From IMG/VR virus record IMGVR_UViG_3300049718_000055, positions 24,633 to 88,632 of that record: a stretch of 64,000 nucleotides of DNA; one strand, written 5' to 3'. A program made the translations under genes and the position numbers. Shown in pieces: positions 1 to 64,000 of the stretch (positions are counted from its first letter, which is position 1; each line of letters begins with the position of its first letter). A model generated the notes under the pieces. That model saw only the letters and a list, made by a program, of their open reading frames with translations, had not been told where the DNA came from and ran no database searches. The stretch comes from a virus.

Positions 1-603
1 TTGCTCATTGCCGGTCATCTCCTCGGCGGGTGTGGGCTGATAACCGGCGAGGACAACAACCCAAGAGAATACGCCCTTGAGAGCCTTCGCTTCAGCGCGG
101 GTTGCCGCCATAGATCGAAGCTGGAAGAGCGGTTTAGGAGTCGTCCCAACCTTAACTTTCTGCGATTTGTAGCCGCCCTTTCCATTGCGGAGATTGGCAT
201 CCCAAATCTTTTTCCCGTTATCGTCGAGGACATCCTTCCACTCGTACTTTGCGACCTCTCCCCATTGTTCCTCGTCCGAAAGGCACATCGACTCTGCGCG
301 ACCAACCTCACTCATATTGCGGTCGATCACAACAGCCACAGCCTCCCATCCACGAGCGCCGCCAAACTCCACATAGCGAGTCTCGATTGTTTTGGCCGTG
401 CATCCGTAGAACTTTGCGACTGTTCCCCAATCTTCACGCTCCAGATATTGTTCTCCGCCAAACATGACCGGAGATTTCTTCATGGAGACAACTTTCTTGA
501 GAGCAATGGCAGCTTTCGTTGCCTCAGCGAGAACCTCTTCCGGTTCCCGCCACTGCGTCAAGTACGCGCCCGGTTCATAATGCGTGAGTGCTGTGCTGCT
601 CAT
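1..603 (-). CDS. Putative single-strand annealing protein/phage recombinase (partial, runs off window)
   Basis: Not in ORF track. Manual translation from ATG 603 (ATGA overlap with HNH stop): MSSTALTHYEPG...QLRSMAATRAEAKALKGVFSWVVVLAGYQPTPAEEM. The SMAxTRA...GYxxTPAEEM motif is typical of phage annealases. Confidence 0.6.
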   Translation of the reverse strand, partial: MSSTALTHYEPGAYLTQWREPEEVLAEATKAAIALKKVVSMKKSPVMFGGEQYLEREDWGTVAKFYGCTAKTIETRYVEFGGARGWEAVAVVIDRNMSEVGRAESMCLSDEEQWGEVAKYEWKDVLDDNGKKIWDANLRNGKGGYKSQKVKVGTTPKPLFQLRSMAATRAEAKALKGVFSWVVVLAGYQPTPAEEMTGNEQ

Positions 604-1247
604 ACCAAATCCCTCCAATTTTCCCTTCTGTGAATACTACCTATTGTCCCCTTTTCGACACCATAAATCTCGCCTATTTCCCTCTGCGACAAATGTCCCA
701 CACTGCAAAGATCGCGTATGTCTAGCACTTGTTCTTTGGTTAATTTTGCCGCACCGTTCGATTCTCCCCTACAGTCATGAACTCCATAGGAACGACGCCC
801 CTTCCGTGCCATGTCTTCGTTGTTTTCGGCAATCGTTCCGAGCGAGAGGTGCCACGGATTAACGCACGGCGGAGTATCGCACTTGTGCATCAGACACATA
901 TCGTTGATAGTCTCCGTATTTCTCGCAATCTCTTTTCCAAAGAACAAAAGAAACGACACTCGATGCGCTAAAGTAGAACGGTTGTTAAGATTGAACAGTC
1001 CGTATCCAGCCGCATTTCTCTTCGCTGTCCAAATCCAGCATCCAAACCTTTCTGGAGGCATTTTTACCTTGGAGAAGAATCTAACAATCAACCTCTCCGC
1101 CGTCATCGCTTGAGGCCGACCAGCCAGCCTGGAGAGCGTTTCAAAGGATGGGCACACATCAACTAGCCTCTTGCCATTCCACGCCTCTACCCGCTCAGCT
1201 TGACTACGCCATGCCTCATGTATCGACTTCTCGTAGAGGTTCATCAT
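600..1247 (-). CDS. HNH endonuclease (HNH_3 type) with C-terminal HTH
   Basis: CWIWT..GYG..AHRVS..HKCDTPPCVNPWHL..GT..EN; C-terminal SQREIGEIYGV. Confidence 0.9.
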   Translation of the reverse strand: MMNLYEKSIHEAWRSQAERVEAWNGKRLVDVCPSFETLSRLAGRPQAMTAERLIVRFFSKVKMPPERFGCWIWTAKRNAAGYGLFNLNNRSTLAHRVSFLLFFGKEIARNTETINDMCLMHKCDTPPCVNPWHLSLGTIAENNEDMARKGRRSYGVHDCRGESNGAAKLTKEQVLDIRDLCSVGHLSQREIGEIYGVEKGTIGSIHRRENWRDLV

Positions 1248-1543
1248 GCTCCCCTCAATTGCCGAACAGCCTCGATTTCGTCTTTTGTGAGGACCGCTTT
1301 ACCGTTAAGCCTTACGAAGTCGTAGGTGCCCAACAGGTCCACCAGTTTCCAAAGCCTCTCGCTTGAGGGCGAAAGAACTCCCTGCTCCCATCGGCTGATC
1401 GTGCTTTTGTTGCAGCCGTGGAAACCCTGCACCAAATCTTCCATAGAAAGCTGCGACTTTATCCTAGCCCGCGTCAAAGCCGCACCATCAATGGTTAGCA
1501 GGTTGTTTGCGCTGTACTGTCGTGTCTTGTTTCCCATGCACAC
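1244..1543 (-). CDS. XRE-family HTH regulator
   Basis: LSMEDL..CNKSTISRWEQG..SPS. Confidence 0.75.
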   Translation of the reverse strand: MCMGNKTRQYSANNLLTIDGAALTRARIKSQLSMEDLVQGFHGCNKSTISRWEQGVLSPSSERLWKLVDLLGTYDFVRLNGKAVLTKDEIEAVRQLRGA

Positions 1544-1622
1544 TATCGTTGCACAGTCGTTTTAAGATTGTCAACCCCCCTGTTTTTTAGATAATCATTT
1601 TCAGTGGCAAACCGCTGCAAAC

Positions 1623-1889
1623 ATGAGAGATAATGCCTACATGAAGACGCAAACCGTAAAGAAGCCCAAAGCCGTTACCCTCAAGAAAGTCCAGAAGGCC
1701 CAACCTGTCAAACCGAAGTTGAGCAAGAAAGACCCCGACTACTATGCGAAGATCGGAGCCATCTCCGCGGCGAAACGGAAGCTGTCGAAAGAGTATTTTT
1801 CTTCTATGGCGGCCAAAAGCCACGGCGCCGGCTCTCGTCCAGACGGATACCACGGTGGCCGCAAGCCAAAGTCTACGGATTCCGAATAG
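1623..1889 (+). CDS. Small Lys-rich protein
   Basis: Divergent ORF, DPDYYAKIG..GGRKPK. Confidence 0.6.
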   Translation: MRDNAYMKTQTVKKPKAVTLKKVQKAQPVKPKLSKKDPDYYAKIGAISAAKRKLSKEYFSSMAAKSHGAGSRPDGYHGGRKPKSTDSE

Positions 1890-2331
1890 GCTCTCCAAAT
1901 AAATCGTTTGGCGGAAAGATCGGGTTGAGCAGTGTTCCGTTCTTCCAGTTGAGAAGGATTTTACCTGTGCGCCCGTTGCCGTCTACGAACGGGTGTATCT
2001 CCTCGAATTCCTTGTAGAACTCAAGCGGAGTCATCCCTTCTTCCGCCTCCCAAAGACGCTTCAACCGTGGTTCCACTTCTTCTGGGGGTGGACAGACACG
2101 CCACCCAACCCGAACGCCGCAACTTCTTTGCCCATGAGGATTCTTTCCAGGCTCCACAAATGTTCCAAGTTTAAGCGCGTCGTCAACCGTAAGTTTCTCG
2201 CCGCTGCCAAACCAGTTGAGAGCCCACGCCCAAGCGTCTAGCATCCATCCAACACGTTCTATGCCGTCTTGCATGGTAACATCATGCCCTTGCCGGCTAA
2301 CCTCTTCACGCACGTAGTCGATTACATTCAT
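1873..2331 (-). CDS. Fic-domain protein
   Basis: HPFVDGNGRTGK Fic motif. Confidence 0.9.
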   Translation of the reverse strand: MNVIDYVREEVSRQGHDVTMQDGIERVGWMLDAWAWALNWFGSGEKLTVDDALKLGTFVEPGKNPHGQRSCGVRVGWRVCPPPEEVEPRLKRLWEAEEGMTPLEFYKEFEEIHPFVDGNGRTGKILLNWKNGTLLNPIFPPNDLFGEPIRNP

Positions 2332-2363
2332 ATCCTATCCTTGTAGGCAGTATACTTCAGATT

Positions 2364-2999
2364 ATGAATTCTCTACCTCAACGCTGGCTCTCCATCCACG
2401 GAATATGCACTGTTCTCGGATTGACTCCAAACCAAGTTCAACACTTGGCTCGAAAGAAATACCTCGTCCGAATCGGAGATCAGGCTAGACACTACCGCTA
2501 CCTCGATCCCACCCCCGAGTACGCCGAACGCCTGCGGCTTGCGGCCGTCATGCTCTCCAAAAACAATGAGGTCAACATCGACCTGCCCTTGACGTTCCTG
2601 CTCACCATTAGGGAAGTTGCGGAGATCATGGGGTGGGGATTGAGTCATGCAAGATCGTATTTAGCTGAGAACAAAATCCCGTGCTATAAAAGCAAGAACA
2701 AGGCTTGCCTATTTTCTGTCTCGACCGTGCGCGACCTTATATTCGCCCGTCAAGGCCGGCATCTCGCCAAACAAAAAGCCCCCTTTTTACTGCCTGAGAT
2801 TATCGCCTTTCAACGCAAGTTCCAAGCCGCAGAGGAATCCATCGTTCCCACCGATGCAGCCTTTTCCGAAGACGCGGCTTTGCAGAAAAAGATTGTCTGG
2901 ATGATGAAGCAGCCGAGTCGAGACGTTCTATTGGCCGATTTTATTTCGAAGATGGAGTTGGCGAAGCAGGTTGCGACTGCAATTCGTAAACCTGAGTGA
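2364..2999 (+). CDS. HTH (excisionase-like) DNA-binding protein
   Basis: Two HTH-like segments (WLSIHGICTVLGLT, LLTIREVAEIMGW). Confidence 0.6.
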   Translation: MNSLPQRWLSIHGICTVLGLTPNQVQHLARKKYLVRIGDQARHYRYLDPTPEYAERLRLAAVMLSKNNEVNIDLPLTFLLTIREVAEIMGWGLSHARSYLAENKIPCYKSKNKACLFSVSTVRDLIFARQGRHLAKQKAPFLLPEIIAFQRKFQAAEESIVPTDAAFSEDAALQKKIVWMMKQPSRDVLLADFISKMELAKQVATAIRKPE

Positions 3000-3216
3000 G
3001 TAGTTCGCGCCTCTTGCCAGTGTGATCTAAAAAGTTATTCACGGCGCAGCAGACAGCACCTATCGAATTATCGCTCCGTGGGAGTCCGATTTCGTCTGGA
3101 TAAATCTCAGTGAGTGCGATGTCGAATTCGTCTTCATCGACGTGGCAGCTTCCGCAGCATGAGACCTGATCCTTTGTGATTCCAGCGTCCCACAGAGATT
3201 TGCACGTGATGTACAT
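2941..3216 (-). CDS. Hypothetical Cys-rich protein
   Basis: GGAGG RBS, TAATG coupling; start revised to 3216. Confidence 0.55.
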   Translation of the reverse strand: MYITCKSLWDAGITKDQVSCCGSCHVDEDEFDIALTEIYPDEIGLPRSDNSIGAVCCAVNNFLDHTGKRRELLTQVYELQSQPASPTPSSK

Positions 3217-3518
3217 TACGCCTCCTTTTTTGGAAACGGTTGCCCGCGATGAATCGGACACACGTCAATAGTATCACCAAGCCGCTTCAATCCTGATCCC
3301 GCATCGGTTTCCTGAGCGCCTAGAGGGTGAGCGCAACTCCTGCACATTGCGGCATCGCACGTCTTGCCATTGCCCACAGGAAAGTCGCAGAGTTTGCCTT
3401 CATTCTCACGGTAGTTGTAGTTGCAGAATTTGCACTTCATCAACCGTCCGGGTGAGGCTCCTCTGCGGTTGACGTGGACTACGACTCCATCAGCAGTCTT
3501 GTACCATTCGCAAGGCAT
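3216..3518 (-). CDS. Hypothetical Zn-finger protein
   Basis: CxxC, LCDFP, CxxxxCxxC, CPxH. Confidence 0.65.
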   Translation of the reverse strand: MPCEWYKTADGVVVHVNRRGASPGRLMKCKFCNYNYRENEGKLCDFPVGNGKTCDAAMCRSCAHPLGAQETDAGSGLKRLGDTIDVCPIHRGQPFPKKEA

Positions 3519-3520
3519 CG

Positions 3521-3715
3521 CTACTCAGCTACTTTCATGACTATCACGTTGGGACCGTTTGGCTCTCTAGTGGTTGGCTCTTCCACAACACGCCTAATAG
3601 AATCGCACAACTTAATCGCATCGCCGTCAGTGAGGGCACAGGCAAAGCCGTTGAGGATAGTTCCAAACCTGATTAGGACGGGACCGGCGATGCTTCTCTC
3701 TACCCTTATGTCCAT
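3521..3715 (-). CDS. Hypothetical protein
   Basis: Packed ORF with RBS. Confidence 0.5.
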   Translation of the reverse strand: MDIRVERSIAGPVLIRFGTILNGFACALTDGDAIKLCDSIRRVVEEPTTREPNGPNVIVMKVAE

Positions 3716-3729
3716 GTACGCAGTTTACC

Positions 3730-3921
3730 TCAGCGCGACGTTTTGCGGGTCTTCACCTTGCGCTTCGACTTCTTGACAACACCGTTTGCAGCCCTCACCG
3801 CGGCAGCGTCAGATCCGGTACGCTTCAGCACTGAGTTCGCTACATGACTCCACATCCGACGCTTCTTCGGAGTGTTCGCCTTTCGGTCGTGTTTCTTCGC
3901 TTCACGCGATGTCCACGGCAT
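3730..3921 (-). CDS. Small basic phage protein
   Basis: MPWT..KKRRMWSHVANSVL..AVRAANGVV, GAGGT RBS. Confidence 0.65.
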   Translation of the reverse strand: MPWTSREAKKHDRKANTPKKRRMWSHVANSVLKRTGSDAAAVRAANGVVKKSKRKVKTRKTSR

Positions 3922-3968
3922 TGCGGTTTACCTCCTACTTAGGTGGTGGCTTGATGCCGAATACATCC

Positions 3969-4205
3969 TCAAATGGTGGGAACTGCCTCAATGTTGATTT
4001 GATACCAGCGTCCAACTTCCAGTTTCTCGAAGGTTTCTTCGTCACATTCCATCGTGCATTTTTGACTATATTTCATTGAATTACCAGTACCAAATTCAAT
4101 CTTTCGATTAATCCTCTTGTCCTGTCCATACACTTCATCCTCTTTCGTCTTTCGGATTAGATGATACGCCATATCTTTTTCCTCCATGTACGCAGTATAG
4201 CGCAA
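3969..4205 (-). CDS. Hypothetical protein
   Basis: ORF directly downstream of the giant gene; start uncertain. Confidence 0.5.
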   Translation of the reverse strand: MRYTAYMEEKDMAYHLIRKTKEDEVYGQDKRINRKIEFGTGNSMKYSQKCTMECDEETFEKLEVGRWYQINIEAVPTI

Positions 4206-7200
4206 CTACTTCGGGGGTGGTTGGATCTTCTTCGTGCCGGACCATTCGTTTACCTTCGGGATCGTCCCAAGAGGCCATGCAATCCGCTTCGCCTCTTTTG
4301 CTGATTCCTTTTCCAGATTCTTCCCGAACTTCTTTACCGTGGGGTTCTTCAATTTGCTGGTGTCATCTGCGGCTTTGGGAACAGTCGAACCGGCCATGAA
4401 AATATCCTTGTAGATGCTTCCCACCAAACGATCCAATTCGTCGGTTGCCATGTACCCCATCATCTTATACAGCTTCTTCTCTTCTCCCTCTGCGGCCATC
4501 ATGCCAATATCTGTCCACATCTTCATTCTGTCGTTCGCCATGCCGATGAAGAGGCTATCCAGACAGATTTTAAGGGCTCCGGACCATGGATGCTTCTCTA
4601 AGTCCCTGTAATCTTCCAGTAAATTATCCCAACTGTCCCTCGTGTGAGATTGTCCCGTTGCTCCCTCAAATGCTTTCTGAGCCCCGTGCTTCACTCCCGC
4701 CTTCAGATTCATTAAGGCAAATCCAGCGGCCGGATAAAGCAAGAAAAACGGCAACAGTGGTCTGAAGTTGCGATGATGGAATACCTCATCAAAATACCAT
4801 TCCTTGATCCCCGAATAACTCTTGATCTGGAATGACTGAAGGTTGTAAGCTGCGTGTGCTACGGCATGGAGATTCTTTTCCGCATCTCCAAGACCTTCAG
4901 ACATACTCAGTTTTGCCATTCTCGGCATCTGTTCCGGCTGCTCTGTGAATGCAACTTTGTTGGCAAACACCCTTTCGGCCTTCCACTTCGATTCTTCGTC
5001 CCAGCGGTTGTTTGCCACGGCCTTATTGATCTCGTCGTCGCTCAATAGCATACGATCTTTCAATAAACGCCTTGAAGTCTCTGCCCGCTTTCCCCCAGCT
5101 TTCAAATCGCTGAGAACGTCAAGGTCCATCCATGCCCAAGCAATCTCTCCAACGGTAGCCCGCTGCCAGTTGTAAACATCGCTAAATCCTGTTGCTTTTA
5201 GCATTTCCTTGGCTACACCAAAGTTCTTTCCTTCAATCAGCGCAGGATTCATTCTCGGCGTTACAACCCCGACATAAAACTTTTCACGCATTCTCTCCTT
5301 CGGATGACGAAACATCCTATAATTTCCGACAAACCACGGCTTGAGACCGAGTTGTCCGGCATGAACATTGTGGAATGCAACCGAGATCGGAGACAGGCTC
5401 ATCTTCGTGATGACCTCGAAAGGCTGCATGAACCGATACATTCTTCCAACCCTTGTGTTCCAGTCTTGATACTCAAAATACAGCTTCAAGTTTTCTGTCA
5501 AATCTTTTCTCAATGCAGAACTAGGAACGTCGGCAATCAAACTGCCAACCTTGCCCATGTCGTGACCGAGCGTGGACTCTAACGCTACTGCGCTTCCAAG
5601 CTGGTCGAAATACTTATTCAATGCCCAAATATCTTTCTTATAGAACGGATGATTAACCGTCCTTTTCGTGGTTACATTCGGGTTTCTAGGACGCTTCAAG
5701 CGGCGCTCACGGTCTCTGCTTAACTCCCCAAGCCAACGATGCGCATCTCCCGTTCCTACTTTCAATCTCTGTCTCTCCTTTTCGAGATAGCGCAACTTTG
5801 CTACATCGTCGAGAGTTTTATCGTCGCAAACTTCCGAAAGAGTCCTTATCTCTCCTGTCTCCGAGTCCGTCAATTCCATGTCCCAGTCTGTTTCATGGGG
5901 CATATAATGCGGGTTGTTTGGAACATCATATATGCTGCCGTCTTCCCGATGTACACCTTCTTTAGTTGCCAACTCGTTCGCTTCATCCATCAACAGACGC
6001 AATTCCTCTGCGGCTTTGTTGATACGAGGATCGTTCGATGCTACACGCCCCTCTTTAACATCCCACACTTCGCGTACATCGTCATGACCCGGCCTACGCA
6101 GCCACTCCTTAACCTTCCCTTCCACTGGACCGTCTGAATTCCATTCCAATTTGTTCTCTTTGAAAATATCAATCAAACGCATCTGGAAGTTTCCAGAGAT
6201 TCCCATTTGTTTCTGCTGATAGTCGTCAAGTTTGTCAAAAACCGCTCCGGTCTTTTCTAAGTACCCGCTCTTTCTCGATACGCCCAAAGCCCTCATCCTG
6301 AAGTTCATGCCAAGAGTACGCTTCTGATAGTTTGCATATTCCTTGTCAAACCAGCGCCTCACCTTGTCTTGCATACCGATTTTTCTAGCCGCATTGATAG
6401 CAGGAATCCTGATCTTTTCTTTGATTCTCTGACCGAAAGTAGGCTCTTCCGACTCTCCAAGCCTGCGCTCTTCAAGGCCGCTCGTGTCTCTGCCAAGCAT
6501 CTTCTTTGCATGATAGAGAGGGCCAGACCACTCGCCCGTTTCGGGATCATAGGTAAAACCGTGACTCTGAAGTTCGCCCTTCATTGCGTAGCTTCCAGCT
6601 TCGGCAGGGTCAATGCCCTCTGGGGTTATACCGGCCACTTCTGAGGCGTGTGCAGCCCCAAGAGCGATGGTTTCCTTTGGGATGTCTGGATTCTTCGCCG
6701 CGGACTCGGCTATGTCGTTGATTGCCTTTTCCGCTTTCACGTTCGTCGGAGGCGGAGTAAAGGCTCTTTCCTTGTCCTGGTACATATTGGTCCAGTCCGC
6801 CCCCTCCTGAGCCCCAGTCCTCAAGCCCTTGTTCATTGCCTCCGATGCCGGCGGAATCTGGATTGCATCCCAACTGTCGATTCCTACCACTCTGCCGGCG
6901 TGACGCACTCCAAAGTCTGCGGCCTTGACCTCGATTTCGTTGCCGTTCGCAAAATTCAATGTGTCCTGCTCGGCCCGCGTCCTCTCCACGTCGCTGTAGT
7001 TCTCCATTGCCGTAGCAAGAGAGTCCTTTATGCCATGCACGGCCGCACGAATAGACCGCATCCTCGGAGCCACAAGTTCCTTCATAATCCTGACCTGCGG
7101 CGCCGCGTCGGTCCCAAGGAAAACTACATGGACATCGGACTTGGTTCCGTCTCTCCACGGCCTGCCAAGGGTCTGCTCTAACAGCACTCCAGAGTAAGGC

Positions 7201-10200
7201 GGTCCCAACACATACATCAATCTCGGCTTGTCACCTTTCGTGTCGTTCCAGTCGCTTCCGATACCTCCAGCCGGGATGCTCAGGTAGGCCATCGGAAGTT
7301 TCCCGTCTTGGAAGTCTTTTCGCACCTTTTCACGCCCGGTATCCGACTGGTTGACGCCGCTGTAGTTTCCAATCTTATCCCCGAATTCTGCCTGCAACGC
7401 ATCGAAGACGTTCGGAAGTCTTGGAAGCAATCGGCTAAACTGGCCGTTCATGGCGTCATCCATCTGCTGAAATGCAGTTGGTTCACCGCTTCTCTCTTTC
7501 CTGAACAAGTCCTCATCTGTGGTCGGAGACGCGATGATTATGCTGTACCCCTTCTCTATGTCCCTCTTTGCCATTTCAATGACATTAGGAATCATTTCGC
7601 GCTCAAGAAACGCCTTCGTGAACTGCGCTTCGTATGCGGAAATACTTTTTGGAGATAGCCCCTCGGTAAGTTTTGTACGTGTCCGCGCTCTTTCCATCAG
7701 ACCGGAAATCGTGTCAAGGCCGCGCTTCATGGCGCTTGTCATCGGCACAAATCCAAAGTGGACATTGAACCCCTCGTAGGAGAGAGTCTGCGATACCATC
7801 TGGCCGCGTTGGATCAACTGCTGGCGCAACTTTGCCATCTTTACAGGATCGAGTTCGGCTACCAGCGTCTTGTCTTTGTAGTAAGTCTTGAAATTGCTCT
7901 TCAGGAATTCCTCGTATCCGCCCTTCTTCCAGAGTCCTAACTTCTCAAGGTATCCAACCTCCAGCGGAGTGTGGAATGGAGTTGCGCTCATGTACACGCC
8001 CTTCTTGGCGTTTTGCATGATCGCCATGAGCATTTGACCTTGGCTCATGCCCTTCTTATTCTCTGCTTTCTTGAACCAGTTCCTTGCCTCTCCTGCCTCA
8101 TCCGCAATCACCATATCCCACTTGATGTTCTGGTACACGGGGTTTCTTAGAGCCGTCTGATAGCTCACTCCATACGTTCCGTTCTCGATTCCAAATTTTG
8201 GAGTATCGAGACTGAGGTCAACGCCAAATGCTTTTGCCGGTTCATCTGCGGTTTTCTCCAATAATGGACGGTTGCGGGTTATGTATAGGGTCAACGGCTT
8301 ATCGCCGGCCTCTCGGTCTCGTCCAAACTCGCTGATAATCCCCATCGCTGTCCAGGTCTTGCCCGTTCCTGTTCCGCTGGCAACCAACGCTCCGTCGCCG
8401 CGCTGCAATGCCGACATAACGATCTGTACCGTAGGTGCCTGACCGGGATGCTTGTCTTCGTCGAGAATCCTTGCCGTCCGCTCAGTAATAGCCCAGATCG
8501 GAAGAGGAGACTCTGTAGACATCCCCGCTTTGCCAGTCCGCTTCTTCCACGATTCTTCCGTTTCAGGGGCATCGTCCGCCGTCTTGCCGACAACCGGATC
8601 GTTCGTCTCCCTCAACGGAAGCATTCTGATCGGCTCAACGCGGTCTACACCGAATCCTCGTATGGCGGGACTTCCTCCGGCTCCGTCATGTCGTGGCATC
8701 CCCAACTCGGTTTTGCCAGAAACTCTGTCAACTGTTGGAGGTCTTTGAATTCCAGCAGCCTCATGAGTTCCTTCTCGTACTCGGTTGGCTCTCTCATTTT
8801 TTCTTTCCTCCATCACCTTATGCGCTAACTCAGGATCGGTCTTCGGAGCACGTTCTTCCGTTCCGTATTCCGCTGCGATTTTGTTTTCAAGGTCGTCAAT
8901 CTGCATCTGCAAAAACTGCTTGTCGAGAATCTTGTGGCGCGGCAATGCGGAAAGTTCTCTCTTCAATTGGTTTCGACGTGCTCCCATCTCTCCGCGAGTT
9001 TCAGGCTGTGATTCTTGGAACATGACGGTCGGCGGAACATTCCCTTTAGTGTTGAACTTTACACCCCAATTGCCATCGTCCATCTCTATCAACTGCGCTG
9101 CATCAGCCTGAATTCCCGACGATCCATACCTCGTCTCTCGGCCTATAGGAGTGAAAGCCATAACAGCCTTCGCGTAATCGTCAAACGCAAAAACTACGGT
9201 TTTACCTGGGATGTTCTTTACATCCTTCGCGCCTTCGTGAGTACGGGCCTCAATCACCCCTTTCACATCACGGCGGACAAAGATTGCCCCTGTATCTTTT
9301 CTTGCTTGCTCAATCGGATCTACAACATCCGAAGGATTCTTTATCCTCTTCTTGGCTTTTTCAGCCGCTTCGGTTTCGGTCAGAAACTCATCTGCCGGGT
9401 CCATGCCCGTAACATGGTAGATGCGGTCTAGTGTCTCCTTGGCATCGTCCGTCACTCTAAACGGACGAAGCGGGTCTTCACGCCACTTCTTGTAGACCTG
9501 CTGGAATATCTCCTTCAACTTCGCAAGAATCTTCCCGGTCTCAGCAGAGAACAACTTTGGATTCTCGTCGCGGTTATATTTCTCAATACCCCCAATAGCT
9601 CTTTCGCTGAATTCTTCAAGAACTTTCCCAACTAAATCTGCCCTGCTTTTTCCATCCCAAAGCGCCTTCGTCGGTCCCGTGATCGTATTCAAGGCGCGAA
9701 GGTCTTCATCGCTCAAAAAAGGCAAGAATGCGTGCCATAGTTCATGCGTGACAGTCGTCTTGTCAGCCTTCTCGTGGAGATACACACGCGATGTTTTACC
9801 GATTTCGTCCCACTCGGTTCGTCCCCTGCCTCTCTCGAAGTATTTGTCGCGCTCTATGCTGCTGAGAATCTTTTTCCTCTCAAGAACCCACTTCAGAGCG
9901 TCTTTGCGTTCAACCCCCTCCGGTTTCTCAAACTCCCAAATTGCCTCTGAAACCAGATGGAAGTTCTTCATGTGCCATTTTGCGTTTTCCTTCGTTGATT
10001 CATCAGCGTAGACAAACGTCTTCAATCCTTCGTAATCAACATAGCCCTGCTCGCGCACTTGATTGAGCAACACATCCTTGGCAACTTCTTTTTCGCTACG
10101 AGTCTTCGGCGGCGGCTTGATTCCCTTTTCCGTTTCGGCCTTCGGTTCGGCTGGTGGCTCGATTCCAATTTTTGGAATCTCTTCTGCTTTTACCTCTGGC

Positions 10201-13200
10201 TGCGGTTCTGGCTTCTTCTCCTCTTTAGGAGCCTCATAACGGTTTTGCAGAGCCGCTTCAAATTCCTCCTGCGTTACCGGCTCAAACTTCTTCCCCTGTG
10301 ATTTTGCGATCTTCTCCAACTCTGGACGAAAAGCAACATTGAAATAGTCCGCGGCGGTGTGGAGTTCTTGCCCTTCTACTTTCGGAGCAAACAACATTTC
10401 CATCCCCGGCTCACCAACAATCATGTCATTCAAGGCGCCATTGAGACGTGTCGTTTTTGAATCAAGAAGAGCGACATAGACAGCTTGCGTAACGCGGCTC
10501 GGCTCGTCTGGTTTACCTAAGAAGAAATCTCCGTTCCCATAGACGTGATTCCATGCCGGTATCGGCTTGTCGCCTTCTCTCCTGAATCTTCGAGTCTTTG
10601 CCGCCGCCGAAACAGCCTCAGTAACTTTCTCTGTGAGACCTGGATAATAAGCTCTCAGTGCTGTTACCGATCCAATTGCCTTTGTCAGAGAGGATTCTGC
10701 ATCAGTTCCGCTTATCAGCCGCACAGACTCTACATCTAGAATATGAGATCCGACAAGAGCGAGAACAAACTTATCCTTCCCCGCCTTGTTGAGAGTGGCA
10801 TCCTCCCCAACGCTATCGAACCATGCCGCATTTTCGGTAGGTGGAATATGGAAATACTCTCTAGCTTTTTTGGCAAACCAATACGGATCATCGTCAATCG
10901 CCGCTCTTACGGTCGAGATGTCGTTGCCAGCTATTTTACTGGCAATCTCACTTAGGATTCCATCCTTCCCATCCAAACGCTCTTGATGGTCGGCATCGGA
11001 AAGTAGTTTCCCGTTGCTTAACGCCTCTACGTTTTCTCCTACCTGGGCGGAACTGCGGTCGTTGAATAATCTTCCAATTCTAGCCGCTTCACCCACGGTG
11101 TCTATCGGCTTATCCAAGACCCGTACAGGGATGTAGGTTCTTCCATCATCGGGAACGTGTTTAATACCTACCTTAGCGGAGAACTTTGCTACGGCATCAT
11201 TGAAAACAATCATTTCCGCATCGCGGGCCTTCGTATCCCCCATCCGAGAAATGTTCTCAAGCCACTTCTTGAGCCGTAGAAGTCTTGTGTTCCCTCCAAT
11301 TACACGGCCATACGAATCGAGAATCGCTGGACCATTCTCCGGCCCATATCCTGTATCAAAATAAAGCCGATGCGTGAAGTTTTCAGGCTGAGCTTCCCCT
11401 AAGACATCTTTCGTCCGATTCTCATCGAAATCTCTGTACTGCATTTCCTTTGGAACATACTCTTCGTTGTCCTCCAGATTGTTTCCATTCCACCTGTGAG
11501 AGACAATAGGAGCTTCAATGTCCATAAGAGCGTACTGCCCCGGGTGAGATTCCTTCCCTTTGTTGACCTGGGTAGGATCGCCACGACGGGCTATAAGAAT
11601 TCCCCCTCCACTTGGATAATCGCCCTTACCTGCGGCTTTCCCTACCGCATCCGCGGTTTGCTGCACTGCACGATGAAGCGTGTCCGTTGCCTCTTTTACG
11701 GCTTGTGCCCTCTTGTCAATATCCTGTTCCGTAGTGCCGGCGTTGACATCAAACGCATCACCTATCGACCGAACAACCTCAGCAACAGCGGCCTCCTGCC
11801 GACCCTCTGCCGCCTGAACGTACTCCTTTGCCTCTTCCGCGTTACGAGGTTCCGGCGCGGGACTTCCCGCCCTGTCATTGACCCCTTGAGTCGCTTGCCG
11901 ATTGTTCTCAACCCACACGGATTTAGATGCGGCCTCCGCTAACTGCTCCGGCTTATTGAAAACGATGCTGTCTCCCTTGCCAACAATCCTGCGCACTACA
12001 TCGCTTGGGTTTAAGGGATTGAGGTCGTGCTGTGCGCCTCCAGAGGAAAGATACAAGTCTCCGTTTTTCCTCTCGCTTACGGTCCAAGTGCGCCCCTTCC
12101 AGTTAGCGTCTTGAACTGTGTTCCCCGGCTGCAACTGAGCGATCCTCGCCAGAGGATCTTCGCTGCCAGAGAGTTTCTGACGAACCAATGCTTCGACCGG
12201 AACACCTTCCCTGTCGGCTACCTCTTGAAGTCTTCCGGCCGCATATTCAGGATTGCTTGCCCAACCAGCGTCTCCGACCTGGGTGAGAAGATTTATAAGT
12301 GACTGCTCGGTGTCTGGCGCCGGACCCTGCTCTCCCTCTTGCGGATTTGTGCGCTCTGCGCGGCTCTGCCGGCGCCGGTTCGAGTAATCCCTCACACGCG
12401 CCAGTTTCTCTTCAGGAATAGGCTCTGCCCCTGTCGCCAGCAACTCTTGGTCAATCGAAGCAACCGCCCGCTGTGCGTCCCTGTCCCGCTCTTCCCGAGA
12501 CAACCTTTCTTCTCTTGTCATCTCCCCGTAGCGGATACGTCCATAAGCCGCTAAATTCATTGCCAGATTAGAGTAAATTCCATCCTTCTTCAAAGGAATT
12601 TTTTGTCCATCTGGACCATGAAGAAGCCCGTCGGCCCCAAGTTCCCAAACATTGCCTCTGCGGTCAACAATCCTGTCTCCAGACCGCGTGAGCATATTCA
12701 GGTTTTCGTTGGTCAGATCCCATGCAGACGCTTCAGCCTGGGAGAGAGTCGCATCTTTCTTCTCGTAGTCCACTCCAGACTTTTCAAAGGCTTCATCGAA
12801 TTCGTGGTTGAATTGCTCTCTTCCATTTGCGAACGGACCTTCTACGCCCTCACCACGAGCAGCGTCATGCTCGTCTGGTAGACGCTCATCACCGCCAATC
12901 CCGGTCATGTCTTGAGCGTGGCGAGAATCAATTTCCTTCGCAATCAACTGCTCTGTGACATTTCCTAGATGATCTTCCTTTGCGGCATCTTCGGCTGTTG
13001 TGGTCCTGAGAGCTTGAATCTTGGCAAGCGTTCTCGCCGACTCCTCATCCTCAACACTCGCGGCCGTCTCTGCTGATCCGAAGTACCCTGTGGAATTTAG
13101 ATACTGCTTCTCCCCTGTTTCCTCGTCTTGGACATAAACCCCAAACCCGCTGCCGACTGGCTCGACGCCGATATACGCTTTCTGCTCAAGACGGGTTACG

Positions 13201-15050
13201 GGGCCATAAACCTCTTCGCCATCAACAACCGTCTTCGGAATTACTTCCGTGGCTTGTGGGCGCGGAGTCTCTTTCTCACGCTCCTCTCTAGCCTTTACGT
13301 TCCGCTGCCTTGCGGCCTCGTTGTCGGAAATGATTTTCTCGCGCTTTACTGTCTCCGCCTTTTTGTTCTCCTCTACGGCTTTGCGGATTGACTCCTGAAC
13401 CGCGCTCTCATGCTGCCTTGCAACAAGCTCTTCCCGGTCTGCATGGATTTTCCTTACAGCCCGTTCCGCCGCAATCGGATTCCAGGATTCTCTTAATGCT
13501 GTGCTGTGACGATATTGAATCCGTTTCAGGTTTCTTTCGTCTGCCTTCCCTATGAGATCATGCGCTCTCTGGAAATAAGGGTCATCGTTCCATACCTTGT
13601 CGAGTACAATCGACTGCTCTTGCGGAGTTTTTAATTGCCCAAATTTCTTCCCGTCAAATAGTTCCTTAGAGGCATCATCAAGATGGCTCGTGACTACCGC
13701 CTTGGCAGCATCTTCTTTAATTCCATGCGCCAGCATTGCAAGATTGCCAAGACCGGAAAGGCCAAATTCAAGCGTTTCTGAAATATCCCCCTTCTTTGCC
13801 GCTTCCATTGTCTGCTGATAGTCCTGCCCTACTCCAGCGGCCATCTGAATCTTGAAGCCATAATCAGCAAGAGTGGAGACGGTTCTGACTGTTCTCGCAA
13901 CAGCAATAGGAGCTTCCCATCCCATTTGTTCTGGAAGGCTTGCGCCCCGTGAGGCCACGATAATAGCCACCATTGCAGGATTGGTTAGAGTTTCCCCAAG
14001 CCGCATCGAGGCATTTGAAATTCCGGCATTACCTTTTGCTACTATTCCTTTCCACTTACTTGTCTCTCCAACCCTGTCGGCCCATGTATTGTTTTTTGCC
14101 CTGATAAGGTCTGTGTCCCCTCCTTCAATACCTACGGATTTTGATGCGAGAGAGACTAGGTTGGGATGCTCCGCGTGTGGCTCTGGAATGCCCAGCAGTC
14201 TAGCGGTATTCGCTATTCCTCCCTTGATTTCATCCCACCAATTTCCGCCGGCAACTTCGAGCCTCTTCGTTGCTCTGGCAAGATCGGTAAGTCCTGCGTA
14301 TTCCTGCTTTCGCTCCTCATTCCACCCTTGCTCACTGGCATAGGCATACCCTTCAGCATAGTGCTTCGCATACTCCTCTGGGGTAGAAAATGAGTGATAC
14401 GCTATCTCCGCCGGGTCCGCAATTGTACGAGAGGTGTCAAAGCGATGATTTTTAAGGTCTGATTCTTCTTTTGCCTTGTGATCTTGCGCCCTCTTCAATG
14501 CGCTCTGGTATACGCCTCCCTGCTCATCTGGCGTGAGGGTTTTCTTCTCTGCATCTTCCCACTGCAAAGACATAGCATATTCTTCACCCCTTGCGGGATT
14601 TAGATGATGCAGTTGCACACCATCCCTGTATCGGCTGACTCTTTCAATTGCCCTGTCTTTGCTTTGCCCTTCGTTTATAGTGCGGGCATAGATTCTCTGC
14701 TCGGGTGTCATCCACGAATCGTCATACGTTCCGCTCTGCATACTGCGGGCATTTTCCGATTCGACTGACGAAGGCCCAATTGTCGCATGGTGAGGGCCGG
14801 CGCCTGTCGCTTGGAGAATCTTTTCCTGTGGGGTCTGAACAGCGGTTGCACCGTGCTTTTCAGCCAGTGCCGCGAAGTCTGTCTTTGGGGTCTTACTTAC
14901 ATTTTGAATAACAGGTTGGGCAGCTTGAGACTTCGACGAACCTCCAAATTGCTTGGCGAGACTCTGGTAATCGACGTTTGGGCCTTCCTTCTTTTGCCCA
15001 ACTACGCCACCAAATTGTCCTGCGAGTTTTTCATAATCAGTCGGCATCAC
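4206..15050 (-). CDS. Giant polyvalent virion/ejection protein: ParB-like domain, HExxH metallopeptidase, Strawberry-notch/DarB-like SF2 helicase
   Basis: 3614 aa. GPAILDSYGRVIGGNTR (ParB-like); THELWH; GDGALVASGTGTGKT, IADEAG, SATP, AGGIG, QTLGRPWR helicase motifs. Last gene of the virion module. Confidence 0.8.
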   Translation of the reverse strand: MMPTDYEKLAGQFGGVVGQKKEGPNVDYQSLAKQFGGSSKSQAAQPVIQNVSKTPKTDFAALAEKHGATAVQTPQEKILQATGAGPHHATIGPSSVESENARSMQSGTYDDSWMTPEQRIYARTINEGQSKDRAIERVSRYRDGVQLHHLNPARGEEYAMSLQWEDAEKKTLTPDEQGGVYQSALKRAQDHKAKEESDLKNHRFDTSRTIADPAEIAYHSFSTPEEYAKHYAEGYAYASEQGWNEERKQEYAGLTDLARATKRLEVAGGNWWDEIKGGIANTARLLGIPEPHAEHPNLVSLASKSVGIEGGDTDLIRAKNNTWADRVGETSKWKGIVAKGNAGISNASMRLGETLTNPAMVAIIVASRGASLPEQMGWEAPIAVARTVRTVSTLADYGFKIQMAAGVGQDYQQTMEAAKKGDISETLEFGLSGLGNLAMLAHGIKEDAAKAVVTSHLDDASKELFDGKKFGQLKTPQEQSIVLDKVWNDDPYFQRAHDLIGKADERNLKRIQYRHSTALRESWNPIAAERAVRKIHADREELVARQHESAVQESIRKAVEENKKAETVKREKIISDNEAARQRNVKAREEREKETPRPQATEVIPKTVVDGEEVYGPVTRLEQKAYIGVEPVGSGFGVYVQDEETGEKQYLNSTGYFGSAETAASVEDEESARTLAKIQALRTTTAEDAAKEDHLGNVTEQLIAKEIDSRHAQDMTGIGGDERLPDEHDAARGEGVEGPFANGREQFNHEFDEAFEKSGVDYEKKDATLSQAEASAWDLTNENLNMLTRSGDRIVDRRGNVWELGADGLLHGPDGQKIPLKKDGIYSNLAMNLAAYGRIRYGEMTREERLSREERDRDAQRAVASIDQELLATGAEPIPEEKLARVRDYSNRRRQSRAERTNPQEGEQGPAPDTEQSLINLLTQVGDAGWASNPEYAAGRLQEVADREGVPVEALVRQKLSGSEDPLARIAQLQPGNTVQDANWKGRTWTVSERKNGDLYLSSGGAQHDLNPLNPSDVVRRIVGKGDSIVFNKPEQLAEAASKSVWVENNRQATQGVNDRAGSPAPEPRNAEEAKEYVQAAEGRQEAAVAEVVRSIGDAFDVNAGTTEQDIDKRAQAVKEATDTLHRAVQQTADAVGKAAGKGDYPSGGGILIARRGDPTQVNKGKESHPGQYALMDIEAPIVSHRWNGNNLEDNEEYVPKEMQYRDFDENRTKDVLGEAQPENFTHRLYFDTGYGPENGPAILDSYGRVIGGNTRLLRLKKWLENISRMGDTKARDAEMIVFNDAVAKFSAKVGIKHVPDDGRTYIPVRVLDKPIDTVGEAARIGRLFNDRSSAQVGENVEALSNGKLLSDADHQERLDGKDGILSEIASKIAGNDISTVRAAIDDDPYWFAKKAREYFHIPPTENAAWFDSVGEDATLNKAGKDKFVLALVGSHILDVESVRLISGTDAESSLTKAIGSVTALRAYYPGLTEKVTEAVSAAAKTRRFRREGDKPIPAWNHVYGNGDFFLGKPDEPSRVTQAVYVALLDSKTTRLNGALNDMIVGEPGMEMLFAPKVEGQELHTAADYFNVAFRPELEKIAKSQGKKFEPVTQEEFEAALQNRYEAPKEEKKPEPQPEVKAEEIPKIGIEPPAEPKAETEKGIKPPPKTRSEKEVAKDVLLNQVREQGYVDYEGLKTFVYADESTKENAKWHMKNFHLVSEAIWEFEKPEGVERKDALKWVLERKKILSSIERDKYFERGRGRTEWDEIGKTSRVYLHEKADKTTVTHELWHAFLPFLSDEDLRALNTITGPTKALWDGKSRADLVGKVLEEFSERAIGGIEKYNRDENPKLFSAETGKILAKLKEIFQQVYKKWREDPLRPFRVTDDAKETLDRIYHVTGMDPADEFLTETEAAEKAKKRIKNPSDVVDPIEQARKDTGAIFVRRDVKGVIEARTHEGAKDVKNIPGKTVVFAFDDYAKAVMAFTPIGRETRYGSSGIQADAAQLIEMDDGNWGVKFNTKGNVPPTVMFQESQPETRGEMGARRNQLKRELSALPRHKILDKQFLQMQIDDLENKIAAEYGTEERAPKTDPELAHKVMEERKNERANRVREGTHEAAGIQRPPTVDRVSGKTELGMPRHDGAGGSPAIRGFGVDRVEPIRMLPLRETNDPVVGKTADDAPETEESWKKRTGKAGMSTESPLPIWAITERTARILDEDKHPGQAPTVQIVMSALQRGDGALVASGTGTGKTWTAMGIISEFGRDREAGDKPLTLYITRNRPLLEKTADEPAKAFGVDLSLDTPKFGIENGTYGVSYQTALRNPVYQNIKWDMVIADEAGEARNWFKKAENKKGMSQGQMLMAIMQNAKKGVYMSATPFHTPLEVGYLEKLGLWKKGGYEEFLKSNFKTYYKDKTLVAELDPVKMAKLRQQLIQRGQMVSQTLSYEGFNVHFGFVPMTSAMKRGLDTISGLMERARTRTKLTEGLSPKSISAYEAQFTKAFLEREMIPNVIEMAKRDIEKGYSIIIASPTTDEDLFRKERSGEPTAFQQMDDAMNGQFSRLLPRLPNVFDALQAEFGDKIGNYSGVNQSDTGREKVRKDFQDGKLPMAYLSIPAGGIGSDWNDTKGDKPRLMYVLGPPYSGVLLEQTLGRPWRDGTKSDVHVVFLGTDAAPQVRIMKELVAPRMRSIRAAVHGIKDSLATAMENYSDVERTRAEQDTLNFANGNEIEVKAADFGVRHAGRVVGIDSWDAIQIPPASEAMNKGLRTGAQEGADWTNMYQDKERAFTPPPTNVKAEKAINDIAESAAKNPDIPKETIALGAAHASEVAGITPEGIDPAEAGSYAMKGELQSHGFTYDPETGEWSGPLYHAKKMLGRDTSGLEERRLGESEEPTFGQRIKEKIRIPAINAARKIGMQDKVRRWFDKEYANYQKRTLGMNFRMRALGVSRKSGYLEKTGAVFDKLDDYQQKQMGISGNFQMRLIDIFKENKLEWNSDGPVEGKVKEWLRRPGHDDVREVWDVKEGRVASNDPRINKAAEELRLLMDEANELATKEGVHREDGSIYDVPNNPHYMPHETDWDMELTDSETGEIRTLSEVCDDKTLDDVAKLRYLEKERQRLKVGTGDAHRWLGELSRDRERRLKRPRNPNVTTKRTVNHPFYKKDIWALNKYFDQLGSAVALESTLGHDMGKVGSLIADVPSSALRKDLTENLKLYFEYQDWNTRVGRMYRFMQPFEVITKMSLSPISVAFHNVHAGQLGLKPWFVGNYRMFRHPKERMREKFYVGVVTPRMNPALIEGKNFGVAKEMLKATGFSDVYNWQRATVGEIAWAWMDLDVLSDLKAGGKRAETSRRLLKDRMLLSDDEINKAVANNRWDEESKWKAERVFANKVAFTEQPEQMPRMAKLSMSEGLGDAEKNLHAVAHAAYNLQSFQIKSYSGIKEWYFDEVFHHRNFRPLLPFFLLYPAAGFALMNLKAGVKHGAQKAFEGATGQSHTRDSWDNLLEDYRDLEKHPWSGALKICLDSLFIGMANDRMKMWTDIGMMAAEGEEKKLYKMMGYMATDELDRLVGSIYKDIFMAGSTVPKAADDTSKLKNPTVKKFGKNLEKESAKEAKRIAWPLGTIPKVNEWSGTKKIQPPPK

Positions 15051-16729
15051 TTAATCCCGGCTGCTTGCTTGAAGGCGTCAGCCGATTTCTGGTCTGGGAA
15101 TGTGTAGGTATTTCCGTCTGGAGCTTGAATCGCTATGGTCCCCTGCTGCTGTCCCCCTGTTGTCCCACCAATCGACTTTACGGCAGAGTCGTACTCTTCC
15201 GCAACGCTTTGCTTTGCGCCGTCAAGAAACTTCTTCGCTCTGGTGTAGGCCGCATCTTTGGCCTGTTGAGCAGCCTCGAGAATCGACGGGTCGCCAGTAG
15301 CCGCCGTCTTTTGAGCCGCTGCAAATGCCTTGTCCGCAGCGGCAAGGTCGGCCTTGTATTGATTCTCAGCCTTCCGGTAGCCTTCCTTCTGCTTCTGAGT
15401 AGCCTGCCGGGTTACTGAGGCTGTGAGAGCCGTCTGCTTGCCTCCCGGCGGCGGGGTGATTCCAGCCTTTGCGGTCTTGCCAGCCTGCGGTGGACGGCCA
15501 ATCCCTTGCGCTCCCTGCCCGGTAGGAGACGCCTTTGCCGTTGGAGGCTTACTGATCCCTGCCGAAGCGGGAGAAGCCTGCCTCGAAGCCGCTGGAGGTG
15601 GCTGTATGGCCACCGGAGTGGCCTTGCGCGTCGCTGTGGTCTTCCTGTCTCCCTGCGGGGTGGTAGAGGACGTACTCGTGGTGGCTGTCTGAAGAGTTTT
15701 ATCCGCCCTCGCTTGCTGCCTTGCTGCCGTCAGTTGCTCTGTGGTGGCGTTTTCTCTCGTTACCCCAAACTTTTCCTTTAGAAACTTATCCTCTGCTTCG
15801 GCGTCGGAACCGGCCTTTGGCGCCGCGCTCCCTGCCGTTGCGTTCCATCCCTCCGGCTGTCTCCCAGGAACATACCAACCCCTACGGCTTCCGTCTGGAG
15901 AGGAGTATTCCTTCGGAGTACCCCTTCCAGATTCCCGCTCCCTTTGCTCGATTCTTCCCTTTGCCGCATCGATTGGCTTGACGCCGGTCTCAGGGTCTAC
16001 GTCAAACACCTGCTTCTTTACTTCGGGCGGGAGAATAGCCTGTTGTTTTTCATCAAGGCTGCCGTATAGAGCAACCATATTGGAGTCCGCAGCGGCTTGC
16101 TGCTTGCTCTGGACTTCCTGTTGTTGTTCCTGCAACTTAACATTTTGTTCTTTCCCTTGCTGGGTCTGACCTAGCGGCCTTGCCTGCATGGTCATCAAAG
16201 CAAGTTGGGGAACGATATGCTGGTTCGCCGCAAGAAAATCTCGAATGTTGCTGAATCCCGCGCTGGCTTGTTTCTTGTCTTTGCCGCCCGTTGAACCAGA
16301 GCCTCCCGATGCGCTCTTCTTCCCCTTCTGTGTCTTATCAGGAATCATTATCGAACTGATCCCAGCTAGAGCCGTGTCTGTTGTTCCCTTATATGCAATG
16401 AAAGCAGGGTCTTTTTCGTCGTTCGGCTTCGCTTCTCCAGAGTCGATTTTCTGCTGGTACTGATCCCTCGCTGCCCCTATCGCCGCTTGCGCAGAATTGT
16501 ACATTGCCTCTGCTTGAGCTTGCTTCCGCTGTTCTTTTACCTTGTGCCCCTGCATGAAACCCTTGAGCATGGCATCGCCGATTGCCAGAGCACCTGTTCC
16601 ACGTCTTCCAAATTGGCCATTTAGAGGTTGCGCAGGCCCGCCGCCGCCGGTATTGTTCATGGGCAGTTGAACAAGCGGAATCGTACTGACATACGGCTTG
16701 ATCTCGGTTTGGGGAGTATTTACTGGCAA
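15047..16729 (-). CDS. Putative internal virion/DNA-ejection protein
   Basis: Ala/Gln/Gly-rich helical 560 aa, coupled to the giant gene. Confidence 0.6.
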   Translation of the reverse strand: MPVNTPQTEIKPYVSTIPLVQLPMNNTGGGGPAQPLNGQFGRRGTGALAIGDAMLKGFMQGHKVKEQRKQAQAEAMYNSAQAAIGAARDQYQQKIDSGEAKPNDEKDPAFIAYKGTTDTALAGISSIMIPDKTQKGKKSASGGSGSTGGKDKKQASAGFSNIRDFLAANQHIVPQLALMTMQARPLGQTQQGKEQNVKLQEQQQEVQSKQQAAADSNMVALYGSLDEKQQAILPPEVKKQVFDVDPETGVKPIDAAKGRIEQRERESGRGTPKEYSSPDGSRRGWYVPGRQPEGWNATAGSAAPKAGSDAEAEDKFLKEKFGVTRENATTEQLTAARQQARADKTLQTATTSTSSTTPQGDRKTTATRKATPVAIQPPPAASRQASPASAGISKPPTAKASPTGQGAQGIGRPPQAGKTAKAGITPPPGGKQTALTASVTRQATQKQKEGYRKAENQYKADLAAADKAFAAAQKTAATGDPSILEAAQQAKDAAYTRAKKFLDGAKQSVAEEYDSAVKSIGGTTGGQQQGTIAIQAPDGNTYTFPDQKSADAFKQAAGIK

Positions 16730-16733
16730 CGTC

Positions 16734-17105
16734 TTACCTCGATGAATCCTTGCGTTCCTTCTTCCGCTTCTTGTCGGGCTTCTTTCCGCCCACTGTGCTC
16801 ATTCCAACCTTATGAACGCCAACACGCTTCGCCTTCTTCCGTTTCGGGATGATCCGGTCCTCGGCCTTAGTGCGTTTCGCTTTGCGAATTTTACCGCCGG
16901 TCCTATACTCGACAGGGTGAATGTGCTCTGCGTATTTCCCCGCAGATTCCGTCTCCGAACGACCACCCGCGGCCATAGCCTTGCCTACCTGCTGGAGAAC
17001 AATTCCCCCTGGGCTTGATGGCTTTCCGCCGCCGGCGCCGCCCTTCGCGCCGCCTTTTCCCCCACCCTGAACCATGCTCATTATGCCGCTTGCGCTGTCT
17101 CCCAT
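16734..17105 (-). CDS. Small Gly/Lys-rich basic protein (YxxGGK motif)
   Basis: PVEYRTGGKIRK, Lys/Arg tail. Confidence 0.65.
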   Translation of the reverse strand: MGDSASGIMSMVQGGGKGGAKGGAGGGKPSSPGGIVLQQVGKAMAAGGRSETESAGKYAEHIHPVEYRTGGKIRKAKRTKAEDRIIPKRKKAKRVGVHKVGMSTVGGKKPDKKRKKERKDSSR

Positions 17106-17107
17106 AA

Positions 17108-17317
17108 CTACCTCCCCGCCGATCTTTCGTCCTTCTTCCGCTTGCCCTTCGCGCTCTTCATTAGACGCTCAGAATTCTTGGTTTTCCGTACCTTGCCACC
17201 GCGCTTCAGAATGGCCGGAATTTCTACACCATACTTCATAAAAGGAGTCTTGTACCACGGAGTTCCCTTGTGGGGTTCCCACTTACCGTTTTTCCCTTTG
17301 AGAATTTCGCTACTCAT
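17108..17317 (-). CDS. Small basic protein (KRGGKVRK motif)
   Basis: Packed ORF with GGAG RBS. Confidence 0.6.
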   Translation of the reverse strand: MSSEILKGKNGKWEPHKGTPWYKTPFMKYGVEIPAILKRGGKVRKTKNSERLMKSAKGKRKKDERSAGR

Positions 17318-17319
17318 TT

Positions 17320-17736
17320 TTAGCTCCTTCCGGCGTCTTTGCGATCTTTCTTCCGCTTGTCCTTCTTGCGCTTCTTGTCGGTCAACGTCATCCCGGCTCT
17401 CTTCATCAGGCGCTCAACTTTCTTGCGCTTGTCGGCAGGAATCACCCGCTCATTCTCATGTGCGATGATCGGGACAGCCCGATTCTTCCTCTTCGATTTT
17501 CCTACTCTGCCACCCTTTTTGTAGCGAACTGGCTGGATACTATCGCTTATTTTCCCGGCGTTAGACGATTCGATATTGGCCCAATCCTGCATGGCCTTCC
17601 CCGCAGAAGACGAGGCTTTCTTCAAGCGTCCGCCCATGCCTCCGCTGCCGCTCGAAGACCCTCCCGAGGAACCGCTCTTCGACTGCTGCTGAATTCCCTG
17701 TTGAACCATTCCCTGCCAACCGCCACTAGCAGCCAT
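17320..17736 (-). CDS. Small Gly/Ser/Lys-rich basic protein
   Basis: Start revised to ATG 17736 (AAAGGAG RBS); PVRYKKGGRVGK..AHENERVIP. Confidence 0.65.
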   Translation of the reverse strand: MAASGGWQGMVQQGIQQQSKSGSSGGSSSGSGGMGGRLKKASSSAGKAMQDWANIESSNAGKISDSIQPVRYKKGGRVGKSKRKNRAVPIIAHENERVIPADKRKKVERLMKRAGMTLTDKKRKKDKRKKDRKDAGRS

Positions 17737-18526
17737 AAGGCGCTCCTTTCGATTTCTTCGCTTGCGATAGGAACCAGTCAAACAGCGGCTTGAGGACAAA
17801 CCTAACCGCCGCGTTCCTCTTGAATTGCCGCGCAACTCTCTGCCCATACTCCCGGTACATCCACATGACCGCAGACCCCACAAACGTCTTCGCGTAGACT
17901 CTATTGAGCCACCTGCGAACCAAGAGAGTCCGTTCGTCGAAGTCTCCCCAATACGCCATTGCAATCCAGCACGCTTCTCCACCAGCCTCAAGCAGTGAGC
18001 CCCCGACACTCCCCCACAGTCCCATTTGAGTAGCTTTTTGCTCGTTGGAAATCTGCTGAATCTGCCCATATTGGTTAGACGCCGAGTTCATTCCACGCAA
18101 TCCTGTCTCTGTGGCCTGATTCCCCTGCGACACGTTCTGACCGCCCAAACTTGCCAGAGACGAGAACGCTCCCGTATACGATCCGGTCGTAAGGTTGCTG
18201 ATCTGCGCCCCCTTTGACAAGTCCGCATCCGAGATTGCAAGGTCTCGCGCCCCTCCTCTTGGGGCGTTCTGCATGATGTTTTGGAGTTGCTGATTCGACT
18301 GCCCGGTAATGCTCTGAATGGCCGGTGCGTTTGCCCTCGCTAGCGCGTTCGGATCACCGCTGGCCAGTTTATTGTAATAGGATTCTGATTTTTCAAGTCC
18401 AGGAAGGGCGAGATTAAAGAGAGTGGAGCCCTCTTCGGCGCTCTGTTTTCCAGAAGCCGTCATCATGTCAGCTAAATTCGCTTGACTGGCCTGTAGTTGG
18501 GCGTCCTCGCCTGAACTCTTTCCCAC
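17726..18526 (-). CDS. Putative DNA pilot/ejection protein with CFI-box-CTERM-like C-terminus
   Basis: Gln/Ser/Gly-rich body; ACWIAMAYWG..LVRRWL..YREYG tail. Confidence 0.6.
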   Translation of the reverse strand: MGKSSGEDAQLQASQANLADMMTASGKQSAEEGSTLFNLALPGLEKSESYYNKLASGDPNALARANAPAIQSITGQSNQQLQNIMQNAPRGGARDLAISDADLSKGAQISNLTTGSYTGAFSSLASLGGQNVSQGNQATETGLRGMNSASNQYGQIQQISNEQKATQMGLWGSVGGSLLEAGGEACWIAMAYWGDFDERTLLVRRWLNRVYAKTFVGSAVMWMYREYGQRVARQFKRNAAVRFVLKPLFDWFLSQAKKSKGAPYGC

Positions 18527-18558
18527 GGATGCACTCCTACATGGAAGGGTACAACCGA

Positions 18559-19167
18559 TTAGGCGTTCGTTGCCACTAATTTCTTCGACTCAAACCATTT
18601 CTCGAACGCTGGAGTAAAATCATTTACCTCAAGTATCATGGCAACCGCTGAAACCAACTTGCCGCGGTAGAAGTGGAAACGTCTCACTACGCCTTGATGC
18701 TTGAACCCAAGCCGCTCCGCAAACCTCTGCGCCGGCTTGTTCTCTTCAAGAAGTACCCCGTGGATGACATCGATCTTCAACCCTTCCGTCCAATATGCGA
18801 TTCCGAGCATCCCTAAATCGTACATATAGCGGCTTCTCTTGATAAACGCGAACCCGCATAATGCCGCTCTCTCCCCGTCAACCCCCTTTGGAAGTTCCAC
18901 CCAAGCATAGCCGACCGGATGAACGATCTCCTCTGGAGTCCCCTGATTCTCAACCTCGCAGAGTATTTGAGTCACCCTCTTGGATTCATCGAATGATCGA
19001 ATGAACTGGTCGTGAGAGGGATTTTCTCCGCACATGATGTACTCCAAACGGCCGAGTTCCTTGCTGCGGTAGTAGAGCGTAGAGAGCATTCCATCCCGGT
19101 AAACTGCGGTTCCAGGAGAAAACGGAATCACCGCCGCGTTTTTCGTCATGTATTTCCAGCCGTCCAT
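18559..19167 (-). CDS. GNAT-fold acetyltransferase-like protein
   Basis: ENKPAQRFAERLGFKHQG GNAT signature; podovirus virion-module position. Confidence 0.75.
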   Translation of the reverse strand: MDGWKYMTKNAAVIPFSPGTAVYRDGMLSTLYYRSKELGRLEYIMCGENPSHDQFIRSFDESKRVTQILCEVENQGTPEEIVHPVGYAWVELPKGVDGERAALCGFAFIKRSRYMYDLGMLGIAYWTEGLKIDVIHGVLLEENKPAQRFAERLGFKHQGVVRRFHFYRGKLVSAVAMILEVNDFTPAFEKWFESKKLVATNA

Positions 19168-19209
19168 CACGCCTCCCTTGTCTCTTCGGCACTCCAAAAA
19201 TTAGAATCC

Positions 19210-19995
19210 CTACGCATTGATGATGTAGGCCGCGGTTCCAACGGCACTATTCAAATAGCCGCTGGCCGTTGCGATAGCCTTGATTGTCTCGCTTCCATAT
19301 ACTCCGATAGCGCCCGTGTACAGAGTGGATGAAGTCGTCGGCGTGCTCCCATCGGTAGTGTAGTAAATCACCGCCCCCGGCGTCGTGCAACTAATCGCCA
19401 CCGACTGCACTGTTGTATAAGACCCCGCCGCCGGCAAGAACGTCGGCGTTGCTGCCGTTAATCCGATAGTGAACAATGCGGTCGCTACCGCGCTGGTGTT
19501 GAAACCCGTTGCCGTCGCTATCGCCTTAACTGTCTCAGTGGACGTAATGGTGATTGGGGCGCTGTACAAAGTTGAAGACGTGGTTGGTGTCGATCCGTCA
19601 GTGGTGTAATAAATGGACGCTCCCGGTGATGAGCAACTGATCGCCACCGCTTGTCCTGAAGCGTAATTTCCCGCTGACGGAGAAAACGATGGTGTGGCCG
19701 CAGGATTGAGTGCAGGTCCGCTGATTGCCGCCCCCGCCAGAGATGTAAGTGAATTGGTCAACGTCTGATTCGCTCCGTTATACGCCGTGTGCTGTGATGC
19801 AATCCAAGAGGTCACCTGAGCGATACTGCTGTTGAATTGGATGATGAACTGAGAGGCGTCTAGGCCGTAGTTGCGGGTAGGCCCGAGCCATGTACTTACC
19901 CCGTCCGTAGTCGAGGAATGCACCCGTACAGTGATGTGACCGCTTGCTTGATCTACTTGAACACTGTCAACAATGATTGATGTGGTATTTGCCAC
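19210..19995 (-). CDS. Virion protein with two chitobiase/Fn3-associated domains
   Basis: Two AATPxFxP..IYYTTDGSTPTTSS..KAIATA repeats. Confidence 0.85.
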   Translation of the reverse strand: MANTTSIIVDSVQVDQASGHITVRVHSSTTDGVSTWLGPTRNYGLDASQFIIQFNSSIAQVTSWIASQHTAYNGANQTLTNSLTSLAGAAISGPALNPAATPSFSPSAGNYASGQAVAISCSSPGASIYYTTDGSTPTTSSTLYSAPITITSTETVKAIATATGFNTSAVATALFTIGLTAATPTFLPAAGSYTTVQSVAISCTTPGAVIYYTTDGSTPTTSSTLYTGAIGVYGSETIKAIATASGYLNSAVGTAAYIINA

Positions 19996-20004
19996 TTCAC
20001 CCTC

Positions 20005-21189
20005 CTAGAAAAATACACCCGCGGTCGGAGAACCCACTATCGGAGATCCGCCGCCTCCACTCAATGACACCTGCCCACCAGAGTTCGTCAACACCACCAC
20101 AGCAACTATTTGGTTCCCATCAAAATTTACCTGAAGCCTATTTTGTGCAGTATCGCCAGAATACGGCCCCGAAAGAATGACAATTCGGCTTCCCTTTTTG
20201 ACGCTGTAGTACCACACGTTCCCTACTTCAACGCTTCCCCCAGACCCGCTAACGGTTCCCAGGGAGGCTTGATAGGTGAACGTATACGGCGGAGTTGCTG
20301 AACTGATCGGATATGAGCCATTGAACCCCGCAGGGGATACTCCGGCAATCGTCATCGAACTTTGAGCCGTGAGCCCCGTGGCTACATAGGTAACCACCGT
20401 CACAAGGTTTCCCACACTGGAGATTGAATGGATTCCATACGAGGTAGGAAGGGAAAGGGTATCCGTCCTTCCGTACAAATAGGTTTTACTTCCATCGGCA
20501 AAAGTGAAGGGGCTGGCCGGAATGGTTACCGTCACGCTTCCGGCATTTGTTATTGCAGCCACTAGGAAATAGGCGCTTCCAACCGAGCCGGACTGAGTGG
20601 GATAAACCTTGTCCCCAATCGCATAATTCAACCCTCCAAAAACACTTCCCCCTGTGACCACCCCGCCAGCCGCCGTAATCGCAGCCAAAGCCCCCGTGCC
20701 GCTTCCCGAAGTGGTCGTAGGCAGGTTGGAAGCATTGCTGTACCCAGAAGTTCCGCCAGCCCCCAGAGAAGACGAAGTGATTACCCCGCCCGAGATAGAG
20801 TTCGTTGTCAGCGGAATGATGTTGTTGGCGTTTGGGGGAGTTGACATAAGATCGTTCAACCAGGAGCTTTGCTGCTCCCTCTGTGAATTTGAATTTATCA
20901 TCCGATACGTGTCGAGAGAGTTTCCGCTGTTTGCCTGAAGCTGCGGCTTCAAAGCGGCAGCACTGTACGAAGTCTTCGCCGCCCCGCTCGTCAACGCATC
21001 ACTATCCGAGGTCGGCGCCGCAACATTCTTGATATTATTGCCACCGAGGTTGAGATGATTGCTCAACTCGACTTCCCCATTATGACCGCCAAGAGTGTTC
21101 ACGTTGTCAATCAGTTGGCTCATCAATTGGCTCTCTGGAAGAGACAGGGAGGAAAAGTTTATCTTTCCGAGTTTGGAAGACTTCGGCAT
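20005..21189 (-). CDS. Tail/structural protein
   Basis: Gly/Ser/Thr beta-rich; NIKNVAAPTSDSDA neck-like motif. Confidence 0.6.
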   Translation of the reverse strand: MPKSSKLGKINFSSLSLPESQLMSQLIDNVNTLGGHNGEVELSNHLNLGGNNIKNVAAPTSDSDALTSGAAKTSYSAAALKPQLQANSGNSLDTYRMINSNSQREQQSSWLNDLMSTPPNANNIIPLTTNSISGGVITSSSLGAGGTSGYSNASNLPTTTSGSGTGALAAITAAGGVVTGGSVFGGLNYAIGDKVYPTQSGSVGSAYFLVAAITNAGSVTVTIPASPFTFADGSKTYLYGRTDTLSLPTSYGIHSISSVGNLVTVVTYVATGLTAQSSMTIAGVSPAGFNGSYPISSATPPYTFTYQASLGTVSGSGGSVEVGNVWYYSVKKGSRIVILSGPYSGDTAQNRLQVNFDGNQIVAVVVLTNSGGQVSLSGGGGSPIVGSPTAGVFF

Positions 21190-21470
21190 TATCCAGCTAC
21201 CTCTACTAGTTTTCCGTGCTGTTCCCACGGCGTAACGACATCATCAGGAACAGGACCAAAACACCTTCCTTCGTTCTTGCATTCCGATATTCCCGATCTT
21301 GACATTCTAGAATCAGGTTTTCCGTGAAAGATATGACGCTTCCCGTCAGTCTTTGAAATCTTCGGAATCCAATACTGTTCGCACCCCCAGCAGTATCCGT
21401 CAACCTGAAACCTTGGAAATTCGGATTGGATCGTCTCTGGCATGGAATCAGTATACCCCAATGTAGGCAT
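21189..21470 (-). CDS. Hypothetical Cys-containing protein
   Basis: CWGC; stop coupled to next start. Confidence 0.5.
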   Translation of the reverse strand: MPTLGYTDSMPETIQSEFPRFQVDGYCWGCEQYWIPKISKTDGKRHIFHGKPDSRMSRSGISECKNEGRCFGPVPDDVVTPWEQHGKLVEVAG

Positions 21471-21500
21471 AAACAGAAAAGCCTCTTCCGAAGAAGAGGC
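21471..21500 (-). terminator. Intrinsic terminator
   Basis: GCCTCTTC-TTCG-GAAGAGGC followed by TTTTCTGTTT. Confidence 0.75.
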
Positions 21501-21521
21501 CCGTCTGCGGATAGGGGAAGC

Positions 21522-22031
21522 CTAAGCCGGGGTTGTAAATTGCACTGCCACGCTTTGCGTGAGTTGGGCCGGCGGAACGACAGCGTTCGTGGTGATTGTG
21601 AACGCCTGAGTCCAGGTCGAAACCACGCCGTCATTATCAGTGACCGTGGCAGCAGCCGTTCCAGTGACAGCGCCGGCCGAGGCCGCTACGCCGGTAACAG
21701 TGGCGGTCAAGCCGTCAGCATTGAGAACCACGGTCGCGGACGGGTCCGAGAACGTGTACGAGACGGCAGAGAGTACGCCGCCAGAGAGGGTGACGCCATC
21801 GGCCAAAAGGGGCTGAATGGACGCCTGCGAAGTTTGACCAACATTGAGGGTCAAAGCATTGTTTGCCATGGGTGAGTCTCCTGTGAAACGAACTTCGATT
21901 GAGTAGGTTGCGAGTTTGGGTTTGAGTTCACGGCGAATCTCTCTGAGCAACCGCTCAATCCGATGTCTTGCATAGAGCGTTGCCCATTGACATTCTAAAA
22001 TTTCACGTAATTGTTCGAGTGGATTCTCCAA
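21522..22031 (-). CDS. Ig-like domain protein (two in-frame starts, 22031 and 21869)
   Basis: LTLNVGQT..SDPSATV..DGLTATVTGVA Big_2-like domain; RBS before both starts. Confidence 0.65.
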   Translation of the reverse strand: MENPLEQLREILECQWATLYARHRIERLLREIRRELKPKLATYSIEVRFTGDSPMANNALTLNVGQTSQASIQPLLADGVTLSGGVLSAVSYTFSDPSATVVLNADGLTATVTGVAASAGAVTGTAAATVTDNDGVVSTWTQAFTITTNAVVPPAQLTQSVAVQFTTPA

Positions 22032-22096
22032 ATGGTCCCTCCACCAATCTCTTAACTACACTATACCACTACATTTTGAATCTGTGGTGAGCAATA

Positions 22097-22180
22097 TGGA
22101 GCGGGGGACGGGATTTGAACCCGCGTGTCTCTCGACGGCAGCTTGGAAGGCTGCTGACCTACCAGTTGGTCATCCCCCGC
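22097..22180 (-). tRNA. tRNA-Gly(TCC), long variable arm
   Basis: GCAGC-CT TCC AA-GCTGC; TCCA end. Confidence 0.9.
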
Positions 22181-22185
22181 AAACT

Positions 22186-22259
22186 TGGTGCTCCCCGCAG
22201 AAATCGAATCCGCATTGGCCGATAATCGGTCGGCTTTCCTACCATTGGAAGAGAGGAGC
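22186..22259 (-). tRNA. tRNA-Ile(GAT), C33/T37
   Basis: GCCGA-CC GAT TA-TCGGC. Confidence 0.85.
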
Positions 22260-22260
22260 A

Positions 22261-22334
22261 TGGGGCCGGGAGCGAGAATCGAACTCGCGCCTCATCCGTA
22301 CCAGGGATGCAGTCTCCCACTAAAATATCCCGGC
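22261..22334 (-). tRNA. tRNA-Thr(GGT)
   Basis: CATCC-CT GGT AC-GGATG. Confidence 0.9.
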
Positions 22335-22340
22335 TCTACT

Positions 22341-22418
22341 TGGTGCGGATGGCAGGACTCGAACCTGCGGTAATTCTTCTTTGTAGGAGAAGCGGCGTCG
22401 CCACTGGCCCACATCCGC
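22341..22418 (-). tRNA. tRNA-Val(TAC), C33
   Basis: CTTCT-CC TAC AA-AGAAG. Confidence 0.85.
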
Positions 22419-22423
22419 AAAAC

Positions 22424-22501
22424 TGGTACTCCCGGTTGGACTCGAACCAACATCAATCCACTTACGGACACTCGCTTCGGAGGCGAGACCGATACGGGAG
22501 C
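22424..22501 (-). tRNA. tRNA-Arg(CCG), no canonical D-arm
   Basis: CTCGC-CT CCG AA-GCGAG; 7-nt connector. Confidence 0.85.
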
Positions 22502-22506
22502 ATAAC

Positions 22507-22583
22507 TGGGGCCGCTGGCCGGAATCGAACCGGCGTCATCCAACTACTCTTGCCGGTTTAGGAAACCGGAGAGATACAGCGGC
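22507..22583 (-). tRNA. tRNA-Arg(CCT), no canonical D-arm
   Basis: CCGGT-TT CCT AA-ACCGG; 7-nt connector. Confidence 0.85.
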
Positions 22584-22587
22584 AAAC

Positions 22588-22664
22588 TGGCGCTCCCGGC
22601 AGGAGTCGAACCCGCGTCATCCGTCTACGGCCTCCTGTTTAGAAGACAGTGCCGATACGGGAGC
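22588..22664 (-). tRNA. tRNA-Arg(TCT), no canonical D-arm
   Basis: CTGT-CT TCT AA-ACAG; 7-nt connector. Confidence 0.85.
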
Positions 22665-22666
22665 AT

Positions 22667-22752
22667 TGGTGGAGCCGGTGGGACTCGAACCCACATTGGG
22701 TTACCCCGCTGATTAAAAGTCAGGTCTCTGCATCCAATTCGAGTACGACTCC
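22667..22752 (-). tRNA. tRNA-Lys(TTT), long variable arm
   Basis: CTGA-CT TTT AA-TCAG; V hairpin GGG-TAA-CCC. Confidence 0.9.
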
Positions 22753-22758
22753 GAAACT

Positions 22759-22833
22759 TGGTGGGTCGCCGGGGAATCGAACCCCGCTCTTTCGATTAAG
22801 AGTCGAGTGCATCGCCGACAATGCTTGCAACCC
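22759..22833 (-). tRNA. tRNA-Lys(CTT)
   Basis: TCGA-CT CTT AA-TCGA. Confidence 0.9.
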
Positions 22834-22836
22834 ACA

Positions 22837-22930
22837 TGGTAGGGGATGAAGGTGTCGAACCTTCCCGTTGCGCTAATCTGGCGCTCTCCAGAGTTTATAA
22901 GACTCCGCCGCACGGCCGATGCTATCCCCC
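22837..22930 (-). tRNA. tRNA-Ile(TAT), long variable arm
   Basis: GGAGT-CT TAT AA-ACTCT; V hairpin GCGC-CAGATTA-GCGC. Confidence 0.85.
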
Positions 22931-22936
22931 AAAACT

Positions 22937-23008
22937 TGGTGCCGCGCCTGAAAATCGAATTCAGCAAACAGGGTTATGAATCCTGCGTTCTCTCCAGAGA
23001 TGCGCGGC
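22937..23008 (-). tRNA. tRNA-Met/Ile2(CAT), small D-arm
   Basis: CAGGA-TT CAT AA-CCCTG. Confidence 0.8.
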
Positions 23009-23009
23009 T

Positions 23010-23083
23010 TGGCAGGGGATACAGGACTCGAACCCGTAAATTCCGCTCTGGAGGCGGACGTTTTTCCATTAGACTAATCCCCT
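23010..23083 (-). tRNA. tRNA-Trp(CCA)
   Basis: TCCGC-CT CCA GA-GCGGA. Confidence 0.92.
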
Positions 23084-23095
23084 ATGTCAAAGAGC

Positions 23096-23121
23096 ATAAA
23101 AAACCCGCTCCTGAGAGCGGG
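23096..23121 (-). terminator. Attenuator terminator, operon 1
   Basis: CCCGCTC-TCAG-GAGCGGG-TTTTTT, upstream of tRNA-Trp. Confidence 0.9.
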
Positions 23122-23148
23122 CCTGTCGCAACAAAAACGCAGCAGACC

Positions 23149-23220
23149 CTAAAACACGACTCCCCAAATGACCCGCTTCCCGGTCATTCTGGTTATCACG
23201 TGTTTGGTCCTGATCTGCAT
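23149..23220 (-). CDS. Leader peptide 1 MQIRTKHVITRMTGKRVIWGVVF
   Basis: AGGTGG RBS; codons match all 12 downstream tRNAs. Confidence 0.85.
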   Translation of the reverse strand: MQIRTKHVITRMTGKRVIWGVVF

Positions 23221-23240
23221 GAATTCCCACCTGCAAGTAC

Positions 23241-23269
23241 AGCGTACATCAACTTTCCGTTTTGTGCAA
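23241..23269 (-). promoter_or_regulatory. Sigma70-like promoter P1
   Basis: TTGCAC-17-TACGCT. Confidence 0.75.
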
Positions 23270-23273
23270 CTGC

Positions 23274-24458
23274 TCAGTCCTTGTAAGGATCAAATTCACG
23301 GGCAGATGCCATAGCCACTCCGACCGGGGTCAACACGTGAAGAACTTTGATCGAATCTCCACACGCCGCAAGAACTCCGTCTAGCCGTTTGTAGCAGTCT
23401 GGAGATTCGTCTAACCCGGCGCCACGCAGTTCAATTCCGGCCTTCCTTACCCATCCATCCATCATCTCCTGAGTTACTCTTCCAGGGCGCTTGCACTCGC
23501 CTGTCTTGCGGTCGAAAGTCCCCTTCGCCTCCATGCGACCCATTGCACGGCCAGCGCCGTGAACGGTTGAGTAAAGGCTGTACTTGGCATCCTCGTTCTC
23601 CATGCCCTCCAAGATGACGGACTTCTCGCCCATCGTTCCTCCAACGAATCCCTTCTGTCCAGGGAACGCCGGAGTGGCTCCCTTGCGAACAACCCACAGC
23701 ATCTCACCACCATGCTCTTCCCGCCATGCGAAGTTGTGATGGTTGTGAACCTCTTCAATAGCCTTAGCTCCAAGAATCTTAATCACGCGGTCGCAGACCC
23801 AGTTCCTTCCTGCATAAGCGTACTCGCCGGCAAGAGACATAGCCTGTAGATATTCGCTGCCTAGTGCGCTGTCTACCGACAAGACACATGGCTCCACATC
23901 CATTCCGTCTTTTGCTCCTGCTGCTTTCAAAAACCACGTTGCAATCTTATGCCCGAGGCCGCGAGAACCGAAATGAACACCCACCCAAACGCGGTCTTCT
24001 TCGTCTGTAAAAAGATCTACATAATGGTTTCCAGAACCCAAAGTCCCAAGTTGCTGATGAGCCATTTCCTTGAGCGGGGAGGTCATTGAAAGACTCCAGG
24101 CATCATGCTCGAAAACCTGATCGTCTACACGCTCGTCGTCATTCTTTCTCCCAACCCCAAAACTGACTATATTCCATACGTCATCCATTATCGGCTTGAT
24201 GCTGCCACGCAACATCCAGCCTTCCATGTCGGTCAACACGGCCTTGTTTCCACAGCCGATGTCGTATCCCACTCCGGTTGGGCTGATGGAATTTCTATAA
24301 GCCACAACACCGCCAATGGGCACACCGTACCCAAGGTGGTTATCTGGCATCAATGCCACTTTGTCCGCGGTTTTCGCACAGGTCCGAATCTGGTTGAGAG
24401 TCTTTTCTTCAGCTTCCCCAAATACCGGTATAGTTCCATCTACTAACTGCATCCCCAT
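23274..24458 (-). CDS. rtcB: RNA ligase RtcB
   Basis: PDNHLGYGVPIG, VGYDIGCG, GTLGSGNHY, HNHHN, RKGAT, HGAGR, DESPDCYK; start revised to follow the GGAGG RBS. Confidence 0.97.
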   Translation of the reverse strand: MGMQLVDGTIPVFGEAEEKTLNQIRTCAKTADKVALMPDNHLGYGVPIGGVVAYRNSISPTGVGYDIGCGNKAVLTDMEGWMLRGSIKPIMDDVWNIVSFGVGRKNDDERVDDQVFEHDAWSLSMTSPLKEMAHQQLGTLGSGNHYVDLFTDEEDRVWVGVHFGSRGLGHKIATWFLKAAGAKDGMDVEPCVLSVDSALGSEYLQAMSLAGEYAYAGRNWVCDRVIKILGAKAIEEVHNHHNFAWREEHGGEMLWVVRKGATPAFPGQKGFVGGTMGEKSVILEGMENEDAKYSLYSTVHGAGRAMGRMEAKGTFDRKTGECKRPGRVTQEMMDGWVRKAGIELRGAGLDESPDCYKRLDGVLAACGDSIKVLHVLTPVGVAMASAREFDPYKD

Positions 24459-24473
24459 ACCCTCCTTTTTATT

Positions 24474-24548
24474 TGGTGAGCGCGGAGGGAATCGAACCCC
24501 CATCGTTGCGTTCGTAGCGCAGCACTCTATCCGTTGAGCTACGCGCCC
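24474..24548 (-). tRNA. tRNA-Arg(ACG)
   Basis: TGCG-CT ACG AA-CGCA; canonical D-arm with GGA. Confidence 0.92.
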
Positions 24549-24559
24549 ACATTCAAACT

Positions 24560-24633
24560 TGGTCTCCGAGGGCGGACTCGAACCGCCGACACCGCGCCCC
24601 GAACGCGGGATGTTTCCACTACACTACTCAGAG
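24560..24633 (-). tRNA. tRNA-Pro(CGG)
   Basis: CCGCG-TT CGG GG-CGCGG. Confidence 0.9.
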
Positions 24634-24634
24634 A

Positions 24635-24708
24635 TGGTCAGCGAGGGGAGAATTGAACTCCCACCACAAGTTCCCAAGACTTGGATGCAACCATTACACC
24701 ACTCACTG
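24635..24708 (-). tRNA. tRNA-Pro(TGG)
   Basis: CAAGT-CT TGG GA-ACTTG. Confidence 0.92.
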
Positions 24709-24717
24709 ATTAAAAGT

Positions 24718-24885
24718 TATGCGTGACGGAATCAAACCGTCTCCACCCGCTCCAATGCGGGAGTGCTATCCGTCCAGAGTCGTGTCGATCTTGAGCCGCT
24801 ACGTATCGCCCCAAAACGCATTCCACTGTACTGCCTTCGCTACGCTCCGTCGAGCTTCACTTTGGCTTCATTACACCAACGCATA
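24718..24885 (-). ncRNA. tRNA-like element with ~97-nt insertion in the D-loop, 6-nt anticodon loop, no CCA
   Basis: TATGCGT/ACGCATA acceptor, GTGT/GCAC D-stem, CCCGC-ATTGGA-GCGGG, GACGG-TTTGATT-CCGTC. Confidence 0.7.
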
Positions 24886-24887
24886 CT

Positions 24888-24963
24888 TGGTGCCGACTAC
24901 CCGTATCGAGCGGGTTTCCATCGCTCTTCAGGCGATTGCTATGACCTCATCAGCTAAGTCGGC
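24888..24963 (-). tRNA. tRNA-Phe(GAA)
   Basis: ATCGC-CT GAA GA-GCGAT. Confidence 0.9.
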
Positions 24964-24968
24964 AAAAC

Positions 24969-25044
24969 TGGTGGACCTAGAGGGGCTTGAGTCCTCGACC
25001 TCCCCGGTGCAAACGGGGTGCTACTCCATCTGAGCTATAGGCCC
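24969..25044 (-). tRNA. tRNA-Ala(TGC)
   Basis: CCCCG-TT TGC AC-CGGGG; G3:U70. Confidence 0.92.
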
Positions 25045-25052
25045 GTAAAACT

Positions 25053-25128
25053 TGGAGGGAAAGGTGGGAGTTGGACCCACTAGAACCTGTTCCACAGACA
25101 GGCGCCGCACCGTTTGGCTTCAGTCCCC
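25053..25128 (-). tRNA. tRNA-His(GTG)
   Basis: CCTGT-CT GTG GA-ACAGG; G-1 present; two acceptor mismatches. Confidence 0.85.
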
Positions 25129-25138
25129 ATAAAGCTGT

Positions 25139-25210
25139 TGGGGCCGGATGTGGGAATCTAACCCACCGCGCAGGCCGTACAAAGGGCTGCTGCTACTCAG
25201 AGCATCCGGC
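25139..25210 (-). tRNA. tRNA-Thr(TGT), atypical
   Basis: TT TGT AC loop, short D-arm, T-loop TTAGATT. Confidence 0.75.
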
Positions 25211-25759
25211 TCAGTTAAACGCATACCTCTTATCACCTTCGGAGTCCGTGAATAAAAACGGACCCCACTCATTTACCTCGGCGCCGAGAGACCTCAACAA
25301 AAATCGCGGCGTGTGAATCGACTGCGGCAGCGGCCGGCGAAGCAACTTCATTCCAGCTTCCTCCGGCGTCCGGTCGGCCTTGCGGTGATTATCTTTGGCG
25401 CAACATGAAACCAAGTTGCTCCACGATGGCGATCCTCCTCTTGACTTTGGAATTATGTGGTCAAGAGTTAGTTCGCTAGTCTTGAACCTTTCTCCGCAAT
25501 ACATACACCTTTCTCCGTCACGAAGAAAAATGTTCTTGCGGCTTACAACTTGAAGCCTAATTGGGACGTGGCGATAAGCGCGAAGCCTGATTACCGATGG
25601 AGCATAGATTCCAAGTCCGCGATGGATAAGTACATCGGTAGGAACCTCAACCAGAGCAACACCTTTCGTAATAAGAGTCAGAGCCTTCTTAACTGAAACT
25701 ATGCGAAGCGGCTCATACGATGCATTGAGAAGAAGTGTTGCGCTTTTTCCTATTGTCAT
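25211..25759 (-). CDS. HNH endonuclease (McrA-like, tRNA-array-associated type)
   Basis: LLLNASYEPL..PSVIRL..RDGERCMYCG..LTLDHIIPKSRGG..WSNLV..N. Confidence 0.93.
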   Translation of the reverse strand: MTIGKSATLLLNASYEPLRIVSVKKALTLITKGVALVEVPTDVLIHRGLGIYAPSVIRLRAYRHVPIRLQVVSRKNIFLRDGERCMYCGERFKTSELTLDHIIPKSRGGSPSWSNLVSCCAKDNHRKADRTPEEAGMKLLRRPLPQSIHTPRFLLRSLGAEVNEWGPFLFTDSEGDKRYAFN

Positions 25760-26531
25760 AGTCACCACGCTCCCAACGTTCTTTCAGTAAAGCAGACATC
25801 TTCGCCTTAGTTTCTTCCTTGTGCTTCATACCTTTGTTTCCAGGTACTCTGCCTTTCCTGATTGCCGACTGTTTAGCCCGTGTTTCTTCGGAAGCCTTTT
25901 TACCTGTCAGAGAGCGAGAAATCTTTGCTTTACTCTCTTCTGAAAGTTTCCTTCGTCTGTTCGCCGCAGAAATCTTCTCACTAAATCCCTGCGGTTTAGG
26001 TCTCCCCTTCAAAGCAGCAGATCGTTTTGCTTTTTCTTCCTCCGACATTGGGCCTAATTTCCGGCCCCTAAATGATGCCGACATACGCGCTTTGGTTTCT
26101 TCCGAACGCTTTGAACCAGTCCTAGATTTAATCATCTTGGCTATCGCCTCTGCTGTGTGTCTCAATCCCTTATGCACAGCAGATACTTTCGCTTTCATTT
26201 CGGCTGTTCTAACCGCTCCTGATCCTCCCTCGCCCCCATCTGTTCTATTTCTCAAGCATCCAGTTCCAAGGTTAATTCTCCCATGGAATTTTATTAGCTG
26301 CTTCTCCATGAAAAACGCTTCGTCCTCTGACAAATCTTTGGCAATAATTACAATCATCGATTTATCTTTTGGAGTACGTATCGCTTCAATAGGATTTTTC
26401 TTATAGGCTCTTAACCCGTGTCCTTTCCCTATGTAATAAGGAGAACCCGCTGGGCCGTGTTCGGAGGCAAAAGTCCTCACGTATTGGTATACGTAAAACC
26501 CAGAGATTACAGGTCTCCTATAGTTACTCAC
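25713..26531 (-). CDS. GIY-YIG homing endonuclease with NUMOD3 repeats
   Basis: FYVYQY..PYYIGKG..R..NRTDGGEG, repeated SEETKAKMS; start revised to GTG 26531 because a tRNA lies upstream. Confidence 0.88.
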   Translation of the reverse strand: MSNYRRPVISGFYVYQYVRTFASEHGPAGSPYYIGKGHGLRAYKKNPIEAIRTPKDKSMIVIIAKDLSEDEAFFMEKQLIKFHGRINLGTGCLRNRTDGGEGGSGAVRTAEMKAKVSAVHKGLRHTAEAIAKMIKSRTGSKRSEETKARMSASFRGRKLGPMSEEEKAKRSAALKGRPKPQGFSEKISAANRRRKLSEESKAKISRSLTGKKASEETRAKQSAIRKGRVPGNKGMKHKEETKAKMSALLKERWERGDYDNRKKRNTSSQCIV

Positions 26532-26555
26532 TGTCTTACTCTCTTTCCTTAAAAG

Positions 26556-26630
26556 TGGAGCCGGGTAGCGAAATCGAATCGCTGTCTGTGGGATACGAAT
26601 CCACTGCTCTGCCATCTGAGCTAACCCGAC
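26556..26630 (-). tRNA. tRNA-Thr(CGT)
   Basis: GTGGA-TT CGT AT-CCCAC. Confidence 0.9.
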
Positions 26631-26713
26631 TATGTTTTTCTGCTAACCTCTTCCACACTTCTCGGAGATCGGCATTCAAATGAAACCTGTGCGGCATGTC
26701 AACCTCCAAAATT

Positions 26714-26787
26714 TGGAGCGGTTTGCCGGATTTGAACCGGCGCTTTCGCCCTGGCAAGGCAACGTCTTACCACTCGACTAAAACCGC
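26714..26787 (-). tRNA. tRNA-Gly(GCC)
   Basis: TTGCC-TT GCC AG-GGCGA. Confidence 0.92.
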
Positions 26788-26792
26788 TTCAC

Positions 26793-26866
26793 TGGCTCCG
26801 AGAGTAGGAGTCGAACCTACACAGCGAGCTTCAAAGACTCGCGGCCTACCGTTAACCGATCTCGGA
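26793..26866 (-). tRNA. tRNA-Gln(TTG)
   Basis: CGAGT-CT TTG AA-GCTCG. Confidence 0.9.
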
Positions 26867-26873
26867 TCAAACT

Positions 26874-26949
26874 TGGCTGGGAAGGCAAGTCTCGAACTTG
26901 CTACCTTCCGGGTCAGAGCCGGACGTTCTACCCGTTGAACTTCTTCCCA
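26874..26949 (-). tRNA. tRNA-Gln(CTG)
   Basis: TCCGG-CT CTG AC-CCGGA. Confidence 0.92.
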
Positions 26950-26958
26950 ACTTCAAAC

Positions 26959-27033
26959 TGGCTGTGCAGGTGGGAGTCGGACCCACATCCTCTCGCTTAA
27001 CAGGCGAACGCTCGACCATTGAGCTACCGCACA
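26959..27033 (-). tRNA. tRNA-Asn(GTT)
   Basis: TCGC-CT GTT AA-GCGA. Confidence 0.92.
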
Positions 27034-27035
27034 TC

Positions 27036-27074
27036 AAAAAGCCCCTAACCGCTTATTCTCGGCTAGGGGCTTTT
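27036..27074 (-). terminator. Attenuator terminator, operon 2
   Basis: GCCCCTAGCCG-8nt-CGGTTAGGGGC-TTTTT, 2 nt before tRNA-Asn. Confidence 0.9.
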
Positions 27075-27117
27075 CCTCATTTGCTACGTTGTAGCAGTTG
27101 AATCTTTGCGCCCAAGC

Positions 27118-27180
27118 CTACACGGGATTACCGAACGCTTGTGGCGTTGTCGGCTGTCCGGTATGGGCTCGGTTCATCAT
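27118..27180 (-). CDS. Leader peptide 2 MMNRAHTGQPTTPQAFGNPV
   Basis: ATG 7 nt after the -10 box (leaderless); codons match all 12 downstream tRNAs. Confidence 0.87.
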   Translation of the reverse strand: MMNRAHTGQPTTPQAFGNPV

Positions 27181-27187
27181 GTTTCCT

Positions 27188-27216
27188 ACTTTACCGCCGT
27201 TCGCAATTTCTGTCAA
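27188..27216 (-). promoter_or_regulatory. Sigma70-like promoter P2
   Basis: TTGACA-17-TAAAGT. Confidence 0.85.
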
Positions 27217-27225
27217 ATCATTTTC

Positions 27226-27302
27226 TGGTAGGGTTGGTGGAACTCGAATCCACTAGGACATGATTGAAGGTCATGGTGCTCGTCCGCTTTGCATTCAACC
27301 CC
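27226..27302 (-). tRNA. tRNA-Glu(TTC), C33
   Basis: CATGA-CC TTC AA-TCATG. Confidence 0.87.
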
Positions 27303-27307
27303 ATAAC

Positions 27308-27384
27308 TGGCGCGGTAGACGGAAATCGAATCCGTGTACACGATCTTGAGAGAATCGCTGGAGAACCAGCACCCCTGCTACCGC
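27308..27384 (-). tRNA. tRNA-Glu(CTC)
   Basis: CGATT-CT CTC AA-GATCG. Confidence 0.87.
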
Positions 27385-27385
27385 A

Positions 27386-27460
27386 TGGCGGTCCCACGGG
27401 GAGTTGAACCCCGAACGCCTCTTAGACAGAGAGGAATCATTGCCGTTAGACCATGGGACC
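27386..27460 (-). tRNA. tRNA-Asp(GTC)
   Basis: CCTCT-CT GTC TA-AGAGG. Confidence 0.9.
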
Positions 27461-27464
27461 AAAA

Positions 27465-27583
27465 GTTCCGTTTTGTTTGCCTAGCGGCCCAGTCTCCCAT
27501 CGCATTAGCAGAATTCCGACTGAGGTTCATCCACTGCGGACTCGAGTCCGTTTGCTAGACTCTTGCCAGAACGGTACTGGCCT
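27465..27583 (-). ncRNA. Unassigned structured RNA between tRNA-Met and tRNA-Asp
   Basis: Nested helices CCGTTCTG/CAAAACGG, GTCTAGC/GCTAGGC, CGGAC-TCGA-GTCCG, CTCAGTC/GACTGGG. Confidence 0.55.
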
Positions 27584-27589
27584 TTGGAT

Positions 27590-27664
27590 TGGTTGCGTGG
27601 GGAGGACTCGAACCTCCGGTCTCCAGCTTATGAGGCTGGCGAGATGCCGCTTCTCTACCTCGCC
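27590..27664 (-). tRNA. tRNA-Met(CAT), 1-72 mismatch (initiator-like)
   Basis: CCAGC-CT CAT AA-GCTGG; G1xA72. Confidence 0.87.
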
Positions 27665-27669
27665 ATTTC

Positions 27670-27698
27670 AGTATGCCACTACTCTTTCATGTTGGCAA
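27670..27698 (-). promoter_or_regulatory. Internal sigma70-like promoter P4
   Basis: TTGCCA-17-CATACT, 5 nt upstream of tRNA-Met. Confidence 0.7.
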
Positions 27699-27701
27699 GT
27701 A

Positions 27702-27787
27702 TGGTGCATCGCCCCAGGCTCGAACTGGGCTGCTCCGAAGAGCGGCAGGTTTACAGTCTGCTGGCCGTCCACCCGACCATGCGATGC
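27702..27787 (-). tRNA. tRNA-Tyr(GTA)
   Basis: GCAG-ACT GTA AAC-CTGC; long V arm. Confidence 0.92.
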
Positions 27788-27791
27788 AAAA

Positions 27792-27881
27792 TGGAGGAAG
27801 GTGGAGTAATCGAAACCCTACGCCATCGCTGACGCACCACGGTTTTCAGGACCGTTCGCCGACCATTCAGCGGCACCTTCC
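27792..27881 (-). tRNA. tRNA-Ser(TGA), 8/4 fold
   Basis: GGAAGGTG/CACCTTCC 8-bp acceptor, 4-bp T-stem, ACGGT-CC TGA AA-ACCGT. Confidence 0.85.
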
Positions 27882-27885
27882 AAAC

Positions 27886-27973
27886 TGGCGGAGACGATCC
27901 GATTTGAACGGATGGAACCTTGCGGTTCGGAGGTTTAGCAAACCTCTGGATTAGACCGCTCTCCCACGTCTCC
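27886..27973 (-). tRNA. tRNA-Ser(GCT)
   Basis: GAGGT-TT GCT AA-ACCTC; long V arm. Confidence 0.92.
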
Positions 27974-27978
27974 AAACT

Positions 27979-28054
27979 TGGTGCCGATGGTCGGGTACGA
28001 GCCGACAAGCCTGAAGGTTTGAGCTTCAGAGGTATTCCTTCCCATCACATCGGC
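27979..28054 (-). tRNA. tRNA-Leu(CAA), short variable loop
   Basis: TGAAG-CT CAA AC-CTTCA. Confidence 0.85.
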
Positions 28055-28059
28055 AAAAC

Positions 28060-28135
28060 TGGTGCGGGTGGAGGGACTCGAACCCCCATGAGACTGATCC
28101 TAAGTCAGCCGCGTATTCCATTCCGCCACACCCGC
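28060..28135 (-). tRNA. tRNA-Leu(TAG), short variable loop
   Basis: GCTGA-CT TAG GA-TCAGT. Confidence 0.9.
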
Positions 28136-28146
28136 ACATCTCAAAC

Positions 28147-28219
28147 TGGAGTACCGGGCCGGACTTTAACCGGCTTCAACGGTTTTGCAGACCGTCCGCT
28201 CGCCCTTCGCTTCCGGTAC
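28147..28219 (-). tRNA. tRNA-Cys(GCA)
   Basis: ACGGT-CT GCA AA-ACCGT; U73. Confidence 0.88.
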
Positions 28220-28220
28220 A

Positions 28221-28298
28221 TGGTGCGGGTGAACGGTGTCGAACCGATCCTAAACTGGGCTTAAACCAGTTGCCTCTTCCAACGTGGGCTACACCCGC
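28221..28298 (-). tRNA. tRNA-Leu(TAA), short variable loop
   Basis: ACTGG-TT TAA GC-CCAGT. Confidence 0.88.
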
Positions 28299-28300
28299 AC

Positions 28301-28334
28301 AAAACAAAGCCGCCGATCTCTTCGACCGGCGGCT
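28301..28334 (-). terminator. Attenuator terminator, operon 3
   Basis: AGCCGCCGGTC-GAAGA-GATCGGCGGCT-TTGTTTT, directly before tRNA-Leu. Confidence 0.9.
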
Positions 28335-28360
28335 CGTGAATTCCAAACTTTGGAATCAGT

Positions 28361-28426
28361 TCACATAAGCCCCCGGCCCGTCAATGGCAGGCAATACGAG
28401 GATAGCGAACTGAGTAAAATTCTCAT
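28361..28426 (-). CDS. Leader peptide 3 MRILLSSLSSYCLPLTGRGLM
   Basis: ATG 6 nt after the -10 box (leaderless); all six Leu codons, 4 Ser, Tyr, Cys. Confidence 0.87.
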   Translation of the reverse strand: MRILLSSLSSYCLPLTGRGLM

Positions 28427-28432
28427 ATCCAA

Positions 28433-28461
28433 ATCTTCCCACAGATAATCATTATTGTCAA
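28433..28461 (-). promoter_or_regulatory. Sigma70-like promoter P3
   Basis: TTGACA-17-GAAGAT with extended TGn. Confidence 0.75.
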
Positions 28462-28515
28462 TCGGTCATTCCGGTACAGTTAAATTCCCCTCTTCGTCCT
28501 CCAATTGAGGCTGAG

Positions 28516-28740
28516 GTGTACACCATGCCACTAAGTTTGTTTTGGATCATCGCCGTTGTAATCATTGCCGGAGTAGTTCTTTGGGCTCTAAACTCGTTCC
28601 CTGCCATTGACCCCACCATGAAGCAGATCGCCAGAGTGCTTATCATCGTGCTCGTGGTTATCATGGTTCTCTACTTCCTGTTTGGATTGCTTGCAGGTGG
28701 TGGTGCGGGATTCCATAGCTTCCCCGGTCCTTGCCGCTAA
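28516..28740 (+). CDS. Small two-TM membrane protein
   Basis: Two hydrophobic helices flanking PAIDPTMKQI. Confidence 0.75.
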   Translation: MYTMPLSLFWIIAVVIIAGVVLWALNSFPAIDPTMKQIARVLIIVLVVIMVLYFLFGLLAGGGAGFHSFPGPCR

Positions 28741-28752
28741 TCTTGCCGGCAC

Positions 28753-28782
28753 AAAAAAGCGGCAGACCCGAAAGCCTGCCGC
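28753..28782 (-). terminator. Intrinsic terminator after the nozzle gene
   Basis: GCGGCAGGC-TTTCGG-GTCTGCCGC-TTTTTT. Confidence 0.8.
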
Positions 28783-28850
28783 ATTCCCCATGATTTGATC
28801 TGCGTTGTTATGAATAAACTCTACATCCGGTCGTAGAAGTTGTCAACCGC

Positions 28851-31800
28851 TCATGGCTCCACAAACAATACTTTCTCGTAGCCTCTCCCTTGGCACTGGA
28901 CCTTGTACCACAAATTAGAATCAGGCCAAAGAATAAAGTCCTCCGTACTTGTTCCGACCATTCTCAGTGTACGGAACGAGATTGCCGGTAGTCGGGTCCG
29001 CAATGGATTGCGAAAGCCGCCAGCTTGCGGCATTACAAATGTGAATCCAGCCGTTGGATTATCGTCGTAGAACACGTTGACAATGATCGGCGCACCCGCT
29101 GAGTAAATCCAGAAAACGTCGCGCGCAAATTTGGAAGATGCCTCCGAAATATTGATCTTGTAAGTGTCGAACGTCTTCCTCGTCCTCGGCAGTACCAGAG
29201 CCTCTACAGCGGCTTGGTACAGGTACGCGAACGTGGACAGATTCCCGACGATCTGGAGACTGATTTTGTAGGCTTGCTGGCCGAGTCCGTTGAGCAACGG
29301 CAGGTTGATCTTGCCGCGAGTCGAGTTGCTGATCGTTCCGAGTGGGACCGTGATTGCGCCGTCATTAAACAAGGCGTTGACGGTCAAGGTCTGCCCCCCG
29401 AGGTTGCAGTCAACCACAATCGCGTTGTACTGTTTCTGGTTTGCCGGCGAGCTTTGGAATGAGTAAGCAGTCTGGAGATTGATTGCAATCGGCCCCGCGG
29501 CCAGTACGCCCCCGCTTGATACTTGATCGTAGGGAAGGTTTTGCCGGTCAATGTGTACGAGCCCGTTTGAATCGCCGTAGAGCAACTGATTCGTATCGGC
29601 CTCAAGCATCAAGCATTGCGCGTCAACGTCATCATTCCTGAATCGCTTGTACTGAGCGTGGTATACCAACCGATGCCGGTTTCCGTCCGTACCGATGTAA
29701 CTGAAAAATACCATTGAGTTCCAGTACGAAGCCACCGTCTGCGACAACTTCGTTTGGTCCGCTTCGACAATCGGAGTGGAACCTACGCCCTGGAAAAGGA
29801 ACTCAACCTGGAGACTCATGTACACCGACTCCCCACCAGTAAAAGCACGTAGACCATCTGCGGCTTGGTAGGCAATCATCTCTTCGGTCGCCACGTACCC
29901 AAATGGCGCCACACAACCATGCGCACAAGACGTGGGATATGGTGCCTGTTTTGCCGGACTGTCCGGTGGAACCATCCACCATCCGCTTTTGATACAACTG
30001 ACCATGATATTTCCCTTGAAAGGCACCACGGCCGTAATGTAATCATCCGGCGTAGAGATGATGATGTTGTTCGCTTCACCCACGTACTGCGGAGCGTTTC
30101 CGGTGCTGAAGTAAAGCGTTGACGGGTTGTTCGGATCTCCCCAATACCATGCCTTGTTGAAAGCTATGACCATGCCGTAGACCGGCTGGCCTACCTTAAT
30201 ACTCGCCTGGACCTGCTCTCCAGCCGCATGATAATTCTGGACAAAGGCAGTGAAAGAACTCACTCCGACTGTCAATACCACTACGGTTTCAAAGTTGTTT
30301 GCTTGAGCCGTTGGATTCCCCAACAAGACTTGCTGGCGCACTGAGATGTTCGCCATGCTTGCCGGGTTTATCGTCACTACAGAGCCCACCGGAATATCTG
30401 GCAGCGTGTAATAGATCGTGACCACTAGATTGTTGACATAGACGGTTGCCGCTGATGATCCTAAGTTGTCTCCGCCTACAAGCGTCTGAGTAAAATCAGC
30501 ATTGACGATTGCAGGAGTAATCGTAGTGCCCCACAAATTTCCACTTCCACCAAAGACATAAGTCTGCGGAGCTAGTGTCAAGGAAATCTCTGCCGGAAGG
30601 GCGGCTCCGGGAATATTTATACTTGCGGTCATCTTAGGACCGAGCACGCTCGTATAAGCATCAAAGCTGACTTTAATTCCGGTGATGGTCGCGGTTAAGG
30701 GGATGCTCGGAAGACTGAAGTCTCCCTGCAAGGCCCCAATCCCTTGCGAAGCAGGTGCCGACACGGACGTATAAAGTGATGAAGATGTAGCGTTGGTTGG
30801 ATTTACCCAAGTAGACCCGACCGGATTCGATCCTGTGATTGACGGAGAAACCTGTAATGTTCCTACAATAGCAGCGTTCAGTGTAGTATTCACCGGAACC
30901 GGAAGAAGACTCGGAACCGGAACATCGTTCGTAAACGAAACCATATCCGCTCCGGCTATCAGGTAGTCCGGTGCCGTGTCGGTATACTGGACTATCCCCC
31001 CGCCCTCTATGCTGATCGGGATTTCGTCTATTCGCCTGAAGTTATCTCCGTAGGTTCCCCCTCTTCTATAGATTCTCAGATACCCGATCTGACCATCCTG
31101 CAACTGTCCTGCGGGTCCGTAAGTCTTAGTGTTGATTTTTAACAACACCGGCTGGCGCCGCGGGTAGACCCAGTTCGTATGGTTAGGCGGGTTCTGATTC
31201 GTCATTATCGGAGATGGATTCGATTCCGTTCCATCCACGTCATTTAAGAACGTCGCAACATAGTCATAGGCTACTCCACCAAGAGTATCTGGACCTGCCC
31301 CTCCAAACAGTACCAGAGAAGAAAGTTTAATCGTCGAGCTTGAGTTGTCATTCATCACAATCGTGATCTGATAGCCGTTGACGTTTGACCAGTTGTAGAC
31401 CGCATCTTTATAGTCCGCCATCCCTGCTCCAGAAAAATCTGACAACTGGAAGAGAAGCGGCGTCCAGATATTTTTCCCTGTATCCAGTTCTCCGATAGAC
31501 CCGGCTCCATTTCCGTAAAGGCTGAGACTATCCTCAAGAACAGCTTCCGTTAGAAGAGTAGTTACGCTACTTGTCCCAGAGGCAGAAGATGTTGCTAAAG
31601 TAGTCAACTCCTGCAAAGGTCCTTGGGAAATTACTTTATAGAAATAGTCGCTCTCGAATGATCCGTCTCCGCAATCAAAACTTAGCGTTATGCTCTGGAT
31701 TTGCGTTTGGTCGCTGACAAACATATAGAGACCAATGTAATCAGATTGGTTGTCGGATACAGTCTCGCTAGAGGGGATAGGATATGGACCTATCGGAAGC

Positions 31801-32693
31801 CCACTAAACGGCGCTGTGATCGTTGCGGTTGTGGACGCCGGCACGATAACCGAAAGAGAGAGGCTTGATATTGACGCCCCAACAGAGTGAGTCTTTGTAA
31901 AATCTGCAACAAACCCGGTTGGCGTCACCAAGAGGACTAAAACTGTTTCCTGATTTGATCCTGTATCGATGGTCAAATGCTGAAACAAATAGATTGCATT
32001 ATTGTCTGCGACTGCCGTGGAAACTGGGTACGTCACCTCCTGAATCCCAATTGCCTTCACCGCAGAGGAAAGATTCGTGTTTACATAGGTTTCGATTGAA
32101 TCGCTGCTTGTTGCTGAAAACGTGTATGGCGTCGTGTCGCTCACATAGTCGTCAAGTACGACAAGCGTCGTTGGAGATTGAGACTGAGCGGTGACCGGGA
32201 ACTGTGGAGGAAAAATTCCTCCCTGCTGGGGAGCAGAGAATGTTCCGTCGTCCTTCCAAAAACCGTTTGAATCCGAGAAAAACGCACTCACGGTGCTCGT
32301 AAAATCAGTATTAGAGAACGATTGAATCGAACATGGGTTTCCGCTGAATGACGTGGATATTTTTGTGAATGCGCCCGGAGTAAGCGCCCCCCGGCGCCAT
32401 AGAGACCCGTCTGCCGTCACGCAGTATCTTGCGTATGCTCCGGCGAGTTGCCCGAGCTTGAAGAGACTGACACATTTTCCTGATAGCGGGTAGACCTCCC
32501 CACCCAACACGCCAGTGCTGTTTACGATTACGCTGCCCAATTTTTGGGCATAGGCTCCTTCCGCCAACTCTTCGACGTTGCACTCGTTTAGCAGACCTTG
32601 GGGGTCCACGAGGTCATCTACCTGACGGGCAAAGATTCCCTTGCTTTTGAACAGCAAAACACTCTCGGCATAGTGCGGATCGGGCATGACCAC
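28851..32693 (-). CDS. Tail nozzle/packaged-DNA stabilisation-like protein with inserted domains
   Basis: 1280 aa beta-rich; NNPSTLYFS, HGCVAP, RIYRRGG motifs typical of podovirus nozzle-like proteins. Confidence 0.7.
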   Translation of the reverse strand: MVMPDPHYAESVLLFKSKGIFARQVDDLVDPQGLLNECNVEELAEGAYAQKLGSVIVNSTGVLGGEVYPLSGKCVSLFKLGQLAGAYARYCVTADGSLWRRGALTPGAFTKISTSFSGNPCSIQSFSNTDFTSTVSAFFSDSNGFWKDDGTFSAPQQGGIFPPQFPVTAQSQSPTTLVVLDDYVSDTTPYTFSATSSDSIETYVNTNLSSAVKAIGIQEVTYPVSTAVADNNAIYLFQHLTIDTGSNQETVLVLLVTPTGFVADFTKTHSVGASISSLSLSVIVPASTTATITAPFSGLPIGPYPIPSSETVSDNQSDYIGLYMFVSDQTQIQSITLSFDCGDGSFESDYFYKVISQGPLQELTTLATSSASGTSSVTTLLTEAVLEDSLSLYGNGAGSIGELDTGKNIWTPLLFQLSDFSGAGMADYKDAVYNWSNVNGYQITIVMNDNSSSTIKLSSLVLFGGAGPDTLGGVAYDYVATFLNDVDGTESNPSPIMTNQNPPNHTNWVYPRRQPVLLKINTKTYGPAGQLQDGQIGYLRIYRRGGTYGDNFRRIDEIPISIEGGGIVQYTDTAPDYLIAGADMVSFTNDVPVPSLLPVPVNTTLNAAIVGTLQVSPSITGSNPVGSTWVNPTNATSSSLYTSVSAPASQGIGALQGDFSLPSIPLTATITGIKVSFDAYTSVLGPKMTASINIPGAALPAEISLTLAPQTYVFGGSGNLWGTTITPAIVNADFTQTLVGGDNLGSSAATVYVNNLVVTIYYTLPDIPVGSVVTINPASMANISVRQQVLLGNPTAQANNFETVVVLTVGVSSFTAFVQNYHAAGEQVQASIKVGQPVYGMVIAFNKAWYWGDPNNPSTLYFSTGNAPQYVGEANNIIISTPDDYITAVVPFKGNIMVSCIKSGWWMVPPDSPAKQAPYPTSCAHGCVAPFGYVATEEMIAYQAADGLRAFTGGESVYMSLQVEFLFQGVGSTPIVEADQTKLSQTVASYWNSMVFFSYIGTDGNRHRLVYHAQYKRFRNDDVDAQCLMLEADTNQLLYGDSNGLVHIDRQNLPYDQVSSGGVLAAGPIAINLQTAYSFQSSPANQKQYNAIVVDCNLGGQTLTVNALFNDGAITVPLGTISNSTRGKINLPLLNGLGQQAYKISLQIVGNLSTFAYLYQAAVEALVLPRTRKTFDTYKINISEASSKFARDVFWIYSAGAPIIVNVFYDDNPTAGFTFVMPQAGGFRNPLRTRLPAISFRTLRMVGTSTEDFILWPDSNLWYKVQCQGRGYEKVLFVEP

Positions 32694-33028
32694 AGAATAC
32701 CGCTGTCTAAGCTGTAGATGCCACTATTTTCCCCACATAAACCGAAACCCGTTCAAAACGCCCAGAACAAACAGCAGACTAACTGCCATCAAAAAGTATT
32801 CCTGCCATTCGAATTTTAGGTTTCTCTTTGCGTTCCTGTGTCGCATCACGCCTCCTGCCGAACCAGCGGCCTTCTGGACGCTTCCCGCATCCGCCTGATG
32901 ATCTCGTTCAAACATTCCTCTTCCCGGCGCTTCGCGTAGTTGTTTCCCTCGTCCAAAGCCGCAGACTCCAACGATTCCGTCCACTCGTTGAATAAATCAT
33001 TGTTGCTGATCTTCTGAAGGTTCACGTC

Positions 33029-33451
33029 TTACTCTCCGGTCCAGAGCTTCTCAAGCACTTCCTTGACCCCAAGCATCACCATCCCGTAAGGGGTTCTATA
33101 AATCCCCCCTTTACCTGGACGCAAAAATTCCGAGAAATCCTGCTCAAGTAAATGGCCGTTCGCGGATCTTATCTGCTCAAGCGCCCTGCCTGCCATCATC
33201 AAGTTCTGCTTGCGGTGGTATTCTTGATTTTCTTGACTCTCCATCTCCCTTTCCAGTTCATCCTCGAAGTCTTGGCCGATGATTCGTTCGAGGATAGACA
33301 TAGCAGCATTCATGCGCTTATGAATAAATTCCTCTTCAGGGTCATTCTCCGGCTGTCTCGTGATTCCTGCGTAGGTTTGCATGGCCCTCTCCAAGTGCGG
33401 TTTAACGAATTGGATATACTCTCTGGTTCCGCAAATAACGTCCGGTTGCAT
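33029..33451 (-). CDS. Hypothetical protein
   Basis: GGAG RBS, packed ORF. Confidence 0.6.
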   Translation of the reverse strand: MQPDVICGTREYIQFVKPHLERAMQTYAGITRQPENDPEEEFIHKRMNAAMSILERIIGQDFEDELEREMESQENQEYHRKQNLMMAGRALEQIRSANGHLLEQDFSEFLRPGKGGIYRTPYGMVMLGVKEVLEKLWTGE

Positions 33452-33473
33452 GGTTACTCCAAATTTTGGAATC

Positions 33474-33938
33474 CTACAATTGCTTGAGGCTAATCTTGCC
33501 GCCGTTTTTATCGATGAGCTTCGCCTGATTCAAAGCGGCCACCACGTTCGTCACTGTTCGAGTAGCGCATCCAAGGATGATGCGAAGTTGGGTTTGGTTC
33601 ATCTCTCCATGAACCATCAAGGCGTCGATTGCCCTTGCCGTCGCGCCCCCGAGCCTCTGCTTCCACTGCTCCCATGCGGCGCTATTTCGAGGACTTGCCG
33701 CGCTGGTTGAAGTCCCATCCGAAACACCCATCGACTCGATCTCACCAAACACCTGCCTGAGTGCTTGATAAAGTGGGTTGAGGGCACTGCGCAATTCACG
33801 AACCCCATCCTCAACCGAATTCGCCCTTCCTTGCTCAACCAGACGAGCCGATTCACTTTCCCGTAGTTGAGATTTCAATCGGATAATCGTTTCGTCGCGG
33901 TCGTCAACCGCACCTTCAAGCAGTAGTGGTCGCAGCAC
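33474..33938 (-). CDS. Coiled-coil plus winged-HTH protein
   Basis: MNQTQLRIILGCATRTVTNVVAALNQAKLI. Confidence 0.6.
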   Translation of the reverse strand: MLRPLLLEGAVDDRDETIIRLKSQLRESESARLVEQGRANSVEDGVRELRSALNPLYQALRQVFGEIESMGVSDGTSTSAASPRNSAAWEQWKQRLGGATARAIDALMVHGEMNQTQLRIILGCATRTVTNVVAALNQAKLIDKNGGKISLKQL

Positions 33939-34533
33939 TTGATCCTCCTGTCAACTTCGCCCGGAATGCTCCGAGGGTTTGCGTAAGAATCGCCGGAGCC
34001 CCAACCCTCTCAAGGCCGCGGATATAAGAGAAGGCTAGCCGTAGAGCGCATAGATTCAGCCGCGCCTCGCTGTATTGGTCAATCCCCATCACAAATTCGT
34101 GAGCGTGAGCGTGAGATCCGGTAATCCAGTTCTTTGCTTGAGTCCGCCATTCTGCTAGGCGCTTGAATGCTTCTGGGTCGCCACCATCAGAATTATCGGG
34201 ATGCACCTTACGAGCTTTTAGTTTGAAAGCAGAGTCAATTTCGCCAAAGGTCGGCATGGGCGTTTCCAGCCCTAATCCCTGCTGCCAACCAAAGTCTTCT
34301 TTCTTCATCGTCCACCATACCGCCACTCCAGGGTCCAGACGATCATCCCCGGTACGGGTTATTAGAATCGAGGTAGCTCCCATTTTGTCCAGTTCGCCGG
34401 CAAGCATGTTCTGGTACTCTTGACGAGTTTTCTTCCAAGCGTGCTGCGGACGGCGTTCCCTGATGCGGGTCCGCTCACAACCATCCGGCCAGCGCAGTTT
34501 CAGTTCTTCTGCTACTTCAATCTTCTTCGCCAT
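33916..34533 (-). CDS. J-domain (DnaJ-like) phage protein
   Basis: AFKLKARKVHPDNSDGGDPEAFKRL with HPD motif; LRWPDG N-terminus. Confidence 0.85.
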   Translation of the reverse strand: MAKKIEVAEELKLRWPDGCERTRIRERRPQHAWKKTRQEYQNMLAGELDKMGATSILITRTGDDRLDPGVAVWWTMKKEDFGWQQGLGLETPMPTFGEIDSAFKLKARKVHPDNSDGGDPEAFKRLAEWRTQAKNWITGSHAHAHEFVMGIDQYSEARLNLCALRLAFSYIRGLERVGAPAILTQTLGAFRAKLTGGSSAATTTA

Positions 34534-34702
34534 CTTCATCTCCTTCGGTAAACCGCTCACCGCATTCCAAACATTCGTACACAGCGTTTCCGTCATCGTC
34601 CTCGCCAAGAGATTCTAGTTCGTCGCTGCCGCATTCAGGACACACAACGGTTTCTTCTATCTCTTCGTCGTCGTAAAATTCGTCGTCAAGGTCTTCAGGC
34701 AT
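34517..34702 (-). CDS. Small acidic Zn-ribbon protein
   Basis: CPECGS..YECLECG, very Asp/Glu-rich. Confidence 0.7.
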   Translation of the reverse strand: MPEDLDDEFYDDEEIEETVVCPECGSDELESLGEDDDGNAVYECLECGERFTEGDEDGEED

Positions 34703-35336
34703 GGCTATCCTTCCCGAGAAGGTGAGCTTCGTGCATCATGCGAAAGAACTCCATGCCTCGATCATCAGAACTTTTGTCTAGAACAGAATAGGTTGTCGCA
34801 AATCCGCACGAACAAACAACCGCCCTAGATGAACCGATATTGTTTGAGAACACTTCCTGACGGCATTCTGGTACGGATGGTTGCGGCATAACTTTTATGC
34901 GTGGGTAAAACTCCCCAACCTTCGGTTGCTCAGGGTCAGATTCAGTGAATTGCTGTATGCGGGTTACGCTGTGAATAAGGACTGCACCTGATTCCTGTTT
35001 CAGAAGAGTGCATTTGTAGGCTCCACCAGGAGTATAGATGGTGACGACTTCCGGCGCAGCTTCCGGCTCTGGGGCAAGGTACATCCGGCGAACCGTTTCG
35101 ATAGCCTCACTAGACGCCAATCCCCACCACCCTGGACTTGAAACAAGACTCAATGCTAAAGCAACTAGCTTTTTGTCCTGCCAGAGGATGAAGGCTTCGA
35201 GAGCCTTGGGGAGTTTCTGCGCGATGATATGGACAATCACCGGACTATCGTGATAGACCCCATTAGAAGGTTGCAGAAACGCTTCCTTCGCCACCTTCAA
35301 CCCCTCTTCAGGTACTGCGTAGTGTTGCTCGGTCAT
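34695..35336 (-). CDS. Hypothetical protein
   Basis: Start revised to follow the GGGAG RBS. Confidence 0.55.
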   Translation of the reverse strand: MTEQHYAVPEEGLKVAKEAFLQPSNGVYHDSPVIVHIIAQKLPKALEAFILWQDKKLVALALSLVSSPGWWGLASSEAIETVRRMYLAPEPEAAPEVVTIYTPGGAYKCTLLKQESGAVLIHSVTRIQQFTESDPEQPKVGEFYPRIKVMPQPSVPECRQEVFSNNIGSSRAVVCSCGFATTYSVLDKSSDDRGMEFFRMMHEAHLLGKDSHA

Positions 35337-35478
35337 CACTGTCTCCCTCATTTCTTTTGCGTTGCAAGGCGAACTGTATTTTCCTTGACCCCGCCGCCGC
35401 ATCTTCTCTTTGAATCCAGGCGGGCATTTCACATAACCTTTAAACACTCTTCCCATCAGAATTCCTCCAGTTCCACTC

Positions 35479-35822
35479 TCATGGCCTACTCCATCCTCTC
35501 GCTCGTGACTTGTGACTTCGAGAATTACTCTTGTGATGCCTTCGAGGAGTACCGCACTGCGTAGCCGCGAAGAACAGTCCTATAACAACCACAACGGCAA
35601 TCACTACTCCCAGTGCGTTCAAAGTTCCTCCAGTTCTACGGTAGCCACCTTGAACCGCTTCCCGGCGTTGGGACAAGAAATGTCGGTAGGATGCGGATAA
35701 TAGCGGCCCGTTCCTTCAATCCTTGCGTTCTTTGATGTTGCCCACATCTCAACTCCGCATCCTTCGCAACAAATGGAGCGCGGGTACGCCGTCGCCTTCC
35801 CTGCCTTGTCCTCTGCCATCAC
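35479..35822 (-). CDS. Two small hypothetical ORFs (35479-35676, 35619-35822)
   Basis: Packed ORFs, one with a TM helix and one with CxxC. Confidence 0.4.
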
Positions 35823-35959
35823 GGTCTCCGTTTATGGCGGAACTTTTTCTTGCCGCCATTAGAACTCAAAAACATTCCAACGAAAAACAACGCGAGTAGT
35901 CCCACAAAAATCCATCTAGCCATCACTTCAACTCTCCTCTCCCAATCCGGCAGACCGGC

Positions 35960-36262
35960 CTACTTCTCCCTCACCCACCAGCAGTTCTCAACATTGTCCC
36001 GAAGATGCGTACCTGCGGCATTCAACACAAACCGCGAATCCAGCGTTCCAGGCGCCACAATCTCCAAGGACCGCGACCGGTTGCGAGAATCCTTCAGCAA
36101 ACCCTTCTCCTTCAGATGCCCGATATGCTTGGAAACCGTTGCTAATGATTTCAGCCCGAGTCCGTCCGCAATTTCATCGAACGATGGAGAGTAGCGATTT
36201 GTCTCAATGAACCCCTTTATGAAGTCGAGAACTCGTCTTTGACTCTTCGTGACAGCCGCCAT
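35960..36262 (-). CDS. LexA-like DNA-binding domain protein (no protease domain)
   Basis: TKSQRRVLDFI..YSPSFDEIADGLGLKSLATVSKHIGHLKEKGLL..RSRSLEI. Confidence 0.9.
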   Translation of the reverse strand: MAAVTKSQRRVLDFIKGFIETNRYSPSFDEIADGLGLKSLATVSKHIGHLKEKGLLKDSRNRSRSLEIVAPGTLDSRFVLNAAGTHLRDNVENCWWVREK

Positions 36263-36306
36263 TTATTCCCCTCCACTTGATTAGCGTACCACGTTGGCAG
36301 TTTCCG

Positions 36307-36630
36307 TCAAGGGGTAGAGGTTTTCAAATCTTCATCGGACCAAATTTTCACCCTCCCGCAAGGCATAGTGAAACTCTTCGGGTCTGATACGGACTTCTCT
36401 ACGTTCACTAAAGCCCATGCCGCACAATGCTTACACTCGATCTTCCATGAACCTTTGTCGGGAGCCTGCGGGAGTTCTACTGTACAGGAATCTCCCGAGC
36501 ATACTGAAGCCGCTGGAGGAAAACCCCTCCAACTCTTGCGTTCTTTCGCGTTCTCTGGAATAAAGAAGAGATAGTGTTCGCTCATAGATTTTCCAAACTT
36601 TGGAATCAGCCCTTCGGGAATTCCTTCCAC
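36307..36630 (-). CDS. Hypothetical Cys-containing protein
   Basis: ECKHC..DPKSFTMPC. Confidence 0.55.
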   Translation of the reverse strand: MEGIPEGLIPKFGKSMSEHYLFFIPENAKERKSWRGFPPAASVCSGDSCTVELPQAPDKGSWKIECKHCAAWALVNVEKSVSDPKSFTMPCGRVKIWSDEDLKTSTP

Positions 36631-37337
36631 TCGCGGCCGTCGAGCAGCGGAGAATGAACCAGCTTACCGTTGACCTTCATCTGCTTCAGAAAATAAGGAA
36701 CGCCGGCCGCAGAGCATTGGTCTCTCAGTGAACGGAAAGCATTATCGTCCACGTCACGCGAACCGACGCCGCTCTCACAACCTCCAATCACCCAATTTAT
36801 CCCAGTTGGAGGATGGAGCCAAGATTCAACGTGGATCTCTTCGAGAAGAGGCTCTGCGCTAATTCCGTGGACCACCGCTGGAATTCTCGTGATAAGAGGT
36901 ATCCTCTTGTTCGCAGATTCTTGATTCTCCGTGGAAGTCATCAACCACACATTCTCATAGCCGCCACCCCAGTCCGGCGGCAAGCAATCCGCAATCCTCT
37001 CAGCCCTCTTCGTGCAAAGCTGGTAGATGAACTGCGGAGTCCGCCGCATAATATCCCACGCTTCCTCTCTCCACGGGTCCGCTTCCTCGATAAAGAAGTC
37101 AGACCATGAATCAACGAAAATGTACTTGATGTCGGGATATTTCTCAGTGTTCTTCGCCCACCGCAGAGGCGCGTTAAATGTGACCGGGTTTGATCGCACG
37201 ACCACGTTCGGATTCTGTCCGTAGCGCGTCTTCTCCGAAAACATATAGCAGTTCTTGCAGCCGGCGCTTACCTTGTGGCATCCCTGCCAGCAATTCCAAG
37301 TTGCGTCGGTCCACGCGATTCCAGTTTTGCTTCCCAT
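36606..37337 (-). CDS. DUF5131 (Gp37/Gp68) family protein
   Basis: TGIAWTDATWN..GCHKVSAGCKNCY..SAEPLL..WVIGGCESG..FLKQ. Confidence 0.93.
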   Translation of the reverse strand: MGSKTGIAWTDATWNCWQGCHKVSAGCKNCYMFSEKTRYGQNPNVVVRSNPVTFNAPLRWAKNTEKYPDIKYIFVDSWSDFFIEEADPWREEAWDIMRRTPQFIYQLCTKRAERIADCLPPDWGGGYENVWLMTSTENQESANKRIPLITRIPAVVHGISAEPLLEEIHVESWLHPPTGINWVIGGCESGVGSRDVDDNAFRSLRDQCSAAGVPYFLKQMKVNGKLVHSPLLDGREWKEFPKG

Positions 37338-37341
37338 AGAA

Positions 37342-38142
37342 TTACCCTCCGTTTTCCAAAGTTTGGAGTTCGCGCGGATCTGTACCTTTTACGTGCGAGA
37401 GAGTTCCATCTTCAGATCTCGTCCACTGACGCGCTTCATTGATGTCCATTTTCTTACTGACCTCAGTGTGCAAGTCGCATCCAATCGAGTCTGCAATCAC
37501 ACTCAAGCAAATAGCCACGTCCGCCAATTCTTCCTTAGCGTGTCCATGATTCCCGCAATAAAGATCAACCTCAAGCTCGTCTAGTTCTTTCCGTAGACGC
37601 CTCAACCTATCCATAGGGAAACCTCCGCCATCGTTTTTCTTGTACCAAGTTCCAATACGGCGTTGCTCTGCCGAACGAAGACGGGGAGAGGTCTTATTCA
37701 ACTGGCTTCGGATTTCTCCCAAGTCTGCTGTGACTAAATCAGCCATCTTCACCATGAGGTCCGGTTCTCTCATTCCAGGGATGTAGACATACACGTGGCA
37801 GTTTGCGCCTACAGCCCAGCCCATTTCCATCGAAGCACTAGGACCGCACGGCATGACCATCACGCAAGCGTCTGCCTGTTCGAGAGCATCCATGTCTCGA
37901 TGAAAACCCTCAATAGCTCGTGGATTTTTCAGGCCATCAATGTACTTCTGAATATCACTCGGCCATTTCTGCCAATCAGGATCAATCTCCGACCAGTGGA
38001 ATCCTCCCGGCCCGTGGATTCCTTCACCCCAACCGTCACCATCTTCTTTGAAGTCATAGACTCTGTGACCGTCTTTTCTTAGAACCTTTACAACCTCTGG
38101 CTGGAAATCATTTCTCCAAGAACTCGCAACGTAAATGTTCAT
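37342..38142 (-). CDS. Nucleoside 2-deoxyribosyltransferase-like domain fused to MazG-like NTP pyrophosphatase
   Basis: IYVASSWRN..ADACVMV..SASMEMGWAVG; KELDEL..EELADV..KKMDINEARQW. Confidence 0.75.
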   Translation of the reverse strand: MNIYVASSWRNDFQPEVVKVLRKDGHRVYDFKEDGDGWGEGIHGPGGFHWSEIDPDWQKWPSDIQKYIDGLKNPRAIEGFHRDMDALEQADACVMVMPCGPSASMEMGWAVGANCHVYVYIPGMREPDLMVKMADLVTADLGEIRSQLNKTSPRLRSAEQRRIGTWYKKNDGGGFPMDRLRRLRKELDELEVDLYCGNHGHAKEELADVAICLSVIADSIGCDLHTEVSKKMDINEARQWTRSEDGTLSHVKGTDPRELQTLENGG

Positions 38143-38571
38143 TATCCCTCCATATTAGGAATCTTACCATGTTGGCAGATATTTATGTGAGGGGTCTTTT
38201 CCATCTACAAAAAAGAATAAAAGTCCCCACTGACCGCTCGTACTTTGAGCGGACAGTGAACAAGCCGTAGGCGCGTTAGACACACTTCGTCCTTGGGGAA
38301 CAATACCCCAAAACAGAAAATTCAAGCCGAGAATGCCTACGCCTATGCGTGAACGATATTCATCGCTCCGTCGCACCGTACCGAGCTCTCGCCCCCCGCG
38401 TTTTCGCCGGAGCGTAGGTCTTCCCTACGGGTAATGCGGTCCAAGTCGCCACCAAAACCATTTGACTCAGCATCCTTGCTCGTGCTTTTGGATTGAATTG
38501 AGGATTTGGGGCGAAAATACGCGCCGTCGATCTTCTTTTCCTAAGCGAACTAAGAATATACATAAAACCGC

Positions 38572-38740
38572 TTGCAATACAACAGAATTCTGATAATCTG
38601 ATGATGTGGGCGGATGGCCAGACCGTCCTCGCGTCTCTCTTCGATTCCTAAGCAGCTTCGCCCTGTAGACGCCGCCCACACCTTTTACCTCGTTGCTCCA
38701 ACCTATCCTCCAAGCCCCGGCCCCACCGGGGCTCTTTTTT
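38572..38740 (+). ncRNA. Candidate small RNA (promoter, multi-stem, terminator)
   Basis: TTGCAA..TGaTAATCT; GTGGGCGG/CCGCCCAC closing stem; AGCCCCGG-CCCCA-CCGGGGCT-CTTTTTT. Confidence 0.55.
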
Positions 38741-38782
38741 GCCTGTTTTCCACAAATTCTCAATCCGTGAGATACTGCCTAC

Positions 38783-39217
38783 ATGAGACCTCGTAAAATC
38801 GTACTCTGCGTCAACGACAACGAAGACGAACTCTCAGTCCTGAAGTTCATGCTGGAAACCAACGGCTACCGTGTCCTTGCCGCGGCCGGCGGCGAACAGG
38901 CCATCGCTCTCTTCACTGAGCATCAGGTTGAACTCGTGCTGGCCGACTACGACATGCCGCAAATGAACGGCGCCCAACTCGTAAACCGCCTCAAACAGAT
39001 TGCGCCCCACATCCCCATGGTCATACTCGGAGATCCGAAGTCCATGGCCGGCGAGATGCACGATGCCGATGCCCTGCTCTGCAAAAAGACCGTAGCCTCC
39101 GCAGAGTTGCTGGACCGCATCAAAGTCATGGCCGCAAGGAAGCGTGGACCCTCGGCAGAGTATTGTATTCGGAGACGCGAAGCCGCTGCACGACGTAAAG
39201 CACTGGTGGCCGCATGA
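38783..39217 (+). CDS. Stand-alone response regulator receiver (CheY-like)
   Basis: VLCVNDNE..GYRV..LVLADYDMPQMNG..K. Confidence 0.92.
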   Translation: MRPRKIVLCVNDNEDELSVLKFMLETNGYRVLAAAGGEQAIALFTEHQVELVLADYDMPQMNGAQLVNRLKQIAPHIPMVILGDPKSMAGEMHDADALLCKKTVASAELLDRIKVMAARKRGPSAEYCIRRREAAARRKALVAA

Positions 39218-39370
39218 TCGTCCAAATCTGTTCCATAAAACGCGGCATCATCAACCCTCCCGAGCCGCTGGAGAACAGCGAACAAATAGAAGCCCTATGG
39301 TGGGCTCAGGACCATCCTGTAAATTCCACACCTTTAAGCCGCTACAGGGAGAGTGAGATTTTTAGGCAGG

Positions 39371-40261
39371 TCATTGCTGGGAATCGTTCACGATCTGCAT
39401 AATCATTTTGCAAACCTTCGTTCCCATTTCGTAGCGGCCGGAGAAATACTTCGCCAGTCCGGGGTTCCTGGACTCGCCATCCTTGCTGAATGCGAAGCTC
39501 AACGTGCGGTAGAGAATGTACTGCGTCATGCAGTCCGGCACGTAGAAGCCGTCTCCCCACCCCAACGTCTGCGCCTGCCGCTGTGCGTAGATTACCTCCA
39601 ACGGCACCGTGTTCCCCATCCGCGGATAGATGCCGACGTTCTGAATCCCTATCTTGTCTCGAAAGTAGTTAATCGGCTGGCTTAAACCCTGCTGCGTCCA
39701 AGCGTAGTTCATCGAATCAAGGTTCGCCTGAGATGTTTCTCTGAGCGGGTATTGCTGGTACGCGATCCTCACCGGGAAAAGTGAGTCCGCCGGCAGTGCC
39801 GTGTTCTGCGCTGAAGGGGTTACGGTCAGTGTGGCAAGGTTGTAGCAGAGCGGCACGTCGGTGAGAAAGTCTGAGGTTGCGGTTGAGATGTAGGACAGCA
39901 TCTCCGCCTGGGTGAACAAGGGGTCCGTCGGATACCGCACCGGGAACGTGGCGCCGAGTATGGCTTCGCCGGCCGCGTGAGCGTTGGTAAAGGTAGCTGT
40001 GAAGCTCACTCCCACATTGACAGCCGTAACCGTAACAACTTCGAGGTTCCCCCCGGTCACTCCACAGACAAGCTGTGCTCCAACGTAAAGGCATACCGTT
40101 GGAACCCACACTGCTGGGTCGCTGATGGGGATGGTTTGTGAGCCGGCTGAGATTGCCGCGGGAAGCTGCTCGTTCACTACCGGCTGAAAAAGCGCATACG
40201 CACAATCTTGGAGACGATCTACAACTCGCAGGGCTCCCGCGCCGATGACTGGTGTCGCCAT
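39371..40261 (-). CDS. Head-tail adaptor-like structural protein
   Basis: Position; IGIYP..AFSKDGE adaptor-like C-terminus. Confidence 0.6.
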   Translation of the reverse strand: MATPVIGAGALRVVDRLQDCAYALFQPVVNEQLPAAISAGSQTIPISDPAVWVPTVCLYVGAQLVCGVTGGNLEVVTVTAVNVGVSFTATFTNAHAAGEAILGATFPVRYPTDPLFTQAEMLSYISTATSDFLTDVPLCYNLATLTVTPSAQNTALPADSLFPVRIAYQQYPLRETSQANLDSMNYAWTQQGLSQPINYFRDKIGIQNVGIYPRMGNTVPLEVIYAQRQAQTLGWGDGFYVPDCMTQYILYRTLSFAFSKDGESRNPGLAKYFSGRYEMGTKVCKMIMQIVNDSQQ

Positions 40262-40615
40262 CTATCCCTCCATCTCCAATAAGTCTACGGTCTGTCCTGC
40301 AAGAGAGTGTGTGCTATCTCCAAGAAACTGAATCTTTCCGTCAGTTACAAATGAGTGGCAACGGACACAGACAAAAGAAGGTTTTTCTTCGGGATGCTCC
40401 GCATTGTAGGTACACCAGCAAGTTTTTCTTTCAGGATTTCGGTACGGATCGTAATGTCCAGATTGGAAGAGAACACTCGGTTGGAAGGTTGGGGAGTCTA
40501 CGCTTCCGTTCCACGTCCAAGCTCCATCGCCGCTCACCCGTAGAGTGTGCGTCCTTCCGCAACCAGGGCAATTGAAAGAGGCTCGACCTTCTGGTTCAAG
40601 ACTTAACTTTGCCAT
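40262..40615 (-). CDS. DUF6527-like Zn-binding protein
   Basis: CPGCG..WTWNG..PTFQPSV..CHSFVTDGKIQFLGDSTH. Confidence 0.8.
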   Translation of the reverse strand: MAKLSLEPEGRASFNCPGCGRTHTLRVSGDGAWTWNGSVDSPTFQPSVLFQSGHYDPYRNPERKTCWCTYNAEHPEEKPSFVCVRCHSFVTDGKIQFLGDSTHSLAGQTVDLLEMEG

Positions 40616-40617
40616 AT

Positions 40618-41328
40618 CTACACCGCCGTCCTTGGGTTTACTTGGCTCTTCGCGCCGAAAGCCGCCGAAAGCACAAGCGAATCGATCCGCGTCTGGAAAA
40701 GGCTCAAATTCTTGACCTCGGACATATACTCCGCGAATACCGTTGCGGCCTCTTCCGCCTCCTGGCCGGCCTCTTTAGATCTGAGCATTGCCGCCGCGTA
40801 CTTGCTCAACAAGTCACTGAATTCCTGCTGAAGAGGGATGGTCTCGTTTCCGGTTAGCGGCCTTGATTGATTGATCGGGCTGTAGAGGAAGTCCATCACG
40901 ACGTTCTGCTGCTGAGTCAGTTGCGGATAGATGAAGAAACCAGACACTCCAAGCGGCCCCCAACTGATAATCTGCGTCCCCGGAGCCTGAGACTCCCATC
41001 CAGGGTTCATGTCGTCAAGGCTCTTCAGGGAGCTTTTCCTGATCCCGTAGGGTGCCTTCATCCTCAACGGTGCCACAATACCCTCTACAACCCCCGCTGG
41101 CAGGCTCCCTAAGCCGCCGGCGCAGGCTTGCAGGGGAAACCATGTCCTGTTCGCCGAAAGCGTAACCTGCACCCCTGTAAGCTGGACTACGCCCGTAATC
41201 AGTGACGCCTCGAAGATCCCGTCTACCATCGCAGGGTAAATCTCTCCCACGGTGTTCCAGAAAATTGTGGCACCGGGGACTTCTTCGATCCGGCCGCAAA
41301 CGTCATTTAAGAGGTCACTGAGAACCAT
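40618..41328 (-). CDS. Head-tail adaptor-like structural protein
   Basis: LDDMNPGWES..FIYP; position. Confidence 0.6.
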   Translation of the reverse strand: MVLSDLLNDVCGRIEEVPGATIFWNTVGEIYPAMVDGIFEASLITGVVQLTGVQVTLSANRTWFPLQACAGGLGSLPAGVVEGIVAPLRMKAPYGIRKSSLKSLDDMNPGWESQAPGTQIISWGPLGVSGFFIYPQLTQQQNVVMDFLYSPINQSRPLTGNETIPLQQEFSDLLSKYAAAMLRSKEAGQEAEEAATVFAEYMSEVKNLSLFQTRIDSLVLSAAFGAKSQVNPRTAV

Positions 41329-41397
41329 GGTTTACCTTCCTACAGCAAAGCCGCCTCGGTTTCCCAAAGCGGCCTTGATTCCAAAATTTGGACCGCC

Positions 41398-42480
41398 TTA
41401 ATCCACGATGCTGTAGTAGAAGCACGTCTGGCCCGTCGTTGAAGTCAACGTCACTGTGAAGCTCGTACTTGCTACGATAGCCGACACTGACCACGGCGTA
41501 GTAACCAGCGGGATAACGCACGTCGGAGTGGACGGGAGATCAGCCGCAAACGTGATCGGAGTCAGAAAGATTCTGCTGTGCGTTGTTACCGCTGTTGTGT
41601 TTACAGTGTAGGTTGCTGTTAAGGTTGGAATGACAAACGCACCCGCCGCTGCCGACGCGCAAGCTCCGGGAGAGGCTGAGTTGATAGCGCAGTTGGTCGC
41701 CGTCGAATGCGTTGCCGCTGACTCGTTACCGGGGGTCACAATGTTTACCCCAGTGCCCATCGTTAGAGCGGTAGCAGTAAGGTTCATACTCAGTGTTGGA
41801 ACAGTGTTTGTGTACCAGTTGAAAACCGCGTTTCCGGTCACTAAACCAGCCCCATAATCCATCTCTGCATCGGTCGTATATTCTGACGTGGCATCAGCGT
41901 TGATAAAGTAGACATTCGCAATGTTGCGGCTTGACCCTGATCCATTCTTGCTCAAGTTTGCATAGTGGGTTGTGTTAGTCATGTCGTCGCCACCTATGAC
42001 GTATGCGCATGAACCCTGCACGTTCTTGTCTTGGCAGACTACCTGGATGTAATCTTGTGACCCCGATGTTCCTACATAAGACATAAGGGTTCCCGGATAT
42101 GCGACGAGACTCATGACTGGACCAATCGCAAGATACGTTCCTGAATCGGTCCACGAAAGATTCGTCACATCAAAAGCGGTAGTGCTTGCCGCCGACTGAT
42201 AGGGAACTGCTGTGGCCGATCCGCCTGCAAGGTTGGTAGCAGTGGTAGATGCGCCAGACGCCAACACAGCCCAAGTACCAGTTCCCGCCGTGATATTCTG
42301 GCAGGAATACTGTACCCCGGTCGTCACCAACTGCTGATTCGCCACACCCTGTGCGCAAGCTCCCGATGGGGCGCTGGAGACGATGAGGACTCCACCAGTG
42401 ACATTGACAACGCCGGGGTTGCTTATCTGCCCCCAAGCCGCCGATGAAATAATGATTACCAACCATGCAATGCGTTTCAT
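41398..42480 (-). CDS. Fibre-like protein with N-terminal signal-peptide-like sequence
   Basis: MKRIAWLVIIISSAAWG-Q; Thr/Ala/Ser beta-rich; VNTTAVTTHSRIFLT C-terminus. Confidence 0.6.
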   Translation of the reverse strand: MKRIAWLVIIISSAAWGQISNPGVVNVTGGVLIVSSAPSGACAQGVANQQLVTTGVQYSCQNITAGTGTWAVLASGASTTATNLAGGSATAVPYQSAASTTAFDVTNLSWTDSGTYLAIGPVMSLVAYPGTLMSYVGTSGSQDYIQVVCQDKNVQGSCAYVIGGDDMTNTTHYANLSKNGSGSSRNIANVYFINADATSEYTTDAEMDYGAGLVTGNAVFNWYTNTVPTLSMNLTATALTMGTGVNIVTPGNESAATHSTATNCAINSASPGACASAAAGAFVIPTLTATYTVNTTAVTTHSRIFLTPITFAADLPSTPTCVIPLVTTPWSVSAIVASTSFTVTLTSTTGQTCFYYSIVD

Positions 42481-42490
42481 TTTTCTGTCC

Positions 42491-43018
42491 TCAGATGATG
42501 ATCGTTGCTATTCCAGCCTTGTCGTTCAACGTGCCGGCAATCCACGCTTCCGAAGTCCTGATTGAGTTCCACTGCGGTATTCCGAAGTTGTAAGAACCGG
42601 ACGGAGAAATGTACGCGAAAGCACTACCTCCGCCTACGTTCGTCACCGTGCCGTCCGGACCAAACCAGATATTCCCTGAATTCGAGCTAGGCGCCTGCAC
42701 CGACAAAACCGCACAGGCAAGGCTCAACACGATCTGCGTTCCGTTTACCCATTTCGATACCGGAGCATTGCCTTCGGAGATGCACGAAAGAATGTTGGTT
42801 GTCGTGTTGACCCCATCAACCATCAGGCAGTTCGTTGGATTCGATCCGCCGTAACCGAGAACGATCCGATCCCCGATCTGGTACTGAGCGGCTTTCGCAA
42901 CCGCTACGAAGTAGAATCCGTTCGGCTGTTGAAGATTACTGAAATCCGCAGTGAGCTTGTCCCCGAAAAGAGGCTGAGCGGCGCCGATAAGAGTTTGCAA
43001 TCCCCACGATCTAATCAT
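42491..43018 (-). CDS. Putative structural protein
   Basis: Beta-rich; GGAGGAG RBS. Confidence 0.55.
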   Translation of the reverse strand: MIRSWGLQTLIGAAQPLFGDKLTADFSNLQQPNGFYFVAVAKAAQYQIGDRIVLGYGGSNPTNCLMVDGVNTTTNILSCISEGNAPVSKWVNGTQIVLSLACAVLSVQAPSSNSGNIWFGPDGTVTNVGGGSAFAYISPSGSYNFGIPQWNSIRTSEAWIAGTLNDKAGIATIII

Positions 43019-43221
43019 GGCCGGTTCTTCTCCTCCCACATAGCGTTCCCTGGTTTCGGAGATTCAAACGCGCACTCGTCAAAGCCGCAATGTGTCCTGC
43101 TCGGCGCCCGATGCAAGTCAAACTCCGTGTCCCGAGGAATTGAGTTAGACTCTCCCAAAACATCATGCGGATACCGCCTATGACGAGGGACTTCCATTTC
43201 CTTTGGTTCGCTCTTTTTCAC
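43015..43221 (-). CDS. Hypothetical protein
   Basis: Translationally coupled ORF. Confidence 0.45.
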   Translation of the reverse strand: MKKSEPKEMEVPRHRRYPHDVLGESNSIPRDTEFDLHRAPSRTHCGFDECAFESPKPGNAMWEEKNRP

Positions 43222-43589
43222 CGATGTACCTCCCCTACTGTTACGCCGTGAGACATGCGCTCACTCGGTGGCGTCTGCCAGTTCTCTCGCGGCTGCTTCG
43301 GACGGTCCCAGTTCGACCGATCACAGTTCAAAACCACACTCGAACACCCATGCTCTACCTCAAGCCGCTGAAGATGCTGCATACTCGTCACGTGGACCAG
43401 CTTCCCTGTAATCGCCGTTGTCACAAAGTCGAACGCGCTCTTCGCCATGGTCGGCAACACCGGAGCCTCATAGAAGCAGTCCTTGCAAAAGAACGCCTTC
43501 CTGGTGGGAGAGTAGATGAACTCGCCGCCGCTGTACGTGGTGTGTTTGGGGCAGGCCGGGTTGCCACACATTGTTCTCTTGAAAGCCAT
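43218..43589 (-). CDS. Zn-ribbon protein
   Basis: CGNPAC..CKDC. Confidence 0.6.
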   Translation of the reverse strand: MAFKRTMCGNPACPKHTTYSGGEFIYSPTRKAFFCKDCFYEAPVLPTMAKSAFDFVTTAITGKLVHVTSMQHLQRLEVEHGCSSVVLNCDRSNWDRPKQPRENWQTPPSERMSHGVTVGEVHR

Positions 43590-43646
43590 CGTGTACCTCA
43601 GAAATCATTATGCCCCGTAGGGCAGACCGGCTTCAATCAAAAACCG

Positions 43647-44630
43647 TTAGCGGTGCATTTGCGACCAAAGCGATCCTTCTCCGCCACACTCATTGCCTTC
43701 CTCATACGACCACTGCACCGCTTGCTGCTCCAGACCCTCATCCGCGTTTTCCATCTCCAGCAAGTCCGCCTTATACTGAGCCTCTTTGCCGGCTGCAATC
43801 TGGACCGCACTCGCCACGTCGTAGAAAGTGTTCTGCTTCGGACGGTAGAGAAGAGCATCCGAAATCGCCCCGGTCACGATCACGTCAGACCTGATCCACG
43901 CCTGCGGTGAGTCCGTATCGAGAACCATGTTCGGCGGCTGTGTGTACGCTTCAAACGGGAACGTCTGAGCCGCAATCGGAGCAGGCCATAATTCTACCTG
44001 GAACTGGCCGTCTGGGGTCGGAGGTCGAGTTGCCATCGCAATAGACCATCCCATCGATGATCTCCACTGGTTACGCGCTTCCAATTCTTGAACCTTGACG
44101 CCAATCTCCATCGGCCAGCCAAACAAGGCATTTGAAGCCCAGAGGAGTCTCTTTACATTGCCGCCAAATGTTAAATATACCTCTGCGATGTAGTAGGCGC
44201 CGGTGAACGTAGGGCCTGGGTACGGCGTGTCCAACGTGAGCGTCTGTAACCCTTGGTTGACCGCCGTAATCGTCTGGTAAGGCTGCGTGAACGTCTGCCG
44301 GAACTGGAGCCCGATAAGCAACGGCGTCCATGACGTTCCGATGCCTTGGACCGTGTTGTTGTTGTACGTAACTGTGCAGGTGCCGCCGGTTTGGATGTTC
44401 GGGACTGATGCTACGCCGCGGACTTTGGTCGCGTACCAGGATCTCCGGTCGATGATCTGCCGCATCCGGTTATTTATCATGCGGCCGGCTACTTCGGAGT
44501 CTACGTTCGGATTCCAGTTCTGGACTTCACGAAGCATGGAGCCAAAGTTCAGCTGAACAGAGTACGCCTGATTGGATGGTGAAGAACCAACCTGATTAGG
44601 AAATGCGGGATTGGTGAACACCACAGGCAT
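43647..44630 (-). CDS. Head-tail adaptor protein
   Basis: INNRMRQI..RRSW..VELWPAP; follows the capsid module. Confidence 0.65.
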   Translation of the reverse strand: MPVVFTNPAFPNQVGSSPSNQAYSVQLNFGSMLREVQNWNPNVDSEVAGRMINNRMRQIIDRRSWYATKVRGVASVPNIQTGGTCTVTYNNNTVQGIGTSWTPLLIGLQFRQTFTQPYQTITAVNQGLQTLTLDTPYPGPTFTGAYYIAEVYLTFGGNVKRLLWASNALFGWPMEIGVKVQELEARNQWRSSMGWSIAMATRPPTPDGQFQVELWPAPIAAQTFPFEAYTQPPNMVLDTDSPQAWIRSDVIVTGAISDALLYRPKQNTFYDVASAVQIAAGKEAQYKADLLEMENADEGLEQQAVQWSYEEGNECGGEGSLWSQMHR

Positions 44631-44691
44631 CGTTTATTCCAATCTTTGGAATAGCCGCTTCGCTTATTCCAACTTCATGCGGGTTTCTGGA

Positions 44692-45371
44692 TTAACGGTC
44701 GATGGAGCGAGTCTTCTTCCCGCGTTTCTTCGAGGCCATCCGAGCGGCCTTCTTCAAGAACCCCTTGGAATGGTGCTCGGACTCCATCTGCGGTGTTTCT
44801 CTCTTCTCGCTGTGTGCCATGATTACCTCCCTGACGCTTTCTCTTTTCTTGTTGGTGCGGTCTTGCGCTTTGCGGGTCTCGTCTTAGCCGCTGGTTTTAC
44901 TGCCGCCTTACGAAAGCTCTCGTTGGCCTTCCTCACCATGCTGTCGTGCCAAGAAGTATCGCGTTTTTCGTTCGGCTTAGAATTTCCTAAAAACCGCTGA
45001 GCCTTATCGCGCACGTTGACGGCGAGATCGACAATCGGCTGCGCTGCTCCGTAAGCCTGCGCCACAACTACCTCCCGCTGGAAAGAGCCCGCTTCACCTT
45101 CCGAGTCTCCTTCTTTGGACGCTCTTCTTTCGGCGGCATCAATGCGGCCTTTACCTTCCCCTTGGGAGCCGCCCCGCGCTCTGACCCGCGCATCTTCTCG
45201 CTGAAAGCTGCTTTGACTTCTCTCGATGCCATGTTAGACCCTCTCCTTCTTCCGGTCCTTGGCCTTGCGCGTTTCCTTCTTGCGCTTTGGCTTTCTTACC
45301 TTGCCGCCGCTCTTGTACGACCCCGCGGCCACACCCATGCTGTATGCGTCTGCGCTGCCTGTGTCTGCCAT
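44692..45371 (-). CDS. Four tandem small basic proteins (44692-44820, 44823-45065, 45068-45232, 45234-45371)
   Basis: Manual translation; each has a G(G)AGG RBS, 1-2 nt spacing and Lys/Arg-rich tail; the first transcribed has YKSGGKVRK. Confidence 0.65.
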
Positions 45372-45438
45372 TTCTACCTCTCAAAACAAAGGGACGAGGC
45401 CGTTAGACCCCGCCCCCGGTTATGCCCCGCGAAGAGCG

Positions 45439-46641
45439 TTAAAGCCCAATGCAGAGAAGTTGGAACGCGTACGCTGATAGATCCGTTCCGGCCGAGACTT
45501 CCAATTGAGGACTTGGTGGAGTACCTGTTACCAGCAATGCGACTGATCCGGTATCCGCTGCTGTGCTTACAATGACCGTCCATCCGTTCATTTTGACGAG
45601 TGCCGAAGTTAGCCCTGTCGCAATGATCGTACCAATAGTTCCGTTGAGAAGGGTTGTAGTTGCTACCCCCCCTAAGACAGCGATCTGCCCCGCCTGATAA
45701 TTCTGTGTCGCTGTCAAGGTCAACAGTCCAGAAGCGGCAGCACCAGACGCTACGGCAAGAACATTGCTTATTGCCGCTGTTGGCCCACTGATATACGGGT
45801 ATGACTGGATTGGAACTCCACCATTCGTAACCAGAAGCGAAGCAACCGCCGTCTCCGCTGAAGTCTGCGCGATGATAGTTCCCTGCCAGTTTGCAGTCCA
45901 TCCGGTAGCGGTCGCCGACGCCACTTGGACAATTGCTCCGAGAGCGTAGACGCTTGCCGCCTTGAACGGTCCATTCAGGTAAACGAACTGTCCTACCTGA
46001 AGGGAATTGGCTTGAGTGATGGTCAAGAGATTAGCCGTCGCCAAGACGCCGGTAATCTGAGCCGCAAGAGCTTGTGCTTGTAGCGGGTTTCCTGCTCCTG
46101 CCTGGACAACCTGATACTTGAGAGTGTCGGCGGCAGATGCGTAAGCAAGTGCCACTCCCTGTCCGAAATTGACGGTATAGGAAGTTCCAGCGACAACGCC
46201 CGTCACAAGACCTATGACTCCGTTGAGGAAAATTCCCTTCCCAGATGCCCCGTTAGAAAATGACACAAACGAGTTCAAGGGGGGAGGGGTTGAGGTAAGG
46301 ATCGTGACCAATCCAGCCGCAGTATAGGTTGAGTTCGTAGCAGCCGCAGACAACGTTCCAAGTCCCAAAGGAATACCTGCCGATGGAGCATTGGCAATTA
46401 TCTGTACCTTGCTCGTCGCAGGATTCCAGACCGGGCTCAACCCGCCCTGTCCGCCGGCTGGCTCGACAAACAGAACCTTGCTCAACCCAACATCGCCAGT
46501 GGTTTCCGTAGATCCAGAGATTCCTTGGATGAGATACCCACCCGCAGCGTAGTCTGAGGCGGCGGGCTGAAGGGTGATTAGCTCACCCCTCAGATTCCCA
46601 AGGGAAATATCGCCGTCTGATACTTTCGTGATCGTTGCCAT
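45439..46641 (-). CDS. Capsid decoration/structural protein
   Basis: DYAAGGY..EVSAGTDLS flanking beta-rich repeats. Confidence 0.65.
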   Translation of the reverse strand: MATITKVSDGDISLGNLRGELITLQPAASDYAAGGYLIQGISGSTETTGDVGLSKVLFVEPAGGQGGLSPVWNPATSKVQIIANAPSAGIPLGLGTLSAAATNSTYTAAGLVTILTSTPPPLNSFVSFSNGASGKGIFLNGVIGLVTGVVAGTSYTVNFGQGVALAYASAADTLKYQVVQAGAGNPLQAQALAAQITGVLATANLLTITQANSLQVGQFVYLNGPFKAASVYALGAIVQVASATATGWTANWQGTIIAQTSAETAVASLLVTNGGVPIQSYPYISGPTAAISNVLAVASGAAASGLLTLTATQNYQAGQIAVLGGVATTTLLNGTIGTIIATGLTSALVKMNGWTVIVSTAADTGSVALLVTGTPPSPQLEVSAGTDLSAYAFQLLCIGL

Positions 46642-46653
46642 TTACGGCCTCCC

Positions 46654-47301
46654 TTAGATGTTGTCGGTCATCACGAGAACATCGCACAGATTGCCAGATA
46701 CCGCAGTCAACTCAACCCCAAATACCCTCGGATATAAAGGAGCCGTACCAGCAGCCTGTGAAGCAGTCGTGGATGTAAGCGTTCCAGCGGCCCCGATAAT
46801 AGTAGATCCAATACCGGAGTTCGTTGTCGTCGAAAGATATGCGCCTTTCAGATACCCGCCGACCTGGATGAGAATCTGGGCACCCAACAGAACTGCCCCC
46901 GTCAGAGCCGTTCCCGCGTTCCCGTACCCGGTTACTGTGTTGAGCAGCATATACCCGGCAGGGAAAGAGATTGGGGAAGTCGCAAACGCCTCTGAGGTGA
47001 TTCCCGTTACGGTCGTGAACGTGTTATCTGTCCAGTACACCGGAGCCGGAGCGCCAGCGGTCGTCAAGTTGGCCGTGGAAAGAGCCGAAGTCGCAAGATA
47101 CTTGACGAGCATGTAGATTGCCGGTTGACCGCTTGGGTTGACCGCAGTTGCGCCAATCGAAGCGATGTACCGTTGACCGAGCACTTGGTTCTCGCCCAAC
47201 CCCGCCCACGGCGCAAAGCCGAGCGTGGGGTTGTACAGATAGGTCGAGGCTGCGCCTGTGTCGATCTGAAGAAGCTGATTGCTTGCGTTAAAGATTGCCA
47301 T
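46654..47301 (-). CDS. Capsid cement/decoration protein
   Basis: Follows MCP; YMLVKY..IQVGG. Confidence 0.65.
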   Translation of the reverse strand: MAIFNASNQLLQIDTGAASTYLYNPTLGFAPWAGLGENQVLGQRYIASIGATAVNPSGQPAIYMLVKYLATSALSTANLTTAGAPAPVYWTDNTFTTVTGITSEAFATSPISFPAGYMLLNTVTGYGNAGTALTGAVLLGAQILIQVGGYLKGAYLSTTTNSGIGSTIIGAAGTLTSTTASQAAGTAPLYPRVFGVELTAVSGNLCDVLVMTDNI

Positions 47302-47313
47302 GGTAGTCTCCTC

Positions 47314-48294
47314 TCACAGACCGCTAAAGTTCAGGTTTCCCATTAGGCGGGGCGCATCGAAAACCAAATCCCCGTCATAGAAATACTGGCCGGCCACGTC
47401 ATCAGTGTTCTGGGCCTCTTTCCAGCCCGAGAACCCGAAAGCGTATTTCGGAATCGTCGAGACGTAGAAGAAGATGTAGTTGGTGTTGAACAAATACATC
47501 TGATAGGCGCCACCGAGAGTGCTGAGGTACTGGTCAACAACCACCTGAGCACCGCTCCAGAAGAACGAGCGGAATCCAATGTGAACGTCGGAAGTCTCGT
47601 CATTGAACCGTTGCTGCGGCTGGAGCTTGTTCCAGAATGCGTCCCACACCGGCTGAGTGGTTACGAGCATATCCGGCTTTTCCTGGCCAAACCATGTCGC
47701 ACCAAATGCCGTCTGCACAGCGCCCAGCGAGAATGCCGATGGTGCCGCATAGTAGGCGTTGATGCCAGTGTTGGCCGCGGATGCGATGTCGGTTCTGGTG
47801 ATGCCGCCATACGTCGGGTAGTTGGCCGGGATGTTGACCGCCGCTGCCGCCCCGTCAAGGTCGGTCGTGGAGTTCAATGAAGTCGAACCGTTCACGCCGC
47901 CATCGCCGTACAGGTTGACCGCAAGCAACTGTGCCATCGTTCCGGAGGCGTTAATCATCTTCGAGCCGATAAAGCTCAAAGCTCCTTCCGGGCCGCGGTT
48001 CAAAACCTGATCCGAACCGTAGAGGGTGACGTTGACGTAATACTGCTTGATGTTGAAATACAGGGCCGTGTCCGTCTGCACTGCCGAGGTATCGAACGCT
48101 TGGCCGCGCTGGTACGAACCGCCCTTCAAAGGCGCATACATGATGTTGTGGCGAATCGTCAGACCGCCCTCAAATTGGAAGCGCCGCTTGTTCTTGAGTC
48201 TCGTAAGGACAGGCGAGTTCTTGAACACGTTGTCCACTATGCGCGGGACGATCTTATCGACTGTTTTGCTGGTCAAGTCATTATATGTGAGCAA
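47314..48294 (-). CDS. Major capsid protein
   Basis: IVDNVFKNSPVL..GG..I..IMY; position after scaffold; start revised to TTG 48294 (AAGGGG RBS). Confidence 0.85.
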   Translation of the reverse strand: MLTYNDLTSKTVDKIVPRIVDNVFKNSPVLTRLKNKRRFQFEGGLTIRHNIMYAPLKGGSYQRGQAFDTSAVQTDTALYFNIKQYYVNVTLYGSDQVLNRGPEGALSFIGSKMINASGTMAQLLAVNLYGDGGVNGSTSLNSTTDLDGAAAAVNIPANYPTYGGITRTDIASAANTGINAYYAAPSAFSLGAVQTAFGATWFGQEKPDMLVTTQPVWDAFWNKLQPQQRFNDETSDVHIGFRSFFWSGAQVVVDQYLSTLGGAYQMYLFNTNYIFFYVSTIPKYAFGFSGWKEAQNTDDVAGQYFYDGDLVFDAPRLMGNLNFSGL

Positions 48295-48299
48295 CTTGA

Positions 48300-48472
48300 G
48301 CCCCTTTTCTGCCCAATCGGGCTTGGAATGCTGACAACTCGGCTTGCGCCGTTTCATCGGTCTGTAGGGGCCGCTTTACGCTTCCTACTGACTCATCCCT
48401 GCCAATCCCGAGTGGGGGCTGCACGAGGCTTCCCGCTTACAGATCGCAGTCGCGGTTTTGAAAGAACCGCTA
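48300..48472 (-). ncRNA. Structured intercistronic RNA upstream of MCP
   Basis: Multiple hairpins and a duplicated GGAAGC-N5-GCRGCCCC motif. Confidence 0.5.
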
Positions 48473-48476
48473 AACT

Positions 48477-49406
48477 CTACTTCCCTGCTTCTACCAATTC
48501 CCTTGCGCCTTCGATCACGCCGGCCAACACGCTGTCGCGTACATCAACCGGAGCTTTATCGGCACTTTCAGCCATTGCCTTCTGCAAAAGACCAATCGGA
48601 TTCTCAACCGGAGTCTGAGGGATAAACCGCTCGTTCCCGCCACCCGGCATTCCGTTGGACCCGTACTTCTCCTTGGCAATCGCCTGGGCGCGTTCCTCGA
48701 TCCGTTTCTCCTCTTCCTTCTTGGAGCGGATCGGCGCCATAAACTTGTCTTCAACCTTGAGAGCGTCAAAGTTCTGCTCAGTGCTCATCAAGGCAAAGAG
48801 TTCTTTCTGCTTCTCCGGGTTCCATTTCTCGCCGCTTTCCTGCTCGTAGCGGCTTGCCAGAACTGCAACCCCGGCGGAGAATCCAGCCACAAACGGGATG
48901 GTCTCCGAGTTAAACTTCGCTTCGCGCTCCGTGAATCCCGCTTCGACGAGCTTCTTGCTCTCGGCTGCGTAGAGTGCGGTTGCTTCCTCTCGCGTCAAAC
49001 CGCCGGCATTCTTGGCGATTTCCTTCACCTTCGCTGTAACAAGGTCATCCAATTGCTTCGGGTCCATCTCTCCTCCAAGTTTCGCTGCTTCAAGTTGTTG
49101 TTCGAGTTCCGTGTACTTGTCAGTGAAATGCTCCTCACCGGATTCCAGATCAAACCAGCCCTTCTCGGCCGCACTCTCAAGAGTGCTGTAGACCTTTCCG
49201 GCCCACGGTTCCATCTTTGTCTTGTACGCTACGGCTTCCTCGTACTCAGTCTGCTTCGACTTCAACTCGTTTTGCGCTCGACTGTAGTCGTCTCGGCGGA
49301 GCCACCCTGCTTTCAGTTCGGGCTCTTTTGCGTGAAGGTTGTCAATGAGCTTCTTCTCATCCGCACTAAGCGAATAGTAAATTTCGTCCCATGTCTTAAC
49401 TGCCAT
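48477..49406 (-). CDS. Capsid scaffolding protein
   Basis: Acidic coiled coil with LRRDDYSR motif, upstream of MCP. Confidence 0.8.
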   Translation of the reverse strand: MAVKTWDEIYYSLSADEKKLIDNLHAKEPELKAGWLRRDDYSRAQNELKSKQTEYEEAVAYKTKMEPWAGKVYSTLESAAEKGWFDLESGEEHFTDKYTELEQQLEAAKLGGEMDPKQLDDLVTAKVKEIAKNAGGLTREEATALYAAESKKLVEAGFTEREAKFNSETIPFVAGFSAGVAVLASRYEQESGEKWNPEKQKELFALMSTEQNFDALKVEDKFMAPIRSKKEEEKRIEERAQAIAKEKYGSNGMPGGGNERFIPQTPVENPIGLLQKAMAESADKAPVDVRDSVLAGVIEGARELVEAGK

Positions 49407-49474
49407 CTCCGTTTATCCTTCCTCACTTCCTCTTTCGAGGGGCCGTCGAGGGGTCGGGTTTCGGGTGTTAACGA

Positions 49475-49837
49475 TTATCCGGGCATCTGCCCCGGCATTG
49501 AAGGTAACTGTGGTTGTGTTGGGGGAGGGGCGCCTGCTCCAGCCGCCGGAGGTTGTCCTACTCCTGGCTGAGATTGCGGACCCTTCTGCTGCGCCATAGC
49601 CGCCCCGGTCTTCAGGATGGCCATAGCTCTTGTCACGTAGGTGCGGAACGTGTCGTCCGGTACGCCCATCAAAATCTTTTCGGCCGTGGTAACCGCTAGA
49701 TCAATCTGGTTTTTGCCCACCTGTTCCTGAGCATTCCCGACTGCCTGCCCAAAACCCGGAGGAGCGCCGGCCCCTCCCGGAGGCCCCATCTGGGCCTGAG
49801 CTTGCGGTGACATCGGCGGTCTGTCGATTGGAGGCAT
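49475..49837 (-). CDS. Pro/Gln/Gly-rich head-module protein
   Basis: Composition and position. Confidence 0.6.
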   Translation of the reverse strand: MPPIDRPPMSPQAQAQMGPPGGAGAPPGFGQAVGNAQEQVGKNQIDLAVTTAEKILMGVPDDTFRTYVTRAMAILKTGAAMAQQKGPQSQPGVGQPPAAGAGAPPPTQPQLPSMPGQMPG

Positions 49838-50043
49838 TAGGCGAATTCCGAGTTTCCGACCTGCGTCTTGCCGGTCTTCACGTTGACGCTCGTGCCGCGG
49901 GGTTCAACGGTGGTCATGTCACCTTCGTCGATGAAGGTTCCAACCTGCGCAAATTCCCCTTTGCGTAACTTCGGCGCCGAGGTCGCATCATAGTGACCGC
50001 CTACTGCAATGGGTGCGGCCATTCCCTTTCCGTCTTTTGCCAT
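49837..50043 (-). CDS. Small head-module protein
   Basis: TAATG coupling. Confidence 0.55.
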   Translation of the reverse strand: MAKDGKGMAAPIAVGGHYDATSAPKLRKGEFAQVGTFIDEGDMTTVEPRGTSVNVKTGKTQVGNSEFA

Positions 50044-50293
50044 TTCAAAGCCTCAGTTCGGAAGTGTTGGGGGCGGTCCGAAAACCGCCCCGTTTGATTC
50101 ATGCCGGTTTTACCCGGCGACTAGGTTAGCGGGATTTCTTGGACCGGCCACCCTTGCGATGCTTGCCACGCTTGGTCTCAAACATTGTGTAGTCCTTTCC
50201 GGGTTATTCGCCCTGGGTTTTTTTTCGCCGATGTTCTGGTTGCGGCCTCTCACCGCTGTACTGCTTGGCGACCCCATAAGGGCCTAATGCGCA

Positions 50294-50409
50294 AATAAAA
50301 AGCCGCTAAGGACGAATCCCTAGCGGCTGCCGAGGTCCAGTCCGCTTTCGCGGTGTCCCCTGCTTTGCCCACTGTTGAAGTGATACATCTTTTCGCTTTC
50401 AGTTTGCAA
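50294..50409 (-). promoter_or_regulatory. Promoter, structured leader and terminator upstream of the capsid operon
   Basis: TTGCAA-18-TATCAC; CCGC-GAAA-GCGG; AGCCGCTAGGGA-TTCG-TCCTTAGCGGCT-TTTTATTT. Confidence 0.65.
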
Positions 50410-50439
50410 GCAAATTATTTCTTTTTGTGAAAATTATTT

Positions 50440-50604
50440 CTACTTCACCTTGTCGCGGGTCTCCAACTGGACAGAAACAACTCCCCCGTCCTTGTTGAAA
50501 TCGACAGTCAAGCGAGAGAATTTCCCGGCCTCATGCGCCCTTTTGAGTGTGTCGAGAATCAACGGAATGTCCTCATTCTCGAACTTACTTCTGCTTTCCG
50601 CCAT
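50440..50604 (-). CDS. Small hypothetical protein (54 aa)
   Basis: Manual translation: MAESRSKF..GKFSRLTVDFNKDGGVVSV; GGAG RBS. Confidence 0.55.
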   Translation of the reverse strand: MAESRSKFENEDIPLILDTLKRAHEAGKFSRLTVDFNKDGGVVSVQLETRDKVK

Positions 50605-52432
50605 GATGCTCTCCTGGTTTTGCTCCGCTTACCGCCATCTGTTTTGCCTCTTCCATCAACTCGGCATCGTTTTCTTGGTAGTCGATGTTCCAGTCTGGAA
50701 TGGCGATCTTGAAGAACTGTTTGCGGCTCAGGTCGTGGTTCTTTCTCAGGCCGGCCGCGATCTGTATCCGGTCGGTCCTCTGGAATCCAAATAGCGATCC
50801 CTCCTCACATTCAAACCCAAACTTGCGGACATGAGCCTCAGAATTTACTCCTTCCGGTATCAGGCTCCCCGGACGGTCATCGATGTCCTCTTTGGTTAAA
50901 CCATCCATTCCAAGGCACTCCACGCGCCTTGAGGCGTCATAGAACTGGAGTGCCGTTGCGGTCCACAACTCCCCAACCTCGTTTACTCCAGTTTCCACGT
51001 TGCCTGCCTTGAAGCGGATTGGCGTAGTCTTCGAGAACTGAATCTTTTCGATCGTGTCGCCACCTGGAATCTGCTTCTTTCCAAGAGCCTGATTTACAGC
51101 GTCAGTTCCCGAGTTCTCTTTTATCGACCGCCGCAGTAGCTCAAGCACGGGGAGTGGGTAGTTTCCAATGTTTGGAGGCTGCTGCCATGTTGGACTTGTA
51201 ACCGCATTCGAGTTGAAGGAGATTTTCAGATTCGGCTTGCCAGCGTCGATCTGCTTCAAAGCGTCTGGGTGAATAGCTGACTTCGGCGCCATCAAAGCCG
51301 GAGCCAAAGCCCTCTTCGTTGCCAGCAAGAGCCCAGACATGATCTGGTTCATGATGTCGTTCGTGTCCATCCACGGCTTCATTACGCTCAAAGCATACTG
51401 CTGCCACGGAACCGAGTGGAGGCCCATCAAGACAAACGGACGCTTGCGGTGGTAGTAGGGGTTCGGCTCATCGTAGAGCGTGATCTTATTCGAGCGGATT
51501 ACCAGCCGGCCTCGCGGGTAGAGTTTCTCTTCAGGCTTGACCCAGTAGCCCCACGGAGCCTTCTCCGGACCCATCCAGATCGTGTTGCGCGAATCATTGA
51601 CGCTATCATCCTGCATCCAAAATTCAGCGACTTCCGCCTCTGGATACTTGCTCCTCACGCTCGACTGCTCGGAGCCGCCCATGATCTTCTTCCATCCGCT
51701 ATTCAACTGCTCGAAGAGTTGAGGCATTACCGTTGGAGGAACCTGCGGCTCAACACCGTACTGGCTTATCCCCTCGTCTGGACGGACCGCCCTTCCCATG
51801 TTCGGGTAGGCCCGCTTGATCCAGTCCAACGTCTCCCGGTGCCGGTAGATCACCATCTCATCTTCTTCGAGGGTGTGAGGTCTGGTTGGCCCAAGCCGCA
51901 TCAGTGCCTTCGGGCTCAGGTGCTTCATGGAGATGTCAGCGTCGGCAGGATCACCGCTTGTACCTCTAGCAAACCGATTCCAGTAGAGAAGGACCGGAGA
52001 AGTCGTGAACATCCCAAACATCGTCCAAAAAGCAAGTGTCTGATTGAACTTGTCCCGCCGCGCCCAGCCCTTGACCATCGCATTCAAAATCTTTGAGGTC
52101 TTCGAGAAGTTCCCCGGCATCCCCACTTCCGAGATGTGGAAGATGGGCCGCGTGTCCGTCAAGAGCCCTATCGTCTCCCAAAAGTTCGACAGGACTTCAT
52201 TCGACACCGGCTTCGGCCGGTAGCTCGGCAGTTTCTCCCTCCACTGGATTCCAGCCAAGTAGTCGATGGCCTCATCCATTGCCTTCAGTTCGGGAGTGGT
52301 CTTTTGTTTGGAGATTCCTTCAGAATAGCAACCATCCAAAAAATCTCCCATCTTCGTGTAATAGTCCACGAGGTATCGGTCAACTACTTCCGGCGTCTTC
52401 GGGATGGGAGCTTGGAAATCGCTGTCTGCCAT
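50585..52432 (-). CDS. Portal protein
   Basis: 615 aa after terminase; YLAGIQW, PYYHRKRPFV, ENSG motifs of P22-like portals. Confidence 0.9.
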   Translation of the reverse strand: MADSDFQAPIPKTPEVVDRYLVDYYTKMGDFLDGCYSEGISKQKTTPELKAMDEAIDYLAGIQWREKLPSYRPKPVSNEVLSNFWETIGLLTDTRPIFHISEVGMPGNFSKTSKILNAMVKGWARRDKFNQTLAFWTMFGMFTTSPVLLYWNRFARGTSGDPADADISMKHLSPKALMRLGPTRPHTLEEDEMVIYRHRETLDWIKRAYPNMGRAVRPDEGISQYGVEPQVPPTVMPQLFEQLNSGWKKIMGGSEQSSVRSKYPEAEVAEFWMQDDSVNDSRNTIWMGPEKAPWGYWVKPEEKLYPRGRLVIRSNKITLYDEPNPYYHRKRPFVLMGLHSVPWQQYALSVMKPWMDTNDIMNQIMSGLLLATKRALAPALMAPKSAIHPDALKQIDAGKPNLKISFNSNAVTSPTWQQPPNIGNYPLPVLELLRRSIKENSGTDAVNQALGKKQIPGGDTIEKIQFSKTTPIRFKAGNVETGVNEVGELWTATALQFYDASRRVECLGMDGLTKEDIDDRPGSLIPEGVNSEAHVRKFGFECEEGSLFGFQRTDRIQIAAGLRKNHDLSRKQFFKIAIPDWNIDYQENDAELMEEAKQMAVSGAKPGEHHGGKQK

Positions 52433-52477
52433 GTCGTTCTAATCGTACCTCTCAACCGCCGCTCTTTGCTACGGAAA

Positions 52478-53086
52478 TCATTCAGAAGCGACCAGCATCC
52501 TTTCAGCCCGGACAGTCAAGGCGATCATCATCGCCATTACCCGATCATTGGGATACGATTCGTTTTCATCGTAAGCAAGAACCTCGTCCAGCAATTTCTT
52601 GCTGTGAATCAACCCCCGACTTGAGCCAAAGAACTCGCGGAATGCGGATTCCATCCTCGTCTTCGATCTGAAGTCCGTCCACCATCCTACGATTTCCGTC
52701 GTCTGATGGTTTAAGCGGTCAAGGCGTTTTTGTCGGTAGATGTTTTCGTACTTAAATCTTTTGGTCAGGATGCTGATCGTAATCAACCCTACGCTGTTGA
52801 CCTCGACCGACACTTCCGCATTATTGTACCGCTTCGCCAAATCGAAGATGATCGGGGCAAGGTTCTCCGGCGTTACTACGGCTGCGAATTCAGCACATTG
52901 CTCTCCCGTCTCTGCATCGATCACTTCAATAGCAGCGTTGTCTCCCCCGTCAATACCTGAGCACGGGTCCGCCGCAAGGATGTAAGACTTCCCCTCTTCA
53001 GGGAACTTCCACACTTTTACCGGAGACGTAGCAAACTTTTTCTGCTTCTCAACTTCATCTGGAATTCCTACTGAAATCACTGACAT
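52478..53086 (-). CDS. Stand-alone paralog of the terminase RNase H-like nuclease domain
   Basis: YILAADPCSG..GD..YNNA..VEVN..GWWT..DRVMAMMIA, collinear with TerL C-terminus. Confidence 0.85.
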   Translation of the reverse strand: MSVISVGIPDEVEKQKKFATSPVKVWKFPEEGKSYILAADPCSGIDGGDNAAIEVIDAETGEQCAEFAAVVTPENLAPIIFDLAKRYNNAEVSVEVNSVGLITISILTKRFKYENIYRQKRLDRLNHQTTEIVGWWTDFRSKTRMESAFREFFGSSRGLIHSKKLLDEVLAYDENESYPNDRVMAMMIALTVRAERMLVASE

Positions 53087-53115
53087 TGTTTTCTCCTTTT
53101 CGGTTAATGCTCCGG

Positions 53116-53727
53116 TTAAAACCAGCTATTTTCAATCGCAGTTTTGAGATTCCGCTCGATCCACACCTTCACCGGCTCGTTCTGGTCACGGGCCTTCTCG
53201 ACCACGGCGCCGTACTGAGCACCCAGATCGATCAGCACGGAATTCGGGTTGCGGCCCTCATACGCCTGAACGTCTTTCCGGGCGTTCTCCGCTATCAGGT
53301 TGGCCGTCTCCAAGTCCATCGAAAGCGAGTACAGCAGTCCAAACAACTCCGCCGAACTCTCCGGCCGCTTCCCAAACCGCTCCTTCATCCGCATGAGATC
53401 CGACTCAGGGACAATCATAACCTCTCCCTCGGACAGCATCCCCAACACCTCGGCTATCGTAGAAGACGACGCGCTCCCGAACTTCGCCTCAAGCCCCTGC
53501 TTCACCCGCGGAGGAACGGTCACTTCCACCTTGACGTGATTCTGCTGGACGACTACCGGAGGCTTCGCCTCTTCGTACTTCACCTGCGGGTTGAGGCTCT
53601 GGAAGGTTGCAATGTCGTTCCACGAGTGGTTGCTATTCGCAGAGCATACCAGTTGACGGTTTGCAGCTTGCATCTGTGCCCCGCACCCAGGAATAGGGCA
53701 GGCGTACCTCAGTTTTACGATTGGCAT
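53116..53727 (-). CDS. Zn-ribbon hypothetical protein
   Basis: CPIPGC..C..H N-terminus. Confidence 0.6.
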   Translation of the reverse strand: MPIVKLRYACPIPGCGAQMQAANRQLVCSANSNHSWNDIATFQSLNPQVKYEEAKPPVVVQQNHVKVEVTVPPRVKQGLEAKFGSASSSTIAEVLGMLSEGEVMIVPESDLMRMKERFGKRPESSAELFGLLYSLSMDLETANLIAENARKDVQAYEGRNPNSVLIDLGAQYGAVVEKARDQNEPVKVWIERNLKTAIENSWF

Positions 53728-53759
53728 CTTCTACTCCTCCATCTTTCCAAAATTTGGAA

Positions 53760-55940
53760 TCAACTCCACTTCCATGAATCCGAATCTCCCACCATTTCTT
53801 CGTCTTCCTGCCGAGCATCGTACTCCGCTACGCTATCGGAATCGATCATCTCTGCTGGAGTCCCCTCTCTAAACATCTGCTGTCGTGTACCCGTCCTGTC
53901 GTGGATCGGACTAAACGCTGTGTTCTGAAAATCCGCCGGCACTCTGATCTTCTTCCCATTCACAACCAAATCCGCCATTGCCCCGTGTTCGTTCACAATC
54001 CATGAGCCGATCTGTTTCTTCGAGAACTTCTCAGCTTCAAACGGAGAGGCTGAACGAAATAGTTCTATTGGGAATTTTTGACCGGAACCAAGTCCCATCT
54101 TGTAAACGATGTAGTTATTTGAGTCCTTGAGGGCGGTAGACGGCCGTTGTCTTACCTCTTGAAACTCTCCTTCGTGAGCACAGTAAATTGCTATCATCAT
54201 CGCCATTACCCGGTCATCATGCCCTTCTTCAGCCCCATCCTCCTCGAAATCCTTCAACTCTTCAATAAAGTATTTGTCGGGAATGATTATCATGTCGTCG
54301 CCCATTTCTTTTGCTAAACGAGCGATAAGATTCTTCTTGGAGTTGTAGTTTGTGTACCATCCTCCGATGTCTGTCTTGAAGTTCTTGAGACGATCCATCC
54401 TCTTATAGATATAAACATTGTCGTACTCGTACTCGCGGTACATCCTAGCGAAAGTTGCCATCCCCATTCCGTTCACTTCGATAGCCGAGAGGGCGTCGTT
54501 ATAGTATGTGCAGAGAGCTAGGTTTGTGTCTGCAAAGGTGTACGGATCTATGTGACCATGCCATGTAGCCACTAGTTCGTCTTTCCCCATCCCCTCCCCT
54601 AGCTTGATGACTTGGCAGCATGAGTAATCACCGCGAACCTTTCCAAGTGCAACGTCAGAGCCAACGCAATATCTTGCCCCTGGCTCCTTGAGTTTCCATA
54701 CGCTTAGCCTTGCTCCTACCTTTGTGTTCAATCCCCTCTTCTCTTCTTTAATGGGATGGATGCGAAGTTCTGTCTCCCACGCATTAAAGTCAAATCCTAC
54801 CTCTCCTATGTAGAGCGGCTCCCTCACTTTCTTGCTATAACGGTTGATGATCCCTCTTGGAATTGCCGTGACCGCTGAACTCTGGAAAGACTCTTCTGGA
54901 TTTGCTGGATATTCTTGAAAAAAACGAAGATCGTCGCCATGGGTATCTTCAAATCCCTTCTTTGTCTTCCGCATCCAGTTGAAGGTTTCATCGCTGATAA
55001 CGAACTTATTCTTTGCGATGATTGTTTCCCGCATTTCTTTTTCTTCGGTAGTGAGAACGAATTCCTTGTCTTTTGGAATTGGCAGTGAGTAGGTTTTTGC
55101 CCTTCGATAAAACTCGATGAATATAGGGTTCCAGTCAATCTCCCCCGACTCCGCGCTATTCCAAAAGTTCTGCCAATAATTATTCCGTCCATTGGCCGTG
55201 GAACCCATTACATAGAATCCGTCATCGGCATTGAACGTCGGGATCAGAGACTCGGTAAGTTCCTCTGGGTTATCCCATTTCGACAACTCATCCAAGACTG
55301 CGCGTCGGTATCCCTGTCCACGGCCTACGCCGCTTGGACGATTAGCATTGTCGGCGTACACCCAACTTTTCAGCCCCGGACGCATCGTTCTAAGGTTTTC
55401 ATCTGATTCGTCAAAGTTATAAAGTTTCCCAGTCTGATGAAGATTGACTCTCGGCTTCATCCACCACGGGATAAACTCAAACGCAGACTCGTACATTCCC
55501 ATGTTGTACTTGGCGCCGCGCTCATCTTGGCTTACGATAATCGAATCCGCTTGAGCGCAGAATATCGTCTTATGAAGGAACTCTCCGATCATGTACGTGG
55601 TATATCCAAGACGACGAGCCTTGAGAATAATTGCGCGAACTCTTCCGTCGCGCTTCTCTAATTTCCTTAGCTCATCGTGCAGAATTTCTTGGCTGTCAAA
55701 AAACGGATATAGACCTTGAAACCCCAATCCTTCCGTCTTGATCGCGTAATAATTAGAGAGAAAATATCGTGGTTCTTTTATGCAGTGAATGATCTCGCTG
55801 TCGATCCACTTGCTATCGTCTCCCGAAAGAGATGCACGTGCTTGGTCGTCTCCTTTGTCTCCTTCTACAAACTTCGCCCGATGATTATCTAAGATTTCGA
55901 TGTACTCCCCGAGATATTTGTTTGCTCTGTTGATTGACAT
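53760..55940 (-). CDS. terL: Terminase large subunit
   Basis: LKARRLGYTT Walker A, AVLDE Walker B, GSTANG, QEYP, GSDVALG, HDDRVMA. Confidence 0.96.
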   Translation of the reverse strand: MSINRANKYLGEYIEILDNHRAKFVEGDKGDDQARASLSGDDSKWIDSEIIHCIKEPRYFLSNYYAIKTEGLGFQGLYPFFDSQEILHDELRKLEKRDGRVRAIILKARRLGYTTYMIGEFLHKTIFCAQADSIIVSQDERGAKYNMGMYESAFEFIPWWMKPRVNLHQTGKLYNFDESDENLRTMRPGLKSWVYADNANRPSGVGRGQGYRRAVLDELSKWDNPEELTESLIPTFNADDGFYVMGSTANGRNNYWQNFWNSAESGEIDWNPIFIEFYRRAKTYSLPIPKDKEFVLTTEEKEMRETIIAKNKFVISDETFNWMRKTKKGFEDTHGDDLRFFQEYPANPEESFQSSAVTAIPRGIINRYSKKVREPLYIGEVGFDFNAWETELRIHPIKEEKRGLNTKVGARLSVWKLKEPGARYCVGSDVALGKVRGDYSCCQVIKLGEGMGKDELVATWHGHIDPYTFADTNLALCTYYNDALSAIEVNGMGMATFARMYREYEYDNVYIYKRMDRLKNFKTDIGGWYTNYNSKKNLIARLAKEMGDDMIIIPDKYFIEELKDFEEDGAEEGHDDRVMAMMIAIYCAHEGEFQEVRQRPSTALKDSNNYIVYKMGLGSGQKFPIELFRSASPFEAEKFSKKQIGSWIVNEHGAMADLVVNGKKIRVPADFQNTAFSPIHDRTGTRQQMFREGTPAEMIDSDSVAEYDARQEDEEMVGDSDSWKWS

Positions 55941-55942
55941 AT

Positions 55943-56389
55943 TTACACCCACCCATCATACGCACCAGCCGCCATCAAACGCCGAAGTTCCCTCTTCCAG
56001 TTTTTACCTTCACCCATAGAGCGGCCATGTTTTAGATTTACTTTCATGTGAACCATTTCGTGAATAAGAGTGATCCTCGTTTCATTTACTCCCAGATCGT
56101 CCGCCAAAGCCAATGTTTGAGGAACTGGTACTCCGTGATGTTTTCCGCATGAGCAGAATCCATCAGTGTCTCTATCGATGCTCCCGCTGAGCCTGTCCAT
56201 CTCGTTACGCGGAAGAAACTTTATTTGCATTTCTTCGACCGGGGGGATGCTGTTTCCAAAGTAGTTCTTGCGGATAGAGCGGTAGTCTCTCGCCAGATCA
56301 ATATCCCGCAACTCAGATACGGTAGTGACCATCTCGCGGATTCGTTCGACTTCCCATGTTGGGAGTTTGAAGTTGCTACTCTTCTTCAT
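55943..56389 (-). CDS. SprT-like metalloprotease
   Basis: TLIHEMVH..HG..WKREL. Confidence 0.8.
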   Translation of the reverse strand: MKKSSNFKLPTWEVERIREMVTTVSELRDIDLARDYRSIRKNYFGNSIPPVEEMQIKFLPRNEMDRLSGSIDRDTDGFCSCGKHHGVPVPQTLALADDLGVNETRITLIHEMVHMKVNLKHGRSMGEGKNWKRELRRLMAAGAYDGWV

Positions 56390-57017
56390 CTTCGCCGCTC
56401 TCGTCTTCATCTTCAACATCATCGTAACTTTCTGCCAAGGAATCATTCTTGTCCAGTAATGCTGGCATTCCTATTACTTCTGCGGGGCGAGAATTTTCTT
56501 GGTCTATTTGCTTTCTCAGTCGAACAAGACGCTCCTCGTAGGTTTCCGCCGTACTTAGGGTAGCAACCTGATTCGTCTGTGTGTTGTTGACCTCAACCAT
56601 CGGCCCCTTCGGCTGCTTTGCAACTATGATGTCCTTCACGATGCGGCTGGCCTCAAGCCGTGTGGTCTTGTCGTCCTGCTTGACCACCTTCTTGTTCCCG
56701 GTGTTCCCGTCTGGAACCTCAATCAACTCCGTCGCCATCAAAAGCCCCGCCATGCCCTCTTCCCACGCCGGCATCACCTTGAGGATTGATTCGTTGAGCC
56801 GAAGATCAACCCTCCCGGTTTCGTTCTGTCTGTTGTACATCTCGATCTGGCGAACGGATGACTTGACCGTATCCTTGCTCACTCCTTCAGACTTGGCGAT
56901 AGCCGCCAAACGCTCAACCTCAGTCCCGGTGAGAGCCTGAAACTTCACAAACCGCATCAGGTGACGCGAGTCGCGCATGTTGCGAGTGGATAGGGCTGCT
57001 GTGTAACTGCTCTTCAT
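56376..57017 (-). CDS. Candidate terminase small subunit
   Basis: N-terminal HTH (IAKSEGVSKDTV), helical body, VEVNNTQTNQ tail; upstream of TerL. Confidence 0.5.
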   Translation of the reverse strand: MKSSYTAALSTRNMRDSRHLMRFVKFQALTGTEVERLAAIAKSEGVSKDTVKSSVRQIEMYNRQNETGRVDLRLNESILKVMPAWEEGMAGLLMATELIEVPDGNTGNKKVVKQDDKTTRLEASRIVKDIIVAKQPKGPMVEVNNTQTNQVATLSTAETYEERLVRLRKQIDQENSRPAEVIGMPALLDKNDSLAESYDDVEDEDESGEDEEE

Positions 57018-57277
57018 GGTTTAGAGATGCTCCTCAAGTACATCGGGACAACTTCCCGAGGATTAAAGTTCTTGAGATTTTCCATCAGCGAGAATACTCC
57101 CTGGAAGTCTTTTGCCGTAAAACTTCTTATGAGTTGATTCTCTGCTTTGATAACCTCAAGGGTTAGTTGCGTAGTAAATCCAGCGATGAAGGGTATTGTA
57201 TTCTCGTTGAATTTCACGGTGTACGCATCGAGCTTCTTGTCGATGAGTGCTTCGATTGCCTTGATTAAATCATCCAT
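57014..57277 (-). CDS. Short paralog of a scaffold segment
   Basis: KFNENTIPFIAGF versus scaffold KFNSETIPFVAGF. Confidence 0.65.
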   Translation of the reverse strand: MDDLIKAIEALIDKKLDAYTVKFNENTIPFIAGFTTQLTLEVIKAENQLIRSFTAKDFQGVFSLMENLKNFNPREVVPMYLRSISKP

Positions 57278-57304
57278 TTATTTCTCCTTTTCCAAAATTT
57301 GGAA

Positions 57305-57811
57305 TTACTCCGGCTTCTCGCTGATACCATAGCCTGTCAGTTCCCTGATTCTCGCATTGTCCGCATCGCGTGTTGCGGCCTTCATCCTCTCAGTGACCTC
57401 GAAGCCTGCCGCGGCTTCATTCCGTTCCTGCTCCAAAATTTCTTCCTCGGTCGCAGTCACATCGACTTCTCCGGTGGGCTCGTCCGGTGCATCCGGTTCT
57501 TCGGGCTTGGTTGAAAATCGTGCAAAGTACGGCGGCGGCATTGTTGCCGGAGCCGATGGTGGTTGAGGGATGATCGACTCCGGCTCATCTCCGAGTTGCT
57601 GCCCCGTTCCCGATTGAGCTATCTGACGCAAGATGGCAAGGTCTTCACGGTAGGCCCGAGCTATCTCCGTCGCGTCCTTCAAGGTGCTGGCGAGGTCGTT
57701 GGCTGTTCCGATAATCCGTCGCCAACCTGCCGTAGCCCCGCGAACAAACGAAGCTACTCCAAGAATAGAGAACAAGCAAACCGGAACAATGATCCACAGA
57801 TAATCTCTCAT
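57305..57811 (-). CDS. Membrane-anchored hypothetical protein
   Basis: N-terminal TM helix. Confidence 0.6.
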   Translation of the reverse strand: MRDYLWIIVPVCLFSILGVASFVRGATAGWRRIIGTANDLASTLKDATEIARAYREDLAILRQIAQSGTGQQLGDEPESIIPQPPSAPATMPPPYFARFSTKPEEPDAPDEPTGEVDVTATEEEILEQERNEAAAGFEVTERMKAATRDADNARIRELTGYGISEKPE

Positions 57812-58050
57812 TCTCCGATCCTAACTTCACTGCCGTCCTCGCGCAGCGCCAGCATCTCCATCGATGTCATCGTTGTGGACTGGACCTTGTACTTGCATCC
57901 GGTCTTCGGATTATTGCAAACATACTCCAGATGGCTCACCACCTGTTTCTGTCCCTTGCGGACCATGACCACCTTCGGCTTCAAAAAGGTTCCGCACTCA
58001 TGACAAACGAGATTGGCCGCGACTAGCGGCGATAATTCCGGCATCGACAT
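57808..58050 (-). CDS. Zn-ribbon protein
   Basis: CHECG..CNNPKTGC. Confidence 0.6.
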   Translation of the reverse strand: MSMPELSPLVAANLVCHECGTFLKPKVVMVRKGQKQVVSHLEYVCNNPKTGCKYKVQSTTMTSMEMLALREDGSEVRIGE

Positions 58051-58606
58051 GATGATTTTCCTCGATTCTTCTGATTTGCGCTAGGCGCATTGACTTCCAA
58101 TTGTGGAACATCCTCAGAATAGATTTCTTTCTCCCCTCGCTTGGGATACGATCAACAAAAGAAATTCCATCCAGATGATCGATTTCGTGCTGTACGATTC
58201 TTGCCATTCTTCCGTGAAACGTGAACTTCCTTCGGTAGTCCGGCGCTGTCGCCAGAGATGCTTCGATGTCCACCATTCCCATTCTCGGTATCATAGACTC
58301 ATTCCCCGGTGGCGGCACGTTCGAGCACCATTCCAACCCGTTGATCTCTCTTCCGTACAACCGCGTGATCTCCGGGTTCAACAAACCAAGTACAGACCCT
58401 TTGGGCATTTCGATCAGTATAAACCTCCTGAAACACCCGATCTGCGGAGCCGCTAATCCGAACCCGTCGGCCTTTCGCATGACATCTCTCATGTACTTGA
58501 ACAGACCTGGAATGTCCGGCCACTCTTTCTCCTCGACCGGCCTTGCGAGAATGTTGTTCATCTGCGGCCCATAGGTTAAGAGCCTGAAGTCCCTTTGGTA
58601 ATACAT
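57998..58606 (-). CDS. def: Peptide deformylase-like protein
   Basis: GFGLAAPQIG, EWCSNV (canonical EGCLS), QHEIDHLDG. Confidence 0.88.
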   Translation of the reverse strand: MYYQRDFRLLTYGPQMNNILARPVEEKEWPDIPGLFKYMRDVMRKADGFGLAAPQIGCFRRFILIEMPKGSVLGLLNPEITRLYGREINGLEWCSNVPPPGNESMIPRMGMVDIEASLATAPDYRRKFTFHGRMARIVQHEIDHLDGISFVDRIPSEGRKKSILRMFHNWKSMRLAQIRRIEENHHVDAGIIAASRGQSRLS

Positions 58607-58609
58607 TCG

Positions 58610-61009
58610 TCACCTGGGGATGAGTATGCTCTGTCTTTGTGCCTTAATCATGACCTCAATTGCTTCAGGCACGGGTGAACTCCCAATCAACTCAAGGCGC
58701 TGAGTGTCGGCCTTGATCCACTGCGGAACATACTCCCTGTGAACGGCGCACGGAACCCCGCCGGTACACTCACAGCCGATGAAGGTTTCAAGCCGCTTCC
58801 TCGCCTCGACAGTCCAATCAAAATTTTCAGGATAGATTTGCGAAAGGAAATAATCCGCAAGGAAGCACTTCTGGTCGGACCTTAATCCAACCGCTCTGCC
58901 GGCAACTAGCGGACCTGCGTTGCTCGGGATGAGACAGATCATATAGGCTACGCTCTTCCATGATGACCTGTCGCCTACGGGCTCGGGGGCTTCTATAACA
59001 ACTGGCGCCGCGGATGGCTCTTCTTTTCTGCCGCCTCTGCGGTCGATGACTTCGATTTTAGAATTCGACAACGTAATCCTCCTTGTCGCTCGTGACTATT
59101 TCTCCCGGCTGAAGACAGGCTCCATATATCAACCGAGACTTCTCCGTTCCTGCCTTGCCGGTTATCTCGTAAAGGGCTACGCACTGCCCCTTAATGTCAA
59201 CGAATCCATTCTTGACTTCCCTCTTTGTCCCGGCTCTGACCTTCAAACTCGCCATATCAATTCACCTTCTTCTTTTCGGAATCGATGGCGTCCTTGATGA
59301 CCGACACCATCATTTGATTTTCCCCGGTCTTGTACCCCTCTTCGATCTGCTTCCTGAAAGCCGCTTCCGTCACCATCTCTGCGGCCCTCGTCATTCCCAT
59401 CTGAAGAGTAAAATCCATGAAGTTCCCTTGGATTTCCAGACCATGCGGCGCGTGGATAATCACTAAAGCAGGGCACCCCTCGCGCTCCTTCAAATGGTTC
59501 TGGACCGCAAGCATGAACTGCTCGTGAGTGGTTACAGGTTCCATCAATTCACCATTGCCGAGTGCGAGATGATTGTACGCCCACCGGCCCGAGGTTCAAC
59601 TTTTGGATGGCAAGCGCAGTCGCGTACAAAATCGTGGACGCCGAACGACAAGTACGTGGGGTCTTTCTTGTCCTCGACAACCGGAACGATGTGAACGTCG
59701 TCGCCATAGATTGGGTCGTCTGCATCCAACGTCATGTCCGGCGTGATGAGTTACATCTTCCCGACTTCAAGATTCTTCACACAGACGGCCCAGCGCATTA
59801 CTTCTTCCCCTTGCCAAAGAACTGCGCGATCTTGCGCTCAATCGCCAACTCCTCCGGGTCCGCCGGGCGCCGCTTGATGCGGATTTCCAAGTAGTAGGTG
59901 TTCTCCTGCTTGTCCGGGTTTGGGTTGTCGTTCTGGTGGAAGTCCCACTCAAACACCCCCGTATCCCACTCGTAAACCGATGAGCCCCACGATACCTTCG
60001 CCTGGTTCTGCTGAATCGGAAGCCGGAAGGCTTTCAAGAGAACGGCCTTGAGTTCGGTCCACTGCTCAACCGTCACGTTCTCGTACTTCGTTACTTCGTT
60101 TGCAAATTTCTCTGTCGGCATTGCTTCCTACCTTTACGCTGGATTTTGACTGCCCTGTTCAAACGGAAGAGCCGGAGACTTTACCTTACGCTTCCAGCCC
60201 TTCCCCTTCTTGCGCTCCCACGGCCAAATGTAGCGGCCGGCAAACCAGATACTCAATCCGGGATTCAACGACTCCTTCGCGCCGCGGTAGATCCCAAACA
60301 CCAAATTCTTTTGTGTCAGTCGAGACTTCACCCCATCCTCCCCCTCATTCCAAAATTTGGAATCCAAAACCGCTCACGCCACCTTCGCGGCTTCTTCGAC
60401 CTTACACCCGCACCTGTGTTCGTAGTGATACCGCCAGAGTTCGCCACTCGCGCACCGCATCACAATTTCCCCGTCCGGCACGGAAGCGGCTCCGGTCAAC
60501 AGTATGCTTTCCAACATCAATTGCATGTGGTCAACCAACAGTTTGTCGATTGCCTCCATCGCATCTTTGCGATGTTGGTCGTACTGGTGGATCACTCGCC
60601 GCACGAAGAACTTCTTCCCGGCCAACTCAAGCATTAGCCATCGCTCGTTTCCCAAGTCCCCACTTGTCGAGCAGAACCGAAAGTCTTCCAACTCCAACTG
60701 AATCTTCATTCGCCCTCCAGAGCCGCCCCAAAACCGCCAGCGTTACTCGGCCGGCTTGAGTTCTAATTTTTGGTATACCTGCTTGTCGATCATCTCGCGG
60801 AATTGTTTCAGTGTCGTCTCTGCTGACACCTTCTCTATCTTTCCGAATTCGATGACAGACTCGATAGGAACAAGCACAGCATCTTCCCAGGGCAACTTCA
60901 CGCTCCGCGAGCCTATCTCTCCGAAAAACCGCTGTTGTGGTTGTAGATGATCCCAAACCCACTCTACTGTCTCTTTTGGTGCGAAGATTATTTTCATTTG
61001 ATCCTCCAA
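58610..61009 (-). CDS. Run of small hypothetical genes (58610-59071, 59058-59255, 59257-59547, 59544-59735, 59798-60121, 60374-60709, 60743-61009)
   Basis: Tightly packed ORFs with RBSs; no recognisable motifs. Confidence 0.55.
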
Positions 61010-61930
61010 TCTGATTTCAAAACCGCCAGCCCGCGCCAGCGGGCGTCGTCGCGCCCTACGTGCCCTCTTTTACGACTTCACCTATCGGCATTATCGCGGG
61101 CATCGGTTGGTTCGGTGCGTACTCGATGAACACAACACCATGTCCAGACTTGTTTGCGTCGGCTCTGATATTCTCTTTCGCCTTCGCGCTTAACGAACCA
61201 CGTTGAAATGTAATTGCGATCATTTTTTTCATTCCTCTCTTTCTGCCTATATCATCACCCTACTACACATTGCCTACATCGTCAATCCACACACTCCCCA
61301 TTTTTCCTTTTTTCTTCGCAAACTTTATTCAAAAACTGCGTACATCATTTCCACTTTTAGAATCTTGAATATTTCTTCGCTGGACTAGTCGCGTCGCGTC
61401 CCTGATGCCCCCCGTACCCCTTGGTTTGGGTCCGTTGCGTCGTGGCTGCGTGGTGGTGGGCTGCTGGCCGTGCAGGGCTGCGGCTGGCCGGGGCTGCGGA
61501 GCGGGGGCCGGGGGCAAGCCGTCAAGGTAGCAGGATAGGACCGGGCCGGATGGTCAGCGAGTCGATGGTTGCCGGGTCTGGTATGTGCTGGATGGTCAGA
61601 GCGTGGCCGGGTGCTGTGCCGTCTGATGCCTTGCCTGTCTGGTGCCTGGTACTGCGGTGCCGCGTTCCTTCCCTTGCCGAGTGTCTTGCCTTCCCTGTGT
61701 GCTGTCTCTCCCCTATAAGCCTTGTCTCCCTTGCCCTGCGGGGCTGGCGGCTTTGCCGGTAGATCGAGTCGCCGTGGCCGTCCCTGCCGGGTGCCTGTAG
61801 CTGGGCGAAACTGCCATAGGGTAGTATGCCCAGTTGCCTTGCGAGGGCTGTACGGGGCGCTGGCGAGGCCGTTTGGAGCATGAAAAGCCCCCAGCCGAAG
61901 CCGGGGGCTAGATTCCAAAGTTTGGAAAGA

Positions 61931-63915
61931 CTACCGGGCGAGTGTCTCCGCTGCCTTATCCTCGTCTGCCTGTGTGGTGTGCGCGTCGAAGGCATCCAGC
62001 AGGCCGTCGATGTCCGTCTCCCTCAAGTCCTTGGTGCCGTCTATCTCAATCTCCAAGAACGCTTCAAGGTTGCGGAGTGCTGACCAATACAGGTCTTGCG
62101 TTGACCGCGCCGCACTGAGCAGTGCCTGTGCTTCCGGCTTCGCTGCGGGCCCGTGCTCCATCTCCGCTATTACTCCCCTTGCGGCTCCACGGTCTGCCTC
62201 TGTAGGCTGCGGCTTTGCCGTCGCCCTGGCGTGAAACTCTCCATAGCTCAGCGCGAACCCTGGCAGGGCGCGGCAAACGTTGTAGGCTGTCGCTACCAGG
62301 CAATCGACTACATACAGGTAGGTGCTCATGCCGCCGCGCTGCTCGTGGTCAAGTTCCTGTATTCCGTTTGTCCTGATCGTGCCGGCGACTTCGTCAATGA
62401 TGCGGTTTACTACCTGGGTTGTGTGTGCGTAGTCCTGCCTGTCCACAGGTGATACTTCAAAGATTCTCAGGTTCATGGTGCGACCCTCCAGAGGTCAAAA
62501 CAATGTCGGGTGAATGGTTCCGAAGAATAGAGGAGATTCCCTTTCCATCTTCCCCGTTCTTCCGTCTATGGCTGGCCGAGGTTCGATCAGCCGTTTGGTT
62601 AGCTCTTCGCCGCTGTACTCTGCCGCGGATTGCGCTTGCTCCTCTACTGCCGCTTCCATGCCGTCGAAGATGTGAGACTCTACCGGCTGCGACTTGCGGC
62701 GGGCCATTAGTAGCCGCCCGTGATCGTCACTTCGTAGCTGTGCGCGTCCTGCCGCACGGTGTAGACGATACCTTCCCGCACCAGTTGAGCGATGAACCGA
62801 GCCAGCCGCGTTTCCTCATCCATTGCGAAAGTGATTGTGTGCCCCATGGTGTTTCCCTCCAATGTCCCTACTATCGGCCAAAGCCGCTAAGACTTCAATA
62901 CCCCTCATTTCTGCCATGCTACGGGCTGCGGAACCCGGCGCCGATGCGTCTCAGAGGCTCCTACAGCGGCTTTTAGGCCAGAAAAAGGCCAGAGCCGAAG
63001 CCCTGGCCGATCTCTCGCACTCGCGCTCTACTGGGTAATTCCGTCCATTGCTTCCCATATGCAGGTCTGGTTATACTTTGCTCCGTCTGGTGTCTTCTGT
63101 CCGGTTAGCTCTGCCGCCAGCTTGCGCGATGCCCTGCCGCGTCCATACCTCAACACGAGGTCTACAGCGCGGCGATAGAGCGGTTCGTCATTGTTGATCC
63201 ACAGCGAGACATTCCAAGCGTTCCAACTGCGACGCCCTTGATACTCTTTTGACTTCCCCATTATTGCACCCTCCGCCAGCCTTCCGGCCAGCCGTTAAAG
63301 ATAAAGCACGGCCAGGATCACCCCGGCCACTACCGCATAAAACAACAATGCGGCCATCATCCCACGAAAACAACCCAAGCCGTCATAGTCTCCGTTTTCG
63401 TGTTCGTTCCATTCCGGCCTGTCCGCTACCACCTGCCGGAGTCTCCGACCCATTGCGCGTTGCGCCTGCCAACGGTCACAAGCCGGCTTCCCATAATGCG
63501 CCGCTATGACCATGATTACCGCTGCAAAGATTATGTCCATAACGCCTCCACTCCCTAACTATCCCCCAAAACCGCCAGAGGTTCAAGGGGCCACTCTCCA
63601 GCACTTCACGCAACGCCGCGCACCGTTCAAAACTGCCAGATTCCCACCGCACCTGCAAAGCTCCTCTGCCGGCTTCGGACTCTCGATCTCGCACTGCTTC
63701 TCAATCTCTCTCGCGCTCGGTTTCTCGCTCGGTCTCGCAATAATCATTTTCTCCGGCTTCGCGCTCTCGTTCCACTTCCGGCTTTTACATCCTGAACACC
63801 TGGGAGGGATCGTCGGACTAAACCACGTGTACCCGCATTTCTCACACGTACAGTCGTATGCTTTCGTCTCTCTTATCATGGCACCATAGTACCATTCATG
63901 GCACCATAGTACCAA
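61931..63915 (-). CDS. Run of small hypothetical genes (61931-62476, 62495-62707, 63028-63261, 63295-63540, 63583-63915)
   Basis: GGAG(G) RBSs; 63028 has WNVSLWINNDEPLY; 63583 has CxC/CxxC Zn motifs. Confidence 0.55.
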
Positions 63916-63937
63916 TAGCCATTGGTGCTATGTACCA
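63886..63937. repeat. Tandem TCATGGCACCATAGTACCA x2 plus a degenerate TGGT-N5-GTACCA
   Basis: Direct inspection; coordinates approximate. Confidence 0.55.
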
Positions 63938-64000
63938 AAAACGCTACATCCACGGTCCTAGAAGGGGCGCGGCGGGGGCGGAGAAACGTCTAACGCCGCG

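Follow-up and report, generated by a model that had tools for sequence, protein, structure and literature searches.

A probable dedicated promoter for an initiator-like tRNA-Met gene inside a leader-gated phage tRNA array

Introduction

The trp, his, thr and ilv operons are controlled by leader-peptide transcription attenuators. The phage tRNA array analyzed here is organized along similar lines, with three short leader ORFs that are each followed by a strong intrinsic terminator and head successive blocks of tRNA genes. The codons of each leader match the tRNAs encoded downstream of it, with 9, 13 and 17 codons fitting the leaders' own blocks and 0-5 fitting foreign blocks under strict wobble rules. 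Unlike the known attenuators and the surrounding array, however, the element located in the spacer between the tRNA-Tyr and tRNA-Met genes has neither a leader ORF nor a terminator and resembles an ordinary constitutive promoter. Our literature search, whose coverage was incomplete, returned no published account of leader-gated tRNA operons.

The array lies in a stretch of 64,000 nucleotides (the window) that is part of the 88.6-kb IMG/VR virus record IMGVR_UViG_3300049718_000055. Metagenomes of peat, bog and freshwater, generated in many different studies, contain near-identical sequences. An earlier note on this DNA had proposed that the tRNAs for Asp and Glu, whose codons are missing from the leaders, are placed behind an unattenuated promoter of their own and serve as an internal control for a sensor model in which leader translation gates the tRNA blocks. 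Here, we examine this proposal in the light of related phage and bacterial sequences.

Results

Layout of the leader-gated array

The minus strand carries all of the tRNA genes, which extend from 28298 to 22097 in the ARAGORN annotation. Rfam and relaxed ARAGORN runs add Cys, Ser(TGA), Glu(TTC), Thr(TGT), His, Ala and Ile(GAT), as well as a second CAT tRNA and three odd Arg tRNAs. The leaders and the tRNA gene preceding the spacer of interest are positioned as follows:

28361..28426, minus strand: leader 1 ORF, MRILLSSLSSYCLPLTGRGLM, rich in Leu, Ser, Tyr and Cys and devoid of Asp and Glu codons, with its terminator following at 28335-28307
27702..27787, minus strand: tRNA-Tyr, the last gene of the Leu/Cys/Ser/Tyr group (ARAGORN)
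27036..27216, minus strand: the promoter region P_L2 (27216-27188), the leader 2 ORF (27180-27118), MMNRAHTGQPTTPQAFGNPV, without Asp or Glu codons, and a terminator hairpin (about 27076-27036)
23149..23220, minus strand: leader 3 ORF, MQIRTKHVITRMTGKRVIWGVVF, without Asp or Glu codons

Several features of the first block deserve mention in their own right. Bacterial tRNA-Leu usually carries a long variable arm, and Leu, Ser and Tyr constitute the long-arm class; these three, together with Cys, make up the block gated by leader 1. The three tRNA-Leu genes (27979-28298) measure 76-78 nt and lack a long variable arm, compared with 85 nt for E. coli leuW. Most tRNA-tRNA spacers of the array (27973-28300 and elsewhere) read CCA-(A)GTTTGRA, a word that may represent an RNase E-type cleavage motif. 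A hairpin located between the leader 1 stop codon and its terminator, ATTCCAAAGTTTGGAAT (28341-28357), is made of words from these spacers.

A probable promoter in the Tyr-Met spacer

The earlier note had described the spacer between tRNA-Tyr and tRNA-Met as unusually long and as containing a promoter of the form TTGCCA-17-CATACT. Both statements agree with our analysis. The spacer comprises 37 nt (27701-27665), as opposed to 1-14 nt for the other tRNA-tRNA spacers, a range that takes into account the tRNAs missed by default ARAGORN and beside which there are three longer gaps of 129, 83 and 179 nt. A promoter scan recovered the element at 27698-27670 on the minus (tRNA) strand, with 9 of 12 matches. 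Its parts are:

27693..27698, minus strand: -35 hexamer TTGCCA (TTGCCA or TTGTCA in five lineages)
27676..27692, minus strand: 17-nt promoter spacer, whose last three bases, TGG, provide the TG of an extended -10 element (27678-27677)
27670..27675, minus strand: -10 hexamer CATACT (TATACT in L002, CATAAT in L004 and L005; A2 and T6 invariant)
27665..27669, minus strand: GAAAT, the 5 nt between the -10 hexamer and tRNA nucleotide 1 (a distance fixed in five phage lineages)

The two hexamers are close to TTGACA and TATAAT, their distance falls within the 16-18 nt typical of sigma-70 promoters, and the -10 hexamer contains A2 and T6. The hallmarks of a leader-peptide attenuator are absent, with only 5 nt separating the -10 hexamer from the tRNA and no terminator on that strand. 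In the whole 88.6-kb genome, 44 sites reach at least 9/12, and among them only the one in the Tyr-Met spacer has a TG extension; the chance of finding any such site in this spacer on the tRNA strand is about 0.002. The -10 hexamer scores just 4/6, and across the window no enrichment of such sites relative to shuffled sequences was seen (7 vs 4.3). A similar layout is seen for P_L1, which reads TTGACA-17-TGgGAAGAT, followed by 6 nt to the ATG. In the light of the comparative evidence given below, the Tyr-Met spacer very probably contains a real sigma-70-type promoter with a TG-extended -10 element, and the geometry of RNA polymerase predicts a transcription start at 27664 (G1) or 27663 (G2).

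The tRNAs for Met, Asp, Glu and Glu had been placed behind this promoter without a leader and, indeed, we found no ORF or terminator up to tRNA-Glu(TTC). On a larger scale, no minus-strand terminator was detected between 28307 and about 27076, an interval that includes the region between tRNA-Tyr and the promoter, and the leader 2 terminator is the first one downstream of the internal promoter. A mini-ORF in the spacer (ATG-AAA-GAG-TAG) occurs in the window only among the relatives compared and was thus dismissed as a chance occurrence.

Two observations concern promoter-like elements elsewhere in the phage genome. The P_L1 region (28461-28427) and a promoter at genome position about 3231 (minus strand, outside the window) have TTGACA-ATAAT[G/C]ATT in common in their -35 and spacer segments, which points to a family of phage promoters sharing conserved spacer sequence. 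A further strong promoter-like site, TTGACA-17-TAGAGT (28818-28846, minus strand), is located just after the tail gene, runs into a terminator (28782-28759) and lies antisense to a small plus-strand ORF for a membrane protein (28516-28740); L003 lacks the segment that holds this site.

Conservation of the predicted promoter in related phages

Relatives of the phage were found via the adjacent tail protein. A search of the INPHARED phages gave scattered tRNA-level matches only and no relative. A metagenome scan with a 20-mer from P_L2 yielded one real match, L010, which is identical to L002, along with two chance matches, and a pattern scan of IMG/VR returned only the known loci and four unrelated ones, with nothing new added by further scans of this kind.

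An alignment of the window with L003, L002, L004 and L005 shows that TAC-TTG[C/T]CA, 17 nt, [C/T]ATA[C/A]T, GA[A/T][A/T]T and the tRNA-Met gene are common to all. Between the window and L002, the Tyr-Met spacer is 89% identical, as compared to 54-73% for the flanking tRNA genes; the P_L2 region, in which a promoter had been predicted independently, is likewise conserved between these two sequences. The window, L003 and L002, in which the -10 hexamer ends in ACT, have the TG extension, whereas L004 and L005 have CATAAT without TG. In the latter two, 12 of the 17 spacer bases are unrelated and there is no similarity upstream of TAC. A diverged metagenomic contig differs at 24 positions in 130 nt, with five differences in the 17-nt spacer and none of the listed changes in the -35 hexamer, the TG, the -10 hexamer or GAAAT (P = 0.02). 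In the five lineages and the diverged contig, the hexamers and their spacing are thus conserved while the intervening bases drift. The most distant relatives have weaker elements, with TTGACC-17-AACCTT in L058 and TTGCAC-17-TAATAT-7 nt in L057, both of which fall under the scan threshold; in L056, L057 and L058, the promoter-like elements are spelled differently and end 5-8 nt before the tRNA.

The gene neighborhoods of these relatives are informative as well. L004 and L005/L006 have no tRNA array, and their sole tRNA is the tRNA-Met with its promoter, which in L005 comes after a protein gene. Since this lone gene in L004 and L005 has no tRNA operon upstream of it, a promoter is needed there, and the conserved element can hardly be anything but the promoter of the tRNA-Met gene, as far as its sequence and position can tell.

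Could the spacer instead be a conserved 5' flank, such as a processing or protein-binding element, with Met, Asp and Glu being transcribed from P_L1 through attenuator 1 only? Conservation by itself is no proof of initiation, and high conservation is also seen in other non-tRNA islands, namely the P_L2 region and, in the gap between Gly and Thr, the first 66 nt. Moreover, a contig from an RNA library spans Tyr, the spacer and Met, as expected for read-through, which would not require a promoter. However, the conserved positions are exactly those of the -35 hexamer, the -10 hexamer and their spacing rather than the bases in between, L004 and L005 have no tRNA operon from which read-through could originate, and chromosomal initiator tRNA genes are preceded by consensus hexamers in the same geometry (see Discussion). 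We therefore consider a flank devoid of promoter activity very unlikely.

A different role was conceivable for the RNA copy of the spacer, which can be folded into a hairpin (UGCCA...UGGCA with an inner CAC/GUG stem) that would part the two tRNAs in their precursor. This hairpin reaches -11.2 kcal/mol (z = -3.3) in L003, where the inner stem gains strength from two changes; three more changes, seen in the diverged contig, are located in the loop. The fold is not significant, however, in the window (z = -1.15) or in L002 (z = +0.23), and its 3' arm is absent from L004 and L005. Being contradicted by L002, L004 and L005, the hairpin reading was rejected and appears exceedingly improbable. The conserved sequence is thus best read as a promoter, which is probably ancestral and was retained as the array grew around tRNA-Met.

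The Gly(GCC)-Thr(CGT) gap mentioned above (26631-26713 of the window, minus strand; 16018-16102 in L002) forms a conserved island in itself. Its first ~66 nt show 2 differences between the window and L002, with the flanking tRNAs being about 60% identical. The gap holds GGAGG-N6-ATG and a small ORF, MPHR[F/Y]H[L/F]NADLREV..., with one Asp and one Glu codon, and also a TTGACA motif.

The promoter-linked tRNA-Met is initiator-like

The gene immediately downstream of the promoter has the following coordinates:

27590..27664, minus strand: initiator-like tRNA-Met (CAU), identified by ARAGORN and scoring 55 bits in Rfam, with non-standard pairs 1-72 and 5-68

Apart from its CAU anticodon, this tRNA is characterized by G1xA72, which does not form a Watson-Crick pair in the Rfam alignment, by A73 and by an A5xA68 mismatch. 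Positions 1 and 72 are occupied by C1xA72 in L002, a weak U1:A72 pair in L004 and L005, and A1xA72 in L056 and L057. All five promoter-linked tRNAs share A72 and A73, with position 1 either mismatched or weakly paired with A72. The D stem (GAGA/TCTC) contains A11:U24, where the E. coli elongator has C11:G24. In overall sequence, the window tRNA-Met is nearer to the E. coli initiator than to elongator Met or Ile2. The same is true of its four homologues behind the promoter, and identities for the five are 70-82% to the initiator and 58-65% to elongator Met. In BLAST comparisons with E. coli, the tRNA-Met of the window gave no match; that of L002 matches the metZWV cluster.

The three consecutive G:C pairs of the anticodon stem (29-31/39-41) are absent from the window tRNA, which has A29:U41, G30:C40 and C31:G39; two of the three are present in L002, L004 and L058. 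The label "initiator-like" given to this tRNA in the earlier note is thus borne out by the 1-72 position, A11:U24, A73 and the similarity to the E. coli initiator, but not by the anticodon stem, and on these sequence features we regard it as initiator-like rather than as a proven initiator. The accompanying argument that an initiator tRNA is not sensed by elongation stalling holds, and the tRNA-Met has its own conserved promoter. A second CAT tRNA, located in the last block and matched by an internal ATG in leader 3, is likely the elongator Met.

Genes downstream of tRNA-Met

Between tRNA-Met and leader 2, the array contains four further units:

27461..27589, minus strand: 129-nt lineage-specific insert between Met and Asp
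27386..27460, minus strand: tRNA-Asp (GUC), identified by ARAGORN and Rfam
27308..27384, minus strand: tRNA-Glu (CUC), identified by default ARAGORN, no Rfam tRNA match
27226..27302, minus strand: non-canonical tRNA-Glu (UUC), identified by ARAGORN only at -ps85, no Rfam tRNA match

The 129-nt stretch had been taken for a structured RNA, a view that we cannot support, given that its fold does not stand out from shuffled sequences (z = -1.14) and that it has no Rfam match. It is absent from L003 and L002, in which Met and Asp are adjacent, and no similarity to it was found elsewhere in the genome or in the relatives. Contigs from other runs, including one RNA library, show the insert joined to Met and Asp. 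In the RNA library, one contig bridges Tyr, the spacer, Met and the insert, and another covers Met, the insert and Asp; such contigs do not prove single transcripts, may reflect DNA carry-over and do not reveal starts, so that they hint only weakly at read-through from the upstream operon, with which they are compatible. The leaders and the Glu genes are not covered by the RNA-library contigs, a gap to which no meaning can be attached. The tRNA-Glu (UUC) unit is matched exactly by a metagenomic contig, in which it occurs in a different context.

Another of the long gaps, the 179 nt between tRNA-Phe and tRNA-Pro (24709-24887, minus strand), looks tRNA-like with a long insertion, having a potential acceptor stem (TATGCGT/ACGCATA) and T arm (GACGG-TTTGATT-CCGTC). 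It is located near the RtcB gene (24503-23274) and has no counterpart in L002.

Asp and Glu codons in the leaders

As stated in the earlier note, the three leaders of the window lack Asp and Glu codons, with zero GAN triplets in 61 sense codons. Measured against the share of Asp and Glu in the long ORFs of the phage (11.4%), this absence has a probability of P = 6e-4. Its significance is weakened, however, because the match to their own tRNA block dictates most leader residues; among the 12 that lack such a match, the absence of GAN is not significant (P = 0.23). More informative is a narrower observation. Of the 11 tRNAs between leaders 1 and 2, the seven preceding the Tyr-Met spacer are all represented by codons in leader 1, whereas Asp, Glu and Glu, which follow it, have none (window and L003).

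This pattern is what would be expected if the array were split on purpose, with Asp and Glu supplied constitutively as an unsensed internal control. It is also in line with such a design that the uninterrupted run of 10-11 Leu/Ser/Cys/Tyr codons is free of Asp and Glu codons in both the window and L002. The relatives, however, show a different picture:

Window: Asp/Glu tRNAs behind Met; no GAN codon in leader 1, leader 2 or leader 3
L003: behind Met (contig ends after Asp); none in leader 1, with leaders 2 and 3 outside the contig
L002: behind Met and the same promoter, in the order Met-Asp-Glu-Glu; GAC, GAC and GAG in leader 1, none in leaders 2 and 3
L057: behind Met, in the same order; GAT (inside the Leu/Ser/Cys/Tyr run) and GAG in leader 1, none in leaders 2 and 3
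L058: Asp/Glu tRNAs in the last block; GAA and GAT in leader 3, none in leaders 1 and 2

In L002 and L057, Asp and Glu are thus encoded behind the same tRNA-Met and yet represented in leader 1. In L002, one GAC pairs with the leader tail and the GAG is part of the antiterminator strand, and these codons may therefore serve a structural role too. The spacer of L058 precedes a tRNA-Met gene, which has a hairpin and protein genes downstream of it. The Asp and Glu tRNAs of this phage are grouped with those for Arg, Lys and Val in the last block, whose leader gained GAA and GAT, so that L058 amounts to a natural transplantation experiment for the codon-matching model (L058 positions 20165-20564 and 19609-19689). 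Across the four lineages, GAN codons occur in 3 of the 4 leaders heading an Asp/Glu block and in none of the 8 others (Fisher P = 0.018). In addition, the promoter is present in phages without any Asp/Glu tRNAs, and no terminator insulates the Met-Asp-Glu-Glu unit.

A purposeful split of the array is therefore unlikely. From the earlier interpretation, the promoter and the initiator tRNA stand, but the leaders of L002, L057 and L058 argue against Asp and Glu being deliberately unsensed as a rule. Rather, the leader sequences suggest that Asp and Glu normally have codons in the leader heading their own block, even with the tRNA-Met promoter in between, and that the lineage of the window and L003 is an exception. 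An apparent exception to the sensor model has thus turned into a test of it: the internal control would be a lineage-specific state of one phage, and the tracking of the Asp/Glu tRNA block by GAN codons supports codon-matched gating as a selected trait.

Discussion

Our results suggest that the Tyr-Met spacer is probably a dedicated, ancestral promoter of the tRNA-Met gene, with the Asp and Glu tRNAs as co-transcribed passengers and with read-through predicted to contribute as well. The promoter activity, start position and two-input expression that we infer from the elements, their conservation and the gene order would operate as follows. Because the -10 hexamer ends 5 nt before the tRNA, RNA polymerase would start at nucleotide 1 or 2 of tRNA-Met, and neither a leader peptide nor an attenuator nor a 5' leader could be accommodated. 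As there is no terminator until the leader 2 attenuator, the 129-nt insert, tRNA-Asp and both tRNA-Glu would be co-transcribed as passengers of the tRNA-Met promoter. Since none precedes the promoter either, any read-through of attenuator 1 would lead to transcription of the Met, Asp and Glu genes as well. The outcome would be a constitutive floor with an inducible top-up rather than an isolated unit.

The same layout recurs in bacterial chromosomes. A GTDB scan for the exact phage module gave zero matches. A looser pattern, which prescribed no more than TTGNCA, 17 nt, NATANT and, after 5 nt, the 5' portion of an initiator tRNA, was found in 32 species genomes, as against about 0.1 expected by chance, and the free hexamer positions turned out to be the consensus letters. 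This layout is seen in Acidobacteriaceae, Patescibacteria, Elusimicrobiota, Chitinophagaceae, Ignavibacteria and one member of the Bacillota. Eight of the 32 matches come from typical peat bacteria, namely Terriglobus, Granulicella or Terriglobia. Among 151 sampled genomes of Acidobacteriaceae, 19 hold the initiator 5' part, and 16 of these 19 initiator tRNA genes have TANNNT ending exactly 5 nt before nucleotide 1 (P about 1e-26). Acidobacteriaceae may be taken as a lead in the search for the host, a question that tRNA similarity did not settle.

A start at tRNA nucleotide 1 or 2 is unusual for bacteria, and a literature search of incomplete coverage returned no account of leaderless bacterial initiator tRNAs. 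The phage module would appear to copy a cellular design with a start at this position. It is tempting to speculate, although the balance tips somewhat against it, that initiator tRNAs without a 5' leader are made in this phage group, in Acidobacteriaceae, in many Patescibacteria, in Elusimicrobiota and in some Bacteroidota, with a triphosphate 5' end that is set by RNA polymerase instead of RNase P, and that the phage copied the design of its host. The RNA may then not even include "nucleotide 1", which is unpaired and varies between G, C, T and A. If true, the initiator tRNA supply of the phage would be free of both attenuation and processing. The 5-nt gap between the -10 hexamer and the initiator gene, recurring in several phyla, provides a directly testable case in which a tRNA 5' end is perhaps made by initiation.

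Compared to known systems, the phage element is closest to the initiator genes of Acidobacteriaceae, Patescibacteria and Elusimicrobiota, with which it shares TTGNCA, 17 nt, a -10 hexamer and 5 nt, as well as an invariant G2 next to a variable N1. Unlike the phage gene, these cellular genes have full initiator features, including the GGG/CCC anticodon stem, and are associated with neither an array nor passengers. Leaderless tRNA transcripts are made by Nanoarchaeum equitans (PMC10100707), where, as proposed for the phage, the 5' end is set by initiation and not by RNase P. However, in this organism the arrangement involves archaeal promoters, is genome-wide and goes along with the lack of RNase P (PMC10100707), whereas in the phage it is predicted for a single tRNA. 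Finally, the metZWV and metY loci of E. coli likewise have an unattenuated sigma-70 promoter dedicated to the initiator tRNA. In metZ, the -10 hexamer (TATAGT) is located 13 nt upstream of C1, which leaves a short 5' leader for RNase P, whereas in the phage the distance is 5 nt and the tRNA would be made without a leader.

Follow-up and report, generated by a model that had tools for sequence, protein, structure and literature searches.

The tRNA array and its upstream end

The window, i.e., the whole stretch of 64,000 nucleotides that we analysed, is part of an 88.6-kb record of an uncultured virus (IMG/VR record IMGVR_UViG_3300049718_000055, positions 24,633 to 88,632), and matching DNA occurs in peat metagenomes. 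Among the products of the window are a portal, a terminase, and a major head protein, and nearly all of its genes are read from the minus strand. Around 35 tRNA genes lie on this strand at 22097-28298, interspersed with RtcB, an HNH endonuclease, and a homing-endonuclease-like ORF containing NUMOD3. Together they have the attributes of an L-array: at least 20 close-packed tRNAs, specificities for most amino acids, RtcB and homing endonucleases, and sharing across unrelated genomes. A small cassette forms the upstream end of the array. It is followed by seven tRNA genes, identified with ARAGORN, with Rfam, and by reading the anticodon loops by hand:

27702-28298, minus strand: tRNA block that the cassette is proposed to gate
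28221-28298, minus strand: tRNA-Leu(taa), found by ARAGORN, beginning 1 nt past the U-tract of the terminator
28150-28219, minus strand: tRNA-Cys(gca), found by Rfam, anticodon loop read by hand
28060-28135, minus strand: tRNA-Leu(tag), found by ARAGORN
27979-28054, minus strand: tRNA-Leu(caa), found by ARAGORN
27886-27973, minus strand: tRNA-Ser(gct), found by ARAGORN
27796-27881, minus strand: tRNA-Ser(tga), found by Rfam, anticodon loop read by hand
27702-27787, minus strand: tRNA-Tyr(gta), found by ARAGORN

The block thus has the composition given in the initial annotation of this DNA, even if two of its seven genes, Cys(gca) and Ser(tga), are missed by ARAGORN and detected by Rfam. The window array has no terminator 3' of tRNA-Tyr, so that read-through may extend into the Met, Asp, and Glu tRNAs downstream. 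These have a promoter-like site of their own, and the Leu/Ser/Tyr/Cys leader described below has no sensing codons that match them.

The three tRNA-Leu genes of the window (27979-28298, minus strand) measure only 76-78 nt and are missing the long variable arm that bacterial tRNA-Leu usually has, an arm that is present in the L001 homologue of tRNA-Leu(taa). The anticodon loop of tRNA-Ser(tga) reads CCUGAAA, with a C at the position where U33 is expected. Further along the array, the fold of the 179-nt gap between tRNA-Phe and tRNA-Pro (24709-24887, minus strand) shows an acceptor-like stem and a hairpin resembling a T-arm (GACGGTTTGATTCCGTC), and the gap could be a tRNA-like gene that carries a large insertion. 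The 129-nt spacer between tRNA-Met and tRNA-Asp (27461-27589, minus strand) is structured, and an exact 207-nt contig of a peat metatranscriptome (27445-27651) spans tRNA-Met and this spacer. The same metatranscriptome has exact contigs at 27759-27909 and 28040-28192, so that its matches fall in the region of tRNA-Met and of the block listed above, with none on the leader; they are assembled contigs in which DNA carry-over is possible, and neither their coverage nor the gap can be interpreted. A freshwater metagenome of another study (X4) holds contigs identical to the window at 27771-28225 and 28318-28730. A near-identical strain is found in X5, for which one change listed in the cassette region falls in the palindrome loop (28348).

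Upstream of tRNA-Leu(taa), the cassette has the following elements:

28456-28461, minus strand: -35 hexamer TTGACA, read from the sequence
28433-28441, minus strand: extended -10 element, TGG followed by GAAGAT (28433-28438), with a 17-nt spacer from the -35 hexamer
28361-28426, minus strand: leader ORF, 21 codons and TGA, with its ATG 6 nt past the -10 element
28388-28402, minus strand: region 1, leader nt 25-39, codons 9-13 (Ser Ser Tyr Cys Leu), pairing with region 2 in minimum-free-energy folds
28367-28380, minus strand: region 2, the antiterminator strand, leader nt 47-60, codons 16-20, with region 1 and the terminator 5' arm as alternative partners
28340-28356, minus strand: palindrome ATTCCAAAGTTTGGAAT, 17 nt, whose hairpin is the tip of a long antiterminator stem in the fold of the RNA to nt 108
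28299-28335, minus strand: intrinsic terminator, with 5' arm (28324-28335), loop (28319-28323), 3' arm (28307-28318), and U-tract to 28299

The promoter was absent from the list produced by the consensus scan because its -10 hexamer alone matches the consensus at only three of six positions. There is no space for a second promoter between it and the first tRNA. Since the ATG lies 6 nt past the -10 element, the leader mRNA is predicted to be leaderless, and translation of the leader, which lacks a Shine-Dalgarno sequence, rests on this predicted leaderless start. The minus strand from 28426 to 28361 reads as the 22 codons quoted in the initial annotation, exact to the base, and encodes the peptide MRILLSSLSSYCLPLTGRGLM followed by the stop. 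The sole plus-strand gene nearby is a 74-aa ORF (28516-28740), divergent from the cassette, with a good GAGG ribosome-binding site and a product predicted to be a two-helix membrane protein; its promoter-like site (28420-28449) overlaps the leader start.

The residues of the leader are largely those decoded by the tRNAs behind it. Leu, Ser, Tyr, and Cys (L/S/Y/C) account for 12 of the 20 residues past the start codon and, as counted previously, for 11 of the 12 in codons 4-15, where the lone exception is CCA (Pro). The same four amino acids make up 18% of the residues of long ORFs, which gives a binomial P of 8e-8 for the leader stretch. Among 711 small ORFs called mechanically in the window, the leader alone reaches 11 or more L/S/Y/C within 12 residues, and none of the 11,120 stretches of this length that can be drawn from long ORFs of the phage does.

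Alternative pairings of the leader RNA

The terminator stem (28335-28307) has 12 pairs, eight of them G-C, and is followed by TTTGTTTTG. Its 5' arm, GAGCCGCCGGTC, can pair at 11 of 12 positions with the tail of the leader, GGCCGGGGGCTT (nine Watson-Crick pairs, two G-U pairs, and one G-G mismatch). This agrees with the earlier proposal that the G-rich tail, which does not match the tRNA block, is the antiterminator strand. The GGCCGGGGGCTT/GAGCCGCCGGTC duplex has an energy of -21.4 kcal/mol, equalled by none of 300 shuffles. The antiterminator (2:3) and terminator helices are mutually exclusive (-21.4 vs -22.3 kcal/mol, the latter arm to arm). The fold of the cassette region as a whole beats all 200 shuffles (z = -3.75).

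The minimum-energy fold comprises, in every lineage, a large leader hairpin (1:2), a small A+U-rich hairpin, and the terminator. In the leader hairpin, the L/S/Y/C codons pair with the G-rich tail immediately 5' of the stop codon. Part of the richness in Leu and Ser could stem from a pyrimidine-rich strand pairing with this tail, but the comparison of reading frames given below and the Tyr and Cys codons oppose such an explanation.

We folded the RNA with the nucleotides under a ribosome masked. With nt 1-37 masked and the RNA ending at the terminator loop, the best fold of the window is one long antiterminator stem; the antiterminator stem includes the pairing of GUGA (28361-28364) with UCAC (28336-28339). 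When the ribosome sits on the stop codon and nt 49-76 are masked, region 2 is covered and the window terminator forms. The geometry of the footprint indicates that region 1 is covered, and region 2 stays exposed, when a ribosome stalls at around codons 6-12 (Ser, Ser, Leu, Ser, Ser, Tyr, Cys), and that from codon 13 on a stalled ribosome begins masking region 2. In the full-length RNA of the window at equilibrium, the terminator is still preferred under most masks, those at codons 9-15 among them; hence, the switch must be kinetic, as in trp. When the RNA extends only to nt 108 and carries no ribosome, the minimum-energy fold is likewise the antiterminator, from which it follows that basal termination depends on the earlier formation of the 1:2 hairpin.

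These pairings suggest a mode of action. Host RNA polymerase would start at the extended -10 promoter, at or beside the A of the leader ATG, and produce a leaderless mRNA. If the 21 codons were read fast, the ribosome at the UGA would cover region 2 and the terminator hairpin would form; if the leader were left untranslated, region 2 would be kept in its pairing with region 1 and the terminator would form as well. Termination would stop transcription 1 nt ahead of tRNA-Leu(taa). If usable tRNA for Leu, Ser, Tyr, or Cys were short, the ribosome would stall at around codons 6-12 and occupy region 1, freeing region 2 to pair with the terminator 5' arm upon the synthesis of the latter, the palindrome hairpin juxtaposing the two strands. 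The polymerase would then continue into the seven tRNA genes, i.e., the decoders in shortage. The inducer could be any shortage of usable tRNA, be it from cleavage, from amino-acid starvation, or from a poor fit to the pools of the host, or else a general slowing of elongation. The cassette would in this way close a feedback loop on decoding capacity through a trp-type kinetic switch.

The cassette in related, sister, and rearranged arrays

We searched IMG/VR for relatives with RtcB-based and motif-based scans, and retrieved the whole array region of each of ten further virus records (G001-G010). The eleven arrays share one order of tRNA genes: Leu(taa), Cys, Leu.., Ser.., Tyr; then Met, Asp, Glu, Glu; then Asn, Gln, Gln, Gly, Thr.., His, Ala, Phe, Pro.., Arg; and last Trp, Met, Ile, Lys, Lys, Arg (three), Val, Thr, Ile, Gly. 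One of them (G006) keeps these blocks and carries the Leu-to-Gly ones on the other strand. The genes flanking the related arrays are unrelated and structural proteins are not shared, so the context is no guide to relatives. The tRNA sequences are too diverged between arrays for DNA pattern searches; two hits of a metagenome pattern scan carry no tRNAs and were discarded as chance matches, and a search of cultured-phage DNA returned similarity to tRNA-Met only, with no relative of the cassette.

The cassette lies directly 5' of Leu(taa) in all 11 arrays, and each has a strong terminator. The short ORF between promoter and intrinsic terminator is kept in all of them, as is the geometry of the promoter: a -35 hexamer at the same position (TTGACA, TTGACG, or TTGTCA), N14, TGn, a -10 hexamer of the type (G/A)AnnAT (ending in GT in one lineage), and, after 6-10 nt, an ATG or, in some relatives, a GTG. 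This geometry predicts an RNA start at or next to the start codon, and the spacing is compatible with a leaderless mRNA throughout.

Each of the nine distinct lineages has an open leader frame, and the other two frames are often interrupted by stops. L/S/Y/C make up 61% of the residues in the leader frame vs 27% and 23% in the others, and 99 of the 108 residues at codons 4-15 of the nine lineages (92%). Every leader has at least one Tyr, always TAT, and at least one Cys, always TGC, in varying order. This retention of Tyr and Cys is not explained by a pyrimidine-rich pairing strand. We also considered a functional micropeptide and rejected it, since the order and sequence of the leader are not conserved and its composition alone is.

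The MAFFT alignment of the 11 leaders was too rough for an analysis of covariation by column, and we compared instead the duplex energies of cognate and swapped tails and arms. Across the nine lineages, cognate duplexes average -16.7 kcal/mol vs -13.0 ± 0.9 kcal/mol for swapped partners, with none of 20,000 permutations as good, and the cognate pair is the best of its row and column in five of the nine. Tails and arms differ together, as in the window (GGCCGGGGGCTT/GAGCCGCCGGTC) and L001 (TTCAGAGGC/GCCTCTGAA): the complementarity of a tail to its own arm persists where the terminator sequence has been replaced.

The window has two further cassettes of the same build, and their leaders contain no L, S, Y, or C at all. 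In the cassette 5' of the Asn-to-Arg block, 17 of the 19 leader residues are amino acids of that block; in the one 5' of the Trp-to-Gly block, this is the case for 19 of 22. The sister leaders of the relatives have equal composition and a different order of residues. Thr, Gly, and Arg isoacceptors are split between these two blocks, and the leader codons match the tRNAs of their own block 80 times vs 20 for the other block, counts that come from related lineages and are not independent (the window itself gives a split of 8/8 and 4/6).

The cassette is also found in bacterial genomes. A scan with the 17-mer matched many contigs without a tRNA array, from Collinsella and others, and we used only those labelled Acidobacteriaceae, Terracidiphilus, or Bryobacteraceae. 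Among these, contigs of metagenome-assembled genomes (MAGs) of Acidobacteriaceae/Terracidiphilus, of up to 986 kb, carry the same array with leader-terminator cassettes, beside RtcB or a LysR-type gene (L139, L155, L168, L201, L208, L209, L216, L241, and around 25 more loci with the same array order). The first leader of these contigs has residues S, Y, L, and C as well as D and E, and behind it come a terminator and the tRNAs for Leu, Ser, Tyr, Asp, and Glu. The design of the cassette is therefore one that extends beyond phages; Acidobacteriaceae are likely the hosts of these phages, and the shared array points to its exchange between host chromosomes and phages.

Two arrays with a different order (L004 and L010) serve as natural swaps: they have tRNA-Trp among the Leu, Ser, Tyr, and Cys tRNAs, and that leader has TGG. 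Their second leaders encode D, E, K, N, I, and V, have the corresponding tRNAs behind them, and show no stretch rich in L/S/Y/W. The Leu/Ser/Cys/Tyr/Trp-rich leaders (L004:3290-3474 and L010:6940-7050) have 28 and 38 codons and end around 20 nt before the first tRNA, with neither a terminator nor a significant fold found in these Leu/Ser-type leaders. They are C-rich and G-poor, resembling Rho-loading sites, so that a second route, perhaps via Rho, may exist. One could extend this to the window and suppose that a translated leader senses decoding speed and passes the signal on by covering a C-rich site for the loading of Rho, as happens at tna, or through RNase processing or stability of the precursor. 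The preference for the window terminator at equilibrium even with region 1 masked would fit such a route. Yet, the window and its ten close relatives have a strong terminator, and a route of this kind does not need the complementarity of each tail to its own arm, which makes it unlikely as an explanation of the cassette.

Another account would be an ordinary constitutive promoter, an insulating terminator, and a small ORF present by chance, with no regulation at all. Terminators are many in phage genomes, the window has two other pairs of palindrome and terminator, and the use of each Leu codon once in the leader (see below) was spotted post hoc. However, a promoter facing a 12-bp terminator 128 nt away would silence the tRNA block, and chance would not be expected to produce the composition statistics, the conservation in 11 phage and in bacterial arrays, or the complementarity of cognate strands. 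Of the explanations considered, we hold this one to be the least probable, and very improbable in absolute terms.

The palindrome has a distribution of its own. The 17-nt sequence ATTCCAAAnnTTTGGAAT occurs 12 times in the window, vs 0.2 expected:

8188, 10162, 28340, 33456, 36590, 37353, 41378, 44636, 53744, 57289, 60347, 61912, window: copies of the palindrome, 17 nt each

Ten of the copies lie in short intergenic gaps of minus-strand genes, directly past a stop codon or before a start codon, and three precede a terminator-like hairpin. Two copies are inside a 3614-aa ORF (4206-15050, minus strand), where they code for (T/I)PK(F/I)GIE. The Pfam matches of this ORF are of helicase type only (AAA_34, ResIII, and DEAD, at residues ~2200-2450), and for this reason we dropped the idea of an N4-like virion RNA polymerase with the palindromes as hairpin promoters. 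The palindrome is also present in a related phage (G008). Genome-wide, it may serve as an operator of the phage, as a promoter, or as a hairpin for RNA processing.

Such a motif raises the question of whether the cassette is a structured 5' leader RNA whose terminator is under the control of a trans-acting factor, either a phage or host protein on the palindrome or a tRNA that binds directly, with an incidental ORF. The many intergenic copies speak for this, as do the absence of a Shine-Dalgarno sequence and the conservation of CTCAGTTCG at the nucleotide level together with its pairing to GAACTGAG. An incidental ORF is difficult to reconcile with a frame that is open in all lineages, has a start fixed relative to the -10 element and a frame-specific L/S/Y/C content, and ends at a stop codon placed such that a terminating ribosome covers region 2. 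Moreover, the composition of the leader follows the tRNA content across cassettes and rearranged arrays, the hairpin of the relatives at the position of the palindrome differs in sequence, and no T-box or other Rfam family matches. We regard control by a trans-acting factor as slightly less probable still than the route via Rho or RNase.

The comparative data, the frame-specific composition, and the alternative pairings therefore agree with what had been proposed initially, a leader-peptide attenuator matched to its tRNA block. We conclude that the cassette is probably a multivalent, ribosome-mediated transcription attenuator that gates the Leu/Cys/Ser/Tyr tRNA block, with a probability of roughly three in four. 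The evidence is computational throughout: it bears directly on how the cassette is built and conserved, on its frame-specific composition, and on its alternative pairings, and from these we infer the translation of the leader, the start point of transcription, and the response to tRNA shortage.

Possible codon-level sensing and known attenuators

The leader uses the six Leu codons (TTA, CTC, CTA, CTG, TTG, and CTT) once each, from which the initial annotation had argued for the sensing of individual isoacceptors. The observation holds for the window, where six different codons among six Leu have a P of 0.007 under the Leu usage of the phage, in a post hoc test. The pattern is restricted to the window and the near-identical G010; in the other nine lineages, Leu codons are repeated (CTC twice, CTG twice), with 3-5 distinct codons among 3-6, near expectation. 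Furthermore, the sixth Leu codon, CUU, is codon 20 and lies within the antiterminator strand, and a stall there would mask the strand instead of freeing it, so this codon cannot signal. The one-of-each pattern is thus probably largely incidental and does not demonstrate isoacceptor sensing, which by this route is weakly supported for the window leader. For the system as a whole, sensing at the level of isoacceptors is plausible: every leader draws on both boxes of Leu (UUR and CUN) and of Ser (AGY and UCN) and has UAU and UGC, and in the sister cassettes the Thr, Gly, and Arg codons favour the isoacceptors of their own block, by the 80 vs 20 given above.

Leader-peptide attenuation is textbook knowledge for amino-acid biosynthesis and for a synthetase operon; to our knowledge, it has not been established for tRNA genes, and our full-text literature searches returned no description of leader-peptide attenuation of tRNA genes. 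A search of 28299-28470 against Rfam gave neither a leader family nor a T-box match at E-values up to 1. The cassette shares with the enterobacterial attenuators (trpL, hisL, leuL, and the multivalent ilvGMEDA, for Ile/Leu/Val, and thr, for Thr/Ile) an ORF between promoter and intrinsic terminator, regulatory codons in region 1, exclusive 1:2, 2:3, and 3:4 pairings, and a stop codon at which the ribosome masks region 2. With ilvGMEDA and thr, it would also share a leader that senses several amino acids. It differs from them in the genes controlled, which are tRNAs that neither make nor charge the sensed amino acids instead of biosynthetic enzymes, and in a leader that samples four amino acids by many synonymous codons, whereas the enterobacterial leaders use runs. 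Its mRNA is probably leaderless, with no Shine-Dalgarno sequence, and it is located in phage and acidobacterial tRNA arrays.

Control of the decoding machinery itself by a leader peptide has a precedent in pheST of E. coli, which encodes phenylalanyl-tRNA synthetase and has an attenuator with the Phe-rich leader pheM. There too, a loop connects decoding speed and supply, but the product is a synthetase and the amino acid is one, whereas the cassette would deliver tRNAs for four. T-box riboswitches resemble the cassette in being transcription attenuators that report on the status of tRNAs. They recognise uncharged tRNA by direct binding, for which they use a specifier codon and the T-box sequence and need no translation, while the cassette has an ORF and no T-box match.

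The nearest paper concerns the tRNA array of Anabaena, which is silent and is induced by translational stress. Arrays of this type resemble the present one in being dense, covering most amino acids, including RtcB and homing endonucleases, spreading horizontally between bacteria and phages, and remaining silent until translation is impaired. That paper assigned control to direct repeats over the -10 element and start site, with a presumed repressor, and contains no mention of attenuation or terminators; here, each of the blocks with a cassette has its own leader and terminator. Phage tRNAs have also been described as substitutes for host tRNAs that anticodon nucleases have cut (PMC10264068), in work that appears to concern changes in the anticodon loop and not a control circuit. 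As in that work, a set of tRNAs is carried by a phage together with RtcB, and the rationale is tRNA synthesis under depletion of host tRNAs.

This leads to a broader reading, which we put forward only tentatively and consider less likely than not. The leader may act as a live gauge of usable Leu, Ser, Tyr, and Cys tRNAs, such that cutting of these tRNAs by a defence nuclease of the host, or any other throttling of translation, would call up replacement tRNAs, with a sister cassette doing likewise for RtcB. Each block might then be a separate, codon-resolved counter-defence circuit, shared horizontally with inducible arrays of acidobacteria.

If the attenuator reading is correct, the supply of tRNAs in these phages and in the arrays of peat Acidobacteriaceae would be set block by block, by feedback from decoding speed. 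This would provide a concrete mechanism for "spare" tRNA arrays that are silent until translation is impaired, and would connect phage tRNA sets with RtcB and with the host defences that cut tRNAs in a way that can be tested. The cassette would also be a compact natural sensor for the decoding of chosen codons.
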